Shown: positions 1-64,000 of the stretch, in pieces | How positions within the stretch are numbered: the first letter of the stretch is position 1 | Layout of the letters: each line of letters begins with the position of its first letter | Assembly (NCBI GenBank): GCA_963755915.1 | Contig: CAVWLP010000003.1 | Span: 1,120,001 to 1,184,000 of the forward strand | DNA length: 64,000 bases | DNA from: an uncultured Phycisphaerales bacterium | GTDB taxonomy: Bacteria > Planctomycetota > Phycisphaerae > Tepidisphaerales > Tepidisphaeraceae | Direction: 5' to 3' | The notes under the pieces: generated by a model | What the model was told of the DNA's origin: nothing | The model's database searches: none | The model's input: only the letters and a program-made list of their open reading frames with translations | Program-made: the position numbers and the translations under genes

Positions 1-179
1 CGATGATGTGCAGGGCTTCGCTGAACCCGGCGGCCTTGGCGAGGCGGCAATCGATGTTGCGGCCGATCATTTCGGTAATGACCTCGACGATGTCGACCTG
101 GTCGTCAACCACCAGCACGCGCGGGGAGGTGGAATGTTCGGTTTGGGGTGGTTGTCGGACTGGCGTCATTCGCTCTCCA

Positions 180-2477
180 TTACTTCGCGGACCGTCCGCT
201 TTCCGCGGACACCATTTTCCCATTGGCCGTTGGAAGCAGGATCAACGTCCTGGTTCCCTGCTGCGGGCGGCTTTCAAGCCGCATGGTCCCACCGCTGGAT
301 TCGAGCCAGCGCATCGCCTTGGGCAGCCCAAGTCCGCGGCGTCTGCCGGCGGGCTTATTGCTGAAGAACGGGTCGAAGGCGCGTTTCACCGTTTCTTCGT
401 CCATTCCACAGCCGTTGTCGGTGATCGTCAGCGCCACGCGGGACGAATAAGGGTCGTACGCCGCATGAATCGCCACGTGCCCTTTTTTCGGATCGGTCGC
501 CGACAGGGCGTTGTCGAGGACCTCTGTGAGCGCCGCGGAAACCTGCCGCGGATCGACCATCACCGGCGGGACATCGCCCATGGTCAGCTCAATCGTCCTA
601 TCGGCAGGATCGGTATGCTGCTTGGCATCGTGCAGCGCCCGGGCAACTAAATCTGCCAGGTCGGATTCTTCAAATTTGGGGGGCACCGGTTTGGCAAAGT
701 CCATCAGTTCGGAAATGATTTCGCTGAGGCGATGACTTTGATCGTAGATGAGATGGGCCATCGCTTTGTGCTTGGGGTCCGCTAATTGGCTGGCCAGCAA
801 CTGTGATCTGCCGCTGATTACCGCCAGGGGATTGTTCATCTCATGGGCGGCGCCGGCGGCCATTTCACCGATGCTGATCATCATTCGGGAATGAAGGATT
901 TCGTTTTGAGCGGACTGGAGTCGGCGATTGGCCTCGGCGAGTTGCTCGGCAAGAGCGCGGGCTTCTTCGCGAATCTGCGCGGTACGCAAGGCAAGCGCCC
1001 AGCCGCCCGCCATGGCGTTGAGTTCCTGCACCTGGGGGCTGAGCCGCTGGCTTTCACCGGCCGGTGCGCCCCAGACCACGCCGCCGACGCACGTGCCTTC
1101 GGCGCTGAGGCAGGTCCAATATCGCTGATCTCCAACGAGTCGCGGCGAAATCGCGGAGAGGAGCCAATCCAATTCGTCACCCGCGTGAAGGACCGGGCCA
1201 TCGCCGGCTCCAACCGTGGGGCGGGCATGGCAATCGACGAGGGAGGATTCGAAAATATCGCCGGCTTCGTCGAAGAGGAGGACTTCGGCGTAATCCTGGC
1301 CGGGCATCAGAGAAAACGCCGCGACACAGCGTACGCCGAGCACGCCCACCGCGGTCTGGCCGATCCCGCGGAGGACGATCTGCGGGGATGCATCCGGGCG
1401 AAGCTCGCCCTGAAAAGAGCTGAGAGCGTCAAAGAATTGTGCGCGGACGGCGAGGCGACGGTTCTTGGCCGCGAGCTGTCCGCTGACGCGGCCGAGTTCC
1501 TGGTTGGCCCGCGAAAGGGCCTGGTGATAAAGCTCCTGGGTGCTGGCCTGGCCGAGATGAAGCGCCTTGGCGCGCGATTCGATCCGGCCCACCAGGCCGG
1601 CGACGGCGGCGTCGATCGCCGCGACGGAGAGGCCGAGGGCTTCGCCCATTCGTTCCCGGCTGACGCTGAAGCTGTAGTTGCCGCTGTAGCCAAGATGCTG
1701 CTCGCGGACGATGAGGTCGGCGAGGGTGACCAGGTTGATCATCCGGGGGAATTTCACCGAGTCGGGCAGCGCTTCGGGAAGCTGGCCGTGCAGCCAGATG
1801 GTCTCGCGGATCATCTGCGGCAGTTCCCATCGCTCGGCCAGCCGTTTGCCGACGACCATGTGATCGAGGCCGATGACCGTGCGCTCGACATCCGCGATGT
1901 TTCCGCGCAAAAGGTCGGCGGCTTCAACGACGCGGGCAAAGCTTTTGGGAAGGATCGCATCGAGGGCGACTTTGCCCAAATCGTGAACTAGTCCGCAGAC
2001 GAACGCTTCGGAGGGTCGGAATCCGTTGCCGCGGCCCTGGGTTTTTTCCATCGCTTCGCCGAGCAATTCGGCGCAGCAGGCGGTCGCCAGCGAATGCTTC
2101 CAGAATTCCTCGCGCGAAAATTGGGATGAATTGGACCTGGCGGCGGAGAAGGTTTCGAAGACCGAGACGGCCAGGACGGCGCTGCGAATCGCCTCGAAAC
2201 CGAGGAGGATGACGGCGCGCTCGAGGGTGACCTCTTCGAGGCGAACGCCCATGTCGGCATGGTGGATGAGCTGAAGAATCCGGGTGGTGAGGGCGGAATC
2301 GCTGCTGATGAGAGCGACGATATCGCGGACCGAAGATTCCTGGTCGGCGACGGCTTCGATGACCCGCGCGGCGACGGCGGGGAGGGTGGGAAGCTCCTCA
2401 AGCTGCTGCAGGATCAGCTCGACGCGCCGGGGGGGAAGTTGGTCCGGGGACGAGGACATCTGGGGAATGATCGCCAT
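180..2477 (-). CDS. HDOD-domain sensor histidine kinase (HDOD + GAF-like + HisKA + HATPase)
   Basis: N-terminal LPTLP...FWKHSLATA...GLVHDLGK (HDOD); H-box AHEMNNPL; NALSA, DNGCGM, DPFFSNK, GLGL boxes. Confidence 0.9.
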   Translation of the reverse strand: MAIIPQMSSSPDQLPPRRVELILQQLEELPTLPAVAARVIEAVADQESSVRDIVALISSDSALTTRILQLIHHADMGVRLEEVTLERAVILLGFEAIRSAVLAVSVFETFSAARSNSSQFSREEFWKHSLATACCAELLGEAMEKTQGRGNGFRPSEAFVCGLVHDLGKVALDAILPKSFARVVEAADLLRGNIADVERTVIGLDHMVVGKRLAERWELPQMIRETIWLHGQLPEALPDSVKFPRMINLVTLADLIVREQHLGYSGNYSFSVSRERMGEALGLSVAAIDAAVAGLVGRIESRAKALHLGQASTQELYHQALSRANQELGRVSGQLAAKNRRLAVRAQFFDALSSFQGELRPDASPQIVLRGIGQTAVGVLGVRCVAAFSLMPGQDYAEVLLFDEAGDIFESSLVDCHARPTVGAGDGPVLHAGDELDWLLSAISPRLVGDQRYWTCLSAEGTCVGGVVWGAPAGESQRLSPQVQELNAMAGGWALALRTAQIREEARALAEQLAEANRRLQSAQNEILHSRMMISIGEMAAGAAHEMNNPLAVISGRSQLLASQLADPKHKAMAHLIYDQSHRLSEIISELMDFAKPVPPKFEESDLADLVARALHDAKQHTDPADRTIELTMGDVPPVMVDPRQVSAALTEVLDNALSATDPKKGHVAIHAAYDPYSSRVALTITDNGCGMDEETVKRAFDPFFSNKPAGRRRGLGLPKAMRWLESSGGTMRLESRPQQGTRTLILLPTANGKMVSAESGRSAK

Positions 2478-2540
2478 TTTTCCCTCTCCCGAAACCCAAT
2501 GGGAGAGGGAGCTAAAGCGTTTCAGCGGGGAAACCGCCGA

Positions 2541-3104
2541 TCACGCCCCCAGCATTTCCCCGATCCGTTCAATCAGCTTTTCGATGTTGAACGGCTTCTT
2601 GACGAAATCGTCGGCCCCGGCCTTGAGCAGGTCGTTGATCTCATCCTGGTTCACAACGCCCGAGACGATGACGATTTTCATGTGCTCGAAGTTGGGATTT
2701 TTGCGGATGGTCTGGCAGACGACGTTGCCGTTGATGTCGGGAAGCATGTAGTCCAGGATGACCAGGTCGGGGAGGAATTCCTGGGTGAGGATGCCGGCGT
2801 CATAGCCCGTCGCGGCGGTCTTCACTTCGAAGCGGCCGTCGCGTTCCAGAACGTCGACGAAGAGCTCGACAATCTCCGGATCGTCATCCACAACCAGGAT
2901 CTTCAGCTTGCCGTTGTCCAAGGCATCCGGTGGGATGCCGTTGTCCTTCATAAAGGCGATCAGGGCATCGCGGGGAATGCGACGGAACCGGCTGCCGGGC
3001 ACCCGGAACCCACGCAGACGACCACTGTCAAAACAGCGAATAATGGTCTGCTGTGAAACTTTGCAGATCTCTGCGGCCTCTCCAGTCGTGAATACGGTCT
3101 TCAT
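2541..3104 (-). CDS. Response regulator with N-terminal excisionase-type HTH and C-terminal receiver domain
   Basis: FTTGEAAEICKVSQQTIIRCFDSG HTH followed by ILVVDDD...LDYMLPD...KKPF; architecture typical of planctomycetes. Confidence 0.9.
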   Translation of the reverse strand: MKTVFTTGEAAEICKVSQQTIIRCFDSGRLRGFRVPGSRFRRIPRDALIAFMKDNGIPPDALDNGKLKILVVDDDPEIVELFVDVLERDGRFEVKTAATGYDAGILTQEFLPDLVILDYMLPDINGNVVCQTIRKNPNFEHMKIVIVSGVVNQDEINDLLKAGADDFVKKPFNIEKLIERIGEMLGA

Positions 3105-3334
3105 GGTTTCCTCGAAGCAAGCTGTTAAAATCGGCGAGAGTATTACAGGCTTTATTGTTTTACCTGTTTATCCATCTTCGCTATTTGAACATCGGCCGTA
3201 ACAATTTGCAACTTAAACAACGCGCTTACGTTAAAACGCGCAAATCAGGCAAGATCGGAAGAACACACGACTTAGACATACTACGTCAGATAAAAGGCGT
3301 GGTTCAGAGCCGGTTTGGGGAAAAATGAGGGGCT

Positions 3335-4135
3335 TCAGTAAGGGATTGGCCGGAGGTGGGTTGCGAAAAAAACGAAAATAGCGGTTCCGACGACGGCAAC
3401 GGTGAGGGTGCGCCAGAGGTTTACGGGCTGATCCAGCTTTCGGCTGAGGAGGCCACCGAGAATCAACCCCCCTACCAGGCCACCGCCGTGGGCGGAAAGA
3501 TCGACCTCGCGGGACATGACGGCGAAGATGAAGTTGTAAACCACGAAGATCCCCACCGAATTACCCAGGGAGCGCAAAATCTGCGCTGGAACGGCTCCCC
3601 GCTGCACATATAAGTAGCCAAGCAGAGCGCCAAAGACGCCAAAGACCGCCCCAGAAGCGCCACCGGTAAGGCTTCGCGGATGAAAGTGCAGGCTGACGAA
3701 GCTGCCGGTTAATCCGGAAAGCAGGTAGATCACCAGATAGGTGAAGTTGCCAAAGAGCCGTTCCACGATCTGGCCCCCCTGCCAGAGGACGAACATGTTC
3801 ATGCCGATGTGGATGATTCCGAAATGGACGAACATTTCGGTGAAGAGCCGCCAGGATTGGTGATCGGTGGTGAGGGGACCGTAGCCGGCGCCCCAGCGAA
3901 GCATCTGCTGCGGGGTGGGATCGAAAAATCCGCCGCCGGTGAGAACCATCAGGCCGAAGACCAGGGCGTTGGCGGCGATGAGGGCGTTGGTAACGTAAAT
4001 CCGCGGGGTGAGTGTGAAGAGCCGGCGATAAAACGCCACCTCCGGCGGCTCCCCGGCGTAATTCACCTGCACATGAATCGGCTGCTCGCCGGCTCCGGGC
4101 ACGGGAGGCAGGGGAAATCGCGGATCGGTACTCAT
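3335..4135 (-). CDS. Rhomboid family intramembrane serine protease
   Basis: WRLFT..FVHFGIIHIGMNM, GASG catalytic Ser motif, AHGGG catalytic His; multiple TM segments. Confidence 0.92.
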   Translation of the reverse strand: MSTDPRFPLPPVPGAGEQPIHVQVNYAGEPPEVAFYRRLFTLTPRIYVTNALIAANALVFGLMVLTGGGFFDPTPQQMLRWGAGYGPLTTDHQSWRLFTEMFVHFGIIHIGMNMFVLWQGGQIVERLFGNFTYLVIYLLSGLTGSFVSLHFHPRSLTGGASGAVFGVFGALLGYLYVQRGAVPAQILRSLGNSVGIFVVYNFIFAVMSREVDLSAHGGGLVGGLILGGLLSRKLDQPVNLWRTLTVAVVGTAIFVFFATHLRPIPY

Positions 4136-4188
4136 TTCGACTCTGGGATCGGAAAACACATCTCACCGCGGTGAGCCGCATTTCTCAA

Positions 4189-4788
4189 TCAGCGATAGAA
4201 TTCGATGATCAGGTTCAGGTTCACTTCGAAGGGAACGTCTTCGATCACGGGCATGGCCTTGATCGTGCCGGTGAGTTGGGCGGGGTTCCATTCCAGCCAG
4301 TTGGGGACCTGGTGGCCGGCGTTCTGCTCCATGTTGTCGCGAAGAACTTTGTGAATGCCTTCCTTGAAGGTGATCGTCTGGCCGGCCTTGACGAGGAAGC
4401 TGGCGATGTCGGTCTTTTGGCCGTCGACGATCACGTGTCCGTGCGAAACGATCTGGCGGGTGGCCCAGATCGTGCGGCCGACGCCGAGGCGGCGAAGGAC
4501 GTTGTCGAGGCGGCACTCCAGAAGCTGCATCAGCGTGTTGGCGGTGTTGCCCTTGGATTTTTTGGCGATGGTCAGAAATCGGCGGAATTGCTTCTCGTAC
4601 ATGCCGTAGTGATAGCGGAGCTTCTGTTTCTCGTTGAGGCGAACGCCGTATTCGGTGTTCCGGCGGCCGCGATACCCGTGCATGCCGGGGAGTTCGAGCT
4701 CGCCTCTTGCGGTGTGTTTGGGAACGTCGGCAATCGGAACGCCAACACGACGGGAGAGCTTCAGCTTCGGACCGGTATAGCGGCCCAT
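4189..4788 (-). CDS. rpsD: 30S ribosomal protein S4
   Basis: MGRYTGPK..SRR, EYG.RLNEKQK, LECRLDNV, RQIVSHGH, IIEFYR. Confidence 0.97.
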   Translation of the reverse strand: MGRYTGPKLKLSRRVGVPIADVPKHTARGELELPGMHGYRGRRNTEYGVRLNEKQKLRYHYGMYEKQFRRFLTIAKKSKGNTANTLMQLLECRLDNVLRRLGVGRTIWATRQIVSHGHVIVDGQKTDIASFLVKAGQTITFKEGIHKVLRDNMEQNAGHQVPNWLEWNPAQLTGTIKAMPVIEDVPFEVNLNLIIEFYR

Positions 4789-4914
4789 GAGAGATCACTT
4801 TCTACGGGCGATTCGGGGCCCGTCTCAAAACATGCGCGGCGGCTGAAAAGGTCGGCCGACTTATACGCGGTCATCCACCGGCATGGTTCTGAGGCATGCG
4901 AGGTGGGGATCAGG

Positions 4915-4942
4915 AGTATAGCGATGGGGCGTGTGGAATCAA
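4915..4942 (-). promoter_or_regulatory. Putative sigma70 promoter of rpsD
   Basis: Minus strand TTGATT-N16-TATACT, about 125 nt upstream of the rpsD ATG. Confidence 0.45.
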
Positions 4943-4982
4943 TTCGGCTTGGCCGCGAACACGACAGTGCCGCAAGAGAAAC

Positions 4983-5056
4983 AACGGGGACGCAGCTAGT
5001 TTTTAACTAGCTGCGTCCCCGTTTTCGGAGCTGGAGATAACTGGGACGCAGCTAGA
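4983..5056. repeat. REP-like palindrome (19-bp arms, 3-nt loop) plus extra half copy
   Basis: aacggggacgcagctagtt-ttt-aactagctgcgtccccgtt at 4983-5023; gggacgcagctag repeated at 5043-5055. Confidence 0.85.
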
Positions 5057-5093
5057 TTTGGCCAGCGACCAGGTTCTCGGTATTCTGGTGCTC

Positions 5094-5801
5094 ATGCCCA
5101 GACAAGCCCGCGCCGCCCCTGGTGGTCTGATCTATCACGTGCTCAACCGTTCGGTTGGACGAATGAAATTATTCCGGAATGACCGCGATTATGCGGCGTT
5201 CGAGCGTGTTCTCCAAGAAGCACACCAACATTTTCCCATCCGGCTCCTGGACTACTGCATCATGTCAAACCACTGGCACTTCGTTGTCTGGCCAAAGGAG
5301 GATGGCGAAGTGAGCCAATTCTTCCGGTGGCTTGCCCACACGCACGCGATGCGTTGGCGCGTGTCTCACGAAACGGTTGGAGACGGGCATCTTTACCAGG
5401 GCCGGTTCAAAAGTTTCCCCGTGCAGGATGACGAACATTTTTTGACACTCTGCCGATATGTCGAGCGCAATCCCGTTGTGGTTGGGGCCGTGGAACGTGC
5501 GGAACTCTGGCGATGGGGCAGCCTCTGGGCACGCCTGCAAGGTGACGTGAAACAAAGATCCATGCTCTCGCCGTGGCCTGTCGACCGGCCACGTGACTGG
5601 ATCAAGCATGTCAACGAACCGCTTCACGAAGGCGAGTTGTCGGCGATCAAAACGAGCCTCCTGCGAGGCAGGCCGCTGGGAAGTTCCGCGTGGATCGACA
5701 AAACTGTTGCGCGTCTCAACCTGGGTCACACTGTCCGAAGAGAGGGACGGCCGAGAGTATCCGAAAAACGGGAAACGGGGACGCAGCTAGATAGAAACTA
5801 G
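5094..5801 (+). CDS. REP-associated tyrosine transposase (RAYT, Y1/IS200-like HUH)
   Basis: MPR..R, YHVLNR, CIMSNHWH (HUH motif), GHLYQGRFKSF, YVERNP; flanked by REP palindromes. Confidence 0.88.
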   Translation: MPRQARAAPGGLIYHVLNRSVGRMKLFRNDRDYAAFERVLQEAHQHFPIRLLDYCIMSNHWHFVVWPKEDGEVSQFFRWLAHTHAMRWRVSHETVGDGHLYQGRFKSFPVQDDEHFLTLCRYVERNPVVVGAVERAELWRWGSLWARLQGDVKQRSMLSPWPVDRPRDWIKHVNEPLHEGELSAIKTSLLRGRPLGSSAWIDKTVARLNLGHTVRREGRPRVSEKRETGTQLDRN

Positions 5802-5814
5802 CTGCCCCCCGTTT
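5773..5814. repeat. REP-like imperfect palindrome, same family as 4983-5023
   Basis: aaacggggacgcagctag-atagaaa-ctagctgccccccgttt, overlapping the RAYT stop codon. Confidence 0.8.
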
Positions 5815-5921
5815 TTTGGCGGGCCCCTGTCAGATTCTTTGCATTCTCATCAATCACACAGAAAAATTCCGGGATTTTTGAAAAATAGGTCCAAAACGTA
5901 CACCCTTTGGACCTATATATA

Positions 5922-7599
5922 CCCGGATTTCCCAGATGGCACTGGACTCCGCGTATAATGAATTGTCGTTTGGCCGCGTGAATATAGCCCTTTTTCCAAC
6001 ATTCGGGACATGATGTCGGGAGAACCCAATGGGTGCAAGCAGCACGGAAGCTCTCGGGATGGTTTTTGACGTGAGTCTGAAGCTCGAATTTCACGGCTCA
6101 AGAGTCACCAGCGACGCAGGATTGCTGGTCTATCGGGAACTGGATGAAACGCTGGGCTTGACGAGCATGGCTGGAACTCTGCTCCAGGATTGGCGCACCG
6201 GGAAGAACACCCAGCACACCCTGGTGGGTCTACTTCGTCAATCCATCTACAGCCGACTGGCCGGTTACGAAGATACCAATGACGCCGAGCGATTGGCCGT
6301 TGATCCGACGATGCGGCAGTTGGTCGGCGGCAGAGCCAAACAGCGCACCGCCGCCTCCACCAGCCAGATGGGCAGGTTTGAGACCGACGTGCTGACGCAA
6401 CCGGAAAACCTCAGAGTGTTGAGCAGCCTGTCGGGCCAATGGATCGACACGTTACGGCAGCGCAAGCCCAGCGACCGAATCATTCTGGACATGGATAGTT
6501 CGGTGAGTGAGACCTACGGCCAGCAGGAGGGATCGGCCTACAACGGTTACTTCGAATGCACCTGCTACCACCCGGTGTTTTGTTTCAACCAGCATGGAGA
6601 CCTGGAACGGGCACTGCTTCGCAACGGCAACGTGCACAGCGCCGATGATTGGCGGTCGGTACTGGAGCCGGTGGTCGCCCGCTATCGAACCATGCCGGTG
6701 AAAAAGTTCTTTCGCGGCGATTCGGCCTTCGCCATTCCCGAGTTGTACGAGTTTCTCGAAACCGAGGGCTATCAGTATGCGATCCGCCTGAAGTCAAACA
6801 GGCTGTTGGAGCAGGAGATTGAGCATCTGCTGAAGCGTCCGGTGGGCCGTCCGCCGGAGAAGCCGATTGTGCTGTTCCATGACTTCCACTACCGGGCCGC
6901 CAGTTGGGATAAGGCCCGCCGGGTGGTGGCCAAAGTCGAATGGCATCGGGATGAACTGTTCCCACGCGTAGGGTTCATCGTCACCAACATCGGCGGAGGC
7001 GCTGCACCCGTCACCTGGTTCTACAATGGCCGGGGCACGGCGGAGCAGTGGATCAAGGAGGGCAAGAATGCGGTGCGGTGGACCAAGCTGTCCTGCCACG
7101 ACTTCGTGGACAACCAGGTTCGCCTGCAACTGTTCGCCCTGGCGTACAATCTGGGGAATTTCCTGCGGCGGTTGGCGCTGCCCGGAGCCGTGAAGCATTG
7201 GACGCTGACCACGTTGCGGGAGAAGCTGATCAAGATTGGGGCCAAGGTCGTGCATCACGCCCGCCGGGTGGTCTTTCAGATGGCCGAGGTGGCGATCCCT
7301 CGCCCACTGTTCGCGGCGATCCTGAGGCGGATCGAGCGATTGCGTCTGCTGACCCCGGCCTCACCATGAGCGCGATACCCGCAAAATCGAGGCGGAGACG
7401 GGCCGGGGCGCGGTGGGTCTGTCCTCGGGAGGCCGCAAATCGGTTTTCTGCCGCTGAAACAGCCATTGGCGCAGTGTTTTTGGCCAAGATTCCGAGTCGC
7501 TGGGACAGGATTTTGCTTGTTTGCAGTACGCTGGCGCGGTATCACGCTTCCCCGTTGCTCGCGACGGTCGCGGGCGGGAAGTCAAATGGGAAATGTCGG
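5922..7599 (+). mobile_element. IS1380-family insertion sequence
   Basis: Imperfect terminal IRs cccggatttcccag / atgggaaatgtcgg; 5-bp direct repeat ATATA at 5917-5921 and 7600-7604; one transposase ORF. Confidence 0.85.
6029..7369 (+). CDS. IS1380-family DDE transposase
   Basis: [41 protein letters not shown] motifs. Confidence 0.92.
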
Positions 7600-7837
7600 A
7601 TATATGAGCACTGTTCCTCGGCACAAAGCGCCGTAGATAGCCGCCCGATCTGCCCAGATTTTGGGGGGTATTGGGGAATCGACTGAAATTCATTCCCATA
7701 TCCCCTCCGTCTCCAATTTGGGGAAAAGTGAGATAACGTGAGATAAAGTGGGAGTACCCAAATGGGGAATTCCGGGGAAATCGCCTGCTCCTCCGCCGGA
7801 CCACGCGGGACGTTCTCCCCCTTCCGCAGCTAAATCC

Positions 7838-10365
7838 CTATTTGGGGGTCCTCGGCCCAGTCAGCCTCAGCGCCGCGTTAATCAAGCCCAGATGCGAATA
7901 CGCTTGCGGGAAATTTCCCAGCGTCATTTTGCTCGGCGGGTCATATTCCTCCGCCATCAATCCGGTCGGCCCGGCGAGCGCCGCGTACCCTTCGAAAAGC
8001 TCTTCGGCTTCCTTCCAACGCCCCAGAAGTGCGTAGGATTCGATGAGCCAGGTGGTGCAGATGTTGAATCCCCCTTCGATGCCGGGCAGGCCGTCGTCGT
8101 AGCGGTAGCGATAGACGACCGGGCCTTCGCGCAGTTCGCGCTCGACGGCCTGGACCGTGGAAACGAAGCGGGGATCGGTTGGTGGAAGCAGGCCGCTGAG
8201 GCCGACCCAGAGCGCGGCGGCGTCGATATCGGGGCTTTCGTAGCTGGCACAGAACGCGCCAACCTTTTCGTGCCAGCCATGCGCGAGGACGTCGTCCGCG
8301 ATTTCCTGGCGGAGTTTTATCCAATCCGGGCGGTCGTGGCCCATGTACTCAGCCACTTTCAGGGCGGAGTTGACGGTCTGCCAGCACATGACCTTGGAAT
8401 GAACGTGATGTTTGCGCGAATCGCGGATTTCCCAGATGCCGTGATCGGCCTCGCGCCAGCGTTGGGCGACGGCCCCCACCATGGACTCGGCCATTCGCCA
8501 GTGTTCGGGGGTGAGGGACATTCCGCGCTCGGCCTGCATGGCGATCAGCTCGGCGACGGGGCCGAGCACGTCGAGCTGGACCTGGTGTGCGGCGACGTTG
8601 CCGACACGGACCGGCCGGCTGCCGCGATATCCGGAAAGCTCGGCGATGGAGCCTTCGGGGCCGAGGTGGCCGCCGGTCACCGTGTAGACCGGATGGATCA
8701 GGGAGTTGGGCTGCAATTCTTCGAGAATACCGATGAACCCATCGAGCAGTTTCATCGCCGGCCCCGGGCGCCGAGTTTCGTCAGCGCCATCGCCGACATG
8801 GCCGCATCGCGTGGCCAGCAGAAGCGGTAGTCCCAGTTGCGCACGCCGCCGGCATGCTCGGGGAGGCTGGTCGTCGCGGCCGCGGCGATGGCGCCGGTGG
8901 GGCCGTAGACAAGGGCCCGCAACACCAGCGCCGTGCGCAAGCAGATCGCGATGAAACTCCGGCAGTTTCAACGTCGAAGCCCAGACGCTCCAAAACCGGT
9001 CCGTCTGCGCCCGGCGATCGCTTTCGGCGGTCAGGGCGGGGGCAAAGCTGGCCGTGCCGTAGCGGAGTTCAAGAACGATCGGGTCGCCCTTCACTTCCAC
9101 TTCCGCGACGGCCGTATCGTGCTTGCCTTCTTTGACGATCGACCAGCGAACTCCCGGCGCGTACAGCACGCACGCATCGAGAATCCCTTCGACAACCAAT
9201 CCTTTCTCCGCGACGCGGAGGCGGGTTTCGAGGGTGCCGAAATTGATGCGCGGCGCGAAGCTGATTTTCGCCCGGCCCTTGCCCTCGATGACGCGGATCA
9301 AGTCGGTGCGTCCGGCGCGCTGATAGGGGCGGCCCGCGGAGCAGTCCAGGTAGTCGATCACCTGGATAGAATCCCAGGCGGTTTTAAGGATGAACGTGTT
9401 GCCGACGTATTGCTGTTTCGCGGGCGCCCCGCAGGAAGCGGGCAGATGTCGAAATATCCGGCTGCGGGGCCGAGGATTTCCGCGAACAGAGCCGAGGAAT
9501 CGATGCGCGGCATGCAGAGCCAGGCGATTCGGCCTTGCGGGCCGATGAGCGCGCAAGTGCGCTGGTCAGAGAGCATCGAATGGCGTTCGATGGGAACGGC
9601 CCTGGAGCCGGCGATCCAGGCTTGCCGTTTTTCCGCGAGCCGGGCCAGCAGCCGGGCGGCGTCTTCGGTCGTATTCACGCGGAATTTGGCGATGGTGTCG
9701 CCTTCACCGACTTTGATTCCCACATCCGGCCCGGCGAGCTTTGCAAAGACGTCTTCATCGGTGATGTCGTCGCCCAGGAATATCACGGCCGATGCGCCGA
9801 GGCGCTGGCGAAGTTTTTGAAGGGCCTCGCCTTTGTCGGTCTTGACGACACTCAGTTCCAGAATCTTTTTTCCGTTGCGGGCGTGCAGACCCTCTTCGCC
9901 GCGGAGTGAATCGAGCAGCTCATGCGCGGCCTTTGAGCCCGCGTCCGGGTCGGCGTTTCGAAAATGAAAGGCGATTGCCGCGGGTTTTTGCTCGACCCTC
10001 GTTCCCGGCGTGGCTTGCGAAATTCGCCGAGCGGTTTCTTTCGCTTTTTGAAGCAATGTGGCGCTTTTGGAATCGAGATGGGCCGCATATCCGACTTCGA
10101 ACTCGCCGCCGTGGCTTCCGACGAGATGAGCGCGCTCGAGGCCTTTGAGATGCGGGCCCAGATCGGAAAGCGAGCGTCCGGAAATAATGGCGACTTGGGT
10201 CTGGCTCGTCTCGGCGAGGGATTTGAGGGCCACCAGCGCCTCGCGATGGATTTCGGCTTGGTCGGGATCATCGACGATCGGCGCCAGCGTTCCGTCGTAA
10301 TCGGAAGCGACGATCAGCACCGGCGCCTGGGCGGCTTCATCGATATGGCTTTGCAAATCCTCCAT
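7838..10365 (-). CDS. otsB: Trehalose-6-phosphate phosphatase fused to GH15 (trehalase-like) domain; frameshifted
   Basis: HAD motifs [18 protein letters not shown] in 9358-10365; GH15 motifs [17 protein letters not shown] (8752-8940 frame), [19 protein letters not shown]; frame breaks near 9430, 8940 and 8770. Confidence 0.82.
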
Positions 10366-10380
10366 GCTGGTTTGCCCGAT

Positions 10381-11835
10381 TCATCCGGCCTTTACCAGGG
10401 CGGCGGGAGGCGCCGCGCCACCCGGCTTTACGCCGCAGACGCGCAGAAATTCGTTGGCCCACCAGAAGACGTTTTGCTCGCGGATGTTGGCGCGGAGCTT
10501 TTCCATCGCAGGGCGGCGCTCCTTTGGCGTCATCATCACGGCCAGCTCGATGGCATCGGCAACGAGCTCGATGTCGTAGGGATTCACGAGGACGGCCGAT
10601 CGCCCGAGCTGCTCGGAAGCGCCGGCGAATTCGCTGAGCACCAGCACGCCGTTGTTTTCGACCTGGCAGGCGCAATACTCCTTGCAGACCAGGTTCATGC
10701 CGTCTTTCAGCGATGTCACCAGCGCAACATCGGCCGCGCGATACCACGCCAGGAGCTCTTGCCGCTCGACATGGCGGAAAATATGCTGAATGGGAACCCA
10801 CCCCGGCTGCGTGAACTTTCCGTTGATCTGCGCCACCAGCAGCTCGATCTCCTGCTTGAGGTCCTGATACTGCGGCACCATTTCCCGGCTGGGAACGATG
10901 AGCTGAAGCAGCGTCACCTTCTTGTGCAAATCCGGATGCCGCTCGAGCGAGCGCGCGTAGGCCCGCAAGCGATAGGGGATGCCCTTGGTGTAATCGAGCC
11001 GATCGACGCCGAGGAGAATCTGCTGGCCGGCGTAGGTTTTTCGAAGCTCGGCGATGCGCGTGGCGATTTCCGGTTGGGCCGCCGCTTCCGCGAAATCTTC
11101 GTAATCGATGCCAATGGGAAATACCCCGATTTTGCACGTGCGCCCATCGATCTCGACGCGCGTTTGCCTGGGCAATTGGTGCTGACCGGCTCCGGGGAGG
11201 AGCGCGCTGACGCAATCCGAAAAGTTCTTCACGTCTCGAGTCGTCTGCAGACCGATCACCCGGTAATGCAGCAGCGCCGTCAGCACCTCCTTGCGCCATG
11301 GCAGCTTCAGGAAAATGTCCGGCGGCGGAAAAGGAATATGCAGGAAAAATGCCAGCGGGTTCTCGATTCCCCGATCCTGCAGCGTCTTTCCCAGGCCCAG
11401 CAGGTGATAGTCGTGAACCCAGATCAGGTCGTCGTGCTCGATCCGGCTCTGCACCACATCCGCGAACGCCTGCTCCACCTTCAGCGAGACCTTCCAGTAT
11501 TCGGGCTGGAAATTGCAAAGCGATTGAAGATCATGAAAGAGCGGCCAGATGATCTGATTGCAGAACCCCTCGTAAAAAAGCTTATAGTCGGCCGGCGTCA
11601 ACGAAACACCGGCGATTTCGCATCCCTGCTGGTGTCCATAGTCTTCCAGAAGCGCGTCAAGATCTCCCGATTCATTCTCAACTTCGCCTGGCGAGCCGAT
11701 CCAGATTCCGCCGAGACGCTTCAGCGCCGGCACCAGTGCCGCCACCAACCCGCCCGAGCCGGGATGGACCGACAATTCCGTTCCTTCCCGCTCCACGACA
11801 ATCGGCAGCCGATTTGAAACCAGTACGATTCTCAT
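10381..11835 (-). CDS. otsA: Trehalose-6-phosphate synthase
   Basis: [50 protein letters not shown]. Confidence 0.95.
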
Positions 11836-11977
11836 ACAACGCCTTTATCCTTTGCCACGAAACCGATGCTACGACGGAGGCAGCCGGTTGGTCAGCGCAG
11901 GAAATCGCCGCTGAGGCCGCATCGCGGCTTCAGTCTGGGTCCGGAATGGCCGACGATTCATTAGCGCTCATTCATAT

Positions 11978-12520
11978 ATGAAAGCAATCACGCAATTAGT
12001 CGTGGGAACGGTGTTGCTCGCAATGCTTGCCGCCGGGTTGCGGTATATGTTTGATCGTGTTCGCGGCGCGGTAATCGATGGCAACATTGGCGGACTGGTC
12101 CTTTGGGAAAATGACTGGAATGAGGCGCTCGCGAAAGCCTCGGCGCAGAACAAGCCGCTACTGGTGGAATTCGCCAGGGGTTCGTCCGCGAACTGCCGGG
12201 ATTTGGCGAAAAACGGGTGGTCGCGGGGCGATATCGTGAGTGCGGCGTCGGGCTATGTGCCGCTGCTCGTGGATGTCGATTCGAATCCGGATCTGGCGAA
12301 ACAGTACGACATCGGACCGGTCCCCTCGCTGGTGGTAATCGACGCGAAGAGCCAATCGATCATCCGCGACGGCCGCGGCCAGGCGTTCACGCCCGACGAC
12401 CTGCTGCTATGGCTCGATCCCAACGCCCAGCCGAAAATGAACCCGTCGTTTCCTGACAGCAGCACGCTCAATTCTCAAACGGGATCGCTTGATCTGCAAA
12501 AGAGCCCGTTTTCACCTTGA
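11978..12520 (+). CDS. Membrane-anchored thioredoxin-fold protein (SxxC instead of CxxC)
   Basis: N-terminal hydrophobic segment; W...ALAKA..NKPLLVEF..SANC; VPSLVVID. Confidence 0.65.
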   Translation: MKAITQLVVGTVLLAMLAAGLRYMFDRVRGAVIDGNIGGLVLWENDWNEALAKASAQNKPLLVEFARGSSANCRDLAKNGWSRGDIVSAASGYVPLLVDVDSNPDLAKQYDIGPVPSLVVIDAKSQSIIRDGRGQAFTPDDLLLWLDPNAQPKMNPSFPDSSTLNSQTGSLDLQKSPFSP

Positions 12521-12557
12521 GGGCAATCGTCGTGCGCACCGCTGTCGAACCCAAAAG

Positions 12558-13313
12558 TCACCGCAACGCACGATAGTGATAGTCGTACCGCCAGCGAAAA
12601 CCCGCGCGGGTGTACAGCGATTTCGCGGCGGCGTTGCCCGTCATTACCTGCAAATAGAATGCGCCGGCATTGTTGCGAAGCGCCCATTCGGCGAGGAAAT
12701 GAATTAATCGCGTGGCATGTCCTCGCCGCTGGTGGGATGGGAGGGTCGCCATGCAATAGAGCCACGCGACGCCGCCGTGGATGGCGCTTAGTGCGCGGGC
12801 GACGGTCTGCCCAGAATCCATGGCCGAAACAAAAACGCGGGGCTCTGCGATGCGATGACAAAGCTCTTCCAGCGAGCCAGCGCCGTGCGGATGTACATCG
12901 CATTGGAACCAAGCTTCGGTCGGCGAGTCTGACGCGCCTATCCAAAAATTGGATTTCAGAGGCACAATGGAGGCACTAACCGCTGCAATATCCGCTCCCC
13001 AAATGTTGGAAGATTTTTCTATGCGATATCCGCGAGACGCGAGCCGCTGATCTAGATTGCGCGGGGCCGACGCCGCGGTAATGTGAAAAATCGGCGGCAA
13101 ATTTCTGGTGCGATAAAATTTCTCCGCTCGGGCGGTCAGCTCTTCCCAATCGTAATCGTCCGATTTGTCGCCGGCGGTACGCACGGAATTCGCACGGTTT
13201 GTAAAACCGCGATTGGCGCGAAGCTGCCACGGTCCCAGCGAGATCGATTCCTCCGCCGGCCAAGTGGCATCGGCCGATAATTCGGCCTCGGTGATTGATA
13301 TCAGACGATCCAT
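12558..13313 (-). CDS. GNAT family N-acetyltransferase
   Basis: GFTNRANS N-terminal motif; HQRRGHA acetyl-CoA motif; YLQV..N.AA..LY..GF. Confidence 0.85.
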   Translation of the reverse strand: MDRLISITEAELSADATWPAEESISLGPWQLRANRGFTNRANSVRTAGDKSDDYDWEELTARAEKFYRTRNLPPIFHITAASAPRNLDQRLASRGYRIEKSSNIWGADIAAVSASIVPLKSNFWIGASDSPTEAWFQCDVHPHGAGSLEELCHRIAEPRVFVSAMDSGQTVARALSAIHGGVAWLYCMATLPSHQRRGHATRLIHFLAEWALRNNAGAFYLQVMTGNAAAKSLYTRAGFRWRYDYHYRALR

Positions 13314-13380
13314 AACCTCACGTCGTCCTCTGCGCACGCCGCAGGATCGCTACATCTTAACCGCCCCTCCTGGGCGGACG

Positions 13381-15069
13381 ATGAGGTTGATGCGGCGAAG
13401 TCCGCAAAGCCTGATGGAAACGCCGGGGACAAACAGTCCGCCCCTCCCGCCGGCAGCGCTCCCGCTCCCGCCGCGCCGAAGCCTCTCTGCGCCTTGCCAG
13501 GATGGTTGGCCTTGAGGGAAAAATCGTCATGGCGGTCATCGCGCTGCTGGCGGTGGCGCTGGGATCGACCTGCTGGCTATGGGCGTCGCGGATCGATCCG
13601 CAGGTCGCGGAGATGCTGGGTGAGCAGGCGCGGCAAACGGCGGTCACGCTTTCCATGGCGGCCGGACCGGCAATGAAGGCGCGGGATGTGGAATCCATGC
13701 GGACGATGGGCGCGAGCTTCTGCACGCCCGCAATATTCTCTTCATCGCGTTCTACGATGTGAATGGCGCCAACCTCGCGCTGGCCGACCGCAACGTAACC
13801 CGCGGTTCCCCCTGGCCTTCGCTTCAGCAAGGGGAAATCAGCTATCTTGCGCAGGTCCGGCACGGGAGTTCGCCGAAGTTCGGAGAATATCTGGAAGTTT
13901 GCCAGCCGGTGCTAACGGCGATTGCTCCGGGGATGTCGCGTGCGCTGGCACGGTCGCGTCTCCTGGGATACGTCTCGGTGGGAATCTCGACGACCCAGGA
14001 GCAGTCGCAGGTGAAGCGCGTTAATTATCTGGCCATCGGGATTGGATGCTTCGTGATCCTGGGCATCCTTCCGCTGGCGTATCTGCTGGTGCACCAGATC
14101 TTCCTGCCGATCCGCAAATTGGTCGGAGCAACCAATCGGATCGCGGCGGGCGATCTGGACTATACGGTGGCGATCGACCGGGCCGACGCCATCGGCGATC
14201 TGGCCCGGTCGTTCAACGCGATGACGGCAACCATCAAGGAACACCAGCTCCGCCTGCACGAAGCCAACTCGGAGCTGGAGCAGAAAGTGCGCCAGCGTAC
14301 CTCGCAGCTTGAGGCGGCCAACCGCCGGCTATCCAGCGAAATCGCGGAAAAAGAGGATTTTCTCCGTGCCGTGAGCCACGACCTCAACGCCCCGCTGCGG
14401 AATATCAGCGGCATGACCTCAATGCTGTTGATGAAACATCGCGAGGGGTTCAACGAGGAAATTGTCCATCGGCTCGAGCGCATCCAGAAAAATGTCGAGG
14501 CGGAGACGGAATTGATCTCGGAGCTGCTGGAACTTTCCCGAATCAAGACCCGGCGGGAGAAGATGGAGATGGTGGAGCTCGGCCCGCTGGTGCGCGAGCT
14601 GGAAGGGATTTTCGAAAACGACCTGAAAAGCGGAGACATTCTCTTCGCGATCGACACGCCTCTTCCCGTGGTCAACGGCGAACGCTCGCGATTCCGGCAG
14701 GTGTTTCAGAACCTTATCGACAACGCGATCAAATACATGGGAGACGGCGGGGCACGGGAGATTCACATCGGCTGCCGGGTGCGGGCGACGGAATCGGAGT
14801 TTTATGTCCGCGACACGGGGCTGGGGATCGATCCCGACGATGTCGGCAAGGTTTTTTACATTTTCCGCCGGGGGAAGAATTCCGCCGTGCGCAACATACC
14901 GGGCAAGGGCGTCGGCCTCGCCTGCGTCAAAAGCATCATCGAAACTTACAGTGGAACCATCTGGGTCGAAAGCGAGCCGGGCAAGGGGAGCACCTTCCGG
15001 TTCACGATCAACGGGCAGTTTGTCCCCGGATCGGCAACTCGTGAAACGAAAGTGAGCAGTGCAGCATGA
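13381..15069 (+). CDS. Membrane sensor histidine kinase (TM-HAMP-HisKA-HATPase); frameshifted in 5' part, start uncertain
   Basis: HAMP (PIRKL..DAIGDLARSFN), SHDLNAPL, NLIDNAIKY, GKGVGL; first TM lies in the 13502-13762 frame. Confidence 0.85.
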
Positions 15070-15558
15070 AGCGCTGGAACGTCACACAAACATATTCGGG
15101 AAAACGGCATCACGATCCTGCTGGTCGACGACGATCAGGATTGCCGGATGCTGATTCGCGACGCGATCAGCTCAGAGCAAAGTGAGCAACGAGGTATTAC
15201 GAAGTCGCCAATGGGCGAGCAGGCGCTCGATTTTCTGCATCGGCGGGGCCAGTGGCGCAAGCGCCGCGGCCGGGACTGATTTATCTGGATATTGAGATGC
15301 CGGGCATGGACGGGCAGGCGGTGCTCAAGGCGATTAAAGCTGATCCGGATTTGCGGGATATACCGGTGGTAATGATGACGGGAGTGGCGGATGAAGGCGC
15401 AGATGCGCATCGCCGCCGCCGCGGGGGCGAACAGCTACACGCTCAAGCCCGCCAGCGCCGAGCAGTTTCTTAAAACCGTGGTTTCAAGCACGAAATATTG
15501 GCTGACGATCCATCAATATCCGGACCATCACCTCCCTTCGGAGAAGTGCAGGAAATAA
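15066..15558 (+). CDS. Single-domain response regulator; several frameshifts
   Basis: ILLVDDD (about 15115), LDIEMPGMDG..IPVVMMT (15252-15400) and GANSYTLKP (about 15425) occur in different frames. Confidence 0.75.
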
Positions 15559-15686
15559 GTGGGGCTAAACAGGTAATTTGCGAAAGAGTTTGCTGCTACC
15601 GCGCGGGCGATAAATGTCGCCCCTGCTTCACCTTGCGGGCAGGCACGCCGATAAGACGGCTACAGGAGTGAGAAACCGCGACCGAC

Positions 15687-16685
15687 ATGGAATGCCTGAA
15701 ACTGCTCATCGTCGAGGACGATCCGGACCAGCGGCAGCTCATCTCCGAAACCCTGGAGGAGCATTTCCCGACCAGCACGATCGTCTCCGTCGAATGCGGG
15801 GCAGAGGCGATGAATCTGGAGCTGGGTTCATTCGACTTGATCCTGACGGATTTCAATCTGCCGGACGTGAGCGGGATGGAGCTGCTGGAAAAAATCCGCC
15901 GGCAGTGCACCACGCCCGTGATCATGGTTACCGGAGAAAACGTCGGCTACTTCGCGGCGGAGGCCATCCGCAAAGGGGCGATGGATTACGTCGTGAAGTT
16001 CGGCGACTATCTCTTCACCATTCCCCTCGTGGTCGAGAAAAATCTTACCGTCGCGAAGCTCTACAAGGAAAATGAAAAGCTGCGGTCGGAACTTGAGCGC
16101 GCATTGGGGGAAGTTCGCCATAAGAATGCACAGCTTGAAGAGTCGCTGAAGATGGTTGAGGAGATGGCCGCGACGGACGCACTCACCGGGCTTTACAACC
16201 GCCGGCATTTCAATCGCGTGCTCGATCAGCTTTACTCCGAGAGCGAGCGGCTCGATACCGACCTTTCCTGCGCGATGATCGATCTCGACGGATACAAACA
16301 GCTCAACGACACGTTCGGGCACGCGATGGGGGACCAGCTTTTGGCGATCGCGGGCAAGGTGATCCTGGCCAACATGCGCCGGATGGACGTGGCCGCTCGT
16401 TACGGCGGGGATGAATTCGTCCTGCTTTTGCCGCACGCTTCGGCACAGGAGGCGGCAAGCGTTGCCCAGCGCATCCGGGATGAATTCTGCCAGGGGTCTG
16501 CGATCCTGCTTCGGCGAAACGAAGGCGTCGGCATGTCTGTCGGCATCGCATCGAGAAAGAACAACGGTGCCACCGGCGGCGAACAGTTGCTGGCGCTGGC
16601 GGACGCCGCGCTCTACCAGGCCAAGGGAAACGGGCGCAACCGCGTCGTCGTCAATCCCCCGCAGCCTCTGAGCGCTAATCACTAA
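15687..16685 (+). CDS. Response regulator diguanylate cyclase (REC-GGDEF)
   Basis: LLIVEDD receiver; DALTGLYNRR, NDTFGH, RRMD I-site, RYGGDEF. Confidence 0.95.
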   Translation: MECLKLLIVEDDPDQRQLISETLEEHFPTSTIVSVECGAEAMNLELGSFDLILTDFNLPDVSGMELLEKIRRQCTTPVIMVTGENVGYFAAEAIRKGAMDYVVKFGDYLFTIPLVVEKNLTVAKLYKENEKLRSELERALGEVRHKNAQLEESLKMVEEMAATDALTGLYNRRHFNRVLDQLYSESERLDTDLSCAMIDLDGYKQLNDTFGHAMGDQLLAIAGKVILANMRRMDVAARYGGDEFVLLLPHASAQEAASVAQRIRDEFCQGSAILLRRNEGVGMSVGIASRKNNGATGGEQLLALADAALYQAKGNGRNRVVVNPPQPLSANH

Positions 16686-16799
16686 CGGCAAATCCCCCGG
16701 TTTTTCGCACTCGGTATTGATTATTTCGGGAATATTAAATTCCTGACAAGCGTCATCACTTCGGTTATAGTCCCTCCTAACCCCTTTCCCGGAGGCATC

Positions 16800-17402
16800 A
16801 TGAATTCGCCGTTGTGGTGTGTGGCATTGTTGCTCGTGGTGACCCTGACTGCCTCGGTATTCGCGGAACCAACGACGCAGCCTTCGACGCAGCCCAGCGC
16901 GGTTTCGTCCATCGGGGCTCCTCTGCGGTTTACGATGAAATCTCTTGACGGGCGTGACGTCGACCTGTCTCAATATCAGGGCAAGGTGATCCTGATGGTG
17001 AACACCGCGAGCAAATGCGGCAACACGCCGCAGTATGCACCGCTTGAGGCGCTATACACAAAATATGCTGACCGGGGCTTCGTGATCCTCGGCTTCCCCT
17101 CAAACGATTTCGGGCACCAGGAGCCGGGCAGCGATATCGAGATCAGTGAATTCTGCACGAAAAACTATGGCGTGACCTTCCCGATGTTCTCGAAGGTGGA
17201 CGTAAAGGGGGACAACATCTGCCCGCTTTATGCATATCTCACGAGCAAGGATACCGACGCCCCGTTTGCGGGAACGATCACATGGAATTTCGAGAAATTC
17301 CTGATTGGACGGGATGGAAATATCGTCGCCCGGTTTAAACCGAAGACCCAGCCGGATTCACCGCAGGTGCTCGCGGCGATCGAGGGGGAGCTGGCTAAGT
17401 AG
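16800..17402 (+). CDS. Glutathione peroxidase family protein, exported
   Basis: Signal peptide; VNTASKCG.TPQY, GFPSNDFG.QEPG, WNFEKFL. Confidence 0.93.
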   Translation: MNSPLWCVALLLVVTLTASVFAEPTTQPSTQPSAVSSIGAPLRFTMKSLDGRDVDLSQYQGKVILMVNTASKCGNTPQYAPLEALYTKYADRGFVILGFPSNDFGHQEPGSDIEISEFCTKNYGVTFPMFSKVDVKGDNICPLYAYLTSKDTDAPFAGTITWNFEKFLIGRDGNIVARFKPKTQPDSPQVLAAIEGELAK

Positions 17403-17406
17403 GCCG

Positions 17407-17433
17407 TTTAGCCGCGACCCGAAGGGGAGCGCT
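17407..17433. repeat. REP-like short palindrome (family also at 53679, 56293, 57862, 58537)
   Basis: tttagccgcgacccgaaggggagcgct, reverse-complement similar to agcgcttccctgcggggcgcggctaaac. Confidence 0.6.
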
Positions 17434-17464
17434 CTTCTTCCTATTCACTCCACGATGTCAACTC

Positions 17465-17700
17465 GTGAAAACTCTCACCATTCGAATTCCCAGAATTCTC
17501 GACGCGAGGCTTGCGGCTGCCGCGCGGGATGAAGGCGTCAGCAAGTCCGCTCTCATTCGTAAGGTATTGGAGGAAAGGCTCGCAAGACGCCGCGCAAGGC
17601 ACCGCGCGTTTACGACCTTGTCGGTCATCTCAGTGGCAGCGTAAAGGGACCTCCCGATCTTTTGACGAACCCTAAATACATGATTGACTTCGGCAGATGA
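17465..17700 (+). pseudogene. CopG/ribbon-helix-helix antitoxin-like protein, frameshifted
   Basis: VKTLTIRIP..LDARL...GVSKSALIR then, in another frame, YDLVGHLSGSVKGPPDLLTNPKYM.DFGR; missing from ORF track. Confidence 0.6.
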
Positions 17701-17721
17701 TAGGGCTGGTATCGCGGATAC

Positions 17722-18117
17722 CTAACCCTTCATCCCCACCGCCGCCCGCAGCAAGCTCGTCACCCGCGGCGTCCCAATCTCCCGCTTTCCAAATCCCGGC
17801 AGCGCCCCCGCGGCCTCGGCCGCGGTCTGTGCATCGGCATAATTGCTCACGAGCATCATCGGCAACGCCGCTTGACTGGGCCGCAGCAGACGGATCATGT
17901 CAACGCCCATTTCCGGGTCATAACCGTATCCCAGCTCGCGGTTGAACAGGACCAGATCAACCCCCGCCTTGATCGCCGACTCCATTTCGTCCTTATCCTC
18001 CGCGGAGATGATCTGGACCTGCCCCAGCGCAGTGCGAACGGCCATCCGCAGGTATGACGCATCCGGTCCGCAGTGGCCGACCAGCAATATACGCCAGGTT
18101 TTCGAAGCTTCTTCCAT
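17722..18117 (-). CDS. Atypical receiver-domain protein
   Basis: ILLVGHCGPD, DLVLFNR, MMLVSNY..A..AGA..GK: receiver fold lacking the canonical acidic residues. Confidence 0.65.
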   Translation of the reverse strand: MEEASKTWRILLVGHCGPDASYLRMAVRTALGQVQIISAEDKDEMESAIKAGVDLVLFNRELGYGYDPEMGVDMIRLLRPSQAALPMMLVSNYADAQTAAEAAGALPGFGKREIGTPRVTSLLRAAVGMKG

Positions 18118-18120
18118 GAT

Positions 18121-18633
18121 TTAAACCTGTGACGACGGATCCTCACCCGGCGGAATCTCCGGCTCGGGCGGCGGCTCGACCAGATCCTGCCCCACCCGGC
18201 TCAGAAAAAACTGCAATTCATTTTCGGCGACCGTTCCGGGAATCGCATCGCGCAGGTCGTATTGGTGGCTGTGATCCTCGGCACTGTCTTCGCCGCGTTT
18301 TTCTCCCTCGGTAATGATGTGGTGCTCGAAGGTCACGCAGTCTTCGTGGCTCTGCATGATCACCAGCTCGCCCCAGCGCCAGGCAAGGTGAATCCGCAAC
18401 GAAAGCTGGTTTCCCCAGGTGCTGACGCGGTGGACGATGCCGTTTTTCGCCAGGAATTTCACCAGGTCATCGACGGCGGGAAAAACAGCCCGGTTGAGGA
18501 ACTCGGCGTAGTTCTGGTTGTATTCGGCGAGCTTTTCGACGGCTTCGCGCTCGGCCGCCAGCTTTTCGGGGTGTACGTCCCGGTAGGGGACGACCCGGCC
18601 GAGCCACCATTTCACGAACGACTTGTCGAGCAT
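18121..18633 (-). CDS. Hypothetical protein
   Basis: 170-aa ORF, plausible composition, co-oriented with and tightly packed between neighbours. Confidence 0.65.
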   Translation of the reverse strand: MLDKSFVKWWLGRVVPYRDVHPEKLAAEREAVEKLAEYNQNYAEFLNRAVFPAVDDLVKFLAKNGIVHRVSTWGNQLSLRIHLAWRWGELVIMQSHEDCVTFEHHIITEGEKRGEDSAEDHSHQYDLRDAIPGTVAENELQFFLSRVGQDLVEPPPEPEIPPGEDPSSQV

Positions 18634-18714
18634 GGCAACAGGATAGGATGCAGCGGCGCAGGATTCCAGCGGCCGGCCGGCAGTGGTCGCCCTTGAGGAG
18701 TATCACGATCAAAT

Positions 18715-19506
18715 TTAGTCGTTGTCTTCGGGAAACTCGCGGAGGCGGTAGCCGACGCCGCGGACCGTGTTCACCAGCCAGGCGGCGTCGCCGAGCTTTT
18801 TGCGGATGGCGGTAATGTGGACGTCGATGGCGCGGTCGGTGACGAAGACGTCGGTGCCCATCGCTTTGTCCATGAGCTGGTCGCGGGTGAGGACGCGGCC
18901 GCGGGCGGTCAACAGGGCTGACAGAAGCTTGAACTCGGTCAGGGTGAGCTTGATGGGCTCTTCGTTGACAAGGACTTCATGCTTGAAGGTGTCGATGCTG
19001 AGCGGGCCGGCGCGGAGGGTTCCGCCCTCAGTGGCGCCAGGGCCGGTTTCGGAGCGGCGGAGTACGCTGCTGACGCGGGCGAGGAGGACTTTCATGCTGA
19101 AGGGCTTGGTGACGTAATCGTCGGCGCCCAGGGTGAGGCCGACGACGACATCCGTTTCCTCGCCCTTGGCGGTGAGCATGACGATGGGGATGGAAGCGGT
19201 TTTGGCGTCGGATTTGAGGCGGCGGGCGACTTCCATGCCGTCGATGCCGGGAAGCATGAGATCGAGAATGATGAGGTCGGGCGAATTTTTCGAAGCGCTG
19301 TCGAGGGCGTCGTTGCCGTCGCTGGCGGTGAGAGTGTCGTAGCCGTTGCGACCCAGGTTGTAGGCAACGAGGTCAACAATGTCTTTTTCGTCGTCGACGA
19401 TGAGGACTTTTTTGCGTGCGGGTGGGGTGGCAGCCGGATTACGCGCCGAAGGCTGACGAGCCGGATCGTTGATTCTGCTCATAGGTGTCCGCTCCATCAC
19501 TTGCAT
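18715..19506 (-). CDS. OmpR/PhoB-family DNA-binding response regulator
   Basis: VLIVDDE, LDLMLPG, GADDYVTKPF, LTLTEF, DRAIDVHI, TVRGVGY; start uncertain. Confidence 0.93.
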   Translation of the reverse strand: MQVMERTPMSRINDPARQPSARNPAATPPARKKVLIVDDEKDIVDLVAYNLGRNGYDTLTASDGNDALDSASKNSPDLIILDLMLPGIDGMEVARRLKSDAKTASIPIVMLTAKGEETDVVVGLTLGADDYVTKPFSMKVLLARVSSVLRRSETGPGATEGGTLRAGPLSIDTFKHEVLVNEEPIKLTLTEFKLLSALLTARGRVLTRDQLMDKAMGTDVFVTDRAIDVHITAIRKKLGDAAWLVNTVRGVGYRLREFPEDND

Positions 19507-19760
19507 GTGAACGCTCCTGGGATGCCCTTCCGGTAAAAATGGCGAAGATAACTTTGGGCAGGAACAACAATGGAGTCAAGGCGCTAGCGCGGACTTAACG
19601 GGAGTGATATGGAATCTGAATTATTCGTCCGAAAATCGGGCTGGACTGGGTAAGTTAACAGAGATATATCGCAATATTGCTGGTGTGTTACCTTGGGGCT
19701 TCTGATATCATTTGTGGAATTGGAGCATTGATCAGACGGGGTTTTTGAGCAGGAGATGCA

Positions 19761-20330
19761 ATGAACGAGCTGAACCGGAGGGAATTTGTTGCCGCCGTGG
19801 CGTGCGCGGCTTGCATGTGCGGGTTGGGCGGGGCGGCCAAGGCATTGGCCGACGACATGGGTGGTGCGACGACGATGCCGGCGACCACGCCGAGCACGCT
19901 GGACGCGGGGTTGAAATCGGATTACGCCCAGGATGGGATCACCCAGACCTGGATGAAAGCCCCCTACCGCATCGCGATCGTGCGGGATAAGGGGAAGATT
20001 TTCGCGCTCACGATGGTTTGCACGCACCGAGGGGGGACACTGCGCGAGGCGGATGACGGGGTGAGCTTCAAGTGCCCGCGGCATGGGGCGACGTTTGACA
20101 TGGATGGACATGTGACGGGCAAGCCCGCGAAGAGGCCGCTGTCGCGGTATGCGATTTCCGTCGACGGCAACGGGCACATCATCGTCGATACCACCACTTC
20201 GTTCACGATGGATCAGTGGGATGATCCGGCGAGTTTTATCGCGGTGAGCTGCGCAGTTGCGACGGCTCGGTTCCGAAATAAACGCAGGCAGTGGAAGAGC
20301 CACCGTCGCTGTTTGGCGCGTAGATGCTAA
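19761..20330 (+). CDS. Tat-exported Rieske [2Fe-2S] domain protein (3' end probably near 20250)
   Basis: NRREF twin-arginine signal; CTHRG and CPRHG Rieske boxes. Confidence 0.85.
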   Translation: MNELNRREFVAAVACAACMCGLGGAAKALADDMGGATTMPATTPSTLDAGLKSDYAQDGITQTWMKAPYRIAIVRDKGKIFALTMVCTHRGGTLREADDGVSFKCPRHGATFDMDGHVTGKPAKRPLSRYAISVDGNGHIIVDTTTSFTMDQWDDPASFIAVSCAVATARFRNKRRQWKSHRRCLARRC

Positions 20331-22202
20331 CGTGCGGGCTGCCATCGACCCACATGTGTAGCTTTATGGTGAATTCGCCGTCTCCGTTTTTGATTATAAT
20401 TGGATCGCAACCGTTCTGTCCCGGCGGATTCTGGGCCCAGGACGTGACATAAACCGCTAGTGTCGCCTGTTGATGGGAAACCAGGTGATATGAGCCTTTG
20501 ATTTCATAGTTGTTCAGGGCCGCAACATGATCGGAGCTGCCACGGATTTCCTGGATGGTGAGACTGTCGCCGGAATTGAAATACGTTTGACCAATTTTGA
20601 ACGGCACTTCGTGGCTCAAGTCCTGCGGGAGCGCGGGGGGAAGGGCTTATGGGGCGGATTGATGCCTGTCATGCTCAAATAGGCCAGATGATGGTTCTGG
20701 ACAAGACGTTCAGCTTGATATTGCGCATAAAAGTACATACCCACCGATACGTCTGGGGATGCGGCCGATAGTGCCAGGACCGTGACCCTTTGCTGAGACT
20801 CCGGCATGTCTTCCAGACGCCGATCAATCTCGTGCCAGGAACTCGGTGCGCCGTCGCTGGTCAGGCTGCCATTGGCACTGACCGTGAGGTCGACGAACAG
20901 ATGCTCGGCTTTCTTTGTGTGCTGATCAATTTCGTGCTGGGCAGCCGCGACTCTAACGTTGGTCGCATCCAATTTCTGCTTAAGCCTTAATATGTCGGGG
21001 TCCTGATCGTCGTCGCCCTGGGCCTGCATTGCCGCCAGCTTTTGCTCTATCGCGCGTTGCTCATCGGTTAACACGTTAAGTTGCAATTCCAGCTCGCTGC
21101 GAATCTGGTTGTCGGAAGATTTTTCGTCGTTGAGAATCTCGGATTGAACAATGTCCGATTGGGTTGTCGCAGGACCTTGAACCTGTGATTGGCCATGCGT
21201 GACCGACGGCCAATAGAGTGGAGCCCAAATGCACAGGACAGCGATTACTGCGACGAGCAAGGAAGCCATCCAGCCGCCGCGCGTTTGGGGTTCGCCGAGG
21301 AGGCGCCTGACCCGACGGAGGAGCGAGCCTCCTGAAGCCGCGGGGACGGCGCGGAGGGTGCGCCTGGATTCCAGGGCAACGAGCGCCGAAGCGCAAGTCA
21401 CCCGCCCGCAAACTGCGGCGGCGACATCGTCGCAGCAGTTTTCCCGCTCGCGGCGAATCTGCGAGGAAATCCACCAGACGGCCGGGTGATAGAAGAAGAT
21501 CGTCTCAATCGCGATCTGGACCAGATTCACCGCGTAATCGCAGCGACGAATATGGGCCAGCTCGTGCGCCAGAATGGCTTCGGCATGATCGATCGACATC
21601 TCGTTGAGCATCGCAAAGGGAATGACAATCACCGGGCGAAACATTCCGATGACCGCCGGAACGTCGAGCCGCCTTGAGGCGACGAGCTGCACGGTGCGCC
21701 GGATGCCAAGCTTGGCGGCAATGCGCTTCATCGCACGCGTCCAGAGTTGATCGGTGATTTCCTCGCCACGGGCTTTTCGACGAATGCTCAGCATCGAGGC
21801 GCTTTGCCAGGCGAACTGCAAGCATAAACCGAAAGCCCAGAGGGATACGACAATCGGCAAAAGCCGCGGCAGGTCTATCGGCTCGGATGAAACGGTGCGG
21901 ATCGACGGCGCTTGCAACGGGGGCGGATTTTCGACTACCTGGCGGAAACCGGTGTCCGCAGACAATTTCAGCGCGGCCGCGGGATAATAGATTGCAAAAG
22001 TGGCAATCGAAGCCGCCACCACGGCCAGCAGCGTTGCGCAAGCGAAAATATATCGCAGGTTGGAAAACGCAGCGGAGCCTCGGCCGCGCAGCGGCAGGAG
22101 AACAATTGCCAATATTGCCGCCGCCAGAGTCCCCTGCCAGAGGCTGTGGACGAGCATCCAGCCGAGCGCATCGACGAAACCCGATTGTGAAAGCGCATTC
22201 AT
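20236..22202 (-). CDS. BlaR1/M56 family metallopeptidase; 20236-20619 is probably a frameshift-separated C-terminal domain
   Basis: LGWMLVHSLWQG, HELAH zinc motif, FFYHPAVWW, ERENCCD. Confidence 0.85.
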
Positions 22203-22580
22203 GGTTTGGTCCTTTCGCTGCTTTGCGCCCGTTCGATGAGGCGGCGCATTTCCTGGAGTTCTTCCGGCGAGGCGCTGGACGGAAAGCGCGGCGAGAAGCA
22301 GCTTGCTGGCACTTCCGCCAAATGCACGATTGAGCAGGTCTCCAGTAATTTGCCGCAGCGTTCGCGATTCCGCTTCGGCGGCGCGATAGACGTGCGAGCG
22401 CTGGTCTTCGTTTCGGACGACCAGGCCCTTTTCGGCCATGATCTGAAGGAGTTTGAGGACAGTGGTGTAGCCGGTTTTTTCGGGCATTTCGCCGAGCACC
22501 TGGCGGACGGTGCTGGGGCCGCGGCGCCAGAGGATGGAAAGAATGGCGATCTCGGATTCTGTCGGTTTGGGAACGGGCAT
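22199..22580 (-). CDS. BlaI/MecI/CopY family repressor; frameshift near 22280
   Basis: PTESEIAIL.ILW..GPSTVRQV, GYTTVLKLLQIM.EKGLV, FGGS; tail SPEELQEMRRLIE is in the 22199 frame. Confidence 0.88.
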
Positions 22581-22586
22581 GGGGGC

Positions 22587-22628
22587 AATGTACGATAAGT
22601 TTCGTATATGTCAACGAAAATGTTCGTA
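22587..22628 (-). promoter_or_regulatory. BlaI-type tandem operators overlapping a sigma70 promoter
   Basis: tacga-N6-tcgta (22591-22606) and aacga-N6-tcgta (22613-22628); minus strand TTGACA-N16-TACATT ending 6 nt before the ATG. Confidence 0.65.
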
Positions 22629-22658
22629 GGACCGGGGGCATCCAAGGCATCCGGGAAA

Positions 22659-23866
22659 TCAGTCGCGATTAAGGACAATCGTCGGCCAGGAATCGGTGGA
22701 CGTGGCCTGGAGTTGCCCGGCGACGGACCAGCCGGGGTAAATGGATTCGTCGATCAACAGCCGCATTGGGCTTGTCGGCGGCGTGCTGAGGAACCCTGCG
22801 GGGATGTCGGGGGCAAAACTGCGGCGCATCAGGATGAATGGCTGATCCGAAGTCAGATCGCCGGCGATCGACGTTGGCCGGCCGGAGGCGTCGCAGTCGA
22901 GAAGCAATTGTACAGACTTGGCCTGCGATTCATCAGAAAAAATCGGATGAACTTCGCCGCCGACCGGCAGGGCAAAGTGCGCCGGGCGATGGGAGGTCTG
23001 GAATAGCCAGTCATCTTCGATCGCCGCGGGGCCACTCAGGCGGATGATTCCGGATTGAGCGAAGATCGGAGATTGATGCTGGTTTTCCAGATGGAAACCG
23101 GCGATGGCGAGGATGGAAGCGGCCACGATGGCAACGGAGGTCCAGCGCCGGCGCAGGAGGGAAATGCCGACGATGACGAGGAAATAAATGAGGCCAAGGC
23201 CGACGATGTGCTTTCGGAAAGCGGCGGTTCGGCCGGCAATCCAGCCGTAGGTCGGGAGATAGGCGGCGGGGCATACGACGGGAGGCAGATTCAGATTTGG
23301 CGAGGCGGTCCACCACGATCCGTCCTGGACCCAGGGAAACAAATCGTCCGGCTTGGCGCCGGTGAGAACGGCCAGCTCAACGCCCTCGGCAAAAAGCGAA
23401 GTGCGCATGTCGATGGATATTTTGGTGTAGCTGTCGGGCGTGAGGAGGATGGCGTCGGCGGATTCCCACGCCATCGCCGGGCCCGTCAGTTCTTCTGGAT
23501 CGAGTGGGACGGTCACAAGCCGGCGATTGGGAAAAAGTTCGCTGGGATCTGCTTCCTGGGTAATTGTATCGATTACCAGCAAATCGGAGGGATCGAGAGG
23601 CTGGAGCGCGCCAAGGCTGGCATGGGACGTTGGACCCGGAGTTGCGCTATAGACGATCCAGGGAAACAGGCCCCATGGATTGCCGGCGGGATGGGCGGCG
23701 AGGTCATCGCGCCGGGAGCACTGATTTGGATGTCGCTGCCGCTGTCGGGGACGTCCCATTTCACGGGCATGGCGCGGCCGGGGTGGTAATAGCCTTGCAG
23801 GGGGAGCGAGAGGGCCTGGGCGGCGGCTGCGGAGAGAAGGACGAGGATCGCGGGAATGATTCTCAC
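22659..23866 (-). CDS. Hypothetical exported/membrane protein; frameshift near 23690
   Basis: Signal peptide VRIIPAILVLLSAAAAQA in one frame; remainder with two TM segments in 22659-23759. Confidence 0.6.
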
Positions 23867-23913
23867 GGTTGGAATTCTATGTTTGCCCCCTACCGCATGC
23901 AGGCCAAGCTGGA

Positions 23914-25829
23914 TCACAATCCGATTTCCGTCGCGAGCCGCAGGACCTCGGCGACGCTCCAGGCCTGGCGCATGCGCCGACCCGTCGGTGTGGCTCGTCC
24001 GCTTCGAAGATTTCGCCGATCTGGCCGATGCATCCGCGCTGCATGTGCTCGAAAAGCGGCTGTAGCCAGCGGCGGGCCTGATCGACCGCCCAGTCGGCGC
24101 GGTCGTTGACTTTCAGATAAGCATCCAGAAAACCGCCAATGAGCCAGGGCCAGACGGTGCCGTTGTGGTAGGCGCCGTCGCGGTCCTTGGGAGGGCCCGC
24201 GTAGCGGCCGCGATATCCGGGGTCGCCGCGGGAAAGCGTGCGCAGGCCGTAGGGCGTGAGAAGCTCGCGGCGGACGACTTCGACAACGGCCAGCTGCTGC
24301 TGGCGATTCAGCGGGCTATTGGGAAGGCTCACCGCGAAAATCTGGTTTGGACGGATCGCCAGGTCGCGGCGAGAGCCGTCGACTACATCCGCCAGGCCGC
24401 GGAAGGGGCTGATCCAGAAGGTCTTTCGAAAACTCTCGGCGACACGATCGGCTCGGGTATTGTCGCCGGTGAGACACAGGGCGTGATACCAGAGGGCGTT
24501 GATTTCGACAGGTTTGCCCTGCCGCGGCGTGAAGCAGATGTTGTTCCACTTCGCATCCATCCACGTAAGCTGCGTGTTGGCGTCGCCCTGGCGGACCAGC
24601 CCGTCGGCGGGATCGACCCCGATGTTGTAACGCGTGCCCTGCGTGTATCCCTTGATGATGGCGTTGCAGGCGGGGCGGAAGATTTTTTCAAACGTCTGCG
24701 TGTCTTTTGAAAGGCGCAGATATTCAAAGGCCGCGTGGATGAACCAGAGGCTGGCGTCGACGGTGTTGTAGCTGGGCTGGTTGGTGTAGTCGTCGAAACG
24801 GTTGGGGATCATCCCCTCGCTGATGTACTTGGCGAAAACCGAAAGCACCTGGCGGGCTTCTTCGAATCGCCCGGGATGAAGCAGAAGGCCGGGCAGCGAA
24901 ATCATCGTGTCGCGGCCCCAGTCGGCGAACCAGGGATAGCCGGCGATAATGGTGTGGCCAGGCTGGCCATCCGGAGTTTTACGGACGACGATGAAATCAT
25001 TGGCGGCGTGGGTGAGGCGGCGCATCGTCGGCGAGGCCTTGGGATCAGATTTCTCCGCCTCCCGGCGGCGCTGAAGCTCGGTCTCCCAATCGACCTGCTC
25101 CATCGGCTCGGCGCCGGCCCAGAAGGTGATGGCGGTGGTTTTGCTCACTTCGACCGTGAACCGGCCGGGCTTGTAGAGGTCTTCGCGATCGTCCAGGCCG
25201 CGCTCGGTTTCGATTGCATAGGTCTGGCCGTACCACCAGTCGGGCTCGGGCTCGAAATAGCCGGCGTCAGCGGAGATCGTCAGCGTGTTTGGGCCCAGGC
25301 CGACGGAGCATTTACGCTGGCCGTGCGATTCGACGAAGTCTGCCTTTTCGCGGCGCAGCGCATGGAAATCCATCATGCGAACGAAGGGAAGAACGGAGAA
25401 TTCCACCAGGTTTTTTCCCGGGTCGATGGTGTAGCGGATTCCGGTGGCGTTTTTTCCCCAGGCCAACTGGATTTCTTTGCTGATGCGGATCCCTTCGACT
25501 TCGTATTCCCAGCGGGCGAGTGCGATATCGAGGTCGAATCGGCGGAGATAGCGGTCGCCGCGGGGGTGGAATTTGTCTGCGAACTGGTTGATGGAGAGCT
25601 CGCAGGGGAGGGACTTGCCGCGGATTTTCAGGATTTCACCGACGCGGTTGAGCATCATGAACCGGCCGACGGGAGGCAGGAGCGCGGCACAGAGGAGGCC
25701 GTGGTAGCGGCGTGCGTTGCAGCCGACGATGGTTCCCGAGGCGAAGGCGCCGATGCCGTTGGTGAGGAGCCACTCTTCCTGCAGATGGGGGCGGAGTTCG
25801 CCGTAGGTTTCGATGGAATACAACGGCAT
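23914..25829 (-). CDS. Glycogen debranching enzyme (amylo-alpha-1,6-glucosidase); frameshift near the C-terminus
   Basis: EWLLTNGIG, IAGYPWFADWGRDTMISLPGL, TWMDAK, YHNGTVWPWL; QAWSVAEVLR tail in a shifted frame. Confidence 0.92.
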
Positions 25830-25919
25830 AGGTGGGGCAGTGTGTGATCTGGGAAGGTCAAATGCAACCTTGACAGCGGTAAGCGGTTTCGGAATGATTC
25901 GGGTTTGGCATTGTTTCGA

Positions 25920-25993
<74 letters not shown>

Positions 25994-26042
25994 TTAGGCA
26001 CAGCAAGGACTTACAGCTGTCCCTGTGTCTGCTAACCACCGT

Positions 26043-26066
26043 TCCGTACTAAACTCCGTACTAAAC
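26043..26066. repeat. Tandem 12-bp direct repeat, candidate integrase arm-type sites
   Basis: tccgtactaaac x2 between the tRNA and the integrase. Confidence 0.55.
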
Positions 26067-26162
26067 TCATGCCCTCGCTGAAAAAAAATCAGCCGAGGGC
26101 CGAGGGTGCCAGACCTTGCGGTCGAGCCTTTTTTTCAAGGCTCTTTTGACTGGAGGTTTGGT

Positions 26163-27215
26163 ATGTCGCGTCCGAACAAAATCTGGTTCCGCAAAGACAT
26201 TGGCTGGTGGATGGTCACCGTCGCCGGCCAGAGAATCCGTCTGGCCCAGGGCCGGGCCAACCGCAAGGTCGCCCAGCATAAATTCCACGAGCTGGCCATC
26301 GAGCGAACACAGGCGCCGGAGGCCCCCACCGCCCGCGTAGCCGATGTCATCGAGCCCTTCCTCGCGTGGGCGAAAATCCATCGCTCGGCTGATACCAACC
26401 GCAACTATCGCTGGTATGGCCAGCAATTCTCTGAGCACTCGGGCTATCTGCTGGTTTCCGAACTCAAACCCATCCACCTGACCCGCTGGCTGGACGAGAA
26501 GGGATGGAACGAGACGACGAACCGCAACGCCCGCCGGTCGATTCACCGGGCCTTTTCGTGGGCTTGCGAGGAAGGCATCCTGCATCGCAACCCGCTCCAC
26601 GGCATGAAATGCCCCCGAGCGACGCCCCGCAACCGCATCATGAGCAACGAGGAATATCGTTCGCTCCTGCGAAACAGCCGCAGTGATTTCCGGCTCCTGC
26701 TTTTCGTGTTGAAAGAGACCGGTTGCCGCCCCATCGAGGCACGCATGCTACGCTGGGACCAGGTGAAGGAGGACAGATGGGTCCTGCAGGAACACAAAAC
26801 GGCCTACAAAGTCCAAAGGCCCCGCGTAATCTATCTAACCCCACCCATGCGAAAACTCATGGTGATATTGCGCCGTCGCAGCACTACACCCCATGTCTTC
26901 CTGAACGCCCGCGGAGTCTCCTGGACTCGAAACGCTGTCGTGCAGCGTTTGAACCGGCTTAAGGAAAAACTCGATCTGGCGCCGGATCTGTGCACCTACA
27001 TGCTCCGCCACTCTTTTGGCACCACCGCCATCCTTAACGGCGTGGACGTTGCGACCGTGGCGGAACTGATGGGACATCGGAGTCTCGAAATGGTTTCGCG
27101 GGTGTACTTGCATTTGGCGGGCGAACACGCACACCTCACCGCCGCCGTGGAAAAAGCTACACGGCCTGTCGGTCCTTCCAGGCCTGCGCCAGTCGCTCCC
27201 CATCAAGGTGGGTAA
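26163..27215 (+). CDS. Tyrosine recombinase/integrase
   Basis: TGCRPIE (R), HKT (K), YMLRHS, LMGH, VY catalytic set; directly downstream of a tRNA. Confidence 0.93.
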   Translation: MSRPNKIWFRKDIGWWMVTVAGQRIRLAQGRANRKVAQHKFHELAIERTQAPEAPTARVADVIEPFLAWAKIHRSADTNRNYRWYGQQFSEHSGYLLVSELKPIHLTRWLDEKGWNETTNRNARRSIHRAFSWACEEGILHRNPLHGMKCPRATPRNRIMSNEEYRSLLRNSRSDFRLLLFVLKETGCRPIEARMLRWDQVKEDRWVLQEHKTAYKVQRPRVIYLTPPMRKLMVILRRRSTTPHVFLNARGVSWTRNAVVQRLNRLKEKLDLAPDLCTYMLRHSFGTTAILNGVDVATVAELMGHRSLEMVSRVYLHLAGEHAHLTAAVEKATRPVGPSRPAPVAPHQGG

Positions 27216-27417
27216 AGACGCCGTTTGGAGCAGAGTGGGTGAGGGCAGGGGATTGCACGGCCCGTGCCTGATACTGTGCCAGAGCATCCTCGCGGATGCG
27301 GATGGTCCCCCGCCCCAGGCCATAGCGCTCGTGCTCAAGTTTTCCTTGAGCACAGAGCGCGTAGATCAGGCCTTGCGAGACATTCAGGATTTCAGCCGCA
27401 CCCTTAACGGTAAGCAT
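27157..27417 (-). CDS. Excisionase-like HTH protein
   Basis: MLTVKGAAEILNVSQGLIYAL...G.GRGTIRI; convergent with and overlapping the integrase. Confidence 0.8.
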   Translation of the reverse strand: MLTVKGAAEILNVSQGLIYALCAQGKLEHERYGLGRGTIRIREDALAQYQARAVQSPALTHSAPNGVFTHLDGERLAQAWKDRQAV

Positions 27418-27570
27418 GATATCACTCGCATGGAAAATCTACGCCGATGCGCCGGGGCAGGGGGCAGTTATCTGGGACATGGGCTCACGCGCCCGCGAGG
27501 CCGCCGGGGAGGTGGACCGGTTGTTCCGCGAGCTGGTGCCGGATGCGATCAAGGGTGCCAGCCGGCGGCG

Positions 27571-28095
27571 TCATGCGGCAACAGCGTAAAGGAGAATAAC
27601 TGCCTCCTCTTCTTCGTTGGTAAAGCCGGTCACGCGTTTACCGTTGACCAGCGGCTCGCCCTGGTACTTCACATGGCGCAGCACTCCGGGCGAATGGCAG
27701 ACGAGCGCGATCGGCTTGCCGGAATTGTAGAACGATTCAAGAAGCGCGATCGAGACCGGGCTTTCGGCCAGGTCCCACATGGGTCCGTGGCCTCCGACAT
27801 AAAACACGGTGTCGAAGTTTTCGGATTTGGCGTCGGCGAGCTTGACGGTATTGGCCAGCGCCTTCTGTGCATCCTCATCGCGCTTGAAGCGGGACATCGC
27901 CGGGGTCTGATTTTCGGGTAAATCGCTCTTGGGATCGACCGGAGGCTGTCCACCCTTGGGAGAGGCGAGGGTCAGATCGACGCCTGCGTCCCTGAAGACG
28001 AAATAGGGTGCCGCAAATTCCTCCAGCCAGAATCCGGTCTTTCGGCCCGTGTTACCCAATTGATCGTGCGACGTTAGCACCATAAGAATTTTCAT
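27571..28095 (-). pseudogene. DJ-1/PfpI (type 1 glutamine amidotransferase-like) protein, C-terminally truncated
   Basis: TGFWLEEFAAPY, GGHGPMWDL, VCHSP nucleophile elbow; ends shortly after VTGFTNEEE. Confidence 0.78.
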
Positions 28096-28215
28096 AGCCT
28101 GTCTCCTTTGGTTTGAGTGCGAATCACAACGATGCTCAGGTTATGAACCGCAAGGAGAAGAAACCATTGGACGAAGGTATCGAAGATACCAAGGTATAGG
28201 TTGGGCCGTGGCCTG

Positions 28216-28398
28216 GAGCGTTTTGCATCTGACCGTAGCGTCTGCGTTGCGTTCCAAGGGGTCGGATGCAAGGAAGAGCGACGAAGCGGGTTTGAATAGA
28301 CCCGTTGAGGAGCGATGACGCCGCAGGCGACCCCTTGGAACGCAACCCGAAGGGCCGCCGTAGGCGGCGCAGACGCTACGGTCAGATGCAAATCGCTC
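28216..28398. mobile_element. MITE-like palindromic element
   Basis: Perfect 25-bp IR (28222-28246 / 28368-28392) plus nested 18-bp IR (28247-28264 / 28328-28345). Confidence 0.75.
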
Positions 28399-29836
28399 TA
28401 ATTGGGCAGAACGGCTGCTTCAGTCTGAGGAGGAGGATCAGCTTTTTCGAAAAACAAATGTTTGGATTTAATAATCTCAGCGGCCTTCTCTGGCACCATC
28501 GTTTCCCATGTGGCGTCTCGTTCGACCATGCGACGGCTCACATCTTGAGGATCGATTGACAGGAACGCTTCGTCCGAGGGACGAAGGCCTTCCAATCGGC
28601 CCAGCTCTCGAAGCAGTTGGAAGAGGTGCTGCCAGGAGCTTGGCACGACAACGTCGTCGATGGTTTCGATCTTGCCGCTTTTTGGATCGCGGGCGGGATA
28701 GACATATATTTTCACCGACCGCTTGAAGAGACGACCCATTCCTTCAAGAACCCCTCCAGCAAGGCCGGCGAAGAATTGCTCTTCGACGAATTTCCTGGCT
28801 GTCGGCAGGACGACCGCAACGCCGATCGGCTTGTCGGTATAGGCGGCCAAATACTCGGCCACCTGGTAATTCAGCTCAAAGTGGGAAATCAGCACGTCAA
28901 ACCCCAGGGCGCCAAGTATGTCGGCGCGGGCGAGAAAATCCGCGTGTCCCATCGCAGACGGCTGATTAAGATTCCGGGACGACATCTCGGCCAGAACCAC
29001 CGGCTGCTCTCCTTCGACACCCGGTTGCTTCAAAAAAGCCTCGCGCGCACGTTCCAGCAGATCGACTTCAAGTTTAGTGGCCGGGCGAAAACTGCCTCGT
29101 TCAATCAGAATCGGTTTCTTGTAAAGCACCTCGGACGGCTGAACGACTTCACCATCAGCCGTGAACATCGCCGCGTCGGTAAACTTATTCTCGACGAGTT
29201 GAAGGCTCATCAACCGATTGTCGACTCCGGCGAATCCCGGACCGGCGAATTTGATCATGTCGATTTCGATTCGCTCGCGAGACAGCTCGTCCATCAGCCC
29301 GGCTATGAGCTCTACAGGACTATCGTGGCGCAAACATGCGCCAAAAATCAGATTAACACCCAGGATGCCAAGCGCGTCCTGTTCGCGATCGGCGCAATAT
29401 CAAGCAGGTGAGCGTGAAGGGTTATTTGCGACGGCTCTTCGCGAGGTTGTGTCTGGAAGCGAATGCCGATCCATCCATGACCATGTTCTGAGCTCTGAAA
29501 GCGCCGAGTGGCGACCGTGTCGGCGAACGCGAAAAAACGTCGGCTTTCACCCGCCTTGTCCTTCAGTTGATCCGATACCATCGCGAATTCGTAATCGAGC
29601 ATCGAATTGAGACGCTTGCGGCTGACAAATGGTTTGGCCGCACCGTAAATCCGATCGCTGATGGCCATGTCGTAGGCGGAGATCGTTTTGGCGACTGTTC
29701 CGGCCGCGCCTCCGACCCTGAAAAACCAGCGTGCCACCTCCTGGCCACCGCCGATTTCGGCGATCGAGCCGTAGGTCTTGGCGTCAAGATTCAATGCCAG
29801 TGCCTTCTGGTGAGTGGTGAGCTTTGGGGTATCCAT
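28398..29836 (-). CDS. Conserved protein of unknown function with nucleotidyltransferase-like C-terminal half; frameshift near 29375
   Basis: YGSIAEIGGGQEVARWFF..GGAAGTVAKTISAYDM; ERGSFRP.T resembles the GSFxP motif preceding HIGH; split across two ORFs. Confidence 0.7.
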
Positions 29837-29846
29837 CTTTGAACTC

Positions 29847-31478
29847 CTAATGATCGCTCGAAGGTCCCCAGCCGCCGCCAAGGGCGCGGTAGACATTGAT
29901 CAGATCCAGCGCCACATTCCCCTGCGCGACTGCAAGCTGGTCCTGCACGGATACCTGAGACCCTTGCAGCTCAAAAACGGTCGTGAAATTGGTCGTGCCG
30001 CCCTGATATTGCCCGACACCTACCTGAGTTGCATCGGTCGCGGCCGCAACGCTTTGACTCAAAGCGTCGACTTGCTGGCGCGTACGGACGAAGGCTCGCA
30101 AAGATGTCTGCACTTCCTGGGCAGCCGTCAGCACCAGATTCTGATAGGCGGCAACAAGCTCCTGCGTTTTGGCCTGCTGAAGGTGGACATTGTTCTCAAT
30201 GCGCCCGTAATTGAGAATATTCCATTGAAAGCCGGGTGATATGGTCCCGAAGAAACTTTTAGACTCGAACAATTTATCGAGGTCGGCCGCCTGCCAGCCC
30301 AGCGAGCCGTCGATGGAAAATGACGGGTAGAGATCGGCCTCGGCGACTCCAATGAGGGCACTTTGCGCCGCGACTTGTCGTTCGGCGCTGCGAATGTCCG
30401 GCCGGCGCCGCAGCAAGTCGGCTGGGATTCCCGTGGCTACCCATGCCGGAACACTGGCCATCGGATCGGCGCCAAGCCGGGTTCCCTCCCCCAAATCGGC
30501 GCTGAGATCGCGCGGCGGAATGCCCAGCAACGTACAGAGCTGGTCGTTGGCCTGGCCGAGAGTAATTTCAAGAGCCGGAATGTCGGAACGCGTTTGCTCG
30601 AGCAGGGTTCGCGCTTGCGCGACATCGAGCCGCGTCGCGGTGCCGACTTTGAATCGCTGGTCCGCGAGAGCGACAATCGACGTCTGGATGCTTACGTTAT
30701 CGCGAGCGATCTCGATCCGCTGCTGGGCGACGCGGTACTGCACGTAGTTTGTTGCCACATCCGCCAGCAAAGTGACCATCGCGGCGTCATAGTCCGCCTC
30801 CGAGGCTTCCATGTTGGCATCCGCAGATTCGATCGCCCGGCGGAATCGGCCCCAAAAATCAAGCTCCCAACTCAGGTTGAAACCTGCCGACCAGTTATCG
30901 TAGTAATTTCCAAGCAGCGGTGGGACGGAGGTTCCATGGGGCAAGGCTGCGCCAATTGCTCCTGGGTTATTAAATTGATTGAAACTGAGGTTGGAGTGGC
31001 TGTACTGCCCCGTCATCTGCTGGGTCTGGGGAAAGAAATTACCGACGGCGATGGCCTGCTCGGCCCTGGCTTCCAGCACGCGCATCCCCGCCTCGCGCAA
31101 GGTGAGGTTTTGCTTGCACGCCGTCTGGATGAGCCAATCGAGTTTTGGGTCCTGAAACACCTGCCACCATTGATCGATTTGGCGTTTTTGAACGGCAGGG
31201 TCTCCGGCGTCGAGCCAGCCATCCGCGACAGACGCCGGCGGCGTTGAATAGTTAGGCCCGACTTTCAGGCCGTGCCGAGTCCAATCGATCGGACTGGTCA
31301 TGCATCCGGTGACTGTCGCAAGCATGCCGATCAGGCTCGTTTTGAAGACACCAGGCAGCAAAGCCCGGCAACGCCGGAAAAAAAAGGCCTCTTGATTATT
31401 GATATGTTGATGCATGACTTCCTCGAGAGGTTGATTCTGTGCGTATGTGTCGCCATTGTGGACTCGTTCCGGGTCCAC
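29847..31478 (-). CDS. Outer-membrane efflux factor (TolC/NodT family lipoprotein)
   Basis: Lipobox-like VTGC..VGPNY, WELDFWGR, LLRRRPDIRSAE, YRALGGGW; start uncertain. Confidence 0.92.
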   Translation of the reverse strand: MDPERVHNGDTYAQNQPLEEVMHQHINNQEAFFFRRCRALLPGVFKTSLIGMLATVTGCMTSPIDWTRHGLKVGPNYSTPPASVADGWLDAGDPAVQKRQIDQWWQVFQDPKLDWLIQTACKQNLTLREAGMRVLEARAEQAIAVGNFFPQTQQMTGQYSHSNLSFNQFNNPGAIGAALPHGTSVPPLLGNYYDNWSAGFNLSWELDFWGRFRRAIESADANMEASEADYDAAMVTLLADVATNYVQYRVAQQRIEIARDNVSIQTSIVALADQRFKVGTATRLDVAQARTLLEQTRSDIPALEITLGQANDQLCTLLGIPPRDLSADLGEGTRLGADPMASVPAWVATGIPADLLRRRPDIRSAERQVAAQSALIGVAEADLYPSFSIDGSLGWQAADLDKLFESKSFFGTISPGFQWNILNYGRIENNVHLQQAKTQELVAAYQNLVLTAAQEVQTSLRAFVRTRQQVDALSQSVAAATDATQVGVGQYQGGTTNFTTVFELQGSQVSVQDQLAVAQGNVALDLINVYRALGGGWGPSSDH

Positions 31479-31516
31479 AAATTCGATTTAGCTGTTGTCG
31501 CGATTGCTCCCCCCCA

Positions 31517-32458
31517 TCATTTTTCTCTCGGAATAAAACCCGGAACACCGGCTTGCACGACGGTGTTAAACCTGACGCGCAACTTGATTCCATCGCTGAT
31601 CTCCCTGATGGCGTCTTCCGGAAGAGCGGAAACTTCAAAGTTCTCGCCGATGCGGGCGGGAGTTTTCGAGGTGGTCAGGAGGGCTGTTCCGCGTTGGATC
31701 GCCCAGGCGAGTAAGACCTGCGACGGAGTCTTATTAACCCGCCGGGCGACGGCGACGACGACAGGATCTTCCAATAACTTCGGATCGCTGCTATGGCCCA
31801 GCGCCGCGAAAGCCTGCAGGACGATGCCAATTTTTTTGCAATAGTTCAAAAGATCCCATTCCGGCAAATATGGATGGGATTCGACATGAACCACCGCGGG
31901 CTTAACCCTTGCGGCTTCAACGATATCTTTTACCTGTTGCAGATTGACGTCAGACAAACCTATGGCCTTGCACTTGCCTTCTTCCACCAATTGTTCCAGG
32001 GCCCGCCATGTATCCAGCAGCGTCACTCCCTTGTCGTAAATCACATTGCCGTTTCCATCCCGCGGATCCTGCTCGTCACCGGGCTGGAAAGCGAATGGGG
32101 TGTGGATGAGATACAGATCGACGAAGTCGAGTTGGAGTCTCTTGAGACTGGCCTCGAAGGCCGGTTTGACGCGCTGCGGACGATGATTGGTATTCCAAAG
32201 CTTGGTGATGACAAAAATGTCCTCCCGCATGATCTTCCCCTCCTTGAGCACGTCTTGAATCGCTTCGCCGACCTCTTTTTCAGTTCGGTAACGTTCGGCG
32301 GTGTCGAGCACGCGAAAGCCTGCTTCCAAGGCCGCCGTGGTCGCTATTCTGGTTGCCACGGGGTCGGGAATCAGCGTGCCGAAACCGAGCGCTGGCATGG
32401 CACCGGAGCCGTTGTTGAGGGGTATTTTTGTATAGCGAAGGTTGTCGGGCTCTGGCAT
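31517..32458 (-). CDS. Aldo/keto reductase
   Basis: LGFGT, DTAERY, TKLWN, DLYLIH, AIGLSD. Confidence 0.93.
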   Translation of the reverse strand: MPEPDNLRYTKIPLNNGSGAMPALGFGTLIPDPVATRIATTAALEAGFRVLDTAERYRTEKEVGEAIQDVLKEGKIMREDIFVITKLWNTNHRPQRVKPAFEASLKRLQLDFVDLYLIHTPFAFQPGDEQDPRDGNGNVIYDKGVTLLDTWRALEQLVEEGKCKAIGLSDVNLQQVKDIVEAARVKPAVVHVESHPYLPEWDLLNYCKKIGIVLQAFAALGHSSDPKLLEDPVVVAVARRVNKTPSQVLLAWAIQRGTALLTTSKTPARIGENFEVSALPEDAIREISDGIKLRVRFNTVVQAGVPGFIPREK

Positions 32459-32491
32459 TGTTTTACTCCGTCGAAATTTCTCGGGTGGACA

Positions 32492-33142
32492 TTAGCCCGC
32501 GATTGTCGCGGATCGACCCTTGATGCCAATTATCGCGTCATGCGACCCTTTTTTCCCGCTTTGGCGGCGCCCGTGCTGTGCAATGGCCCAGAGGCGGAGT
32601 TCTCTGAAAAGTTTAGCAAGGGCGGCTGGCAGGTAGTGTGCGTTCAGGCCACTGGGGTTGGGGAGAACCCAGGCGTAGCTGCCGCCGAAGAGGTGATTTT
32701 GAAGTCCGACGCGGGCATCTTTGATGCCCGAGACGACGCGGTAGGGATGGATGCCGACGAAGGCAACAACCGTCGGGCGCCAGCGTTTGACTTTGGCCTG
32801 GAGGCGCCGGCCACCGACGCGAAGTTCGTCGTCGGTGAGTTCATCGGCACGTGCGGTGGCGCGTGCGACGATATTGGTGATGCCGAATCCGAGGTCGAGA
32901 AGAAGAGGTCCCTCAAAGGGAGAAAAGAGTCGCGGGGTGAAGCCACCGGCGTGGAGGGCGGGCCAGAACCGGTTGCCGGGACGGCCGAAATGGCGGCCGA
33001 TGGCGGCGGTGTAGAGGCCTGGGTTAATGCCGGCAAAGAGGACGACGAGATTTTTGGCGACGAGATCGGGAATGACCTTGTTGCGCGCGGCGAGAAGCTG
33101 GGCTTTGGTGGGTTTCCAGGGAGCGATCAATGTCCGATGCAT
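32492..33142 (-). CDS. mug: G/U mismatch-specific DNA glycosylase
   Basis: GINPG, HF..PGNRFW, GITNIV, LPNPSGLNA. Confidence 0.9.
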   Translation of the reverse strand: MHRTLIAPWKPTKAQLLAARNKVIPDLVAKNLVVLFAGINPGLYTAAIGRHFGRPGNRFWPALHAGGFTPRLFSPFEGPLLLDLGFGITNIVARATARADELTDDELRVGGRRLQAKVKRWRPTVVAFVGIHPYRVVSGIKDARVGLQNHLFGGSYAWVLPNPSGLNAHYLPAALAKLFRELRLWAIAQHGRRQSGKKGSHDAIIGIKGRSATIAG

Positions 33143-33449
33143 AGGGCGGCGTCCTCGAAGAGAATTCTGCGGCAACGAGAAGACTGTAGCGAGGCAATTT
33201 GAGGAATAGAATCCGATTTACCCCTTTCGGCAAAATTGTCCAGGCTCTATCCGACAGCCAGCGAACTCCCTCGGGAAAAGATGGTCGCGGTAGTTTAGAG
33301 ATTTGCAAAAGACCAATCTATTGGACGAAAGTATTGGCGATACCAAGAGATAAATTAGCGGCCCAACCCAATACCAAAGTATCATGGAGGATTCGCTGCG
33401 CCCCGCGTAAGTTCGCCCTACGCCTGGCCGCAGCCGGAAGGATCAGGCC

Positions 33450-34097
33450 ATGAAGACCACTCCCCCCATTCCATTTGCCGGTTCACAGCTTGGCGAAGTA
33501 CGCCATGTATGTGCTTTCTTTAACAGTGCGGATGAGCAATATCGTGTCCTGCTTCCGTTTATTAAGGACGGGTTTACCTGTGGACACAAAGCAATCCACG
33601 TCGTCAACCCGGGAAGGCATGAGGATCACCTTCAACGATTGACTGCTTCAGGTATCGACACCAACGCCACTCAGCGGAGCGGACAATTGGAGCTTCGTAC
33701 AAATGTAGATGCTTACCTGCGAGAAGGCCGGTTCGATCAGGACCGAATGCTCGAAGTCTTTGAGCAAGTAGCCAGCCGCAACGGCGAGCGGGGATTCCCC
33801 CTGAGCCGAATTGTCTGCCAGATGGACTGGGCCGCTGATAACCGCTCGCACATCGACAACCTCGTCGAATTCGAATCGCGGGTGAATAACGTATGGAGCC
33901 GCCACGAAGATGCGGTCATTTGCGTTTACGACCTCGCGAAGTTCTCCGGCGATACTGTCATCGATATCATGCGAACGCATCCGATGGTCATCATCGGCGG
34001 CATGCTTCAGTCGAATCCGTTCTACCTGCCTCCCGAAGAATTTCTCCGCGAGATCCGTGAACGGAAATCCTCCGGCTCCGGCTCGGCCACGGCGTAA
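33450..34097 (+). CDS. MEDS (DcmR-like sensory) domain protein
   Basis: HVCAFF, PFIKDG, FDQDRM, CVYDL..F, MRTHP. Confidence 0.85.
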   Translation: MKTTPPIPFAGSQLGEVRHVCAFFNSADEQYRVLLPFIKDGFTCGHKAIHVVNPGRHEDHLQRLTASGIDTNATQRSGQLELRTNVDAYLREGRFDQDRMLEVFEQVASRNGERGFPLSRIVCQMDWAADNRSHIDNLVEFESRVNNVWSRHEDAVICVYDLAKFSGDTVIDIMRTHPMVIIGGMLQSNPFYLPPEEFLREIRERKSSGSGSATA

Positions 34098-34105
34098 AGA
34101 CAAAG

Positions 34106-36598
34106 ATGGACGAGCAGGATAAAAATCCTGGCGAAGAAGTGAAACGCCTGCAGCGCTGCATCAATGACCTGGTCAGCCTGTTGGCCCTTCCCGCGCTTTG
34201 GAGCGGCGGCGACGCATCGCACATCGCTCGCACCCTGATGGCCGTCCTGCAACGCCTCCTCGAACTGGATGTGATTTACGTTTACATCAACGACCCCTCG
34301 AGCGGCGCCGGAGTCGAACTGGCACGCGTCGATCAATCTCCCGCGACGCCGTCACAAGCGCGGGAGATCGGCGCCGAGCTTCATGGCCTGTTGGGCGATG
34401 ATCCGCAGAAATGGCCGTCGCGCATTGAGCGTTCCTTCAGGGACAAAAATATTTCCATCGTGCCAATGCGGCTGGGATTGCAAGGTGAAATCGGCACGAT
34501 CATCGCCGGAACCGAGCGATTAGATTTCCCCAAACAGACTGAAGCGCTTCTTTTGAGGGTCGCGGCGAATCAGGCATTTATGGCGCTGCACCAAGCGCGG
34601 CAGCACAGCGAACAGGCGCGGCTCGCCCACGAACTCGATCACCGGGTCGCCCAGCGAACCGCCGAACTCGCCGCCGCCAACGAACAATTGAAGCTGCAGC
34701 TCGGCCTGCTGGAACTTATCCCCGTGGCGGCGTGGACCATCCGGCCCGATGGAAGGCCCGATTTCATCAACCAGAATTGGGTGGAATATACCGGCCAGTC
34801 TCGCGATTACGTCCTCTCACAACCAGAGGCATGGTTGGCCGCGGTTCATCCTGATGATCGCGAAGTAGCTTCCGCCAGCTATTGGAAGGGGATCCGTACC
34901 GGCAGCGATTTTGCAATGGAAACCCGATTTCGCAGAGCGCACGACGGAGCCTATCGCTGGCATCTCAATCGAGCGATCGCGCTGCGCGATTCAGACGGCA
35001 AGGTCATCAAGTTTGTCGGCACTTCCACCGACATCGAAGATCTCAAACAATCCCAGCAGCAGCTTCGCCACACCGAGGAACGAACCCGAGCAATTATCGA
35101 CACCGCCCTCGATGCGGTCGTCACCATGAATTCTTCTGGAAAAGTCACCAGTTGGAACAAGCAGGCTGAAGTCATATTCGGCTGGACCAGCGACGAAGCC
35201 ATTGGCCTTCGCATGTCGGAATTGATAATTCCGCAATCACTACGGCTGGCGCACGAGCGCGGTATACGCCATTTCCTGGCCACCGGAGAAGGTCCGGTGT
35301 TGCGCCGCCGCATCGAAATCACAGCAATCCGGCGCGGCGGCGTTGAGTTTCCGGTTGAACTGGAAGTCATTCCCATGGAGTTTGCTGGCGACTGGATCTT
35401 CAGCGCCTTCATTCGAGACATCACCGAATCCAAACGCGCCCAGGAAAAGCTCCGCGAAAGCGAGTTTAACCTCCGGCAGATGACGGAAACCATCCCCGAG
35501 ATGCTCTGGAGCGCCACCCCCGACGGCGCAATCGACTACTGCAACACCCGCATGCTCGACTACACCGGTTTTTCCGCCCGCGAGGTCATGGGCAGCGGCT
35601 GGACCAAACTGATTCACCCCGACGACGCTGAATCGGCCGCCCGCACCTGGATCTCCTGCGTGACCAGCGGCGAGGCCTACCGCGTTGAAGTCCGCACCAT
35701 TCATGCCCTCGATCGCACCTATCGATGGTGCGTGATGAACGCACGCCCACTTCTCGACCAGGATGGGCGAATCTTGAAATGGCACGGCACCGTCGTGGAC
35801 ATGCACGATTGGAAACATGCTCAGGAAGCGCTGCGCAATACCCAGGCAGAACTGGCCAATATGGCCCGCGTCATGACCGTGGGCCAGCTCACCGCTTCGA
35901 TCGCGCATGAAGTGAATCAGCCGCTTTCCGGCATCATCACCAACGCCGGCACCTGCCTGCGAATGCTCGATGCCAATCCTCCCAACATCGATGGCGCCCG
36001 CGAAACCGCCCGCCGCACCATTCGCGACGGCAATCGCGCTTCGGAAGTCATCACCCGCTTGCGGGCTCTGTTCACCCGGCGGCAAGCCACCACCGAACCG
36101 GTCGACCTCAACGAAGCGGCCCGGGAGGTCATCGCCCTCCTGTTAAGCAAGCTTCAGAAAGATAATGTCAGTCTGCGATCCGAACTTGCGGACGATCTCC
36201 CCCTCGTCACCGGCGACCGCGTCCAGCTCCAGCAGGTAATCATGAATCTCCTGCAAAACGCTTCCGACGCAATGAACAACGTACGCGATCGATCGCGACA
36301 ATTGCTGATCCAAACCCAGCACCATGATGCAGATCATGTCAGCCTCACCGTTCGGGACAGCGGAATCGGCCTCGATCCACAGACCGTCAACAGGCTTTTC
36401 GACCCGTTTTATACGAGCAAGAACAATGGCATGGGAATCGGCCTCTCCGTCAGCCGATCCATTATCGAAAGCCATGGCGGACGAATTTGGGCAAAGCCCA
36501 ACGATGGTCCAGGCGCCACGTTCTCATTTTCCATTCCGCGCAGTCCCGCCGGCGCAGTCGGCGAGCGTTTAAACGCTCAAGACGTGAGCTCCTTATAG
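34106..36598 (+). CDS. Cytoplasmic multi-PAS sensor histidine kinase
   Basis: Three PAS repeats (HPDD..), IAHEVNQPL, QQVIMNLLQNA, GMGIGL. Confidence 0.93.
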   Translation: MDEQDKNPGEEVKRLQRCINDLVSLLALPALWSGGDASHIARTLMAVLQRLLELDVIYVYINDPSSGAGVELARVDQSPATPSQAREIGAELHGLLGDDPQKWPSRIERSFRDKNISIVPMRLGLQGEIGTIIAGTERLDFPKQTEALLLRVAANQAFMALHQARQHSEQARLAHELDHRVAQRTAELAAANEQLKLQLGLLELIPVAAWTIRPDGRPDFINQNWVEYTGQSRDYVLSQPEAWLAAVHPDDREVASASYWKGIRTGSDFAMETRFRRAHDGAYRWHLNRAIALRDSDGKVIKFVGTSTDIEDLKQSQQQLRHTEERTRAIIDTALDAVVTMNSSGKVTSWNKQAEVIFGWTSDEAIGLRMSELIIPQSLRLAHERGIRHFLATGEGPVLRRRIEITAIRRGGVEFPVELEVIPMEFAGDWIFSAFIRDITESKRAQEKLRESEFNLRQMTETIPEMLWSATPDGAIDYCNTRMLDYTGFSAREVMGSGWTKLIHPDDAESAARTWISCVTSGEAYRVEVRTIHALDRTYRWCVMNARPLLDQDGRILKWHGTVVDMHDWKHAQEALRNTQAELANMARVMTVGQLTASIAHEVNQPLSGIITNAGTCLRMLDANPPNIDGARETARRTIRDGNRASEVITRLRALFTRRQATTEPVDLNEAAREVIALLLSKLQKDNVSLRSELADDLPLVTGDRVQLQQVIMNLLQNASDAMNNVRDRSRQLLIQTQHHDADHVSLTVRDSGIGLDPQTVNRLFDPFYTSKNNGMGIGLSVSRSIIESHGGRIWAKPNDGPGATFSFSIPRSPAGAVGERLNAQDVSSL

Positions 36599-36832
36599 AG
36601 AATTGCCGTCGGAGAATTGGGCCGGCCTCTATCACCCCTCCCCTGGTACTCCTGACCGCCCGACACTTTTTTAAGTTGGGAGACGAATTCAGCGATCGCG
36701 TATCCCCACCCCACACATGTATCCGGCGCGCTCATCGCCAGCGAAACGCCGCCGCATATTGCCTTTTAGGGCTGGACGGTTAGATGGCATGTTGGTTGTC
36801 GGGCTAGCCACCGTCGACTAAACCCGACAACC

Positions 36833-37972
36833 ATGAAACACAATTCTTCTAAAGGTAGCCGCAAGGCCTCCCAAGTTCGAGGGGAGAGAGTCTCGAAGCC
36901 CAATCAGTCGCACGAGGTGATCAAACTCGGCGTGGATACCCACAGCCAGCAATATACCTTCGCACGGATGGTCGATCATCAGGGGATTCAACCGGCCCAA
37001 AAACTCTCGCCGGCCGTCTTCATCGAGTTTCTCAAAAAGCAGCTGACGCTGGCCAAACGCGTGGTGATGGTCTACGAAGCCGGTCCCTACGGCTTCGCGT
37101 TGCACCGCGAAGCCACCGCCCTGGGCGTAGAGTGCCTGGTCTGTGCCCCCGAACGTCTGTCCCGCGGCCGCAAGAGAGTCAACGACAAGATCGACGCCAC
37201 CGAACTGCTCTCGCGTCTGGACCGGCATCTCGCCGGCAACACGACGGCGCTGCGTCTGGTGCGTGTCCCCACGGTGGCCCAGGAGATCCACCGCCGCCTG
37301 GGGCGCGAGCGCAACACCTACCGAAAGGAACGGCAGCGCTGGATCGCCCGTGGACGAAGCCTGCTGCACAGCCTCGGCATCCATCGCCCGGGAAAATGGT
37401 GGGAGCCGCTGGCGTGTGAGCCGCTGCTGAAAAAGCTGGAAGAACTCTACGGCTCAGAACTGATCGAACCGATCCGCAAGGAGCTTGCCCGCGACCTGGA
37501 GATGGTAGAGATGATGGACCAGAAGCGAGATGAACTGACCCGCCAGCTCTGCGCGGAGGCCAAGTCCCGCGAATCGGCCCGGATCAAGGGAATCGGACAC
37601 CTCAGCTATGAGCTGCTGGATCGTGAGATCGTCGACTGGAATCGCTTCCAGAACCGCCGGCAGATCGCCAGCTACACCGGGCTTTGCCCTGGAGAATCCT
37701 CCTCAGGCCAGAGCCGGATGAATCTGTCGATCGACAAACATGGCAACCGCCGACTGCGCACGGTGCTGGTGGAACTGGCGTGGCTGCTGCCCAAGTTCCA
37801 GCCGGAGTATTTTCGTCTGAAGCGCTGGAAGCAGGTCTTCGAGAACCCCGGAGCCAGAGCCATGCGCAAGAAAGCCGCGGTGGCCTTGGCGCGGCAACTG
37901 GCGGTGGACCTGTGGCGGATCAAAACCGGCCGGGTCAAAGCGCAGGATCTGGGCTTGAAACTGGCAGCGTAA
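36833..37972 (+). CDS. IS110-family DEDD transposase/recombinase
   Basis: LGVDTH, YEAGPYG, NDKIDA, IKGIG, ASYTGLCP..SSG, KHGN..LR, KKAAVALARQL. Confidence 0.92.
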   Translation: MKHNSSKGSRKASQVRGERVSKPNQSHEVIKLGVDTHSQQYTFARMVDHQGIQPAQKLSPAVFIEFLKKQLTLAKRVVMVYEAGPYGFALHREATALGVECLVCAPERLSRGRKRVNDKIDATELLSRLDRHLAGNTTALRLVRVPTVAQEIHRRLGRERNTYRKERQRWIARGRSLLHSLGIHRPGKWWEPLACEPLLKKLEELYGSELIEPIRKELARDLEMVEMMDQKRDELTRQLCAEAKSRESARIKGIGHLSYELLDREIVDWNRFQNRRQIASYTGLCPGESSSGQSRMNLSIDKHGNRRLRTVLVELAWLLPKFQPEYFRLKRWKQVFENPGARAMRKKAAVALARQLAVDLWRIKTGRVKAQDLGLKLAA

Positions 37973-38298
37973 AAAGCCGGCCAAGGTTGTCCCCGAACTT
38001 CTGGAGCCTGGATGGACGACGGATAAAGAGCTTGGAATAAAAGTGAAAGAGACGAGCCACGGTGTAACGCGCCCGTTTTCCCCTATGAGCGCCCTTGAGC
38101 GTTCGGCGGTTAGATTGGGTCAGCGTGAACCGCCTGCAACGGACGTATTAGACCATGGTGTACTGGCAAACCGCCAGGTACGGATAGCAGGAAGAGCGTT
38201 GCCGCAATGATGGCAACAGCCCATGCAGAGCGGACACTGACAGGCCGAGCAACAGCTTAAAAAGACAAAAGAATAAAGGCGGCGAATGCGGCCCACAC
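37973..38298 (+). ncRNA. Candidate bridge/seek RNA region of the IS110 element
   Basis: Long non-coding end containing ttcccct (38078-38084) and cggttag (38107-38113), matching the two target flanks on opposite strands. Confidence 0.5.
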
Positions 38299-38498
38299 TT
38301 GACAACCAACATAGCAGGGGAAGGGAAAGAGGGTGGAGGGGGTGCGGGGGAGGCGGGAGAAAAACCTTGGGGCCTTATGGGTTGTCTCCCGCCTCCCCTG
38401 CATTGCTTTTGCATTTGTCTTCAAAAGAGCCGGCCGCTTACTCCTCGAACTCAAAAAATGTGTCGGGCGGTCAGGTACTCCGGGGGAGGGTTGGGGGC

Positions 38499-38528
38499 TC
38501 TACTGCTCCACTTTCTACTGCTCCACTT
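38499..38528. repeat. Tandem 15-bp direct repeat
   Basis: tctactgctccactt x2. Confidence 0.7.
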
Positions 38529-38740
38529 TCTCGCGTAGCGCTGGGCATTGGCGCGACCAAAGTAATCACTTGGCGGCTCGAACCAATACCAAAGTACTAT
38601 GGAGCTTCGCGAAAGTGTCGCATATGCTGCTTGAAATGGGTGTACTGCATAACCACCGTGTCCAGCACAACGGATTTTTTCTCGCAGTCCCGGCACTAAG
38701 ACTTGTCTCGCCAAAACAGCGGAGATCGTGAGGAATCGCA

Positions 38741-39127
38741 ATGGATAAGCGAGCACTGGTTTCCGTTGTGGATGACGATGAATCCGTTCGCGAGTCGCTC
38801 CCCGACCTGCTCGGAGAACTCGGCTTTGCCGTGAAGGCGTTTAATTCCGGCGAAGCGTTTCTCGCTTCTGAATCCTTGCAGCAGACCGAATGCCTCATCC
38901 TCGACATCGCCATGCCGGGGATGAGTGGCTTTGATGTGCAGCGGGAATTGAAAGCCCGCCGCCAGCAGATCCCAATCGTATTTATCACCGCCCACAAGGA
39001 TGCAACCGCCCGGCCGGAGGTGCTCGCAGACCACGCCGTCGCCTGCCTCTTGAAACCGTTCAGCGACACCGCCCTGCTCCAGGCGATTCGAACCGCCTTG
39101 GGATCGCCCAAAATAAATGGCACGTAA
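38741..39127 (+). CDS. Single-domain response regulator
   Basis: VSVVDDD, LDIAMPG, FITAH, LKPF. Confidence 0.92.
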   Translation: MDKRALVSVVDDDESVRESLPDLLGELGFAVKAFNSGEAFLASESLQQTECLILDIAMPGMSGFDVQRELKARRQQIPIVFITAHKDATARPEVLADHAVACLLKPFSDTALLQAIRTALGSPKINGT

Positions 39128-39173
39128 ATTAAACCGCGCGTAAACTAAACGGCACGAAAATTGAGGTGAGTCC

Positions 39174-39809
39174 ATGTCAGATAACATGCCGATCGTATTT
39201 GTCGTTGACGATGATATCTCGGTGCGCGAATCGCTGGAATCGCTCATCCGCTGCGAAGGCTGGCAGCCGCAAACCTTCCTCTCCGCGGATGAATTCCTCG
39301 CCCACCCTCGCGCCGCGACGGCTAGCTGCCTCGTGCTCGACGTGACCCTGCCGGGCCTGAACGGCCTCGATTTACAGCAGCGCATCGCCGCCGACCGAAG
39401 CGATATGCCCATCATCTTTATCTCCGGTTTTGGCGATGTCCCCAAAACGGTCAGAGCCATGAAGGCTGGAGCGATTGAATTCCTCACCAAGCCGTTCAAC
39501 AACGACGTCCTGCTCAGCGCCATCCGTCAGGCAATCAAGCGCAGCCAATCAACGATCGTCGCTCAAAATGAGCTGCGACAGCTCCAGGATCGCCATGCAT
39601 CGCTGACCACCCGCGAGCGCGAGGTCATGCACCTGGTCGTCTCCGGCCTGCTCAACAAACAGGTTGGCGCCGAACTCGGCATCAGCGAAATCACCGTGAA
39701 GGCCCACCGCGGCAAAGTCATGGAAAAAATGCAGGCCGAATCCCTCGCCGATCTGGTAAAAATGGCCGAAAAACTCCGCACCGCGACGGCGCCCAGGTCG
39801 ACCCAATAA
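39174..39809 (+). CDS. FixJ/NodW-family response regulator (REC + LuxR HTH)
   Basis: [43 protein letters not shown]. Confidence 0.94.
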
Positions 39810-40031
39810 CTCGCCGCACGCCGACAGACCTTGTCGCTCTTGAGTTTGCGGTTGGGCGGGCCAATCCCTGCTGAAATTTCGCCGGTCGCCCCCCGTGTTT
39901 TGGCTTTGACCCCTTTAATGGCACATGCTTTCCATCGCCGCAAAGCTGCGACGACAACTCGGCAAGGACATCGGCGGCATCGTGACGGTACGTCTGTTAC
40001 GGCGCGTATGAAAAATGGGGGGGCAATGAGG

Positions 40032-40595
40032 CTAAGGGTGAAATGCTCTGCCTTGCTCCATCATCGCGAGAATCGTCTTCATCCTTTTCTCGCGCGATTC
40101 CGGTTTTTTTGCGGTATGAAGGCGATAAACAATCGAATAAACATTTGCTTTGTTCAGGGTTTCAAAAAAAGCCTTCGCTTTTTTGTTTTTAGCCAACTCC
40201 TTCAGAAAATCCTCAGGTGGACTAGCGTTCTTGGGCGAAGCGTAGGCGGCTTCCCATCGGCCATCAACCTTTGCCGCCTCAACTGCCTTCAGTCCAGCCG
40301 GGGTCATTGCCCCGGCTTTGGTCAGACGTTCGACATGCTGGGTATTTAGCTTTGACCATCCACTCTTAGAACGCCTTGGTGTGAATTTCTGAAGCCAAGA
40401 CAGTTCGTCGAAGGGCTTTTTCTGGCCGTCAATCCAACCATAGCAAAGTGCTTGGTCTAGCGCTTCAGCATAAGTCAGGGATTTTTCCTCCGCATCTTTT
40501 TTAGAAATGCGCAGCCAAAGCCCTTCAGATTTAACATGGTTTTTCACCAGCCAGCGCCGGAAATCCACAGATGTTTTGAAATGCAAGATTTGCAT
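40032..40595 (-). CDS. YdeI/OmpD-associated family protein
   Basis: EALDQALCYGWIDG, FTPRR.KS.WS, GRWEAAY, TAKKPE.R. Confidence 0.88.
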   Translation of the reverse strand: MQILHFKTSVDFRRWLVKNHVKSEGLWLRISKKDAEEKSLTYAEALDQALCYGWIDGQKKPFDELSWLQKFTPRRSKSGWSKLNTQHVERLTKAGAMTPAGLKAVEAAKVDGRWEAAYASPKNASPPEDFLKELAKNKKAKAFFETLNKANVYSIVYRLHTAKKPESREKRMKTILAMMEQGRAFHP

Positions 40596-40940
40596 GGATT
40601 CGCCTTCGGTGTAATTCCAGCTTATTCGTGAGCCGGTCGGCATAATCCAGTCTATGCGGATCGTTTGGCATTCGATCAGATTACTTTTTCTTCCGGATCC
40701 TGCGCGGGGGTGACGGGGGCGTGCGGAGAACTAAAGATTAAACCACACGACTCCCGGCGGCCGCAACATTATATGAGGGATTTGGACGTGTGGTATAATC
40801 TGACTGTGGGATCGAAGCCCAAGAAATCCGCCAAGAAAAGGGCCACGGCCAGCCCAAAGGCCGAAGTCCTGAAGCTGGAAGGCGAGTGAAAAAGAGAACA
40901 TCCGGAAGTCGTTTCAGAATGCCAAGCCGAAGGAGTAGCC

Positions 40941-41180
40941 GTGGAGCACCCGGTACTGGATTACGAGCCTAAGTCGATCAATGAAAAAATCCCGCTGTGG
41001 CGATGGGGATTCATTTCGATTCTGTTTGGGTTCCTAGCGGGTTTCGCTGGCTCCGATGGCAACGACCAGTGGATGATTGCCTTATTCTTCGTCGCGTTCG
41101 CGCTTTCGCTTGTCGGAGTCGGGCTGATTTTGGTGAGCATTTTTTGGGCTATTTTCACCGGCCGCGAAGCAACAATGTGA
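40941..41180 (+). CDS. Small membrane protein
   Basis: AAGGAG ribosome-binding site, VLDYEP start, two TM segments. Confidence 0.6.
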   Translation: MEHPVLDYEPKSINEKIPLWRWGFISILFGFLAGFAGSDGNDQWMIALFFVAFALSLVGVGLILVSIFWAIFTGREATM

Positions 41181-41218
41181 CGTTGCGGCAAGTATACACT
41201 TCCGAAAAGCAATGAGAT

Positions 41219-41443
41219 ATGTTTGGGAAGATAATCAGCCTCGGCGTTCTTTGGTTCCTCTGGATTGGAACTTGGTGGGCGGTAGCCTATCAATATAAGA
41301 CGGGCACCGCAGTAGGCGCACTTCGATTTCAGCGCGCAGGACACCCAAGGCTATTTTGGATCTACATCTCCATTCAGATAGCCGTTTTGGGTGGACTGGC
41401 GTTCTTTTGTGTCCTTTGGACTATCGGAGTGACCCACAAATGA
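41219..41443 (+). CDS. Small membrane protein
   Basis: Two hydrophobic segments, R..HP.LFW motif. Confidence 0.55.
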   Translation: MFGKIISLGVLWFLWIGTWWAVAYQYKTGTAVGALRFQRAGHPRLFWIYISIQIAVLGGLAFFCVLWTIGVTHK

Positions 41444-41472
41444 GACGGTGCGCTGACCCCACGGGCTATGGA

Positions 41473-41712
41473 AACTAAAGGCGTCACGATCCATAAACCA
41501 CAAAATACCGCATAGGTGGCCGACGGACTCCACGCAAGCCCCGTCCGAACCGCAAATTCCCGACAAACTGAACACTTTTCTGAGCGCCAAAACCGGATAC
41601 AGCCGGCAATACGCCCAACCGATTACCCCATCAATACATACCGCGGCGACAAAAGCTAGCATTCACTAATCATTTTTCAAAAGTGTCAGATTCTGTCAGA
41701 TTCTGTTCAGCC
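41473..41712. repeat. ~240-bp repeat, inverted relative to 50057-50095 + 51619-51833
   Basis: For example 41630-41672 reverse-complements to tgattagtgaatgctagcttttgtcg.cgcggtatgtattg, seen from 51633; similarity continues along the whole length. Confidence 0.85.
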
Positions 41713-41728
41713 CCCTTCTCAAGGCCAT

Positions 41729-43225
41729 CTATCCCCGAGACTTAATGCGCAGCCCGCGCGGAACCACGCACCTCTCAAGTAATCCAAACCCCCCTTGAAC
41801 CAGTAGCGCCAGGATCGCGGCCGGCACCGCGCCCATAAGCAGCAGCCGGTTATCCGCCAGGCGTATTCCGGTCAGAATCGGTTGCCCATACCCGCCGGCG
41901 CCGATCAATGCCCCGATCGTCGCCGTCCCCACGTTGATGACCGCCGCGGTCTTGATCCCGGCAAGAATCGACGGCGACGCCAACGGCAGTTCAATTTTTC
42001 GCAGCCGCGCGCTCGGCGACAGCCCCAGCACGATCGCGCTTTCGCGCAGCCCCGGCGCGATTCCCGACAAGCCCGCATGCGTGTTCCGCACGATCGGCAA
42101 AAGCCCGTACAGAAACAGTGCGACAATGGCCGGCAATGTCCCAATCCCAAACAGCGGAATCATGAATACCAGCAGCGCCAGCGACGGGATCGTATAAATG
42201 ACCGCGACCACGGCCAGAATAACCTGGCCAGGCCTGGGAAATAGGAACGCAAGAACCCCAAGCGGAATCGCGACGATGATCGACGCCGTCAGCGACACCC
42301 CGACGAGCTGCAGGTGCTCGCACGTGCGCAGGAGCAGTTGCATGGTCATGCTTTGAACCCGCGGGTCGCTCTTCAACTGGAACCGGGACAGAAGGAATTG
42401 AGATGCAACCTCCGCCTCAGGCACCTTCTGCAGCTTGCTCAAAGCATTCATCCTGATCATTTGCGACGCGTCGATCGCGCCTTCAAGTCGCTCCACCGCT
42501 TTGACGACCGCCGGTGCGCGATTGAGCAGGTCCAGCCGATAGAGATAGACCGCGTCGTATGCCGTAAACACATGGCGGTCATCATCCAGCACGCGGAAGT
42601 GATAAAATTCAATCTCCGCATCGGTTGAGTACAGGTCGATGACGTCGATCGATCCTGACGCAGCGGCGCGATACGCCAGGTCGTGATCGAGCCCCGTCAC
42701 ATTCGTTTGCGGCAGGGCATAGGTCGTTTTCAGAATCGGCCACCCATCCTTGCGATTAAGAAACTCGTTGCTGAACCCGAAACGAAGTGAGGGGTGCTGG
42801 CGTAGATCGCTGATCGAGCGAAGATTCAATTGACCAGCCAGCGCCTCAGGAACACCCAGCGCGTACGTGTCATTAAACCCAAGCGGGCGAGTCATTCCGA
42901 TTCCGCGCTGACGCAGCGCCGATTCGATCGCCGCGGTATCCGCGGCCGTGCCGGGAATCAGCTCCTGAATGATCGTCCCGGTGTATTCCGGATAGATGTC
43001 GATATCCCCCGCCCGAAGCGCTTCCCACAGCACCCGCGTGCCGCCAAGCTGGCTGCGATGAATCGTTGGAACCCCCGCATTGTTGCCAAGCTGCGTGGCT
43101 AGCTCGCCAAGGATGACGCTCTCAGTAAAAACCTTTGACCCCACCCGCACGGTTTCAGCCGCAAACGCCGATGTTGCCATCAGGATCGTCGCGCAAAACA
43201 TGAACACTGTCTGGGAAGCCCTCAC
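41729..43225 (-). CDS. Osmoprotectant/betaine-type ABC transporter, fused substrate-binding + permease
   Basis: Signal peptide, VGSKVFTES.ILGE, DIYPEYTGT, YSTD; C-terminal TIPSLAL, LLPIVRNT, IGAGGYG. Confidence 0.9.
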   Translation of the reverse strand: MRASQTVFMFCATILMATSAFAAETVRVGSKVFTESVILGELATQLGNNAGVPTIHRSQLGGTRVLWEALRAGDIDIYPEYTGTIIQELIPGTAADTAAIESALRQRGIGMTRPLGFNDTYALGVPEALAGQLNLRSISDLRQHPSLRFGFSNEFLNRKDGWPILKTTYALPQTNVTGLDHDLAYRAAASGSIDVIDLYSTDAEIEFYHFRVLDDDRHVFTAYDAVYLYRLDLLNRAPAVVKAVERLEGAIDASQMIRMNALSKLQKVPEAEVASQFLLSRFQLKSDPRVQSMTMQLLLRTCEHLQLVGVSLTASIIVAIPLGVLAFLFPRPGQVILAVVAVIYTIPSLALLVFMIPLFGIGTLPAIVALFLYGLLPIVRNTHAGLSGIAPGLRESAIVLGLSPSARLRKIELPLASPSILAGIKTAAVINVGTATIGALIGAGGYGQPILTGIRLADNRLLLMGAVPAAILALLVQGGFGLLERCVVPRGLRIKSRG

Positions 43226-43959
43226 GGCTGCACCGCGGTCAATTGTTGCGCCCGCACAAACTGACGAACAAAATCATCAGCCGGGTTGTCCTGCAATTCG
43301 CTCATCGAGCCGGTTTGGACGACTCGACCATTTCGCAGAAGCACAAATCGGTCGGAAAAAAAGGCCGCCTCGGCCAAATCATGGGTGATTAAGAGGACGG
43401 TCTTGTGAAGCCGCGAAAATATCTTCGCCAGATCCTGCTGAAGTTCCGCCCGAACGATTGGGTCCAATGCCCCCAGCGGCTCGTCGAGCAACAAAACATC
43501 CGCGTCGAGCATAAGGGCTCGAACGAGTGCAACACGCTGTCGTTCGCCGCCGGACATTTCACCGGGATACCGTGCGAGAACCAGCGGCGACAATCGGACG
43601 AGTTCAAGCAACTCGTCAATGCGCGCTGCAATCTCGCTCTTGGACCAGCCAAGGTGCGCCGCCATCAACGACACATTGGAACGCCCGGTCAGGTGTGGAA
43701 AGAGGCCGCCGTCCTGAATGACGTAGCCGATGCGTTGCCTCAGTGCGCGGATTGACCCGCGGCTGATGTCCTCATCGCGGAAATAGACGACTCCCGCATC
43801 CGGTTTTACCAGCCCGGTGAGCAGTCCACACAGGGTCGATTTACCGCTGCCACTGGGGCCAATAAGCGCTGTGGTATTGCCGGCCGTTATTGTGAGGCTA
43901 ACACCATCCAGCACTTGTTCGCCGCCATACGACTTGGAAACTGAATCGATTCGGAACAT
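43222..43959 (-). CDS. ABC transporter ATP-binding protein (OpuBA/ProV-like)
   Basis: GPSGSGKST, IGYVIQDGGLFPH, MSGGERQR, LLDEP, ITHD. Confidence 0.93.
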   Translation of the reverse strand: MFRIDSVSKSYGGEQVLDGVSLTITAGNTTALIGPSGSGKSTLCGLLTGLVKPDAGVVYFRDEDISRGSIRALRQRIGYVIQDGGLFPHLTGRSNVSLMAAHLGWSKSEIAARIDELLELVRLSPLVLARYPGEMSGGERQRVALVRALMLDADVLLLDEPLGALDPIVRAELQQDLAKIFSRLHKTVLLITHDLAEAAFFSDRFVLLRNGRVVQTGSMSELQDNPADDFVRQFVRAQQLTAVQP

Positions 43960-44037
43960 GCGTGGGAGATTAGGCAAGGTTGCAAGGTTGCTAGATAGAG
44001 CTTACCACAAAAATAAGGCACCCCGGCAGCGCCGAAA

Positions 44038-44081
44038 TTGGACTTTAGTATCGAATCGTCCCTTTCAATACTTAGGTCCAA
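44038..44081. promoter_or_regulatory. Paired palindromic boxes in the ABC/egtB divergent intergenic region
   Basis: ttggactttagtat (44038-44051) and atacttaggtccaa (44068-44081); same motif at 28167, 33321, 33371 and 38586. Confidence 0.55.
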
Positions 44082-44137
44082 TAGCCTTCTCTCCTCGGAT
44101 GCCTAACCTCCTATCAACTCACATCGAAGGAGGTCCC

Positions 44138-45426
44138 ATGCGATCGCAACCGGTGAAGGCAGCAACATCGAGGCTGAATGCGAAATATCAAACCGTGCGA
44201 TCGGCGACCCGCTCTATTGCCGACAGTCTTTCCGCTGAAGACCAGATGATCCAGTCATGCCCGGAAGCCAGTCCGGTCAAATGGCATCAGGCGCATACAA
44301 CGTGGTTCTTTGAGACGTTCGTGCTGCGCGAGTTCCTCAAGGATTACGAACCCTTCCGCGATAAGTTCCGCTGGCTCTTCAACAGCTATTACAACTCGCT
44401 CGGCGATGAGATTGTCGAGAAAAAACTTCGCGCTTCGTTTTCCCGCCCTTCACTCGAGGAGGTCGTCGCGTTCCGGGCACACGTTGACAAGGCGATGGAA
44501 AGACTTCTCGCAAACCCGGTTGATGACGAACCGGCGCGGAGAATCGTTTTGGGTCTGAACCACGAGCAGCAGCACCAGGAGCTTGCCCTGACTGATATCA
44601 AGCATGCGTTCTTCTCGAATCCGCTCCATCCTTCGTTCGCCGCCGATCCCCTGTTGGGAGAAACGGATCTTCCCGCGGCTAAGCTCCAATGGCACTCCTT
44701 CAAGGGAGGGCTGATCGAAATTGGTTATCCACTTCAGACTGCGGATCCGCTGGACTTTTGCTTCGATAACGAAACTCCCCGGCACAAGGTGTATCTGCAA
44801 CCGTTTCAGATCGCCAACCGCCAAGTCACCTGCGGCGAATATCTGGAATTCATGGCGGATGGCGCATACGGACGCCCCGAATTCTGGCTCTCGGCCGGCT
44901 GGGAAACCGTGAAGACCAAAGGGTGGCAGGCGCCCCTCTATTGGCAACGCGATGCAAGTGACAAGACCGGCTGGCGCGTCTTCACGCTACGGGGCTGGAC
45001 GGGGCTCTCCACGCTGATTGATCTGCCGGTGTGTCACATCAGCTTGTTCGAAGCTGATGCATTCGCACGCTGGCGGGGCTGCCGACTTCCAATGGAAGCG
45101 GAATGGGAATGCGTCGCGAGCGAATCGCCGCCAAACGGAAATTTATTGGACACCGGAAGGCTGCACCCCGCAAAGGCGCGCGGCACGGGCATCCAGCAAC
45201 TCTTCGGCGACTGCTGGGAGTGGACGGCCAGCGCTTACACCGGTTATCCGGGATATAAACCTCTCCCCGGTGCTCTGGCGAATACAACGGCAAATTTATG
45301 TCCGGCCAGATGGTTCTCCGCGGAGGATCCTGCGTCACACCCGCGGATCACATCCGCGCTGCGTATCGAAACTTCTTTCAACCCGAAACCCGGTGGCAAT
45401 TCTCCGGCCTGCGTTTGGCAAAATAG
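44138..45426 (+). CDS. egtB: Ergothioneine sulfoxide synthase; 1-nt deletion near 45278
   Basis: [30 protein letters not shown] iron motif, [24 protein letters not shown] restored by adding one G. Confidence 0.92.
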
Positions 45427-45441
45427 GAAGGATTCACTCAC

Positions 45442-46440
45442 ATGGCTGCATACGCTCTCGGTCCCGACTTAAAACGCCCCGCCGCGCTCAGTGCGCGCGA
45501 CATGCTGATCCGCGAAGTCCATCGCGGCATGCGCGGGCGGCCCCGATCTCTTACCCCGTGGATGTTCTATGACGCCCGCGGCTCCCGCATCTTTGAATGT
45601 ATCACCCAGCTCCAGGAGTATTACCCGACACGCATGGAGCGCAACATCCTGACCAGCTTTTCCCACGACATCATTGCCGCCGCCTGCTGCAACCGATCAA
45701 AGGCCATGCGTCTCGTGGAGCTGGGCGCGGGCACTGCTTCGAAGACCACCCTCCTCCTCAATGCCGCCGCGAGATTACAAAATGAAGTGCTCTACGCACC
45801 AATCGATGTCTCGCCCGATGCCCTTGAGGTTGCGCGTGAAAAGATCGCAGCCTCCTCCCCGGAAGTGTGCGTCTCGCCGATTGTCGCCAACTATGTGACG
45901 GATCCGCCCCAGCTCGAATCCTACGAGGGGGTAACCCTGGGGTTATACATCGGTTCAAGCATCGGCAATTTCGAGGCCGAAGAGCGGCTGACCATCCTTC
46001 GCAATCTGAGAAGTCAGCTTCAAGCCGGCGATGCGCTCCTGCTCGGTGTCGACATGGTCAAAGACGAACCCACTCTGGTGGCTGCCTATGACGACAGCGA
46101 CGGGGTCACGGCAGAATTCAACCTGAACATCCTAAGTCGTCTCAATCGGGAGCTTGGCGCTGATTTTATTCCCGCGAACTTCCGTCATCGCATTGTCTGG
46201 AGTTCCGAGCGATCGCGCATCGAGATGCACCTGGAAAGCACCTGCGGCCAATGGGTACGCATTCCCGCCGCCGAGGTCGAGGTTTATTTCAAGAAACACG
46301 AAACCATCCATACCGAGAACAGTTACAAGTTCACCAGGGAGACCATCCAGGCTCTTCTCCGCGACGCCGGCTTTGAGGTTGAACATACCTGGAAAGACAG
46401 GCTCGGGTGGTACTCGGTTACGCTCGCGCGCACCCACTAA
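45442..46440 (+). CDS. egtD: L-histidine N-alpha-methyltransferase
   Basis: FYDARGS..F..I..L.EYYPTR, ELGAG...KT, GSSIGN, AYDDSDGVTAEFNLN, IHTENSYKF. Confidence 0.95.
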   Translation: MAAYALGPDLKRPAALSARDMLIREVHRGMRGRPRSLTPWMFYDARGSRIFECITQLQEYYPTRMERNILTSFSHDIIAAACCNRSKAMRLVELGAGTASKTTLLLNAAARLQNEVLYAPIDVSPDALEVAREKIAASSPEVCVSPIVANYVTDPPQLESYEGVTLGLYIGSSIGNFEAEERLTILRNLRSQLQAGDALLLGVDMVKDEPTLVAAYDDSDGVTAEFNLNILSRLNRELGADFIPANFRHRIVWSSERSRIEMHLESTCGQWVRIPAAEVEVYFKKHETIHTENSYKFTRETIQALLRDAGFEVEHTWKDRLGWYSVTLARTH

Positions 46441-46471
46441 AGAACTTTAGGAGAGCACCAGAGGAGAACAC

Positions 46472-46855
46472 ATGGAAACTCAGAACAACCGCATTGCCCT
46501 GGACCAGCACTGGGCGGCATCGGCATCGGGAGACCTGGAAACCGAACACCAGATCTACGACGACAACGTCCTCTGCGAATATCCCCAGTCGGGGGAAAAA
46601 ATCCGGGGCCGCAAAAACATCCAGGCTTTGCGCGGACACCATCCCGCAAAACCAAGCGGCTTCCAGATCCGCCGCATCGTCGGCATTAACGATCTGTGGG
46701 TCACCGAGTACGTCATCAATTACACAACCTCGGTTGTCCAGACCGTCAGCATCATGGAGTTCCAAAACGGCAAGGTGATCCATGAAACCCAATACTTTGC
46801 CGAACCCTTCCAAGCGCCCGCATGGCGTTCGCAATGGGTGGAGCAGGGCAAATAG
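46472..46855 (+). CDS. SnoaL/NTF2-like protein
   Basis: YPQSGEKIRGR.NI, VSIMEF.NGKV.HETQYF. Confidence 0.8.
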   Translation: METQNNRIALDQHWAASASGDLETEHQIYDDNVLCEYPQSGEKIRGRKNIQALRGHHPAKPSGFQIRRIVGINDLWVTEYVINYTTSVVQTVSIMEFQNGKVIHETQYFAEPFQAPAWRSQWVEQGK

Positions 46856-46870
46856 CGCAGGTGATCGCTT

Positions 46871-48252
46871 ATGGAACACTTTGACGCCATCGTCATCGGC
46901 TCGGGACAGGCGGGAACACCGCTCTCCATCGCCCTCGGCGAGGCCGGACGAAAAACCGCTCTCATCGAGAGCCAGCATTACGGCGGCACCTGCATCAATG
47001 TGGGTTGCACGCCCACAAAAACGATGGTCGCCAGCGCCCGCGTCGCATACCTCGCCCGGCGTGCCGCCGACTTTGGCATTCGATGCGGCCCGGTCAGCGT
47101 TGATTTGGCGCAAATCCGCCGGCGCAAGCAGGCCATTGTGGACGATTTCCGCGCGGGGTGCAGCGCCGCCTGAAAAATGCCCGGAACCTGGAGCTCATCG
47201 ACGGCGAAGGGCGCTTCACCGCTTCCAAGGTCGTCGAGGTAACGCTCACTGCCGGCGGCAATCGAACAATGACCGCGGACAACATTTTCATCAACACCGG
47301 CGATCGATCCGCACAACCCCGCATCGCCGGCCTCGATTCGGTGAAAACTCTCGACTCCACCTCCATCATGGAGCTGGAAGTGCTGCCGGAGCATCTGCTG
47401 GTTTTAGGGGGCGGCGATGTCGGCCTGGAATTCGGCCAGATGTTTCGCCGCTTCGGCAGTGCTGTCACCATCGTGGCCCGCCGCAACCAGCTCCTGGGTC
47501 GGGAAGACCCCGACGTTGCCGCCGAAGTTTCCAAGGTGCTGCAGACGGATGGCATTGAAATTCTGCTCGAAACCGAAGTGCTCGGCGTGCATTCCAGCGC
47601 TTCCGGCGTCGAATTACAGTTTCGCGGACCTGCTGGCGAGCGCACCGTTGCCGGGTCCCACCTCCTGGTCGCCATGGGACGCGTGCCGAACAGCGAGCAC
47701 CTGAACCTCCCCGCCACCGGCGTAAACGTCGACGCCCACGGATTCATTCCGGTAGACGATCGGCTTCAGACGAACATTCCCGGTGTGTACGCTTTGGGAG
47801 ACGTCAAAGGCGGCCCCGCCTTCACCCACATCTCCTACGACGATTATCGCATCATCCGCAACAACCTGCTTCGGGAGGGAAAGGCGTCGATAAAGGATCG
47901 GCTGGTTCCCTACACCGTCTTTATCGACCCACAGCTTGGCCGGATCGGTCTGACCGAGCAGGAGGCGCGGGCACAGGGCCGCGCGATCCGCGTCGCCAAG
48001 ATTCCGATGACCTGGGTTGCGCGGGCCATAGAAACCGCCGAGACCCGCGGGTTCATCAAGGCCGTCGTCGATGCCAACACCCGGCAGATCCTCGGCGCCG
48101 CCGTCCTGGGCATCGAAGGGGGTGAAATCATGTCGATGCTTGAAATCGCCATGATGGGCAACCTTCCCTATACCGCTCTGGAAGACGGCGTCTTCGCACA
48201 CCCCGCCCTCGCGGAGGGATTGAACACGCTCTTCATGAACATGGAAAAATGA
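46871..48252 (+). CDS. Pyridine nucleotide-disulfide oxidoreductase (MerA/RclA-like, no C-terminal Cys pair); frameshift near 47157
   Basis: [46 protein letters not shown]. Confidence 0.88.
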
Positions 48253-50023
48253 ATTCGCAGATGCCAAGGCTGTTGTCCGTCAACGTGGGTCGGCCCCGCG
48301 AAATCGCCTGGCGCGAAAAGACGGTTTGCACGTCTGTCTGGAAGGCGCCGGTGGTCGGACGGCGACTGGTGCGCCGGCTCAATATCGACGGCGACGCCCA
48401 GGGAGATCTGCACGGCCACGGCGGCGAACACCGCGCCGTCCTGGTTTACCAAATCGATTCCTACCACTACTGGCAACGCGAACTGAATCGAAACGATTTC
48501 ACCTTCGGACAATTCGGCGAAAACTTCACCGTCGATGGCCTGCCCGACAACGAAGTCTCCATCGGCGACCGCTTCCGCATCGGCGCAGCGGAGTTTGAAG
48601 TCACCCAGCCCCGCGTCACCTGCTACCGCGTTGGCATACGAATGAACGAGCCCCGGATGGCGGCTTTGCTGGTCGGCCATCATCGGCCGGGATTCTATCT
48701 CCGCGTCCTCAAGGAGGGAGATGTAGGGGCCGGCGACGAAATCGTGAAAATCGCCGACGGCCCCGAACGCCTTTCGGTCACCGCGTGCGATGCACTTCTC
48801 TATCTTCCCGGAGCAACCAGGGAAGACCTCGAGCGGGCTTTGCGCATCCCCGCCCTGAGCCCCGGATGGAAGTCTTCCTTTGAGGCGATTCTCCGGCAAA
48901 TGGCGCAGCCGGGCTCGAACACGGGGAATGCCGGATTAACTTCGTCCGAGCAGAGGGTCACAGCCGCCCCGGGGTTCCGGCCACTGAAGGTGGCGAGAAT
49001 CGATCGGGAGTGCAAGAGCATCGTCTCCATTGTGCTGGGGCCGGTAGACAGTCCCCCTCTGACCGTGCCATTGCCCGGGCAGTTCGTGGTGATACGGCTT
49101 CCCCGGGAAGCTGATGGGCCGCAGGTTTCGCGCAGCTATTCGCTTTCCGGTCCGCCGGATGCGGATCGTTATCGCCTCACCATTAAGCAGGAGCCGAACG
49201 GAGTTGTCGGCACGTTCGTGAGCACGCAGCTTCGCACCGGCGATCTCCTCGATGTCAGCGCACCCGCGGGGCGTTCATCCTCCAGCCGGGCGATCTCCCG
49301 GTGGTGCTGCTGAGCGCCGGCGTGGGTGTTACTCCGGTAATGGCCATGCTCCACGCGCTGGCAGCACAGGCGTCGCCGCGCCCGGTCTGGTGGATACAAG
49401 GAGCGCGCAGCGGTCTGGATCATCCCTTTGCGCAGGAAGTACGTGACCTCCTGATCAAGCTGCCTCACGCGCGGCGGTGTATTGCATATAGCCGGCCCGA
49501 AGCAACGGATCGGCCAGGCATCGACTTCGATAGCACCGGCCGGCTGAGCGTCGCAGTCCTCGAAAAACTGGGCGTGCCCCGCGAAGCGGATTTTTATCTC
49601 TGCGGCCCCGGCCCCTTCATGGACGAATTCACCACTGGCCTCAAGTCCTGGGGCGTGGCCCCAAATTCCATCCATACGGAGATCTTCGGTTCGGCCGGCG
49701 CCATTACGCCGGGTATTAACGATGCGCCGCGACGGATGCCGCACGCGCCTGTGGGATCGCCCGGCAATGGTCCAAAGATCTCCTTCGCACGTGCCGGTCT
49801 GACCGTCTCCTGGGAATCGAGATTTCAGAGCCTGCTGGAGTTGGCGGAGGCGTGCGATGTTCCGGTGCGGTTCGCCTGCCGGAGCGGGGTTTGCCATACC
49901 TGCGAATCGGGGTTGATTTCGGGGTCGGTGAAGTATGATCCCGATCCGCTGGAGCCGCCGGCGGCTGGGAACCTGTTGATCTGCTGCTCGCGACCCGAAG
50001 GGGACGTGGTAATCGACATCTAG
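48249..50023 (+). CDS. MOSC + 3-alpha + FAD/NAD reductase + 2Fe-2S ferredoxin fusion; frameshift near 49264
   Basis: HGGEHRA, FGENF, QPRVTCY (MOSC); RSYSL, AGVGVTP, CGP (reductase); CRSGVCHTC...CC (ferredoxin). Confidence 0.9.
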
Positions 50024-50095
50024 GTCTAGTAAGTCGAGGGGGGCACACGGATTAGGCGAAACTGAACAGAACTGAACAAAACTGAACACTTTTTG

Positions 50096-51618
50096 CAATA
50101 GTGTCCGGAACGCAGGCTCACAAATAACACGATCTTGCGCTTGCGCGAAGCAGCGTTTTGTGGTTCACTGCCGCCACGTGCACGCGGACCTTTGCCCAGC
50201 TTCTGGATTGCCCGCCAAGCCGGGACGAAAGCCGCGGCCGGCGGTGCGGGGGGAGGATTTGTTCGGCGGCAAGTACGTCGGTATTTTGCAGGATCATCTG
50301 GCCCGCCTGCGGGCGGCGCATCCCCACCCCAATCGCACGCTTTTTTATGACGATGTGACCCTTGCCTATCTGCTGGCGTTTTTCACGCCGGCGATTCGCA
50401 GCCTGCGGACGATGGAGGATTTCAGCCAGACCGAGCAGATGCAGGAGCAGCTTTCGGTCGATCGCCTGCCGCGTTCCACGCTTTCCGATGCCAACGCCCT
50501 GTTCGATCCGACGCTGCTGGAGCCGATCATCGAGGAGTTGCGGGCGCGGCTGCCGCACCTGCGTCACGGCGATCCGAAGCTGGCGGAGTTGACCGAGCGG
50601 GTACGGGTGGTGGATGGGTCGCTGTTCACCGTTGCCGCCGACGTGGCCTGGGCGCTGCATCAAAGTCGACCCAACGGAAAGCCCATGGACACGATTCGCC
50701 TGAATCTTCAATGGGCGGCGGGCGTGGGGGTTCCCGAGGGAGTGACGATCAGCGGCGCGGGATGCTCCGAGGCGCAGGCGCTGATGCAGTCCCTGGAGCC
50801 GGGACAGATTTACGTCATGGACCGCGGCTACGTCTGTTTCGAGCTGCTGGAGCGGATCGTACATGCCTGCAGCGATTTTGTGCTCCGGCTCAAGTCAAAC
50901 AACTATTTCATTCCCATCGAAAACAATGACTTGACCCCCAAGTCCCTGCCGCTGAGCGATGAAGACCGCGCTGCCGGCATTCTCAGCGACCGGATCGGAT
51001 ACCTGGGCTCAGAAGGGCCACGCTTTGCTCCTCCGGCGGGAAAATGGCTTCGGGAAGTGACGATCTTCGACCCGGACAAACCCGACAGGCCCCTGCGGCT
51101 GCTGACCAATCTTCTTAACATTCCCGCCCATGTCATCGGTCTGCTCTACCGCTGGCGATGGAAGATCGAGCTGTTTTTCCGCTGGCTGAAAGTGCACGCC
51201 CACTTCCGCCATCTCACCAGCCACAGCAAAAACGGCGTCACCACCGGGTTCTACATCGCGGTCATCGGGGTGCTGTTGATCTATCTGCACACGCAGCGTC
51301 CGGTGAGCAAATATGCCTACGCGATGCTGAGCCTGGTCGCCGCGGGAGGGGCCACGTTGCAAGAGATTATTCCCATCCTGCAGCGCCGAGAACGGGAATG
51401 CGAGCTGCAGCGTCAGCGTGTGGCACGGAAGAAGGCTGAAAAAATCGTCAAGTAAGTCACCGGGGGTTTTTGTTGTCCGGCCGCCGGTGAACGCCGCGGC
51501 ATGCGCTGCAGGAGCAGCGCTGAACCTTCCACGCCGTTGCCCATCGAGGCAACGCAGCCTTTCGAGTGAAAACCCGAAAAATCCCAGCTCTAAGACGCGG
51601 AAGTCCCGGACAATATTG
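50096..51618 (+). mobile_element. IS4-family insertion sequence
   Basis: IRs caatagtgtccgg / ccggacaatattg; 9-bp target duplication cactttttg at 50087-50095 and 51619-51627. Confidence 0.92.
50160..51455 (+). CDS. IS4-family DDE transposase
   Basis: RSTLSDAN, VVDGS, MDRGY, Y..RWKIELFFRWLK (YREK motif). Confidence 0.93.
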   Translation: MVHCRHVHADLCPASGLPAKPGRKPRPAVRGEDLFGGKYVGILQDHLARLRAAHPHPNRTLFYDDVTLAYLLAFFTPAIRSLRTMEDFSQTEQMQEQLSVDRLPRSTLSDANALFDPTLLEPIIEELRARLPHLRHGDPKLAELTERVRVVDGSLFTVAADVAWALHQSRPNGKPMDTIRLNLQWAAGVGVPEGVTISGAGCSEAQALMQSLEPGQIYVMDRGYVCFELLERIVHACSDFVLRLKSNNYFIPIENNDLTPKSLPLSDEDRAAGILSDRIGYLGSEGPRFAPPAGKWLREVTIFDPDKPDRPLRLLTNLLNIPAHVIGLLYRWRWKIELFFRWLKVHAHFRHLTSHSKNGVTTGFYIAVIGVLLIYLHTQRPVSKYAYAMLSLVAAGGATLQEIIPILQRRERECELQRQRVARKKAEKIVK

Positions 51619-52124
51619 CACTTTTTGGATTTTGATTAGTGAATGCTAGCTTTTGTCGCTGCGGTATGTATTGGTGGGGCAAATGGTTGTGCGCATTTCG
51701 GACTATAGCCGGTTTTGTCGCTCGAAAAAGTGTTCAGTTCTCAGGGAATTGGGGTTTAGGGCGGGGTTTCGTGTGGAATTCGTTGGCTACTTATGCGGTC
51801 TTTTGTGGTTTAAGGTTCCTGACACCTTTAGTTCCCCCAAATCCCAAGTTCTTTTAGTCGAGTTTCTAATCGCAGAAGGGTTGTCACACCCGGACCTTAC
51901 ACTAGGTGCAACCACCTGCATGTGAAGATTCACGCCTGCAGCCGGTAGATTTTTGTAGCTATCCATCTCTCATCACTCTAGGGTGATGATGTACGGCGAG
52001 GGCATTCAATTCAACCGTTGTATTGAATCAACAGTCAAAACCGGACTCCCCCACCTCTACGCGGTTTCACGTGGCGTTTGTCGATCGGATGAAGACCCAT
52101 TTTTTCCCAAAAAGGAAGTGTACT

Positions 52125-52613
52125 ATGGATATCAGTCAAACAAGAGAAGCAGTCGTGAAGTTGCTTAGTGACGTACGGCTCCATGCCGAACGTTCGAAAG
52201 TGATTTTCCAGGAACTGGGCAAGATCGCTCAGGACCCGGATGTCAAAGAAGTGCTCACCGCCCGGGCGTTTGTGGCGGATAAGAATCTCAGCGAAATCGA
52301 TCAGTGCTTTAAGCTCATCGATGAACGGCCGGTGACCCCGACCGGCAGATTGTACGAGACATTCGTGGAGGATTTCCGCAAGGAAATCGCTCAGATCGAA
52401 TCGCCGGTGGCGAAGAGGCTGTTTGCCCTGGCACGCACGCTCCATCTGGTGCATCTGCGTGTCGCGGAATACGTGGTGCTGATCGCCGCCGCGGATCTCA
52501 GCGGCCATTACGGAGTTGGCGTGCTGCTGGAAAGCTGCCTCGCAGACAAGTTGGCGTTTATCGAGAGAACCCGTCGCATCATCCGCAATGTGCGGGAAAT
52601 GGCGATGGCATAA
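52125..52613 (+). CDS. Ferritin-like (DUF892/YciF-like) helical protein
   Basis: All-helical; QDPDVKE.L..R, IDQCF, H...AEY, LLESCLAD pattern; AGGA RBS. Confidence 0.55.
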   Translation: MDISQTREAVVKLLSDVRLHAERSKVIFQELGKIAQDPDVKEVLTARAFVADKNLSEIDQCFKLIDERPVTPTGRLYETFVEDFRKEIAQIESPVAKRLFALARTLHLVHLRVAEYVVLIAAADLSGHYGVGVLLESCLADKLAFIERTRRIIRNVREMAMA

Positions 52614-53037
52614 GGAAAATCGCAGGCGACCACGTGAAATTTGCGCGGCGGGCGACGAGCCGGCGGACAGCCCCGGAGCGCAGTAAGGTTAGTGCCGGCT
52701 CAGCGCTGCGTTAACCCAGCCCAAAGCCTAACTTCCTGTTGGCGGTCTTCCATAACCGATTCTGTTTGAGTTTCGTGCTCAAATACGAGGGAGTTGTCAG
52801 CTTAACAGGTGCCTAGTCATGAGACCATCAATCATGCAAAAGAATCGGTCTTGGAGGCGAAGAGCGTTGGAATACATCCTCTTCCTCGTCTCCATCATCG
52901 GCTTAATGTGGACGCTCTGATCGCTGAACGCGTCGCCAGCAGGCACCGCGCCGCAACGTAATGCCGGGGTGGGTAAAAGAACCCGCCCTTTTTCGTGCGC
53001 AGAGGGTAGAATGTATCTTTACACCCGAAAGGGACAC

Positions 53038-53262
53038 ATGGATATCGAAGATGCCGTCACTCGGCAGTCGTATCGCGGTTTTGAGTTGACTCAACTTCGC
53101 CAGGGGACTGCCGCAGAAACGCGCTGGTATATCACGCAAAACAATTCTGGCATGAGCCACAGCTATGGATTTGCCGCCTCCGTAAAAGCAGCAATGGGCA
53201 GGATCGACGATTTGTTGAACAACTACTCGCCGGAATCAACCAATCCTCAATTATCGTTATAG
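53038..53262 (+). CDS. Small hypothetical protein
   Basis: 75-codon ORF with purine-rich RBS; YRGFEL...WYI..SYGFA. Confidence 0.45.
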   Translation: MDIEDAVTRQSYRGFELTQLRQGTAAETRWYITQNNSGMSHSYGFAASVKAAMGRIDDLLNNYSPESTNPQLSL

Positions 53263-53704
53263 CAAGTTGCCTCCGGACGGCTTTTTTCGTGCGCGGATGA
53301 GTTGCGGCGCAAATTTGTGAAATTTGGGTTGGTTGCGGATAATCTAAATTGGCCGAGGGCAATATCCCAAAGAGAATACTTCTGGTCGAAGACAACGCCG
53401 ATACGCGATATGTTATCATTGATATCAACGATATCATTGATATCATGAAAACCCGTACCCTATCCCGCCCATTTTGTTGCGGACTGTCAAGTTTTGTATT
53501 GAAGGGGTCAAAACCAAAACGCGAGGGGCGACCGGCGAAATTCAGCAAGTTCGTGACCGCATGGTTTCGGGCTCCTGACACTTTTAATTGCCGCGAAGAT
53601 CGGGGCGGGGCATTGGGGGTTTTCGTAAAAGGGATCACAGAAGGTAGGAAGCGCGCATTGCAAGCGGCGCCTCGGGAAAGCGCTTCCCTGCGGGGCGCGG
53701 CTAA

Positions 53705-53866
53705 GAAGCTGTTTCATAACCTCGCGCGGCCGCTGCTTGCGTCTGGCGAAGGCTGGCGGCGTTGCTCCTCCTCCCCATATTTCCGGTCAATATTGTTCGT
53801 CGTCGCGCCTTGCCAGCATTCGCCAGCCGCGGCGCATCGGCTCGCGGGAGGTTATGAAACAGCTTC
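53705..53866. mobile_element. MITE inserted in a REP end
   Basis: IR gaagctgtttcataacctc / gaggttatgaaacagcttc; TAA duplication at 53702-53704 and 53867-53869. Confidence 0.8.
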
Positions 53867-53920
53867 TAAACTGGATTGGACGGGTTTTGCGTGGAACCTG
53901 TGGGCTGGATATGAGGTGGT

Positions 53921-54897
53921 TTAGCTTGGCGGTGAGGCCCGGCGGCGCATCGCCAGCAGGGGGCAAGCTGCCAGAGCGAGGAATGCGCAGGCTGGTTCGG
54001 GGATTGGATCGACGACGTCGAATCCGGCGTTGCCGCCGCCGACGAGTTGGGTGATTGAGTCGAAGTAGAGGGTGCGGGTTTCGCCGGTGGTGTAATTGGC
54101 GGTGTCCCAATCGTACTGGCCGAGGTGAAGGTTGATTCCGGCGTCAGCGTCGAGGCTGTCGGTGGCAGTGTCCCAACCGTCGGTACCGTTGCCGCCGTAG
54201 CCGAGGTCGATTCCTGTCACTGAAAACGTGGGATCGTTTTGGGGGGCGCCGCCGATCCAGACTTGCAATTCGCCCTGGTCTTCGCGGGATACGACGAAGT
54301 GCATAACGATCGGCACCCAGGCGTCGCGGGTGACGGTGGCGTCGACCAGGCTTCCCCACAGTCCATTCGCGCCAACGGTGGGGGCGACTTCGTTGCCGCG
54401 GTAGAGGATGCGGAAGGAATTGTTCTGAATCATGAGCATGGCGCCCCAGGAGGAGTCGCCGTCGAGGGCATTGTCGAAAATCTGGGCGATGGTGGCGACT
54501 TTGTCGGTGGGAAAGCCGGTCGAGGGGACGTAAATGTCGAAACCTTCCCAGCCTTCCTTGGTGAAGTCGAGAGGACTTAAGATCTCCGCGCCCTTGTGAT
54601 CGCGAACTTCGCTTTCTTCCCAGCCTTCCTCGGACCAAAAGGAGGTGAGGTAATCCGTGCCGCCGGCGGCGGCGGGGAGCGCTCCGGGCGTGCCGGCCCT
54701 GGTGACGGTGACCGTGTCCGGCGACTCGGTCGCCGAGAGCGTCATCGGGCTCAGCGAGCCGGTGTCAAAGCCGGTCTGAACCTCAGTGCTGGTGTCGATG
54801 ACCTGGGCAGCAGCGCCAGAGGGAAAAAAGCGAGAACAAGAATGGTTGCAAAAAATGTTCGAACGAGAAATGTTCGGACGGGGCCGAATGAACCCAC
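53921..54897 (-). CDS. PEP-CTERM-sorted protein with polysaccharide lyase-like domain; frameshift near 54800
   Basis: C-terminal IPEP-hydrophobic-RRR; E..EGWEGFDIYVP, IAQIF, G.LQVW, LYFD; signal peptide in the 54751-54966 frame after a GAGGAG RBS. Confidence 0.72.
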
Positions 54898-55183
54898 GGT
54901 GATCTCCTCATCGCCCCCCATAGTGCCGCCATGCAAACTTCTATCACACGATGCGCGGTCGTCCACAAAAATCCTCGTGGGCGAGGGAAGAATTTGAGCA
55001 ATGCGGAGGCGTTGGGGTTGAATTGGCGCGCGCTTTGGTCGCAGTGCGCACCGGGGGAACGACTTTCATGCGCTTTTCGGGATTCAGCCGCCGCCCCTTG
55101 CCGCGACAATAGACAGGGAAGAAAGAGAGACGGTGGGGACTTAAAGGGGGGACATAAAGGGGAGGGACAGGATCGGTTTTTCG

Positions 55184-55213
55184 TTGACAGGGGTGCGGGC
55201 AGTGGGGTAGCAT
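55184..55213 (+). promoter_or_regulatory. Putative sigma70 promoter
   Basis: TTGACA-N18-TAGCAT, about 60 nt upstream of the prepilin-type gene. Confidence 0.45.
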
Positions 55214-55271
55214 TTATTTTCACGTTGCAAGTAAGTGCAGGGTTACGCGGATCAAGTCTGTCTGGAGAGCA

Positions 55272-56270
55272 ATGCGACGCCGATTGGGATTTACGCTGGT
55301 CGAACTTCTGGTGGTGATCGGGATTATCGCGATCCTGGTGGGGATTCTGTTGCCCGCGCTTCAGAAGGCGCGGAAAATGGCGAACACCTTGGAATGCCTT
55401 TCCAATCTTCGCCAACTGAACATGGCCCAGATGATGTATCTTCAGGAAAACGGGTACATCGAAACGTCAATCGGCAACGGAACAACGCCGGGTTATTCGT
55501 GGATGGTGCCGATCGCGAAATACATGCAGGGGTTCAAGGATCCGTATGACCCGGCCAACGGAATGACGCAAACGCCGTCATACGCGCAGCAGATTGCGTT
55601 CCTGCCGAGCCTGCCAAAAGTATGGTTTTGTCCTGAAGCGCCAATCTCATCGGTGACTCAACCGAATCCTCTGCTGGCCAACGCCTCCCCCACCGGCGGG
55701 TTCTGGGGCAACGCCAGCGCGCCCTGGGGGCCGGGGACCTACAGCGACATCGAATACATGTGCAGCAGCTATGGGATCAACGGCTGGCTCTATTCGCTAC
55801 CGCAGTCTGTACTCATTGGAGGGATGCCCGCGCCGATTTACTGGGCGGGGCTGCAAACGACGGTGTCGACGACATCTGAAACCAACGACGCCCGATTCTT
55901 TCACAACATCAAGCGCGTCAAAAACGCCTCGAAAGTGCCGTTGTTTGCCGACTGTGTCTGGCTCGAGGGTTGGCCGTATAACTTCGGGCAGATTCCGTTC
56001 TCGTCTCATCCGTTTACTTACTACACCGATTTTCCTCCGACGGATTTGACCGGGCAGTATGCGTATGAATCGACGGCAATCGGCGTGATACTTCCCGCGA
56101 ATGAGGCTCAGATGGACCGCTTCTGCATCGCACGGCACGGGCAGGCGATCAATATCGTCTTCTTCGACGGTCACGCGGAAACCGTGCCTCTGGCGAACTT
56201 GTGGGGATTGCAATGGAGCCCGATGTCGGCGGTTGGGACGGTTTCTTCCCGGCCGCTCCCCAAACAGTGA
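55272..56270 (+). CDS. Prepilin-type N-terminal cleavage/methylation protein (DUF1559-like, H-X9-DG)
   Basis: [48 protein letters not shown]. Confidence 0.92.
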
Positions 56271-56292
56271 TCGCGGGTTTTGTGGCGGGGGA

Positions 56293-56320
56293 AGCGCTTC
56301 CCTGCGGGGCGCGGCTAAAC
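56293..56320. repeat. REP-like palindrome
   Basis: agcgcttccctgcggggcgcggctaaac, identical over 26 bp to 53679-53704; lies between convergent genes. Confidence 0.7.
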
Positions 56321-56332
56321 GGGGGCGAACGG

Positions 56333-57796
56333 TTATTTGGTCCCTCGCTGTATCCGACTGACTGAGGCGCCATCGTCAGGGTGCAGGTGGATGAAGATCC
56401 AGGCGGTGGCCATGGTGAAGAGGCCCATGGCGAGGAATGTGCGATGGATGCCCCAGACCATCCTGGCGGGGCTGGGGTGGCGATTGCCGTTGAGGAGAAG
56501 GATCGTGGCGAGGGAGGCGATGGCTACGCCGAAGCTGAGGGACATTTGCTGGACGGTGCTGGCGATGGTGCTGCCGCTGCTTTCGTCGGCGTCTTCGAGG
56601 TCGGCGAAAGCCAGGGTGTTCATGCTAAGGAATTGGACCGATGAAAAGAGTCCGAAGAAAAACGCTTCGGTGGCGATGACCCAGGCGGGGGTGCCGGGTC
56701 CGATGGTGATGAAGAGCAGGGTCAGGGCGCCGATGGCCATGGTGTTGAAGAGGAGGACTTTGCGGTATCCGAGGGCATTGAGGAGGCGGGGAATGAACGG
56801 CTTGGAGACGATCGCGGCGAGCGTTTGGGGCATGATCAGGAGCCCGGACTGGACGGCGGTGTAGCCCAATCCGATCTGGTAGAGGAGGGGGAAAAGAAAC
56901 GGCAATCCGCCGACGCCCAGGCGAGTGATGAAGCTTCCGGTGACGGCGGCGCGGAAGGTGCGTATGTCGAAAAGGCGGAGGCGGAGCAGGGGAAATTTCT
57001 CCTTGCGGCCGTGTAGGACGTAGGCCCACAAGAGGAGTGCGGAGAGGGCGAGGAGGCAAATCTGGGAAGCGAGACTGAGGCCGGGCTCGCCGAAGATTTC
57101 AAGGACATAGGAGAGGATCGCGATGCCGGAGCTGAAGAGGATGAGGCCGACGATGTCGAGCGGATCGCTTTTGGGGGTGCGGAAATCGGGCATGTGGCGG
57201 AAGGTCATGTAGAGACCGAAGAGACCCATGGGCAGATTGACGAAGAAGATCATGCGCCAATTCAGATAGTCGACGATAAATCCACCGGCGAGGGGACCGA
57301 GGAAGGGGCCGATGAGGGCGGGGATGGTCATGAAGCTGTAGGCGCGGAGCAGTTGGGATTTGGGGAAGGTGCGGACGAGGGCGATCCTTCCGACGGGAAC
57401 CATGAGTGCTCCGCCGCAGCCTTGAAGGACGCGGCTGGCGACGAGCATGTGCATGTTGACGGAGATGCCGCAGAGGAGGGAACCGAGGGTGAAGAGGATG
57501 ATGGCGGTGAAGAAGACGCGGCGGGTGCCGAAGCGGTCGGCGATCCATCCGCTGACGGGAATGAAGACGGCGAGACTGAGCATATAGCTGGTGAGCGCGG
57601 ACTTCATGTTGAGGGCGGGGACGTGGAGCGCAGCGGCGATGGCCGGGACGGCGGTGTTGAGGATGGTGGTGTCGAGTTGCTCCATGAACATGGCCATGGC
57701 GACGAGCCAGGGGAGCAGGCGGCGGGTGAGGGCGGGATCGGGAAAGTCGGCCAGGGCCGTCGAGTTTGTGGTCACGGGTGGAGAGGCTATTTGCAA
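56333..57796 (-). CDS. DHA2 (EmrB/QacA) family MFS efflux transporter
   Basis: FMEQLDTTILNTAVP, GWIADRFGTRR, WRMIFFVNLP; about 14 TM segments. Confidence 0.93.
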   Translation of the reverse strand: MQIASPPVTTNSTALADFPDPALTRRLLPWLVAMAMFMEQLDTTILNTAVPAIAAALHVPALNMKSALTSYMLSLAVFIPVSGWIADRFGTRRVFFTAIILFTLGSLLCGISVNMHMLVASRVLQGCGGALMVPVGRIALVRTFPKSQLLRAYSFMTIPALIGPFLGPLAGGFIVDYLNWRMIFFVNLPMGLFGLYMTFRHMPDFRTPKSDPLDIVGLILFSSGIAILSYVLEIFGEPGLSLASQICLLALSALLLWAYVLHGRKEKFPLLRLRLFDIRTFRAAVTGSFITRLGVGGLPFLFPLLYQIGLGYTAVQSGLLIMPQTLAAIVSKPFIPRLLNALGYRKVLLFNTMAIGALTLLFITIGPGTPAWVIATEAFFFGLFSSVQFLSMNTLAFADLEDADESSGSTIASTVQQMSLSFGVAIASLATILLLNGNRHPSPARMVWGIHRTFLAMGLFTMATAWIFIHLHPDDGASVSRIQRGTK

Positions 57797-58136
57797 AACG
57801 CACTTGGGGCCAGCTTTGAGGATGGGGATTCATGGGGATCGAAAGGTGCGCCACGCAAGAAGCGCCCCGCAAGCGGGGCGGCTACACGAAGAGTGGGATG
57901 ATCGATTGCGCGGAATATGTTTTCCCGCGCAGGGGGAGAATTTATCAATTCGGAAGATTTTCCAAGCTGGATGGGGGAAAGCGGTGCTACTGTAAGGGGT
58001 GGTTGGATGGTCGGACGTAACTTGCGGCGGGGGAAATGGAGGGCTGGGGCGGATTTGAAGGAGATAACACACCCGAATAAATCGTAGATAAGCAACGAAT
58101 AGTCACAACGAATAGTCACTTGGAAAGGAGCTCATT

Positions 58137-58505
58137 ATGAGCGTTCAAACAGTCGCTCACAAATTTGTGGAATTGTGCCGGGCGGGGAAGAACTTTGATG
58201 TGATGCGCACGATGTACGCGGCGAACATCGTCTCGGTCGAGGGGGATGGGAAACAGACGGCGGGGCAGCAGCCGGTGATCAAGAAATCGGAGGACTGGGT
58301 CTCGGATAAAACCTTCAACGGCGAGACGGTGGCGGGGCCTTTTTTTAATGGGGCGAATCCGGATCAGTTCGTGGTTTATTTTACGCTTGATGTGACACCG
58401 AAGGCGACTGGGAAGCGCATCACGTTGGAGGAAGTGGGCGTTTATACGGTGAACAAGGAAGATAAGATCACACGCGAACAATTCTTTTACGAAGGCGCGC
58501 ATTAG
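58137..58505 (+). CDS. SnoaL-like/NTF2 family protein
   Basis: AAGGAG RBS; LVELCR.G-type start, YA.NIVSVE, EEVGVYTV..KI.REQFFY. Confidence 0.8.
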   Translation: MSVQTVAHKFVELCRAGKNFDVMRTMYAANIVSVEGDGKQTAGQQPVIKKSEDWVSDKTFNGETVAGPFFNGANPDQFVVYFTLDVTPKATGKRITLEEVGVYTVNKEDKITREQFFYEGAH

Positions 58506-58618
58506 ACAGTGTTTCGTGTTTTTGGGTCACGGGAACGCGCCCCGCAAGCGGGGCCGCTAAACTTTGTGATCGACGCCTCCGGGCTGCCGACAAATGATCC
58601 AATTCCGAGAAGGATCCA

Positions 58619-59464
58619 ATGATGACAGCGAACACGTCTGTTAAAACCTCGCAGCTTCGGGTGACGCGGCGGTCGGCGGCGTATTGGCGGGTGACGATCG
58701 ACAACCCGCCGATTAACGTCATGGGGCCGCAAATGGTGCGGGACTTTCAGGAAGTCATCAACGCGCTGGAGGCGGATAAGGATGTCAGGGTGGTGGTCTT
58801 CGAGAGCGCGGTCGAGGGTTACTTCCTGAATCATTCGGACTTCCTGGGGAAGCTGGAGGATCTGACGTCGATGCCGGCTGGCCCGACGGGGTTGCCGCCC
58901 TGGCCGGACTTTCTGGTGCGTCTGCCGCGGGCGGCGGTGGTTTCCATCGCGCTGATTCGCGGGCGTGCGACGGGCAACGGGAGTGAGATCACGCTGGCGT
59001 GCGACATGAGTTTCGCGAGCCGGGAGAAGGCGATTCTCTCGCAATGGGAGGTCGGGGTGGGGATGGTTGCGGGGGGTGGGCCGATGGCGCGGCTGCCGCA
59101 ACTGATCGGGCGAAACCGGGCGCTTGAGGTGCTTTTGGGCTCGGATGATATTCGGGGAGAACAGGCGGAGGCGTATGGGTACGTCAATCGCGCGCTGCCG
59201 GACGGCGAACTGGATGCATATGTAGAAGCGCTGGCGACCCGGATCGCCGGGTTTGATAAATGGGCGATTGCCAATACCAAGCGGCTTGTGAACACGAGCT
59301 TGCCGCCGGACGTCGAACTTGGCGCGGGGTGGGACGCATGCATGGCTTCGCTGGGGCGACCCGCGGCGCAGAATGGAATCAAAGCATTGATCGTGCGCGG
59401 ATTCCACAAGCCGGGGGATGTGGAAAATCGCCTGGGATATTACCTGGGCAAAATCCAGGGGTAG
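58619..59464 (+). CDS. Enoyl-CoA hydratase/isomerase family protein
   Basis: DNPPIN, IRGRATGNGSE..LACD, EVGVG, G.NRALE. Confidence 0.9.
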   Translation: MMTANTSVKTSQLRVTRRSAAYWRVTIDNPPINVMGPQMVRDFQEVINALEADKDVRVVVFESAVEGYFLNHSDFLGKLEDLTSMPAGPTGLPPWPDFLVRLPRAAVVSIALIRGRATGNGSEITLACDMSFASREKAILSQWEVGVGMVAGGGPMARLPQLIGRNRALEVLLGSDDIRGEQAEAYGYVNRALPDGELDAYVEALATRIAGFDKWAIANTKRLVNTSLPPDVELGAGWDACMASLGRPAAQNGIKALIVRGFHKPGDVENRLGYYLGKIQG

Positions 59465-59488
59465 GAAGCCGTTTCACCGATGTGAAGA

Positions 59489-60607
59489 ATGTTTCAATTC
59501 GGAAGATCTTCGGTGTATGGCGTGAAGCGTTCCTTGTGGTCATTGGTTTGGATTCGCCGGGTTGTCGGGGTGGCTCTGTTGATTGGAGTCGTCATGCTCT
59601 TCCATTCGAAGAATCCGTTCGCGGCGACGGCAAATGCTGCCCTGGATGACGAGGGCCCGATGCCGGAACTGGGGGGTGCTGTCGCCTGGCTTAACTCCGC
59701 GCCCTTGAAGGCGGAATCGCTGCGGGGAAAGGTTGTGCTGGTGAATTTCTGGACCTACTCGTGCATCAACAGCCTGCGGGAGTTGCCGTACGTAAAAAGC
59801 TGGGCGGCGAAGTATAAGGATGCGGGGCTGGTCGTGATCGGCGTACACGCGCCTGAGTTCGGATTCGAGAGGGAGCGTGCGAACGTGGAAAATGCGGTGC
59901 GGGAACTGAATATTATTTTCCCCGTCCCGATCGACAGCGACCACGCGATTTGGCAGGCGTTCAACAACGAAGCGTGGCCGGCCGACTATTTCATCGACGC
60001 CAAGGGGCGCATCCGCTATCACCACTTCGGGGAGGGGGAATATGACAAATCGGAGCAGGTGATCCAGGAACTTCTTAAAGAGAATGGAGCGACTGGACTG
60101 GATGCGAGCTTGGTTCATCCGGTGGCCCAGGGAGCGGAGGCGCCGCCGGGCGATGACACGGAATCTGGGGAAACCTACGTCGGCTATGCCCGGGCGGAAA
60201 ATTTCGCGTCGCCCGAACAAGTGGCCCAGGACGCGGCGCAGAATTACAGCCTGCCGGTGAAACCCTCGTTGAATCAGTGGGGCCTCGGCGGAGCATGGAA
60301 CGTCGGCGCGGAGAGCGCCGTGCTTCAGCAGGCGCCGGGCCGGATCGCATTTCGATTCCACAGCCGGGATTTGCATATGGTTTTGGGTCCGCCAGGGGGC
60401 GGCAAGGTTGTGCATTTCAAGGTGCGTTTGGACGGCGTCGCGCCCGGGGACGATCATGGAGTCGACTCCAATGCGGAAGGGGCGGGCGAGATTCGCGAGC
60501 CGCGCATGTACCAGCTCATTCGGCAGAAGGGCCCGACACGAGACCGAACATTTGAAATCGAATTCGACGACCCCGGCGTCGAGGTTTATTCGTTTACGTT
60601 TGGATGA
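59489..60607 (+). CDS. DipZ-like thioredoxin protein (CxxS) with C-terminal carbohydrate-binding-like domain
   Basis: WLNS.PL, FWTYSCINS, GVHAPEF, FGEGEY, PRMYQLIRQ, YSFTFG. Confidence 0.85.
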   Translation: MFQFGRSSVYGVKRSLWSLVWIRRVVGVALLIGVVMLFHSKNPFAATANAALDDEGPMPELGGAVAWLNSAPLKAESLRGKVVLVNFWTYSCINSLRELPYVKSWAAKYKDAGLVVIGVHAPEFGFERERANVENAVRELNIIFPVPIDSDHAIWQAFNNEAWPADYFIDAKGRIRYHHFGEGEYDKSEQVIQELLKENGATGLDASLVHPVAQGAEAPPGDDTESGETYVGYARAENFASPEQVAQDAAQNYSLPVKPSLNQWGLGGAWNVGAESAVLQQAPGRIAFRFHSRDLHMVLGPPGGGKVVHFKVRLDGVAPGDDHGVDSNAEGAGEIREPRMYQLIRQKGPTRDRTFEIEFDDPGVEVYSFTFG

Positions 60608-60616
60608 GGTGGTGCC

Positions 60617-61346
60617 ATGAGCAGTGCGGCCAAGACAGCCATTGTGACGGGAGCCTCTCAGGGGATCGGCGCGGGGCTGGTGAATGCGTTTGTGGAGCGC
60701 GGATTTAATGTCGTCGCCAATTCGCGGAAGGTGACGCAATCGACGCTTGTTTCGGCGTCGGAATATGTGGCGCTGGTGGATGGGGACATCGGCCAGGCGG
60801 CAACGGCGGCCAGGATCGTGGAGACGGCGCTGGCGCGGTTCAAGTCGATTGACGTGGTGGTCAATAATGCCGGGATCATCTCTACCAAGCCATTTATCGA
60901 ATATACGGCTGAAGATTTCAGGTCGCTGGTTTCGACGAACCTGGAGGGGTTTCTGTACGTGACCCAGCTTTCGATCAAGCAGATGCTGGCGCAAAAAAGA
61001 GGCGGGAGCATTGTCACGATCACGGCCGCGCTGGCCCGCAACCCGATCCGGGGCGTGAACGCGGCGGTGCCGATGATTACCAAGGGGGGGTCTGGAAACG
61101 GTCACGCAGCACCTTGCGATGGAATATGCCAAAGACGGGATCCGCGTGAACGCGGTGGCGCCGGGCGTGGTGGATACGTTCATTCAAGACAACGCGACTG
61201 AAGAAGAGATGAAGAGCCGATCGCCGATGGGGCGGGTTTCGACGGTTGGGGAGATCACGGACGCCGTGATGTATCTGACCGACGCGGAGAGCGTTACGGG
61301 GCAGACGCTTTATATTGATGGCGGCGCTCATTTCGGGCGGTGGTGA
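60617..61346 (+). CDS. SDR family oxidoreductase; +1 G in run 61084-61090
   Basis: TGASQGIG, NNAG, TKGG then EYAKDGIRVNAVAPG in the next frame. Confidence 0.9.
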
Positions 61347-61404
61347 CCGAGCGGATTAAAGCAGCGAGATACCCATATGGCTATTTCGCGCGACACGGTC
61401 CGCT

Positions 61405-62757
61405 TCAGGAATTGATCGTGACAAACATCAGAACCGCGGCGACTGCCATTACCGCGGTCGCCAGCCACCCCATGAGGTGCAGCCAGGGAGAAGTGTCTTT
61501 GAATTCGCCCATGACTTTTTGATTCCGAATCATGAGCATCACAATGACCATGATGGGAACGGCTGCCACGCCATTCACAACCGCCGACCAGAAGAGGGCC
61601 TTGATCGGGGTCAGATGGGTGATGCGCTGGACCGCGGGGAAATTGATCGCCAGTCCGATCAAAGTGGAAAGCGTCAATACCGAATAAAACCCCTTGGCTT
61701 GCAGCGGCTTTTGATCCATGCCGGTTGGCAAACTGAGCGCCTCGCCGGCCGCATACGCGGCCGAACCGGCCAGTACGGGGACGGCAAGCAGTCCCGTGCC
61801 GATGATTCCGAAACTGAACAAGATGAAAGCCGCTTTCCCGGCGATGGGCCGCAGCGCTTCGGCGGCCTGGGCGGAAGTTTCCACGTCCTTTATTCCATGC
61901 GCGTTCAAGGTTGCCGCCGCCGCCACAATGATGAAGAACGCGACGATGTTGGAGAAAGTCATGCCGACGCAGGTGTCGAGCCGGATGCGGTCGAACTGCG
62001 CTTTCGCCTGCTCAGGCGCATGCTTGACGGGCTCCTCAGCGGCGTGGCTGTGAATCTCTTCTTTCTCAAGGGATGCCTGCCAGAAGAAAAGATAGGGACT
62101 GATCGTTGTCCCGAATACGGCGACAAAGGTCGCCCAGTAGTCGCTGCTCTTTTGGAACTTCGGCAGGACCGTCGATTTCAGGGCATGCCCCCAGGGCACG
62201 TGGGATACGAACGCGGCGAATATGTAGCTGAATAATACGAGAGCCAGCAATTTAAAAATCGAGGCGCATTTTTTGTACGAACCAAACACTTGCAGGACGA
62301 CTGTCAGCAGCGCGAACAATATCGCATAGAGCAAAGCGGGACCGCCGAACAAAAGTTTGGCGGCGTCACCCATCGCGCCGATGTCGGCCCCGATATTGAT
62401 GGTGTTGGCAATCAGCAGGAGTAAGACAACCGGATATAAAACTCCGCGCGGATAATGGCGGCGCAGATTGCCGGCGATGCCGTGACCGCTGACGCGACCG
62501 ATTCTTGCGCTAATCTCCTGAATCGCCGTCATCAGCGGGAGCGAGAGGACCATCGTCCAAAGCAGGCCATAGCCGAACGCGGCACCCGCCTGGGAATAGG
62601 TGGCGATTCCGCTGGGATCATCGTCCGAGGCGCCAGTGATCAGGCCGGGACCGAGGCGAGCGAAAAGGCCGGCCTTCGTCGGCGGGGAATTGGTCGAGGA
62701 AATGGGTGGACTTGATTCTGCCTCGACGGTCATAGGCTCTTTCTGGACAACAATCAT
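61405..62757 (-). CDS. NRAMP-family divalent metal transporter
   Basis: GPGLITGASDDDPSGIATYSQAGA, GTTISPYLFFWQ; 11-12 TM segments. Confidence 0.9.
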   Translation of the reverse strand: MIVVQKEPMTVEAESSPPISSTNSPPTKAGLFARLGPGLITGASDDDPSGIATYSQAGAAFGYGLLWTMVLSLPLMTAIQEISARIGRVSGHGIAGNLRRHYPRGVLYPVVLLLLIANTINIGADIGAMGDAAKLLFGGPALLYAILFALLTVVLQVFGSYKKCASIFKLLALVLFSYIFAAFVSHVPWGHALKSTVLPKFQKSSDYWATFVAVFGTTISPYLFFWQASLEKEEIHSHAAEEPVKHAPEQAKAQFDRIRLDTCVGMTFSNIVAFFIIVAAAATLNAHGIKDVETSAQAAEALRPIAGKAAFILFSFGIIGTGLLAVPVLAGSAAYAAGEALSLPTGMDQKPLQAKGFYSVLTLSTLIGLAINFPAVQRITHLTPIKALFWSAVVNGVAAVPIMVIVMLMIRNQKVMGEFKDTSPWLHLMGWLATAVMAVAAVLMFVTINS

Positions 62758-62893
62758 TCAGTCGGTGATCGCCCCCATCGACTCGGACGCGACTCAAGAT
62801 TCGCGGGCATCGTCCTGCTGAAATGGAAATCTTATCCGCGGGGCTTGGGACCCGCAGCGCGTAATAAATGTGGTTAAACAAATGGGTCGAGGA

Positions 62894-63511
62894 CTATCGC
62901 CTTTTGTCCCGCAAGGGAGAAAATCCGAAATGCGCGCGCGATTGGCGAAACTTCAGCAACGCGTACCCCGCAGCCGCGCCGATCAGGCCGGCAATGAAGC
63001 CGAAAGTCGCGTGAAGCCCGGCGGCAAGGAGCAGGTCATCAATATTTCCGGTTGAAAAGAACGCTCCGACGGGATCCAGAAGCCGCTTGATGAAGCAGAT
63101 CAGGTTTCCCGCCAGTCCGGCCGAGGCGAGAACCAGCAGCCATTTCCAACCGGCCAACTTGCGGTGCTCGGCGAATTGGACGGCCATGTCGAGAACCAAA
63201 CCCGCCAGGATGATCAGGGGCGCCATCATAAATCCACCGGAAATTCGGCCGCCGAGGGAGAGGGTCGTCAATGCGGTGGCGAGTGCGCCCGCGGACGCGC
63301 CGGCGCGGGCGTGTGTGACCAATCGTGCGGCTAGAACCGGAGCCATCCAGAATAGCGCTTTATGCCCCGGCAAATGCAGGGGCGTGCGGGCATAGGCGAC
63401 GGCGATGCCGGCCAGGATGCCAACGGCAACGACGGCAAGATATTCGTCCAAAGCCGCGCTATTCCAGAGGGCGCGATTTTTTTCGGTCGACAGGGATCCA
63501 GGCGCGTTCAT
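62894..63511 (-). CDS. Small polytopic membrane protein (ECF S-component-like)
   Basis: PLHLPGH..LFW, about 6 hydrophobic Gly/Ala-rich helices, H..FG. Confidence 0.55.
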   Translation of the reverse strand: MNAPGSLSTEKNRALWNSAALDEYLAVVAVGILAGIAVAYARTPLHLPGHKALFWMAPVLAARLVTHARAGASAGALATALTTLSLGGRISGGFMMAPLIILAGLVLDMAVQFAEHRKLAGWKWLLVLASAGLAGNLICFIKRLLDPVGAFFSTGNIDDLLLAAGLHATFGFIAGLIGAAAGYALLKFRQSRAHFGFSPLRDKRR

Positions 63512-64000
63512 GGTCGCTCCATTCCACAGGCCAGACCGGGCGGCCCCCCACCAGCCTGGGTCTGACCCAGTTCAGCGTTTTATATGGCCCGGGATTATGT
63601 GCAGTTCTCTTGGTTTCCGCTACGCCGACGCCGGCAGGCAAGCGATGATCCACTCGAATGCCGATCCGCGTCAATTCGCAGATGTCCACGACGTCGCCCA
63701 GCATGCGCAGTCCGGGCAGATCGAGGAATCGGCCCTCGTTTCCATCGGCTCTCAAGCCAATGCTGGCGAGTGCGCCGATGATTCCATCGCCGCTGCCTCC
63801 GAGTGGACGGAGAAGGATGCCGCTGGCGCGAGCAAGAGCAATTGCCTGGCTCTGCGTCAGCACCTCGCGCGTGGCGGCCCAGCCCCATTCGACGGCGTCG
63901 GCCGGTACCTCGTCGCGGGCGGCAACGCAGATGCCGGGATCGGACCCTGGTGCGGCCCAGTCGGCGATCAGGTCGATCGCGAAATCCAGTTCTGGCAACG
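63459..64000 (-). CDS. Partial ORF resembling TiaS N-terminal/DUF1743-like proteins
   Basis: GSDPGICVA, GGSGDGIIGALA.IGL...GNEGRF; 5' end lies beyond the window. Confidence 0.5.
   Translation of the reverse strand, partial: LPELDFAIDLIADWAAPGSDPGICVAARDEVPADAVEWGWAATREVLTQSQAIALARASGILLRPLGGSGDGIIGALASIGLRADGNEGRFLDLPGLRMLGDVVDICELTRIGIRVDHRLPAGVGVAETKRTAHNPGPYKTLNWVRPRLVGGRPVWPVEWSDHERAWIPVDRKKSRPLE

Follow-up and report, generated by a model that had tools for sequence, protein, structure and literature searches.

Does the 3′ non-coding region (NCR) of the insertion sequence at positions 36784–38315 encode an RNA that selects the site into which the element moves? All positions refer to the window, the whole 64,000-nt stretch of DNA that was analysed, and all features lie on its forward strand. 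A sequence-only reading had drawn attention to two short segments, ttcccct at 38078–38084 and cggttag at 38107–38113, which match the two sides of the insertion site, and had taken them for the target-binding loop of an RNA-guided recombinase. Both segments are present in the sequence at these positions. As set out below, 36784–38315 is very probably an active IS1111-type element whose 3′ NCR encodes a bridge/seek RNA specifying its target.

The boundaries of the element were set by comparison of occupied with empty sites. A search of the 6.63-Mb, three-contig genome with 36784–38313 returned six copies, 100% identical, and the two bases after 38313 were gc in all six, which places the end of the element at 38315. 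The insertion site was identical for all six copies, a single position in a dispersed repeat, with the left flank ...GGACGGTTAG and the right flank GCAGGGGAA.... Unrelated targets at other insertions had been named beforehand as grounds for abandoning the RNA reading; instead, all six copies lie at the same target. Occupied sites have the arrangement ...GGACGGTT-AG, then the insertion sequence, then AG-GGGAAG, and unoccupied sites read ...GGACGGTT-AG-GGGAAG. This comparison leaves a 2-bp ambiguity, AG, so that the core is AG and the target CGGTT-AG-GGGAA. One copy of the core, at 36782–36783, ends the left target half (...CGGTT-AG; six occupied versus 12 empty sites), and the other, from the same comparison, lies at 38316–38317. 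Together, core and empty sites give an insertion sequence of 1532 bp (36784–38315, ATGGCA...CATAGC, the AG core not counted), the joined ends of which would read CATAGC-AG-ATGGCA. These limits replace the TAG core and the end at 38314 proposed earlier. With as many as 2 mismatches allowed, the target reconstructed from the latter, ggacggtTAGcaggggaa, with its shared TAG and right half caggggaa, had 0 matches in the genome. Nine matches at 3 mismatches were unrelated.

A genome search with the left flank gave 17 matches, comprising four occupied sites, ten empty sites and three unrelated sequences; the uninterrupted sites read CTTGGACGGTTAGGGGAAG. The 12-mer CGGTTAGGGGAA occurred exactly, as an empty site, 12 times, against 0.93 occurrences expected from base composition, and all 12 fell within one repeat family with a G+C-rich hairpin. 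The target repeat is a dispersed unit of ~100 nt with a long G+C-rich hairpin. In the window, the remainder of the unit occupies 38318–38421, with hairpin arms at 38343–38366 and 38379–38402, and the same sequence follows every empty site too. A perfect site was found in 18 repeat copies, 12 empty and six occupied, so that about one third are filled. Among the contigs of the public sequencing runs used to examine expression, one loose end (X20) reads through ...GGACGGTTAGGGGAAG without interruption and belongs to a related copy of the repeat. An Rfam scan of 36500–38700 with E up to 1 found nothing in the NCR, and its microRNA-like matches to the flanking repeat hairpin were far below threshold.

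Several features of the surroundings were noted in passing. A 40-nt inverted repeat, 83% complementary (36633–36672 and 38454–38493), brackets the insertion together with its target repeat, and segments resembling ccctcccccggagtacc adjoin unrelated matches elsewhere in the genome; this suggests, from sequence, a second dispersed repeat family. The insertion is intergenic, with a PAS/histidine-kinase-like ORF on one side (34106–36598) and two response-regulator-like ORFs on the other (38741–39809), as judged by eye from the translations.

The transposase gene, an ORF for a protein of 379 aa at 36833–37972, was assigned by profile searches. The protein matched the NCBIfam equivalog NF033542, 'IS110 family RNA-guided transposase', scoring 163.8 bits where the cut-off is 140; residues 33–363 aligned to positions 3–337 of the 343-position profile, so that the N-terminus was covered. 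Residues 250–324 matched the C-terminal model PF02371 (Transposase_20) at E 8e-16, and PF01548, the N-terminal IS110 model of Pfam, gave no match even at E up to 10. In the alignment with relatives D35, E82, D118 and D121 were invariant, with a spacing resembling the D11/E60/D102/D105 described for IS621, as were S291 and G292. A profile built from four relatives matched PDB entries for two transposases in their C-terminal domains, those of IS621 (8wt6, E 5.8e-4) and ISCro4. The 379 residues include ~28 additional N-terminal residues.

The IS1111 subgroup is described as having the motif GL-P----S(t)G and a longer non-coding region downstream of the transposase gene (PMC11187229), with subterminal inverted repeats of 7–17 bp (PMC11208160). 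All three features were found here. The ORF contains the C-terminal sequence GLCPGESSSG. Non-coding DNA amounts to 49 nt upstream of the gene (36784–36832) against 343 nt downstream (37973–38315). A perfect 12-bp subterminal inverted repeat joins ATGTTGGTTGTC at 36789–36800 to its 100% complement at 38301–38312, lying five and three bases in from the element ends. By these hallmarks of its sequence, the element is an IS1111-type member of the IS110 family.

Both ends carry further signals. At the left end, a perfect hairpin with 11-nt arms (36793–36803 and 36823–36833, in all 36793–36833) abuts the start codon of the transposase gene and could, judging by its position, hide the translation start from read-through transcripts; its arms are present in relatives L008 and L019, and its 5′ arm overlaps the subterminal inverted repeat. 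In L008 (1345–1400), the ATG equivalent to the start codon in the window is out of frame and the long ORF is already open at the element's first base, owing either to a frameshift or to the use of another start. At the right end, a perfect −35 hexamer, TTGACA (38299–38304), points out of the element and overlaps the right subterminal repeat; it is retained in the right ends of relatives. Its −10 partner is weak (CATGTT, 17-bp spacing). A junction promoter has been described for the family, and one cited title concerns Pjunc of ISEc11. The outward TTGACA is compatible with half of such a promoter, a role suggested by analogy with the family.

With the ends in place, the two segments could be compared with the real target. 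In the centroid fold, and in an RNAalifold consensus of 61 sequences, they belong to a target-binding domain at 38058–38131 that consists of an outer stem, a stem P1 (ACGCGCCCG / UGGGU..GCGU), an internal loop and an apical hairpin, P2. The 5′ side of the loop (38076–38085) holds UUCCCCUA (38078–38085), which complements the top strand of T-AG-GGGAA; the match to the real target is 8 nt, TTCCCCTA being the reverse complement of TAGGGGAA. The 3′ side (38106–38113) holds CGGUUAG (38107–38113), in the same sense as left flank plus core, which would therefore pair with the bottom strand; its AG was invariant in 61/61 sequences. In the terms of Durrant et al. (PMC11208160), CGGUUAG would be the left target guide and UUCCCCUA the right target guide. 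The hairpin reported between the segments was recovered by the centroid fold as P2, UGAGCGC/GCGUUCG at 38086–38105, with GC to AU compensatory changes in 24–25 of the 61 sequences. The two guide matches thus overlap on the AG core and share one internal loop between P1 and P2, with the P2 hairpin between them.

Matches of 7–8 nt might be coincidental, in a region conserved for another purpose such as a terminator, a determinant of mRNA stability or an antisense regulator. Chance was assessed by randomising the 340-nt NCR 200,000 times under a first-order Markov model. A core-spanning 7-mer occurred in 3.8% of randomised NCRs for the left-flank side and in 2.9% for the right-flank side, and folding energy was likewise unremarkable: the single sequence showed no excess stability, with z of −1.01 for the whole NCR and −0.77 for 38058–38232. 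Both 7-mers in the observed order and no more than 60 nt apart, however, occurred in just 0.014%. Coincidence is further opposed by the covariation of guides with flanks, which extends over 48 distinct loops and 31 right-flank hexamers, and by the placement of the variable positions in an internal loop between conserved stems, both described below. Taken together, these results make a coincidental origin scarcely credible.

To follow guides and flanks in relatives, loci were collected from three sources. Same-family genomes supplied L008–L010, and a species-representative collection supplied L019 and L020, with titles naming Phycisphaeraceae and Tepidisphaeraceae MAGs. Metagenome contigs gave 323 candidates, 247 of them relatives, of which 80 were kept. 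The set examined comprised 85 loci: the window, four from genomes and 80 from metagenomes. Loop motifs were found in 69 of the 85, both flanks in 53 and distinct loops in 48. L010, from genome G062, is one of the 48 rows, and no claim hinges on it. The motifs GCGCCCG, AGATTGGG and ACGGATAGCAGG recurred in relatives down to ~42% protein identity. The segments between GCGCCCG and the hairpin, and just 5′ of AG-ATTGGG, varied by locus and tracked the flanks. For example, the guide and right flank were GTGATGTCCCCT and AGGGGACATCAC in L029, CCGACCCCTT and AAGGGGTCGG in L008, CACCGGCT and AGCCGGTG in L096, and AGCGAGCT and AGCTCGCT in L061.

The correspondence was quantified by comparison of cognate with non-cognate pairs of loop and flank. 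Right guides anchored at the core averaged 7.0 nt in cognate pairs versus 3.05 nt in non-cognate pairs, and left guides 5.35 nt versus 2.89 nt. A right guide of at least 6 nt anchored at the core G was found in 39/48 cognate versus 173/2256 non-cognate pairs, so that the covariation in homologs that had been proposed as a check was indeed observed. Both guides, with at least 6 nt on the right and at least 5 nt on the left, were found in 26/48 versus 97/2256. The 48 distinct loops span 31 different right-flank hexamers, the relatives not being independent of one another. Short cognate guides also occurred, with fewer than 6 nt on the right in nine of the 48 loops and fewer than 5 nt on the left in 14. 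End calls in short metagenome contigs rest on motif searches, and some of the short guides may reflect ends miscalled in this way. The guide base facing the core A was often non-complementary, for instance in L019, L026, L030 and L034. From the 48 loops, the programmable span was mapped as up to ~11–12 nt for the right guide and ~5–10 nt for the left guide.

Some relatives depart from the common arrangement. In L009 and L056, the right guide GACCCCU faces a flank AG-GGTCACC, one G short of a perfect match, which may record insertion at an imperfect site; both loci are without a left end, the contig stopping before it. In L027 (336–371), the left junction contains a tandem duplication of the first 16 left-end bases plus AG (ATGGCATGTTGGTTGT-AG-ATGGCATGTTGGTTGTC). 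Ahead of this duplication lies the true flank, ...TTCTGT-AG, with an 8-nt match to the left guide; the right flank is a palindromic repeat. From its sequence, this duplication may be the footprint of recombination at a pseudo-site within the left end.

The stems themselves covary. An alignment of 61 distinct RNA regions gave an RNAalifold consensus of 22 pairs, 11 of them with compensatory changes. Paired cells on this structure amounted to 96.6%, versus 87.1% after shuffling (0/500 shuffles reached the observed value) and 20–44% when the partners were slid. The outer stem of the target domain was left out of the pair count because the alignment was out of register between two sequence groups; it pairs in both groups. 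A two-pair helix 6 inside the donor guide was set aside as probably an artefact of conservation. The variable positions fell exactly in the internal loop flanked by conserved stems. The sequence-only reading had held that base-paired segments without conservation would speak against a guide function; the segments proved to be unpaired, in the internal loop, and to vary in step with the flanks. Together with the identical targets and the guide order published for IS1111 elements, this covariation supports the target-binding loop proposed from the sequence.

The stems also bear on the nucleic acid involved. Single-stranded subterminal DNA might itself pair with the target, without any RNA, as in IS200/IS605. 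DNA-guided target choice thus occurs in another IS family, and the sole hint of a transcript here is weak contig coverage of 37950–38173. However, G-U pairs were frequent in the stems of this strand and occurred in about half of the sequences (GU in 30 versus GC in 28 at one P1 pair, and UG in 24 in helix 4). In a DNA duplex such pairs would be mismatches, and the opposite strand would have C-A mismatches in their place; their frequency agrees with an RNA of the same sense as the transposase gene. The protein family is moreover named as RNA-guided by NCBIfam. We therefore regard action at the DNA level as highly improbable, and continue with a predicted guide RNA that would have the sense of the transposase gene.

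Does such an RNA also read the ends of its own element? Some 65 nt downstream of the target loop, the centroid fold contains a second apical hairpin at 38160–38181 (GUACUGGC...GCCAGGUAC). In the consensus this hairpin, helix 5, had compensatory changes at 4/6 pairs and 99.5% of cells paired. It is followed by GGAUAGCAGG, the core of which, AUAGCAG (38184–38190), equals, in the same sense, the tip of the right end with the adjoining core (CATAGC-AG), as expected of a left donor guide. GGATAGCAGG was nearly invariant among relatives. In all four variants of the left donor guide (4/4), the change was shared with the right end of the same element: L061 and L070 have the donor motif ATAGTAG and the right end CATAGTAG, L087 has ATATCAG and CATATCAG, and L083 has ATATTAG and CATATTAG. 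This natural covariation argues that IS1111-type RNAs also base-pair with their own ends.

The other half of a donor loop is less distinct. CCAU at 38153–38156 complements ATGG, the first four bases of the left end, and is a candidate right donor guide. The candidate tracks the fourth left-end base, with CCAU for ATGG, UCAU or UCAA for ATGA, and GCAU for ATGC (one relative). Where the left end is TTGACA, the complementary UGUCA was seen only in L079, with UGCCA in L094 and AAUCAA in L100. With a length of 4–5 nt, few independent events and no pairing to the core, the assignment of CCAU is tentative. A different left-end match, gatggca, had been suggested at 38208–38214. It actually lies at 38209–38215, inside the stem of a variable hairpin (38196–38220 in the fold) that differs in length and sequence among relatives. 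As a donor guide gatggca was rejected, being absent from L008, L019 and most relatives; it is read as a chance match because the hairpin sequence is not conserved.

It may instead be that the target loop alone is the RNA guide, that the protein reads the ends through the 12-bp subterminal repeats, and that GGAUAGCAGG is a motif for protein binding or processing. An 82-nt RNA with target matches only is reported to suffice for movement of ISEc11, end recognition being left open in the available text of that study (PMC11187229). The right donor candidate here spans 4–5 nt, and with GGATAGCAGG almost invariant the signal is mostly one of conservation, not covariation. Against this, 4/4 natural variants of the motif are mirrored in the right-end tip, and the position of AUAGCAG, 3′ in an internal loop beneath a covarying hairpin, parallels that of the left target guide. 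Durrant et al. (PMC11208160) also describe donor-complementary loops in the IS1111 elements that they inspected. On balance we consider it unlikely that the RNA guides through the target loop alone, and return to a predicted RNA with both a target loop and a probable donor loop.

IS621-type handshake bases beside the right guide were not seen. Complementarity to the right-end tip would require GC after the CU of this guide, where A/U/G followed by stem is found instead. On the other side, the unpaired A-U that follows the AG of the left guide (38114–38115) equals the first bases of the left end (AG-AT...). The A at position 38114 was found in 61/61 aligned relatives, and U in L079, L094 and L100, whose left ends start with T; these three probably form one clade, so that the handshake-like change represents a single evolutionary event. 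A tentative proposal, for which we hold some limited expectation, is that the 'long seekRNA' of this clade is a complete two-loop bridge RNA whose left target guide has a product-directed extension. In such an RNA, the A-U extension would contact the left junction through a bottom-strand 'handshake', alongside a right donor guide without core pairing, as opposed to the top-strand handshake bases of IS621 (PMC11208158, PMC11208160).

Expression was examined in four public runs, three of them metatranscriptomes and one of DNA, all as contigs. Contigs from RNA libraries cover parts of the transposase gene and 37950–38173 at a depth of 2–4.5, with only one contig over 37950–38173. Metatranscriptome libraries can hold DNA, so this contig was not counted as evidence of transcription. 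No circle junction was found among the contigs of these four runs, in which transcript ends are not readable. A genome search for solo copies of the RNA gene gave none, the motif being confined to the six element copies.

These observations would fit the following pathway, in which RNA production, binding by the transposase, the circular intermediate and the chemistry are modelled on the family. A bridge/seek RNA of ~165 nt (roughly 38058–38225) would be made in the same sense as the transposase gene. The two guides of its target loop would together specify CGGTT-AG-GGGAA in the dispersed repeat, and its donor-loop segments would recognise the circle junction ...CATAGC-AG-ATGGCA. With a single AG, this junction is predicted to read ...CAACATAGC-AG-ATGGCATG... 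in full. The RNA-bound DEDD/serine transposase would then exchange strands at the AG core, and the circle would be inserted without further duplication.

The element is a clean example of a known mechanism, the bridge/seek RNA described in 2024, and not a new one. RNA-guided target choice has been established in IS1111/IS110 elements since then, and there is little here that is new in principle for the biology of the family. The locus may well serve as a resource, with six identical copies and twelve perfect empty sites in one genome. A near-fixed scaffold carrying 48 guide loops and 31 right-flank hexamers also maps the programmable positions of an IS1111-type RNA. Annotation of such elements should label their 3′ NCR as a gene for a guide RNA and take their ends from empty sites.

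A closely similar known system is IS621 with its bridge RNA (PMC11208160, PMC11208158). As in IS621, there are two internal loops, one for the target and a probable one for the donor, left guides would bind the bottom strand and right guides the top, and the transposase is probably a recombinase of the DEDD plus serine kind. Unlike that of IS621, the predicted RNA is encoded in the right end instead of the left, each loop places the right guide 5′ and the left guide 3′, opposite to the IS621 order, and AG takes the place of CT as the core. The element also has 12-bp subterminal repeats, its right donor candidate is without core pairing, and no handshake bases of the IS621 kind are evident.

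In its choice of site the element resembles the REP-targeting ISPpu9 and IS621 (PMC12288879), which likewise enter a dispersed palindromic repeat at a specific position and in a single orientation, giving several identical copies. It differs from these elements in that the repeat is a ~100-nt unit with a long G+C-rich hairpin. ISPpu9 reportedly has extra copies of its small-RNA gene, whereas none was found for the element here.

The layout agrees with that of the seekRNAs of the IS1111-type elements ISEc11, ISPa11, ISKpn4 and ISPst6 (Siddiquee et al. 2024, PMC11187229); for 93% of IS1111 elements, a bridge RNA has been predicted in the right end (PMC11208160). In the accounts given in PMC11187229, the segment matching the top strand comes 5′ of the one for the bottom strand, with overlapping target matches; the guide order and the overlap are the same here. 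Also shared are the long NCR downstream of the transposase gene, the subterminal inverted repeats, and conserved stems with variable guides, which amount to natural reprogramming among relatives. That study reports 'long' seekRNAs of 145–170 nt and short forms of 70–100 nt. The ~165 nt proposed here would correspond to the long form, and the ~74-nt target domain to the short form. The present element differs in its transposase of 379 aa, against the 330–350 aa quoted for the family in PMC11187229, in its host lineage, with Tepidisphaeraceae and Phycisphaeraceae named in the MAG titles of relatives, in its G+C-rich dispersed repeat target, and in being known from sequence. IS1111 donor loops may already be figured in the supplement of PMC11187229 or in Extended Data Fig. 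10c of PMC11208160. In the available text of PMC11187229, donor-matching segments are not assigned and the reading of an element's own ends is left open; the covariation of AUAGCAG with the right end bears on this point.

Follow-up and report, generated by a model that had tools for sequence, protein, structure and literature searches.

Ergothioneine biosynthesis in its two-gene form pairs a type II EgtB with EgtD, and this is the described system closest to the locus analysed here. Its egtB adjoins egtD, EgtA and EgtC are absent, and its EgtB aligns with that of C. thermophilum (Chloracidobacterium-type; PDB 6qki, 6o6l and 8qf6) across 364 residues (348 bits), an alignment in which the His motifs and the Tyr-Tyr pair are retained. 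The locus departs from the two-gene system in holding three redox genes in the same operon and a divergent EgtUV-like importer upstream, and its use of cysteine is a prediction. The added genes have described relatives of their own. The flavoprotein shares the group-1 disulfide reductase fold of the RclA (E. coli), Har and MerA-type HOSCN reductases (NF040477, NF041853); like RclA and Har it combines CxxxxC with a C-terminal His-Glu and lacks the C-terminal Cys pair of MerA, but it lies among ergothioneine biosynthesis genes rather than beside rclABC genes. RclA and Har reduce HOSCN and Cu(II). The MOSC protein resembles YiiM, YcbX and mARC in its MOSC domain, YiiM 3-alpha helix domain and conserved Cys; unlike them, it also carries an FNR-like FAD/NAD module of its own and a 2Fe-2S ferredoxin in the same polypeptide of about 591 aa. 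A small SnoaL-type gene also sits beside an EgtUV-type transporter in the streptococcal egtU/etUV ergothioneine-uptake operons (spd_1644; BFP66_RS07260), where the accessible parts of PMC9732360 and PMC12341727 place a SnoaL2-family gene; the likeness is one of family description only, and those hosts import ergothioneine and make none.

The window, the whole 64,000-nucleotide stretch of DNA that we analysed, holds the following features. Its host is a soil planctomycete, and kin (L008/G461) place the family as Tepidisphaeraceae.

41729-43225, minus strand: EgtU-like ABC subunit that joins an OpuAC-type solute-binding domain (N-terminal) to a permease
43222-43977, minus strand: EgtV-like ABC ATPase (ABC_tran), divergent from egtB
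44138-45426, plus strand: egtB, type II (predicted cysteine-using) sulfoxide synthase (TIGR03440)
45442-46440, plus strand: egtD, histidine N-alpha-methyltransferase (TIGR03438, Methyltransf_33)
46472-46855, plus strand: SnoaL gene, NTF2/SnoaL_2-like, PDB 3EN8 family, a facultative operon member
46871-48252, plus strand: flavoprotein gene (FADOR), RclA/Har-type group-1 flavoprotein disulfide reductase
48249-50023, plus strand: MOSC gene, YiiM-type MOSC and 3-alpha domains with FNR-like FAD/NAD and 2Fe-2S ferredoxin domains
50160-51455, plus strand: IS4-family transposase (NF033592, 182.6 bits)

Pfam and NCBIfam models confirm all five operon genes. They are co-oriented exactly as the earlier note had described them, with gaps of 15 bp (egtB/egtD), 31 bp (egtD/SnoaL) and 15 bp (SnoaL/flavoprotein) in window coordinates and a MOSC start codon that overlaps the end of the flavoprotein gene as ATGA. 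The short gaps and the overlap suggest tight co-translation, and a ribosome-binding site, GAAGGAGG, precedes the egtB ATG. On the downstream side the cluster is bounded by the IS4 transposase, whose element has 18 near-identical copies (98-100%) in the genome; G401, a genome of the same genus, has a copy on the other side of the cluster.

As written, egtB, the flavoprotein gene and the MOSC gene each carry one frame change, a feature absent from the earlier note's description of the window. Each corresponds to one base missing from a G/C run, judged against every intact homologue aligned. Three such changes within 5.9 kb, with an 18-copy IS4 element directly 3′ of the cluster, could be taken to mean that the frameshifts are genuine and the operon a set of decaying pseudogenes, a reading to which we give very little weight. 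Independent contigs from sequencing run X1 supply the base that is lacking at each of the three sites, as 1-base insertions behind 45276 (egtB), 47154 (flavoprotein; G) and 49262 (MOSC), and show no further indel across the 5886 bases. In this assembly rpoB and rpoC, too, are each split into six pieces, and G401 is intact at the three window junctions and broken at different sites. Because of these extra bases, the fragmentation of rpoB and rpoC and the pattern in G401, the three frameshifts are assembly errors and the genes are to be read as intact. The genes are also whole in the short-read assemblies L008 and L249 and in metagenome contigs, and single intact MOSC open reading frames of 588 and 596 aa occur in L042 and L021.

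EgtB matches TIGR03440 in two pieces (425 bits N-terminal and 88 bits C-terminal; cut-off 360), and EgtD exceeds its cut-off on TIGR03438 (331.5 against 290.9 bits) and matches Pfam Methyltransf_33 at 341 bits. The alignment that the earlier note had proposed for typing EgtB places it in type II, the type I structure 4x8b scoring 86 bits against 348 for the type II structures; on the SenA model it reaches 276 bits (cut-off 420). The conserved tyrosine pair lies in FNSYY, and the accessible part of PMC10903977 covers the role of Tyr93-Tyr94 in type II EgtB. We read the enzyme, from its sequence relatives, as cysteine-using, and the absence of EgtA and EgtC is therefore expected: neither TIGR03444 nor TIGR03442 finds a match in the whole 6.6 Mb genome (81% complete), which extends what the earlier note had recorded for the window. 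By established pathway knowledge, EgtD would supply hercynine, to which EgtB would couple free cysteine with O2 to yield hercynyl-cysteine sulfoxide; since free cysteine is used, EgtA and EgtC would not be needed. The next enzyme, an unspecific PLP C-S lyase with its gene outside the locus, would free ergothioneine sulfenic acid, and cellular reductants would convert this to ergothioneine.

The egtE gene, likewise noted as missing from the window, has no dedicated counterpart in the genome, the highest TIGR04343 score there being 84 bits (cut-off 400). This absence, and the sharing of one operon with egtBD, would fit a proposal that the three downstream proteins replace the EgtE step by C-S cleavage or sulfoxide reduction and are required for ergothioneine. 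Several observations make that proposal improbable. None of the three proteins has a PLP-lyase fold, and generic class-V aminotransferase-like matches are present in this genome, as in 14/14 control genomes. Clusters of the same genus do without SnoaL and MOSC, and the SnoaL family was found in none of the 400 other genomes of our phylum sample, 91 of them EgtD-positive. Moreover, if the sulfoxide were reduced to the thioether, EgtE would lose the substrate that it prefers, as set out in the accessible part of PMC4493562. With a type II EgtB, no PLP C-S lyase among the three proteins, and SnoaL and MOSC variable among relatives, the claim that egtBD needs a completion step here is not supported. 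We conclude that this is an ergothioneine locus to which facultative genes for oxidant defence have been added, and that biosynthesis needs none of them.

The closest solved relatives of the add-on enzymes act in oxidant defence: RclA-type 6kgy/6kod (262 bits), 8uub (239 bits) and 8ajk/8ajj (220 bits) for the C-terminal 364 residues of the flavoprotein, and YiiM for the MOSC domain. The flavoprotein contains the Pfam domains Pyr_redox_2, Pyr_redox and Pyr_redox_dim, and its translation bears a C-terminal HPxxxE and, in agreement with the earlier reading, CxxxxC with no Cys pair at the C terminus. Its top NCBIfam models, NF004992 and RclA NF040477, both stay below their equivalog cut-offs, with summed scores of about 522 against 629 and about 416 against 740. 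The MOSC protein, with Pfam domains MOSC (117 bits), YiiM_3-alpha, FAD_binding_6, NAD_binding_1 and Fer2, matches YiiM 5yhh at 122 bits and conserves the Cys of QPRxxC; it falls short of the 6-hydroxyaminopurine reductase model (94 against 294 bits), and the YcbX beta-barrel N-domain was not detected in it. Its domain make-up is that of a predicted self-contained Moco reductase. The SnoaL protein passes Pfam SnoaL_2 narrowly (29.2 bits; cut-off 27) and matches PDB 3en8, an 'uncharacterized NTF-2 like protein', at 218 bits. It has more than 8000 homologues, the best 120 at 76-95% identity. Across bacteria, 3 of 80 SnoaL loci lie near egtD; elsewhere these homologues keep company with general redox and detoxification genes, the neighbours in the 80 loci including aldo/keto reductase (11), SDR (10), the flavoprotein (6), quinone-oxidoreductase-type ADH (6), LysR (6), MFS (6) and MOSC-FNR-Fer2 (5).

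The explanation that we favour, while giving it about an even chance of being right, is that the three downstream genes stand outside the biosynthetic core and would carry out NAD(P)H-driven detoxification of small oxidised or electrophilic compounds, co-expressed with egtBD. Judged by family, the flavoprotein would act on HOSCN, HOCl-derived species or Cu(II), and the MOSC enzyme on N-hydroxylated or N-oxide compounds. The genes would have joined the egtBD operon stepwise in this lineage, the flavoprotein as a first addition that was retained and SnoaL and MOSC as later, variable ones, so that an antioxidant and oxidant-removing enzymes would be expressed together.

The distribution of the genes bears on this order of events. 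The phylum sample has 94 egtD places; at the 80 that score best, SnoaL and MOSC are never present and the flavoprotein is present once, so that the link of the three genes to egtD is narrow. The genomes compared carry after egtD either the flavoprotein only (G407, G411, G452), SnoaL and the flavoprotein (L008), or all three genes (G000, G401). SnoaL and MOSC thus vary even between genomes of the same genus, and G407 and G411 have clusters that are syntenic except for the precise absence of the SnoaL gene. The cluster itself is an accessory one, carried by 4 of the 13 genomes of the genus, and in G407 and G411 its orientation is reversed with respect to its flank. The flavoprotein, by comparison, lies 3′ of egtD in 14/16 informative metagenome contigs (EgtD at least 64% identical) and in every related genome examined (G401, G407, G411, G452, G461, which is L008, and L007), an adjacency that survives inversions and gene gain and loss among these six. 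In a 40-genus sample of the family, both flavoprotein orthologues (77-79% identity), found regardless of egt, adjoin egtD. The earlier note's expectation of conserved linkage with egtBD is therefore borne out for the flavoprotein in close relatives and fails for SnoaL and MOSC.

So faithful an adjacency of flavoprotein and egtD is not easily explained by co-regulation alone. The C-S lyase yields ergothioneine sulfenic acid, which is also the first product formed when ergothioneine is oxidised. The flavoprotein might reduce this acid, or ergothioneine disulfide, back to ergothioneine through NAD(P)H, FAD and the CxxxxC dithiol, in parallel with the reduction by its relatives of HOSCN, itself a small sulfenic acid; other oxygenated ergothioneine derivatives would then fall to the MOSC-FNR-2Fe2S enzyme and the NTF2-like protein. 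Such a recycling or finishing module, the earlier note's idea narrowed mainly to the flavoprotein, is a tentative alternative that we rank below detoxification. Its chemistry is reasonable because the sulfenic acid that EgtE releases needs a reductant and otherwise disproportionates to sulfinic acid and hercynine; thiols can also reduce it without an enzyme, which weakens the case for a dedicated reductase (all in the accessible part of PMC4493562). No bacterial ergothioneine reductase is named in the literature searched.

Gene neighbourhoods in distant lineages pull both ways on recycling. The flavoprotein lies downstream of egtD in L234, whose EgtD is 38% identical, and divergent from egtB in L193. 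A FastTree phylogeny of 28 flavoprotein homologues groups it with a nearest subclade of five lineages, three of them linked to egt or sen genes. One homologue (59-61% identity), in L254 of another phylum, sits in a senC-FADOR-egtB-senA-senB cluster (SenA 487.6 against 420 bits; SenB 369.9 against 300). This recalls the selenoneine cluster senABC, whose SenA, SenB and SenC are absent from the window; since the L254 flavoprotein is placed between SelD/SenC and EgtB-SenA-SenB, it could supply selenide instead of acting on the histidine-derived product. Against recycling, none of the three genes is present at most egtBD loci, and in a second phylum none of 14 flavoprotein homologues (44-62% identity, found regardless of egt) lies within about 9.5 kb of egtD, 13 having no egt or sen gene nearby. 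For the other two families, MOSC-FNR-Fer2 occurs beside egtBD in the Verrucomicrobia locus L042 and upstream of egtB in L203, and SnoaL recurs near egtBD in L042, L190 and L201, in the latter two 3′ of egtD; the SnoaL2-family gene of the streptococcal uptake operons also speaks for a link to ergothioneine. Of 20 genomes that bear SnoaL, drawn from many phyla, 17 gave an EgtD match (14 above cut-off) and three gave none. This co-occurrence is confounded by taxonomy, because EgtD is common in the Dyella-type order (85/151 genomes) and six SnoaL-positive genomes there look like a single clade. An ergothioneine-reducing role of the flavoprotein is, on these comparisons, plausible: the reading of the three genes as an extension of the pathway finds no support as a required completion and survives, for the flavoprotein, as a live hypothesis of recycling. 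Its frequent recurrence with egtBD makes the flavoprotein a testable candidate for the enzyme that would keep ergothioneine in its reduced form.

The divergent transporter has its nearest solved relatives in ergothioneine uptake. Its fused subunit matches OpuAC (191 bits) and BPD_transp_1; among solved structures, S. pneumoniae EgtUC (9egi and 7txl, at 138-142 bits) outscores ProX and OpuC proteins. The ATPase matches ABC_tran at 125 bits, its top NCBIfam match being the proV subfamily. Mapped by hand, the aromatic cage (Y341, Y419, Y443) and K242, T275, T296, E375, R379 and D381 of EgtU are conserved in the window protein. Unlike EgtUV of S. pneumoniae and H. pylori, it has an N-terminal binding domain, which reverses the domain order, two published ergothioneine-specificity positions are changed (G244 to F, F293 to Y), N339 is D, and the organism itself makes ergothioneine. 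By these similarities the transporter is a predicted EgtUV-like betaine ABC importer. ATPase and permease keep their synteny in L008, L167, L168, L169 and L042, and of the phylum sample's 80 egtD loci, 15 have an EgtU-like subunit adjoining egtBD.

Five co-oriented genes on the forward strand span 44138–50023 of the window: egtB, egtD, a SnoaL_2/NTF2-like gene, a pyridine-nucleotide disulfide oxidoreductase gene (the flavoprotein below) and a MOSC fusion gene. The features of the cluster and its immediate flanks are as follows.
41729–43225, fused binding-domain/permease gene, divergent, upstream of egtB
43222–43977, ABC ATPase gene, divergent, upstream of egtB
46472–46855, forward strand, SnoaL/NTF2-like gene
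46871–48252, forward strand, flavoprotein gene, encoding an RclA/Har-like disulfide reductase
48249–50023, forward strand, MOSC–FNR–2Fe2S reductase gene
50160–51455, IS4 transposase gene, downstream of the MOSC gene
Recomputing the intergenic distances reproduced exactly the 15, 31 and 15 bp gaps and the ATGA overlap described in the earlier note, and a strong ribosome-binding site precedes egtB. Within 43800–50300, promoter-like sites number 0 against 2.1 expected from shuffles, and terminator-like sites 7 against 6.5 expected.

As the window reads, egtB, the flavoprotein gene and the MOSC gene each contain one frame switch. Compared by alignment with all intact homologues, the window is one base short within a G/C run at each of these sites. 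Contigs from sequencing run X1, which may be the sample of origin, carry 1-base insertions behind 45276, 47154 and 49262 and are otherwise indel-free over the stretch; this indel evidence comes from one run at a depth of 3.6–5.9, as runs X2–X4 cover parts of the stretch with none of their listed pieces crossing the three sites. The source genome, G000, is assembled in 3 contigs yet reaches a marker completeness of just 81%, and its rpoB and rpoC are split into six pieces each (for example, C2:4866817–4874979). In G401, a genome of the same genus, the three window junctions are intact and breaks occur at other sites. We rejected a pseudogene reading on the grounds that X1 supplies the missing bases, that rpoB and rpoC are themselves fragmented and that G401 is intact at the same junctions; together with the intact homologues, these observations lead us to treat all five genes as intact. 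More generally, 1-base indels are frequent in the G000 assembly, and few-contig genomes of the same genus are alike in this respect (59–83% complete). The IS4-family element (50060–51835) is present in G000 in 18 copies of 98–100% identity, one of which abuts the MOSC gene; in G401, by contrast, an IS4 copy adjoins the cluster at its transporter end. A composite transposon was considered and rejected, as IS4 lies on one flank only in both genomes and we found no evidence of cluster mobilisation.

The biosynthetic core belongs to the two-gene type. EgtB comprises Pfam DinB_2 and FGE-sulfatase domains and scores 425.2 bits against TIGR03440 with its N-terminal piece alone (cut-off of 360), plus 87.9 bits with its C-terminal piece. 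Alignment settles the type assignment that the earlier note had left to it: the protein scores 348 bits against the Chloracidobacterium-type type II structures 8qf6, 6qki and 6o6l and 86 bits against the mycobacterial type I structure 4x8b, and its FNSYY aligns to the FNSYY of the type II structures, with a Tyr–Tyr pair in place of Tyr377. A catalytic role of this pair in type II EgtB is described in excerpts of PMC10903977. EgtD scores 331.5 bits against TIGR03438 (cut-off of 290.9) and 340.8 bits against Pfam Methyltransf_33. Because type II EgtB enzymes use cysteine directly, EgtA and EgtC are not expected, and free cysteine rather than γ-glutamylcysteine as the predicted sulfur donor is consistent with their absence. 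The G000 genome, 81% complete, contains no match to EgtA (TIGR03444) or EgtC (TIGR03442) and no EgtE equivalog; the best TIGR04343 match reaches 84 bits against a cut-off of 400, no better than in control genomes without the pathway. The absence of egtA, egtC and egtE, noticed earlier in the window, thus extends to the available genome and distinguishes it from the mycobacterial five-gene egtABCDE cluster. Lack of an EgtE equivalog is usual for two-gene egtBD organisms. The suggestion that the three downstream genes complete the pathway did not hold, and we judge them to be no required completion of ergothioneine biosynthesis.

The divergent transporter resembles an ergothioneine importer. The best solved relatives of its binding domain are structures of the ergothioneine transporter EgtUC (138–142 bits), and mapping by hand on the 7txl alignment indicates conservation of most ligand contacts of SpEgtUC (K242, T275, T296, Y341, E375, R379, D381, Y419 and Y443), whose aromatic-cage and carboxylate- and imidazole-binding roles are set out in excerpts of PMC9732360. 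At the two published specificity positions, G244 and F293, the window protein has Phe and Tyr instead; the same excerpts report about 100-fold weaker binding by SpEgtUC G244F (PMC9732360). As these positions differ, candidate ligands are ergothioneine, hercynine and other betaines. In our phylum sample of 401 genomes, 92 of them with EgtD, a transporter of this type neighbours egtBD at 15 of 80 egtD loci (the loci fetched are the 80 best-scoring of 94 places outside the source locus, the 14 lowest-scoring having been dropped). It also accompanies egtBD in the fetched loci L042, L170 and L171. That ergothioneine producers conserve this pairing of egtBD and an EgtUV-like importer is noteworthy in itself.

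The flavoprotein is 460 residues long, and an intact orthologue of that length is encoded in L008 (10400–11782). Over two pieces it scores 355.6 and 60.4 bits against the RclA family NF040477 (cut-off of 740) and 314.1 and 56.9 bits against NF041853 (cut-off of 650). Its translation contains CxxxxC near residue 42–47 and HPALAE near the C terminus, and the C-terminal Cys pair of MerA is absent, in agreement with the first reading of the sequence. The CxxxxC motif, the C-terminal His–Glu dyad and the lack of an extra Cys pair are shared with the RclA/Har hypothiocyanite-reducing flavoproteins, whereas mercuric reductase MerA is set apart by its C-terminal Cys–Cys pair and by TIGR02053, against which the flavoprotein scores 275.4 and 64.9 bits (cut-off of 454). 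The closest characterised relatives are oxidant-defence reductases. Two paralogues of 42–43% identity are encoded elsewhere in G000 (C2:391882–392946 and C3:22565–23623), neither near egt genes.

Linkage to egtD separates the flavoprotein from the other two downstream genes.

Genes found after egtD in comparison genomes (G) and fetched loci (L)
G401: the same five genes as in the window
G407, G411 and G452: flavoprotein only
L008 (= G461): SnoaL, flavoprotein
L007: SnoaL and flavoprotein, followed by further dehydrogenases and short remnants of MOSC

Among 16 informative metagenome contigs with EgtD at least 64% identical, the flavoprotein follows egtD in 14, SnoaL stands between the two in 6 and MOSC comes after in 2. 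When the family sample was searched without regard to egt genes, orthologues of 77–79% identity appeared in 2 of 40 genera, both beside egtD. Across the 80 best-scoring of the 94 egtD loci in the phylum sample, the flavoprotein occurs once (L138), and neither SnoaL nor MOSC was found near egtD (0/80 each). Conservation of the linkage, which the earlier note set as a check, was therefore borne out for the flavoprotein in the close lineage and failed for SnoaL and MOSC. Within this lineage, the flavoprotein partners egtBD stably and has remained beside egtD while other genes came and went and the cluster was inverted.

More distant links were also observed. Flavoprotein homologues lie downstream of an egtD whose product is 38% identical (L234), in divergent orientation to egtB (L193) and, with an identity of only 46%, upstream of egtD (L185); given the 42–43% identity of the G000 paralogues, homologues of about 45% identity (L138 and L185) may not be orthologues. 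In a second phylum, homologues of 44–62% identity were present in 14 of 281 genomes, none of them near egtD (0/14). One of these, L254, displays the order SelD/SenC–FADOR–EgtB–SenA–SenB, where FADOR is the flavoprotein; such adjacency to a SenA cluster was seen in 1 of 14 SenA-positive genomes, a set that includes one flagged as unpublished (G682). The L254 locus (8101–14525; G854:C26) is of acidobacterial type, with SelD/SenC, the flavoprotein homologue (59–61% identity), EgtB (483 bits), SenA (487.6 bits) and SenB co-oriented and no EgtD within about 10 kb; ergothioneine- and selenoneine-type genes are combined there in one cluster, with a disulfide reductase gene embedded among them. A tree of 28 homologues groups the window clade with L252, L254, L253 and L234, and three of the five lineages of that group are linked to egt or sen genes (MAFFT and FastTree, midpoint-rooted and without support values, so that the topology is indicative only). 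The unlinked L252 and L253 homologues neighbour efflux components, a GcvT-like gene and genes without annotation, with nothing ergothioneine-related. It is unlikely that the flavoprotein recurs beside thio- and seleno-histidine genes by chance. Most of the wider family is unlinked to egt or sen genes, and the L254 copy could instead serve SelD.

The SnoaL protein (127 residues) scores 29.2 bits against SnoaL_2 (cut-off of 27), and the profile of its alignment A1 scores 218 bits against PDB 3en8. Homologues exceed 8,000, those listed being 76–95% identical, and identities of 62–83% extend across Planctomycetota, Acidobacteriota, Proteobacteria, Bacteroidota, Chloroflexota and Verrucomicrobiota; by these comparisons the protein is extraordinarily conserved. 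A 25-sequence alignment contains 55 invariant positions, including one Cys and an RxHHP motif. The 400 other genomes of the phylum sample yielded no SnoaL match. The gene typically sits next to those for aldo/keto reductases, SDRs, LysR regulators, MFS pumps and quinone-oxidoreductase-type ADHs; among 80 SnoaL loci, egtD lies within 10 kb in 3, and neighbours include the flavoprotein family in 6 and MOSC–FNR–Fer2 in 5. It follows egtD in L190 and is convergent with egtD in L201. NCBIfam holds no family for a recurrent 328-residue neighbour (L027), and the ESM Atlas returned only ‘SnoaL-like / NTF2 family’ clusters for the NTF2-like protein, with no functional lead. EgtD matches occur in 17 of 20 SnoaL-bearing genomes of varied phyla, 14 of them over the cut-off (16/19 without G464, which is flagged unpublished), and in a Dyella-type order EgtD is present in 6/6 SnoaL-positive genomes against 85/151 overall. 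This profile is suggestive, and we set it aside as weak evidence because taxonomy confounds it: the six genomes appear to form a single clade, and EgtD is common in soil taxa. A SnoaL2-family protein is encoded in streptococcal operons for ergothioneine uptake as well, according to excerpts of PMC9732360 and PMC12341727. In L007 (6724–17695), egtD, SnoaL and the flavoprotein lie among Zn-ADH, SDR, quinone-oxidoreductase-type ADH, glyoxalase, aldehyde dehydrogenase and two aldo/keto reductase genes, with short MOSC and Fer2 remnants and no egtB detected in 20 kb.

The MOSC gene encodes a fusion of MOSC, YiiM-3-alpha, FAD_binding_6, NAD_binding_1 and Fer2 domains (Pfam MOSC 117.3 bits, YiiM_3-alpha 38.1 bits). 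A Cys in its QPRxxC motif aligns with YiiM 5yhh, and its score against the 6-hydroxyaminopurine reductase equivalog NF008577 is 93.8 bits (cut-off of 294). A MOSC–FNR–Fer2 gene lies upstream of egtB in L203, and the verrucomicrobial locus L042 (10001–18662) carries egtB–egtD–ABC ATPase–permease–MOSC/FNR/Fer2 on one strand. L042 continues with a gene for an AhpC/TSA peroxiredoxin and a SnoaL homologue in convergent orientation; here the same set of genes is brought together a second time, in another order. Both SnoaL and MOSC are facultative: the window lineage acquired them recently, and elsewhere they occupy general redox and detoxification neighbourhoods.

We know of no enzyme assigned to bacterial reduction of ergothioneine sulfenic acid or regeneration of oxidised ergothioneine. 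Neither the egtBD core nor any of the protein families is new. Our literature search, with supplements and subscription journals outside its scope, recovered neither a bacterial ergothioneine or selenoneine reductase nor the importer–egtBD–NTF2–RclA-like–MOSC architecture or the recurrent flavoprotein–egt/sen link. It found nothing linking ergothioneine with RclA and, among the records listed, only chance word matches with MOSC; excerpts of work on ergothioneine disulfide reductase describe no bacterial enzyme. The C–S lyase frees a sulfenic acid that, without reductant, is lost to sulfinic acid and hercynine, and its reduction in vitro used DTT, with cellular thiols suggested for the cell (excerpts of PMC4493562). 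The conservative reading, given that the closest characterised relatives of the flavoprotein are oxidant-defence reductases, is that an antioxidant pathway is co-expressed with enzymes that remove oxidants, and we give it an even chance. A bolder reading, chemically apt and in our view somewhat improbable, is that the flavoprotein may reduce ergothioneine sulfenic acid or disulfide. In its fullest form, which we consider improbable, the flavoprotein would be a dedicated bacterial reductase of oxidised 2-thio- and 2-seleno-histidine betaines, acting on ergothioneine sulfenic acid or disulfide and on the selenenic acid or diselenide of selenoneine; it would complete the C–S lyase reaction and use NAD(P)H to regenerate spent ergothioneine, and the 3EN8-type NTF2 protein and MOSC–FNR–2Fe2S reductase would be further ergothioneine-repair enzymes. 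The locus and its relatives provide a concrete, easily assayed reductase candidate. Were it active, ergothioneine biology would gain a recycling enzyme, and engineered producers could reach higher yields because loss to sulfinic acid and hercynine would be prevented; if its substrates are limited to HOSCN or Cu(II), the locus amounts to an ordinary type II egtBD operon with acquired general oxidant-defence genes.

No dedicated regulator was found inside the cluster. A FixJ/NarL-type response regulator (39174–39809, forward strand; NF006900 202 bits, below the cut-off of 255) is encoded in the conserved flanking region, 2 kb away from the transporter. The small ORFs at 40961–41344 and 41351–41662 match no NCBIfam family. 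In G407 and G411 (loci L168 and L169), the 40.0–41.7 kb region of the window, with an OmdA/YdeI-like gene and these two ORFs, has no match between flank and cluster, and the cluster, from transporter to flavoprotein, is inverted relative to the conserved flank (33369–39798) in comparison with the window.
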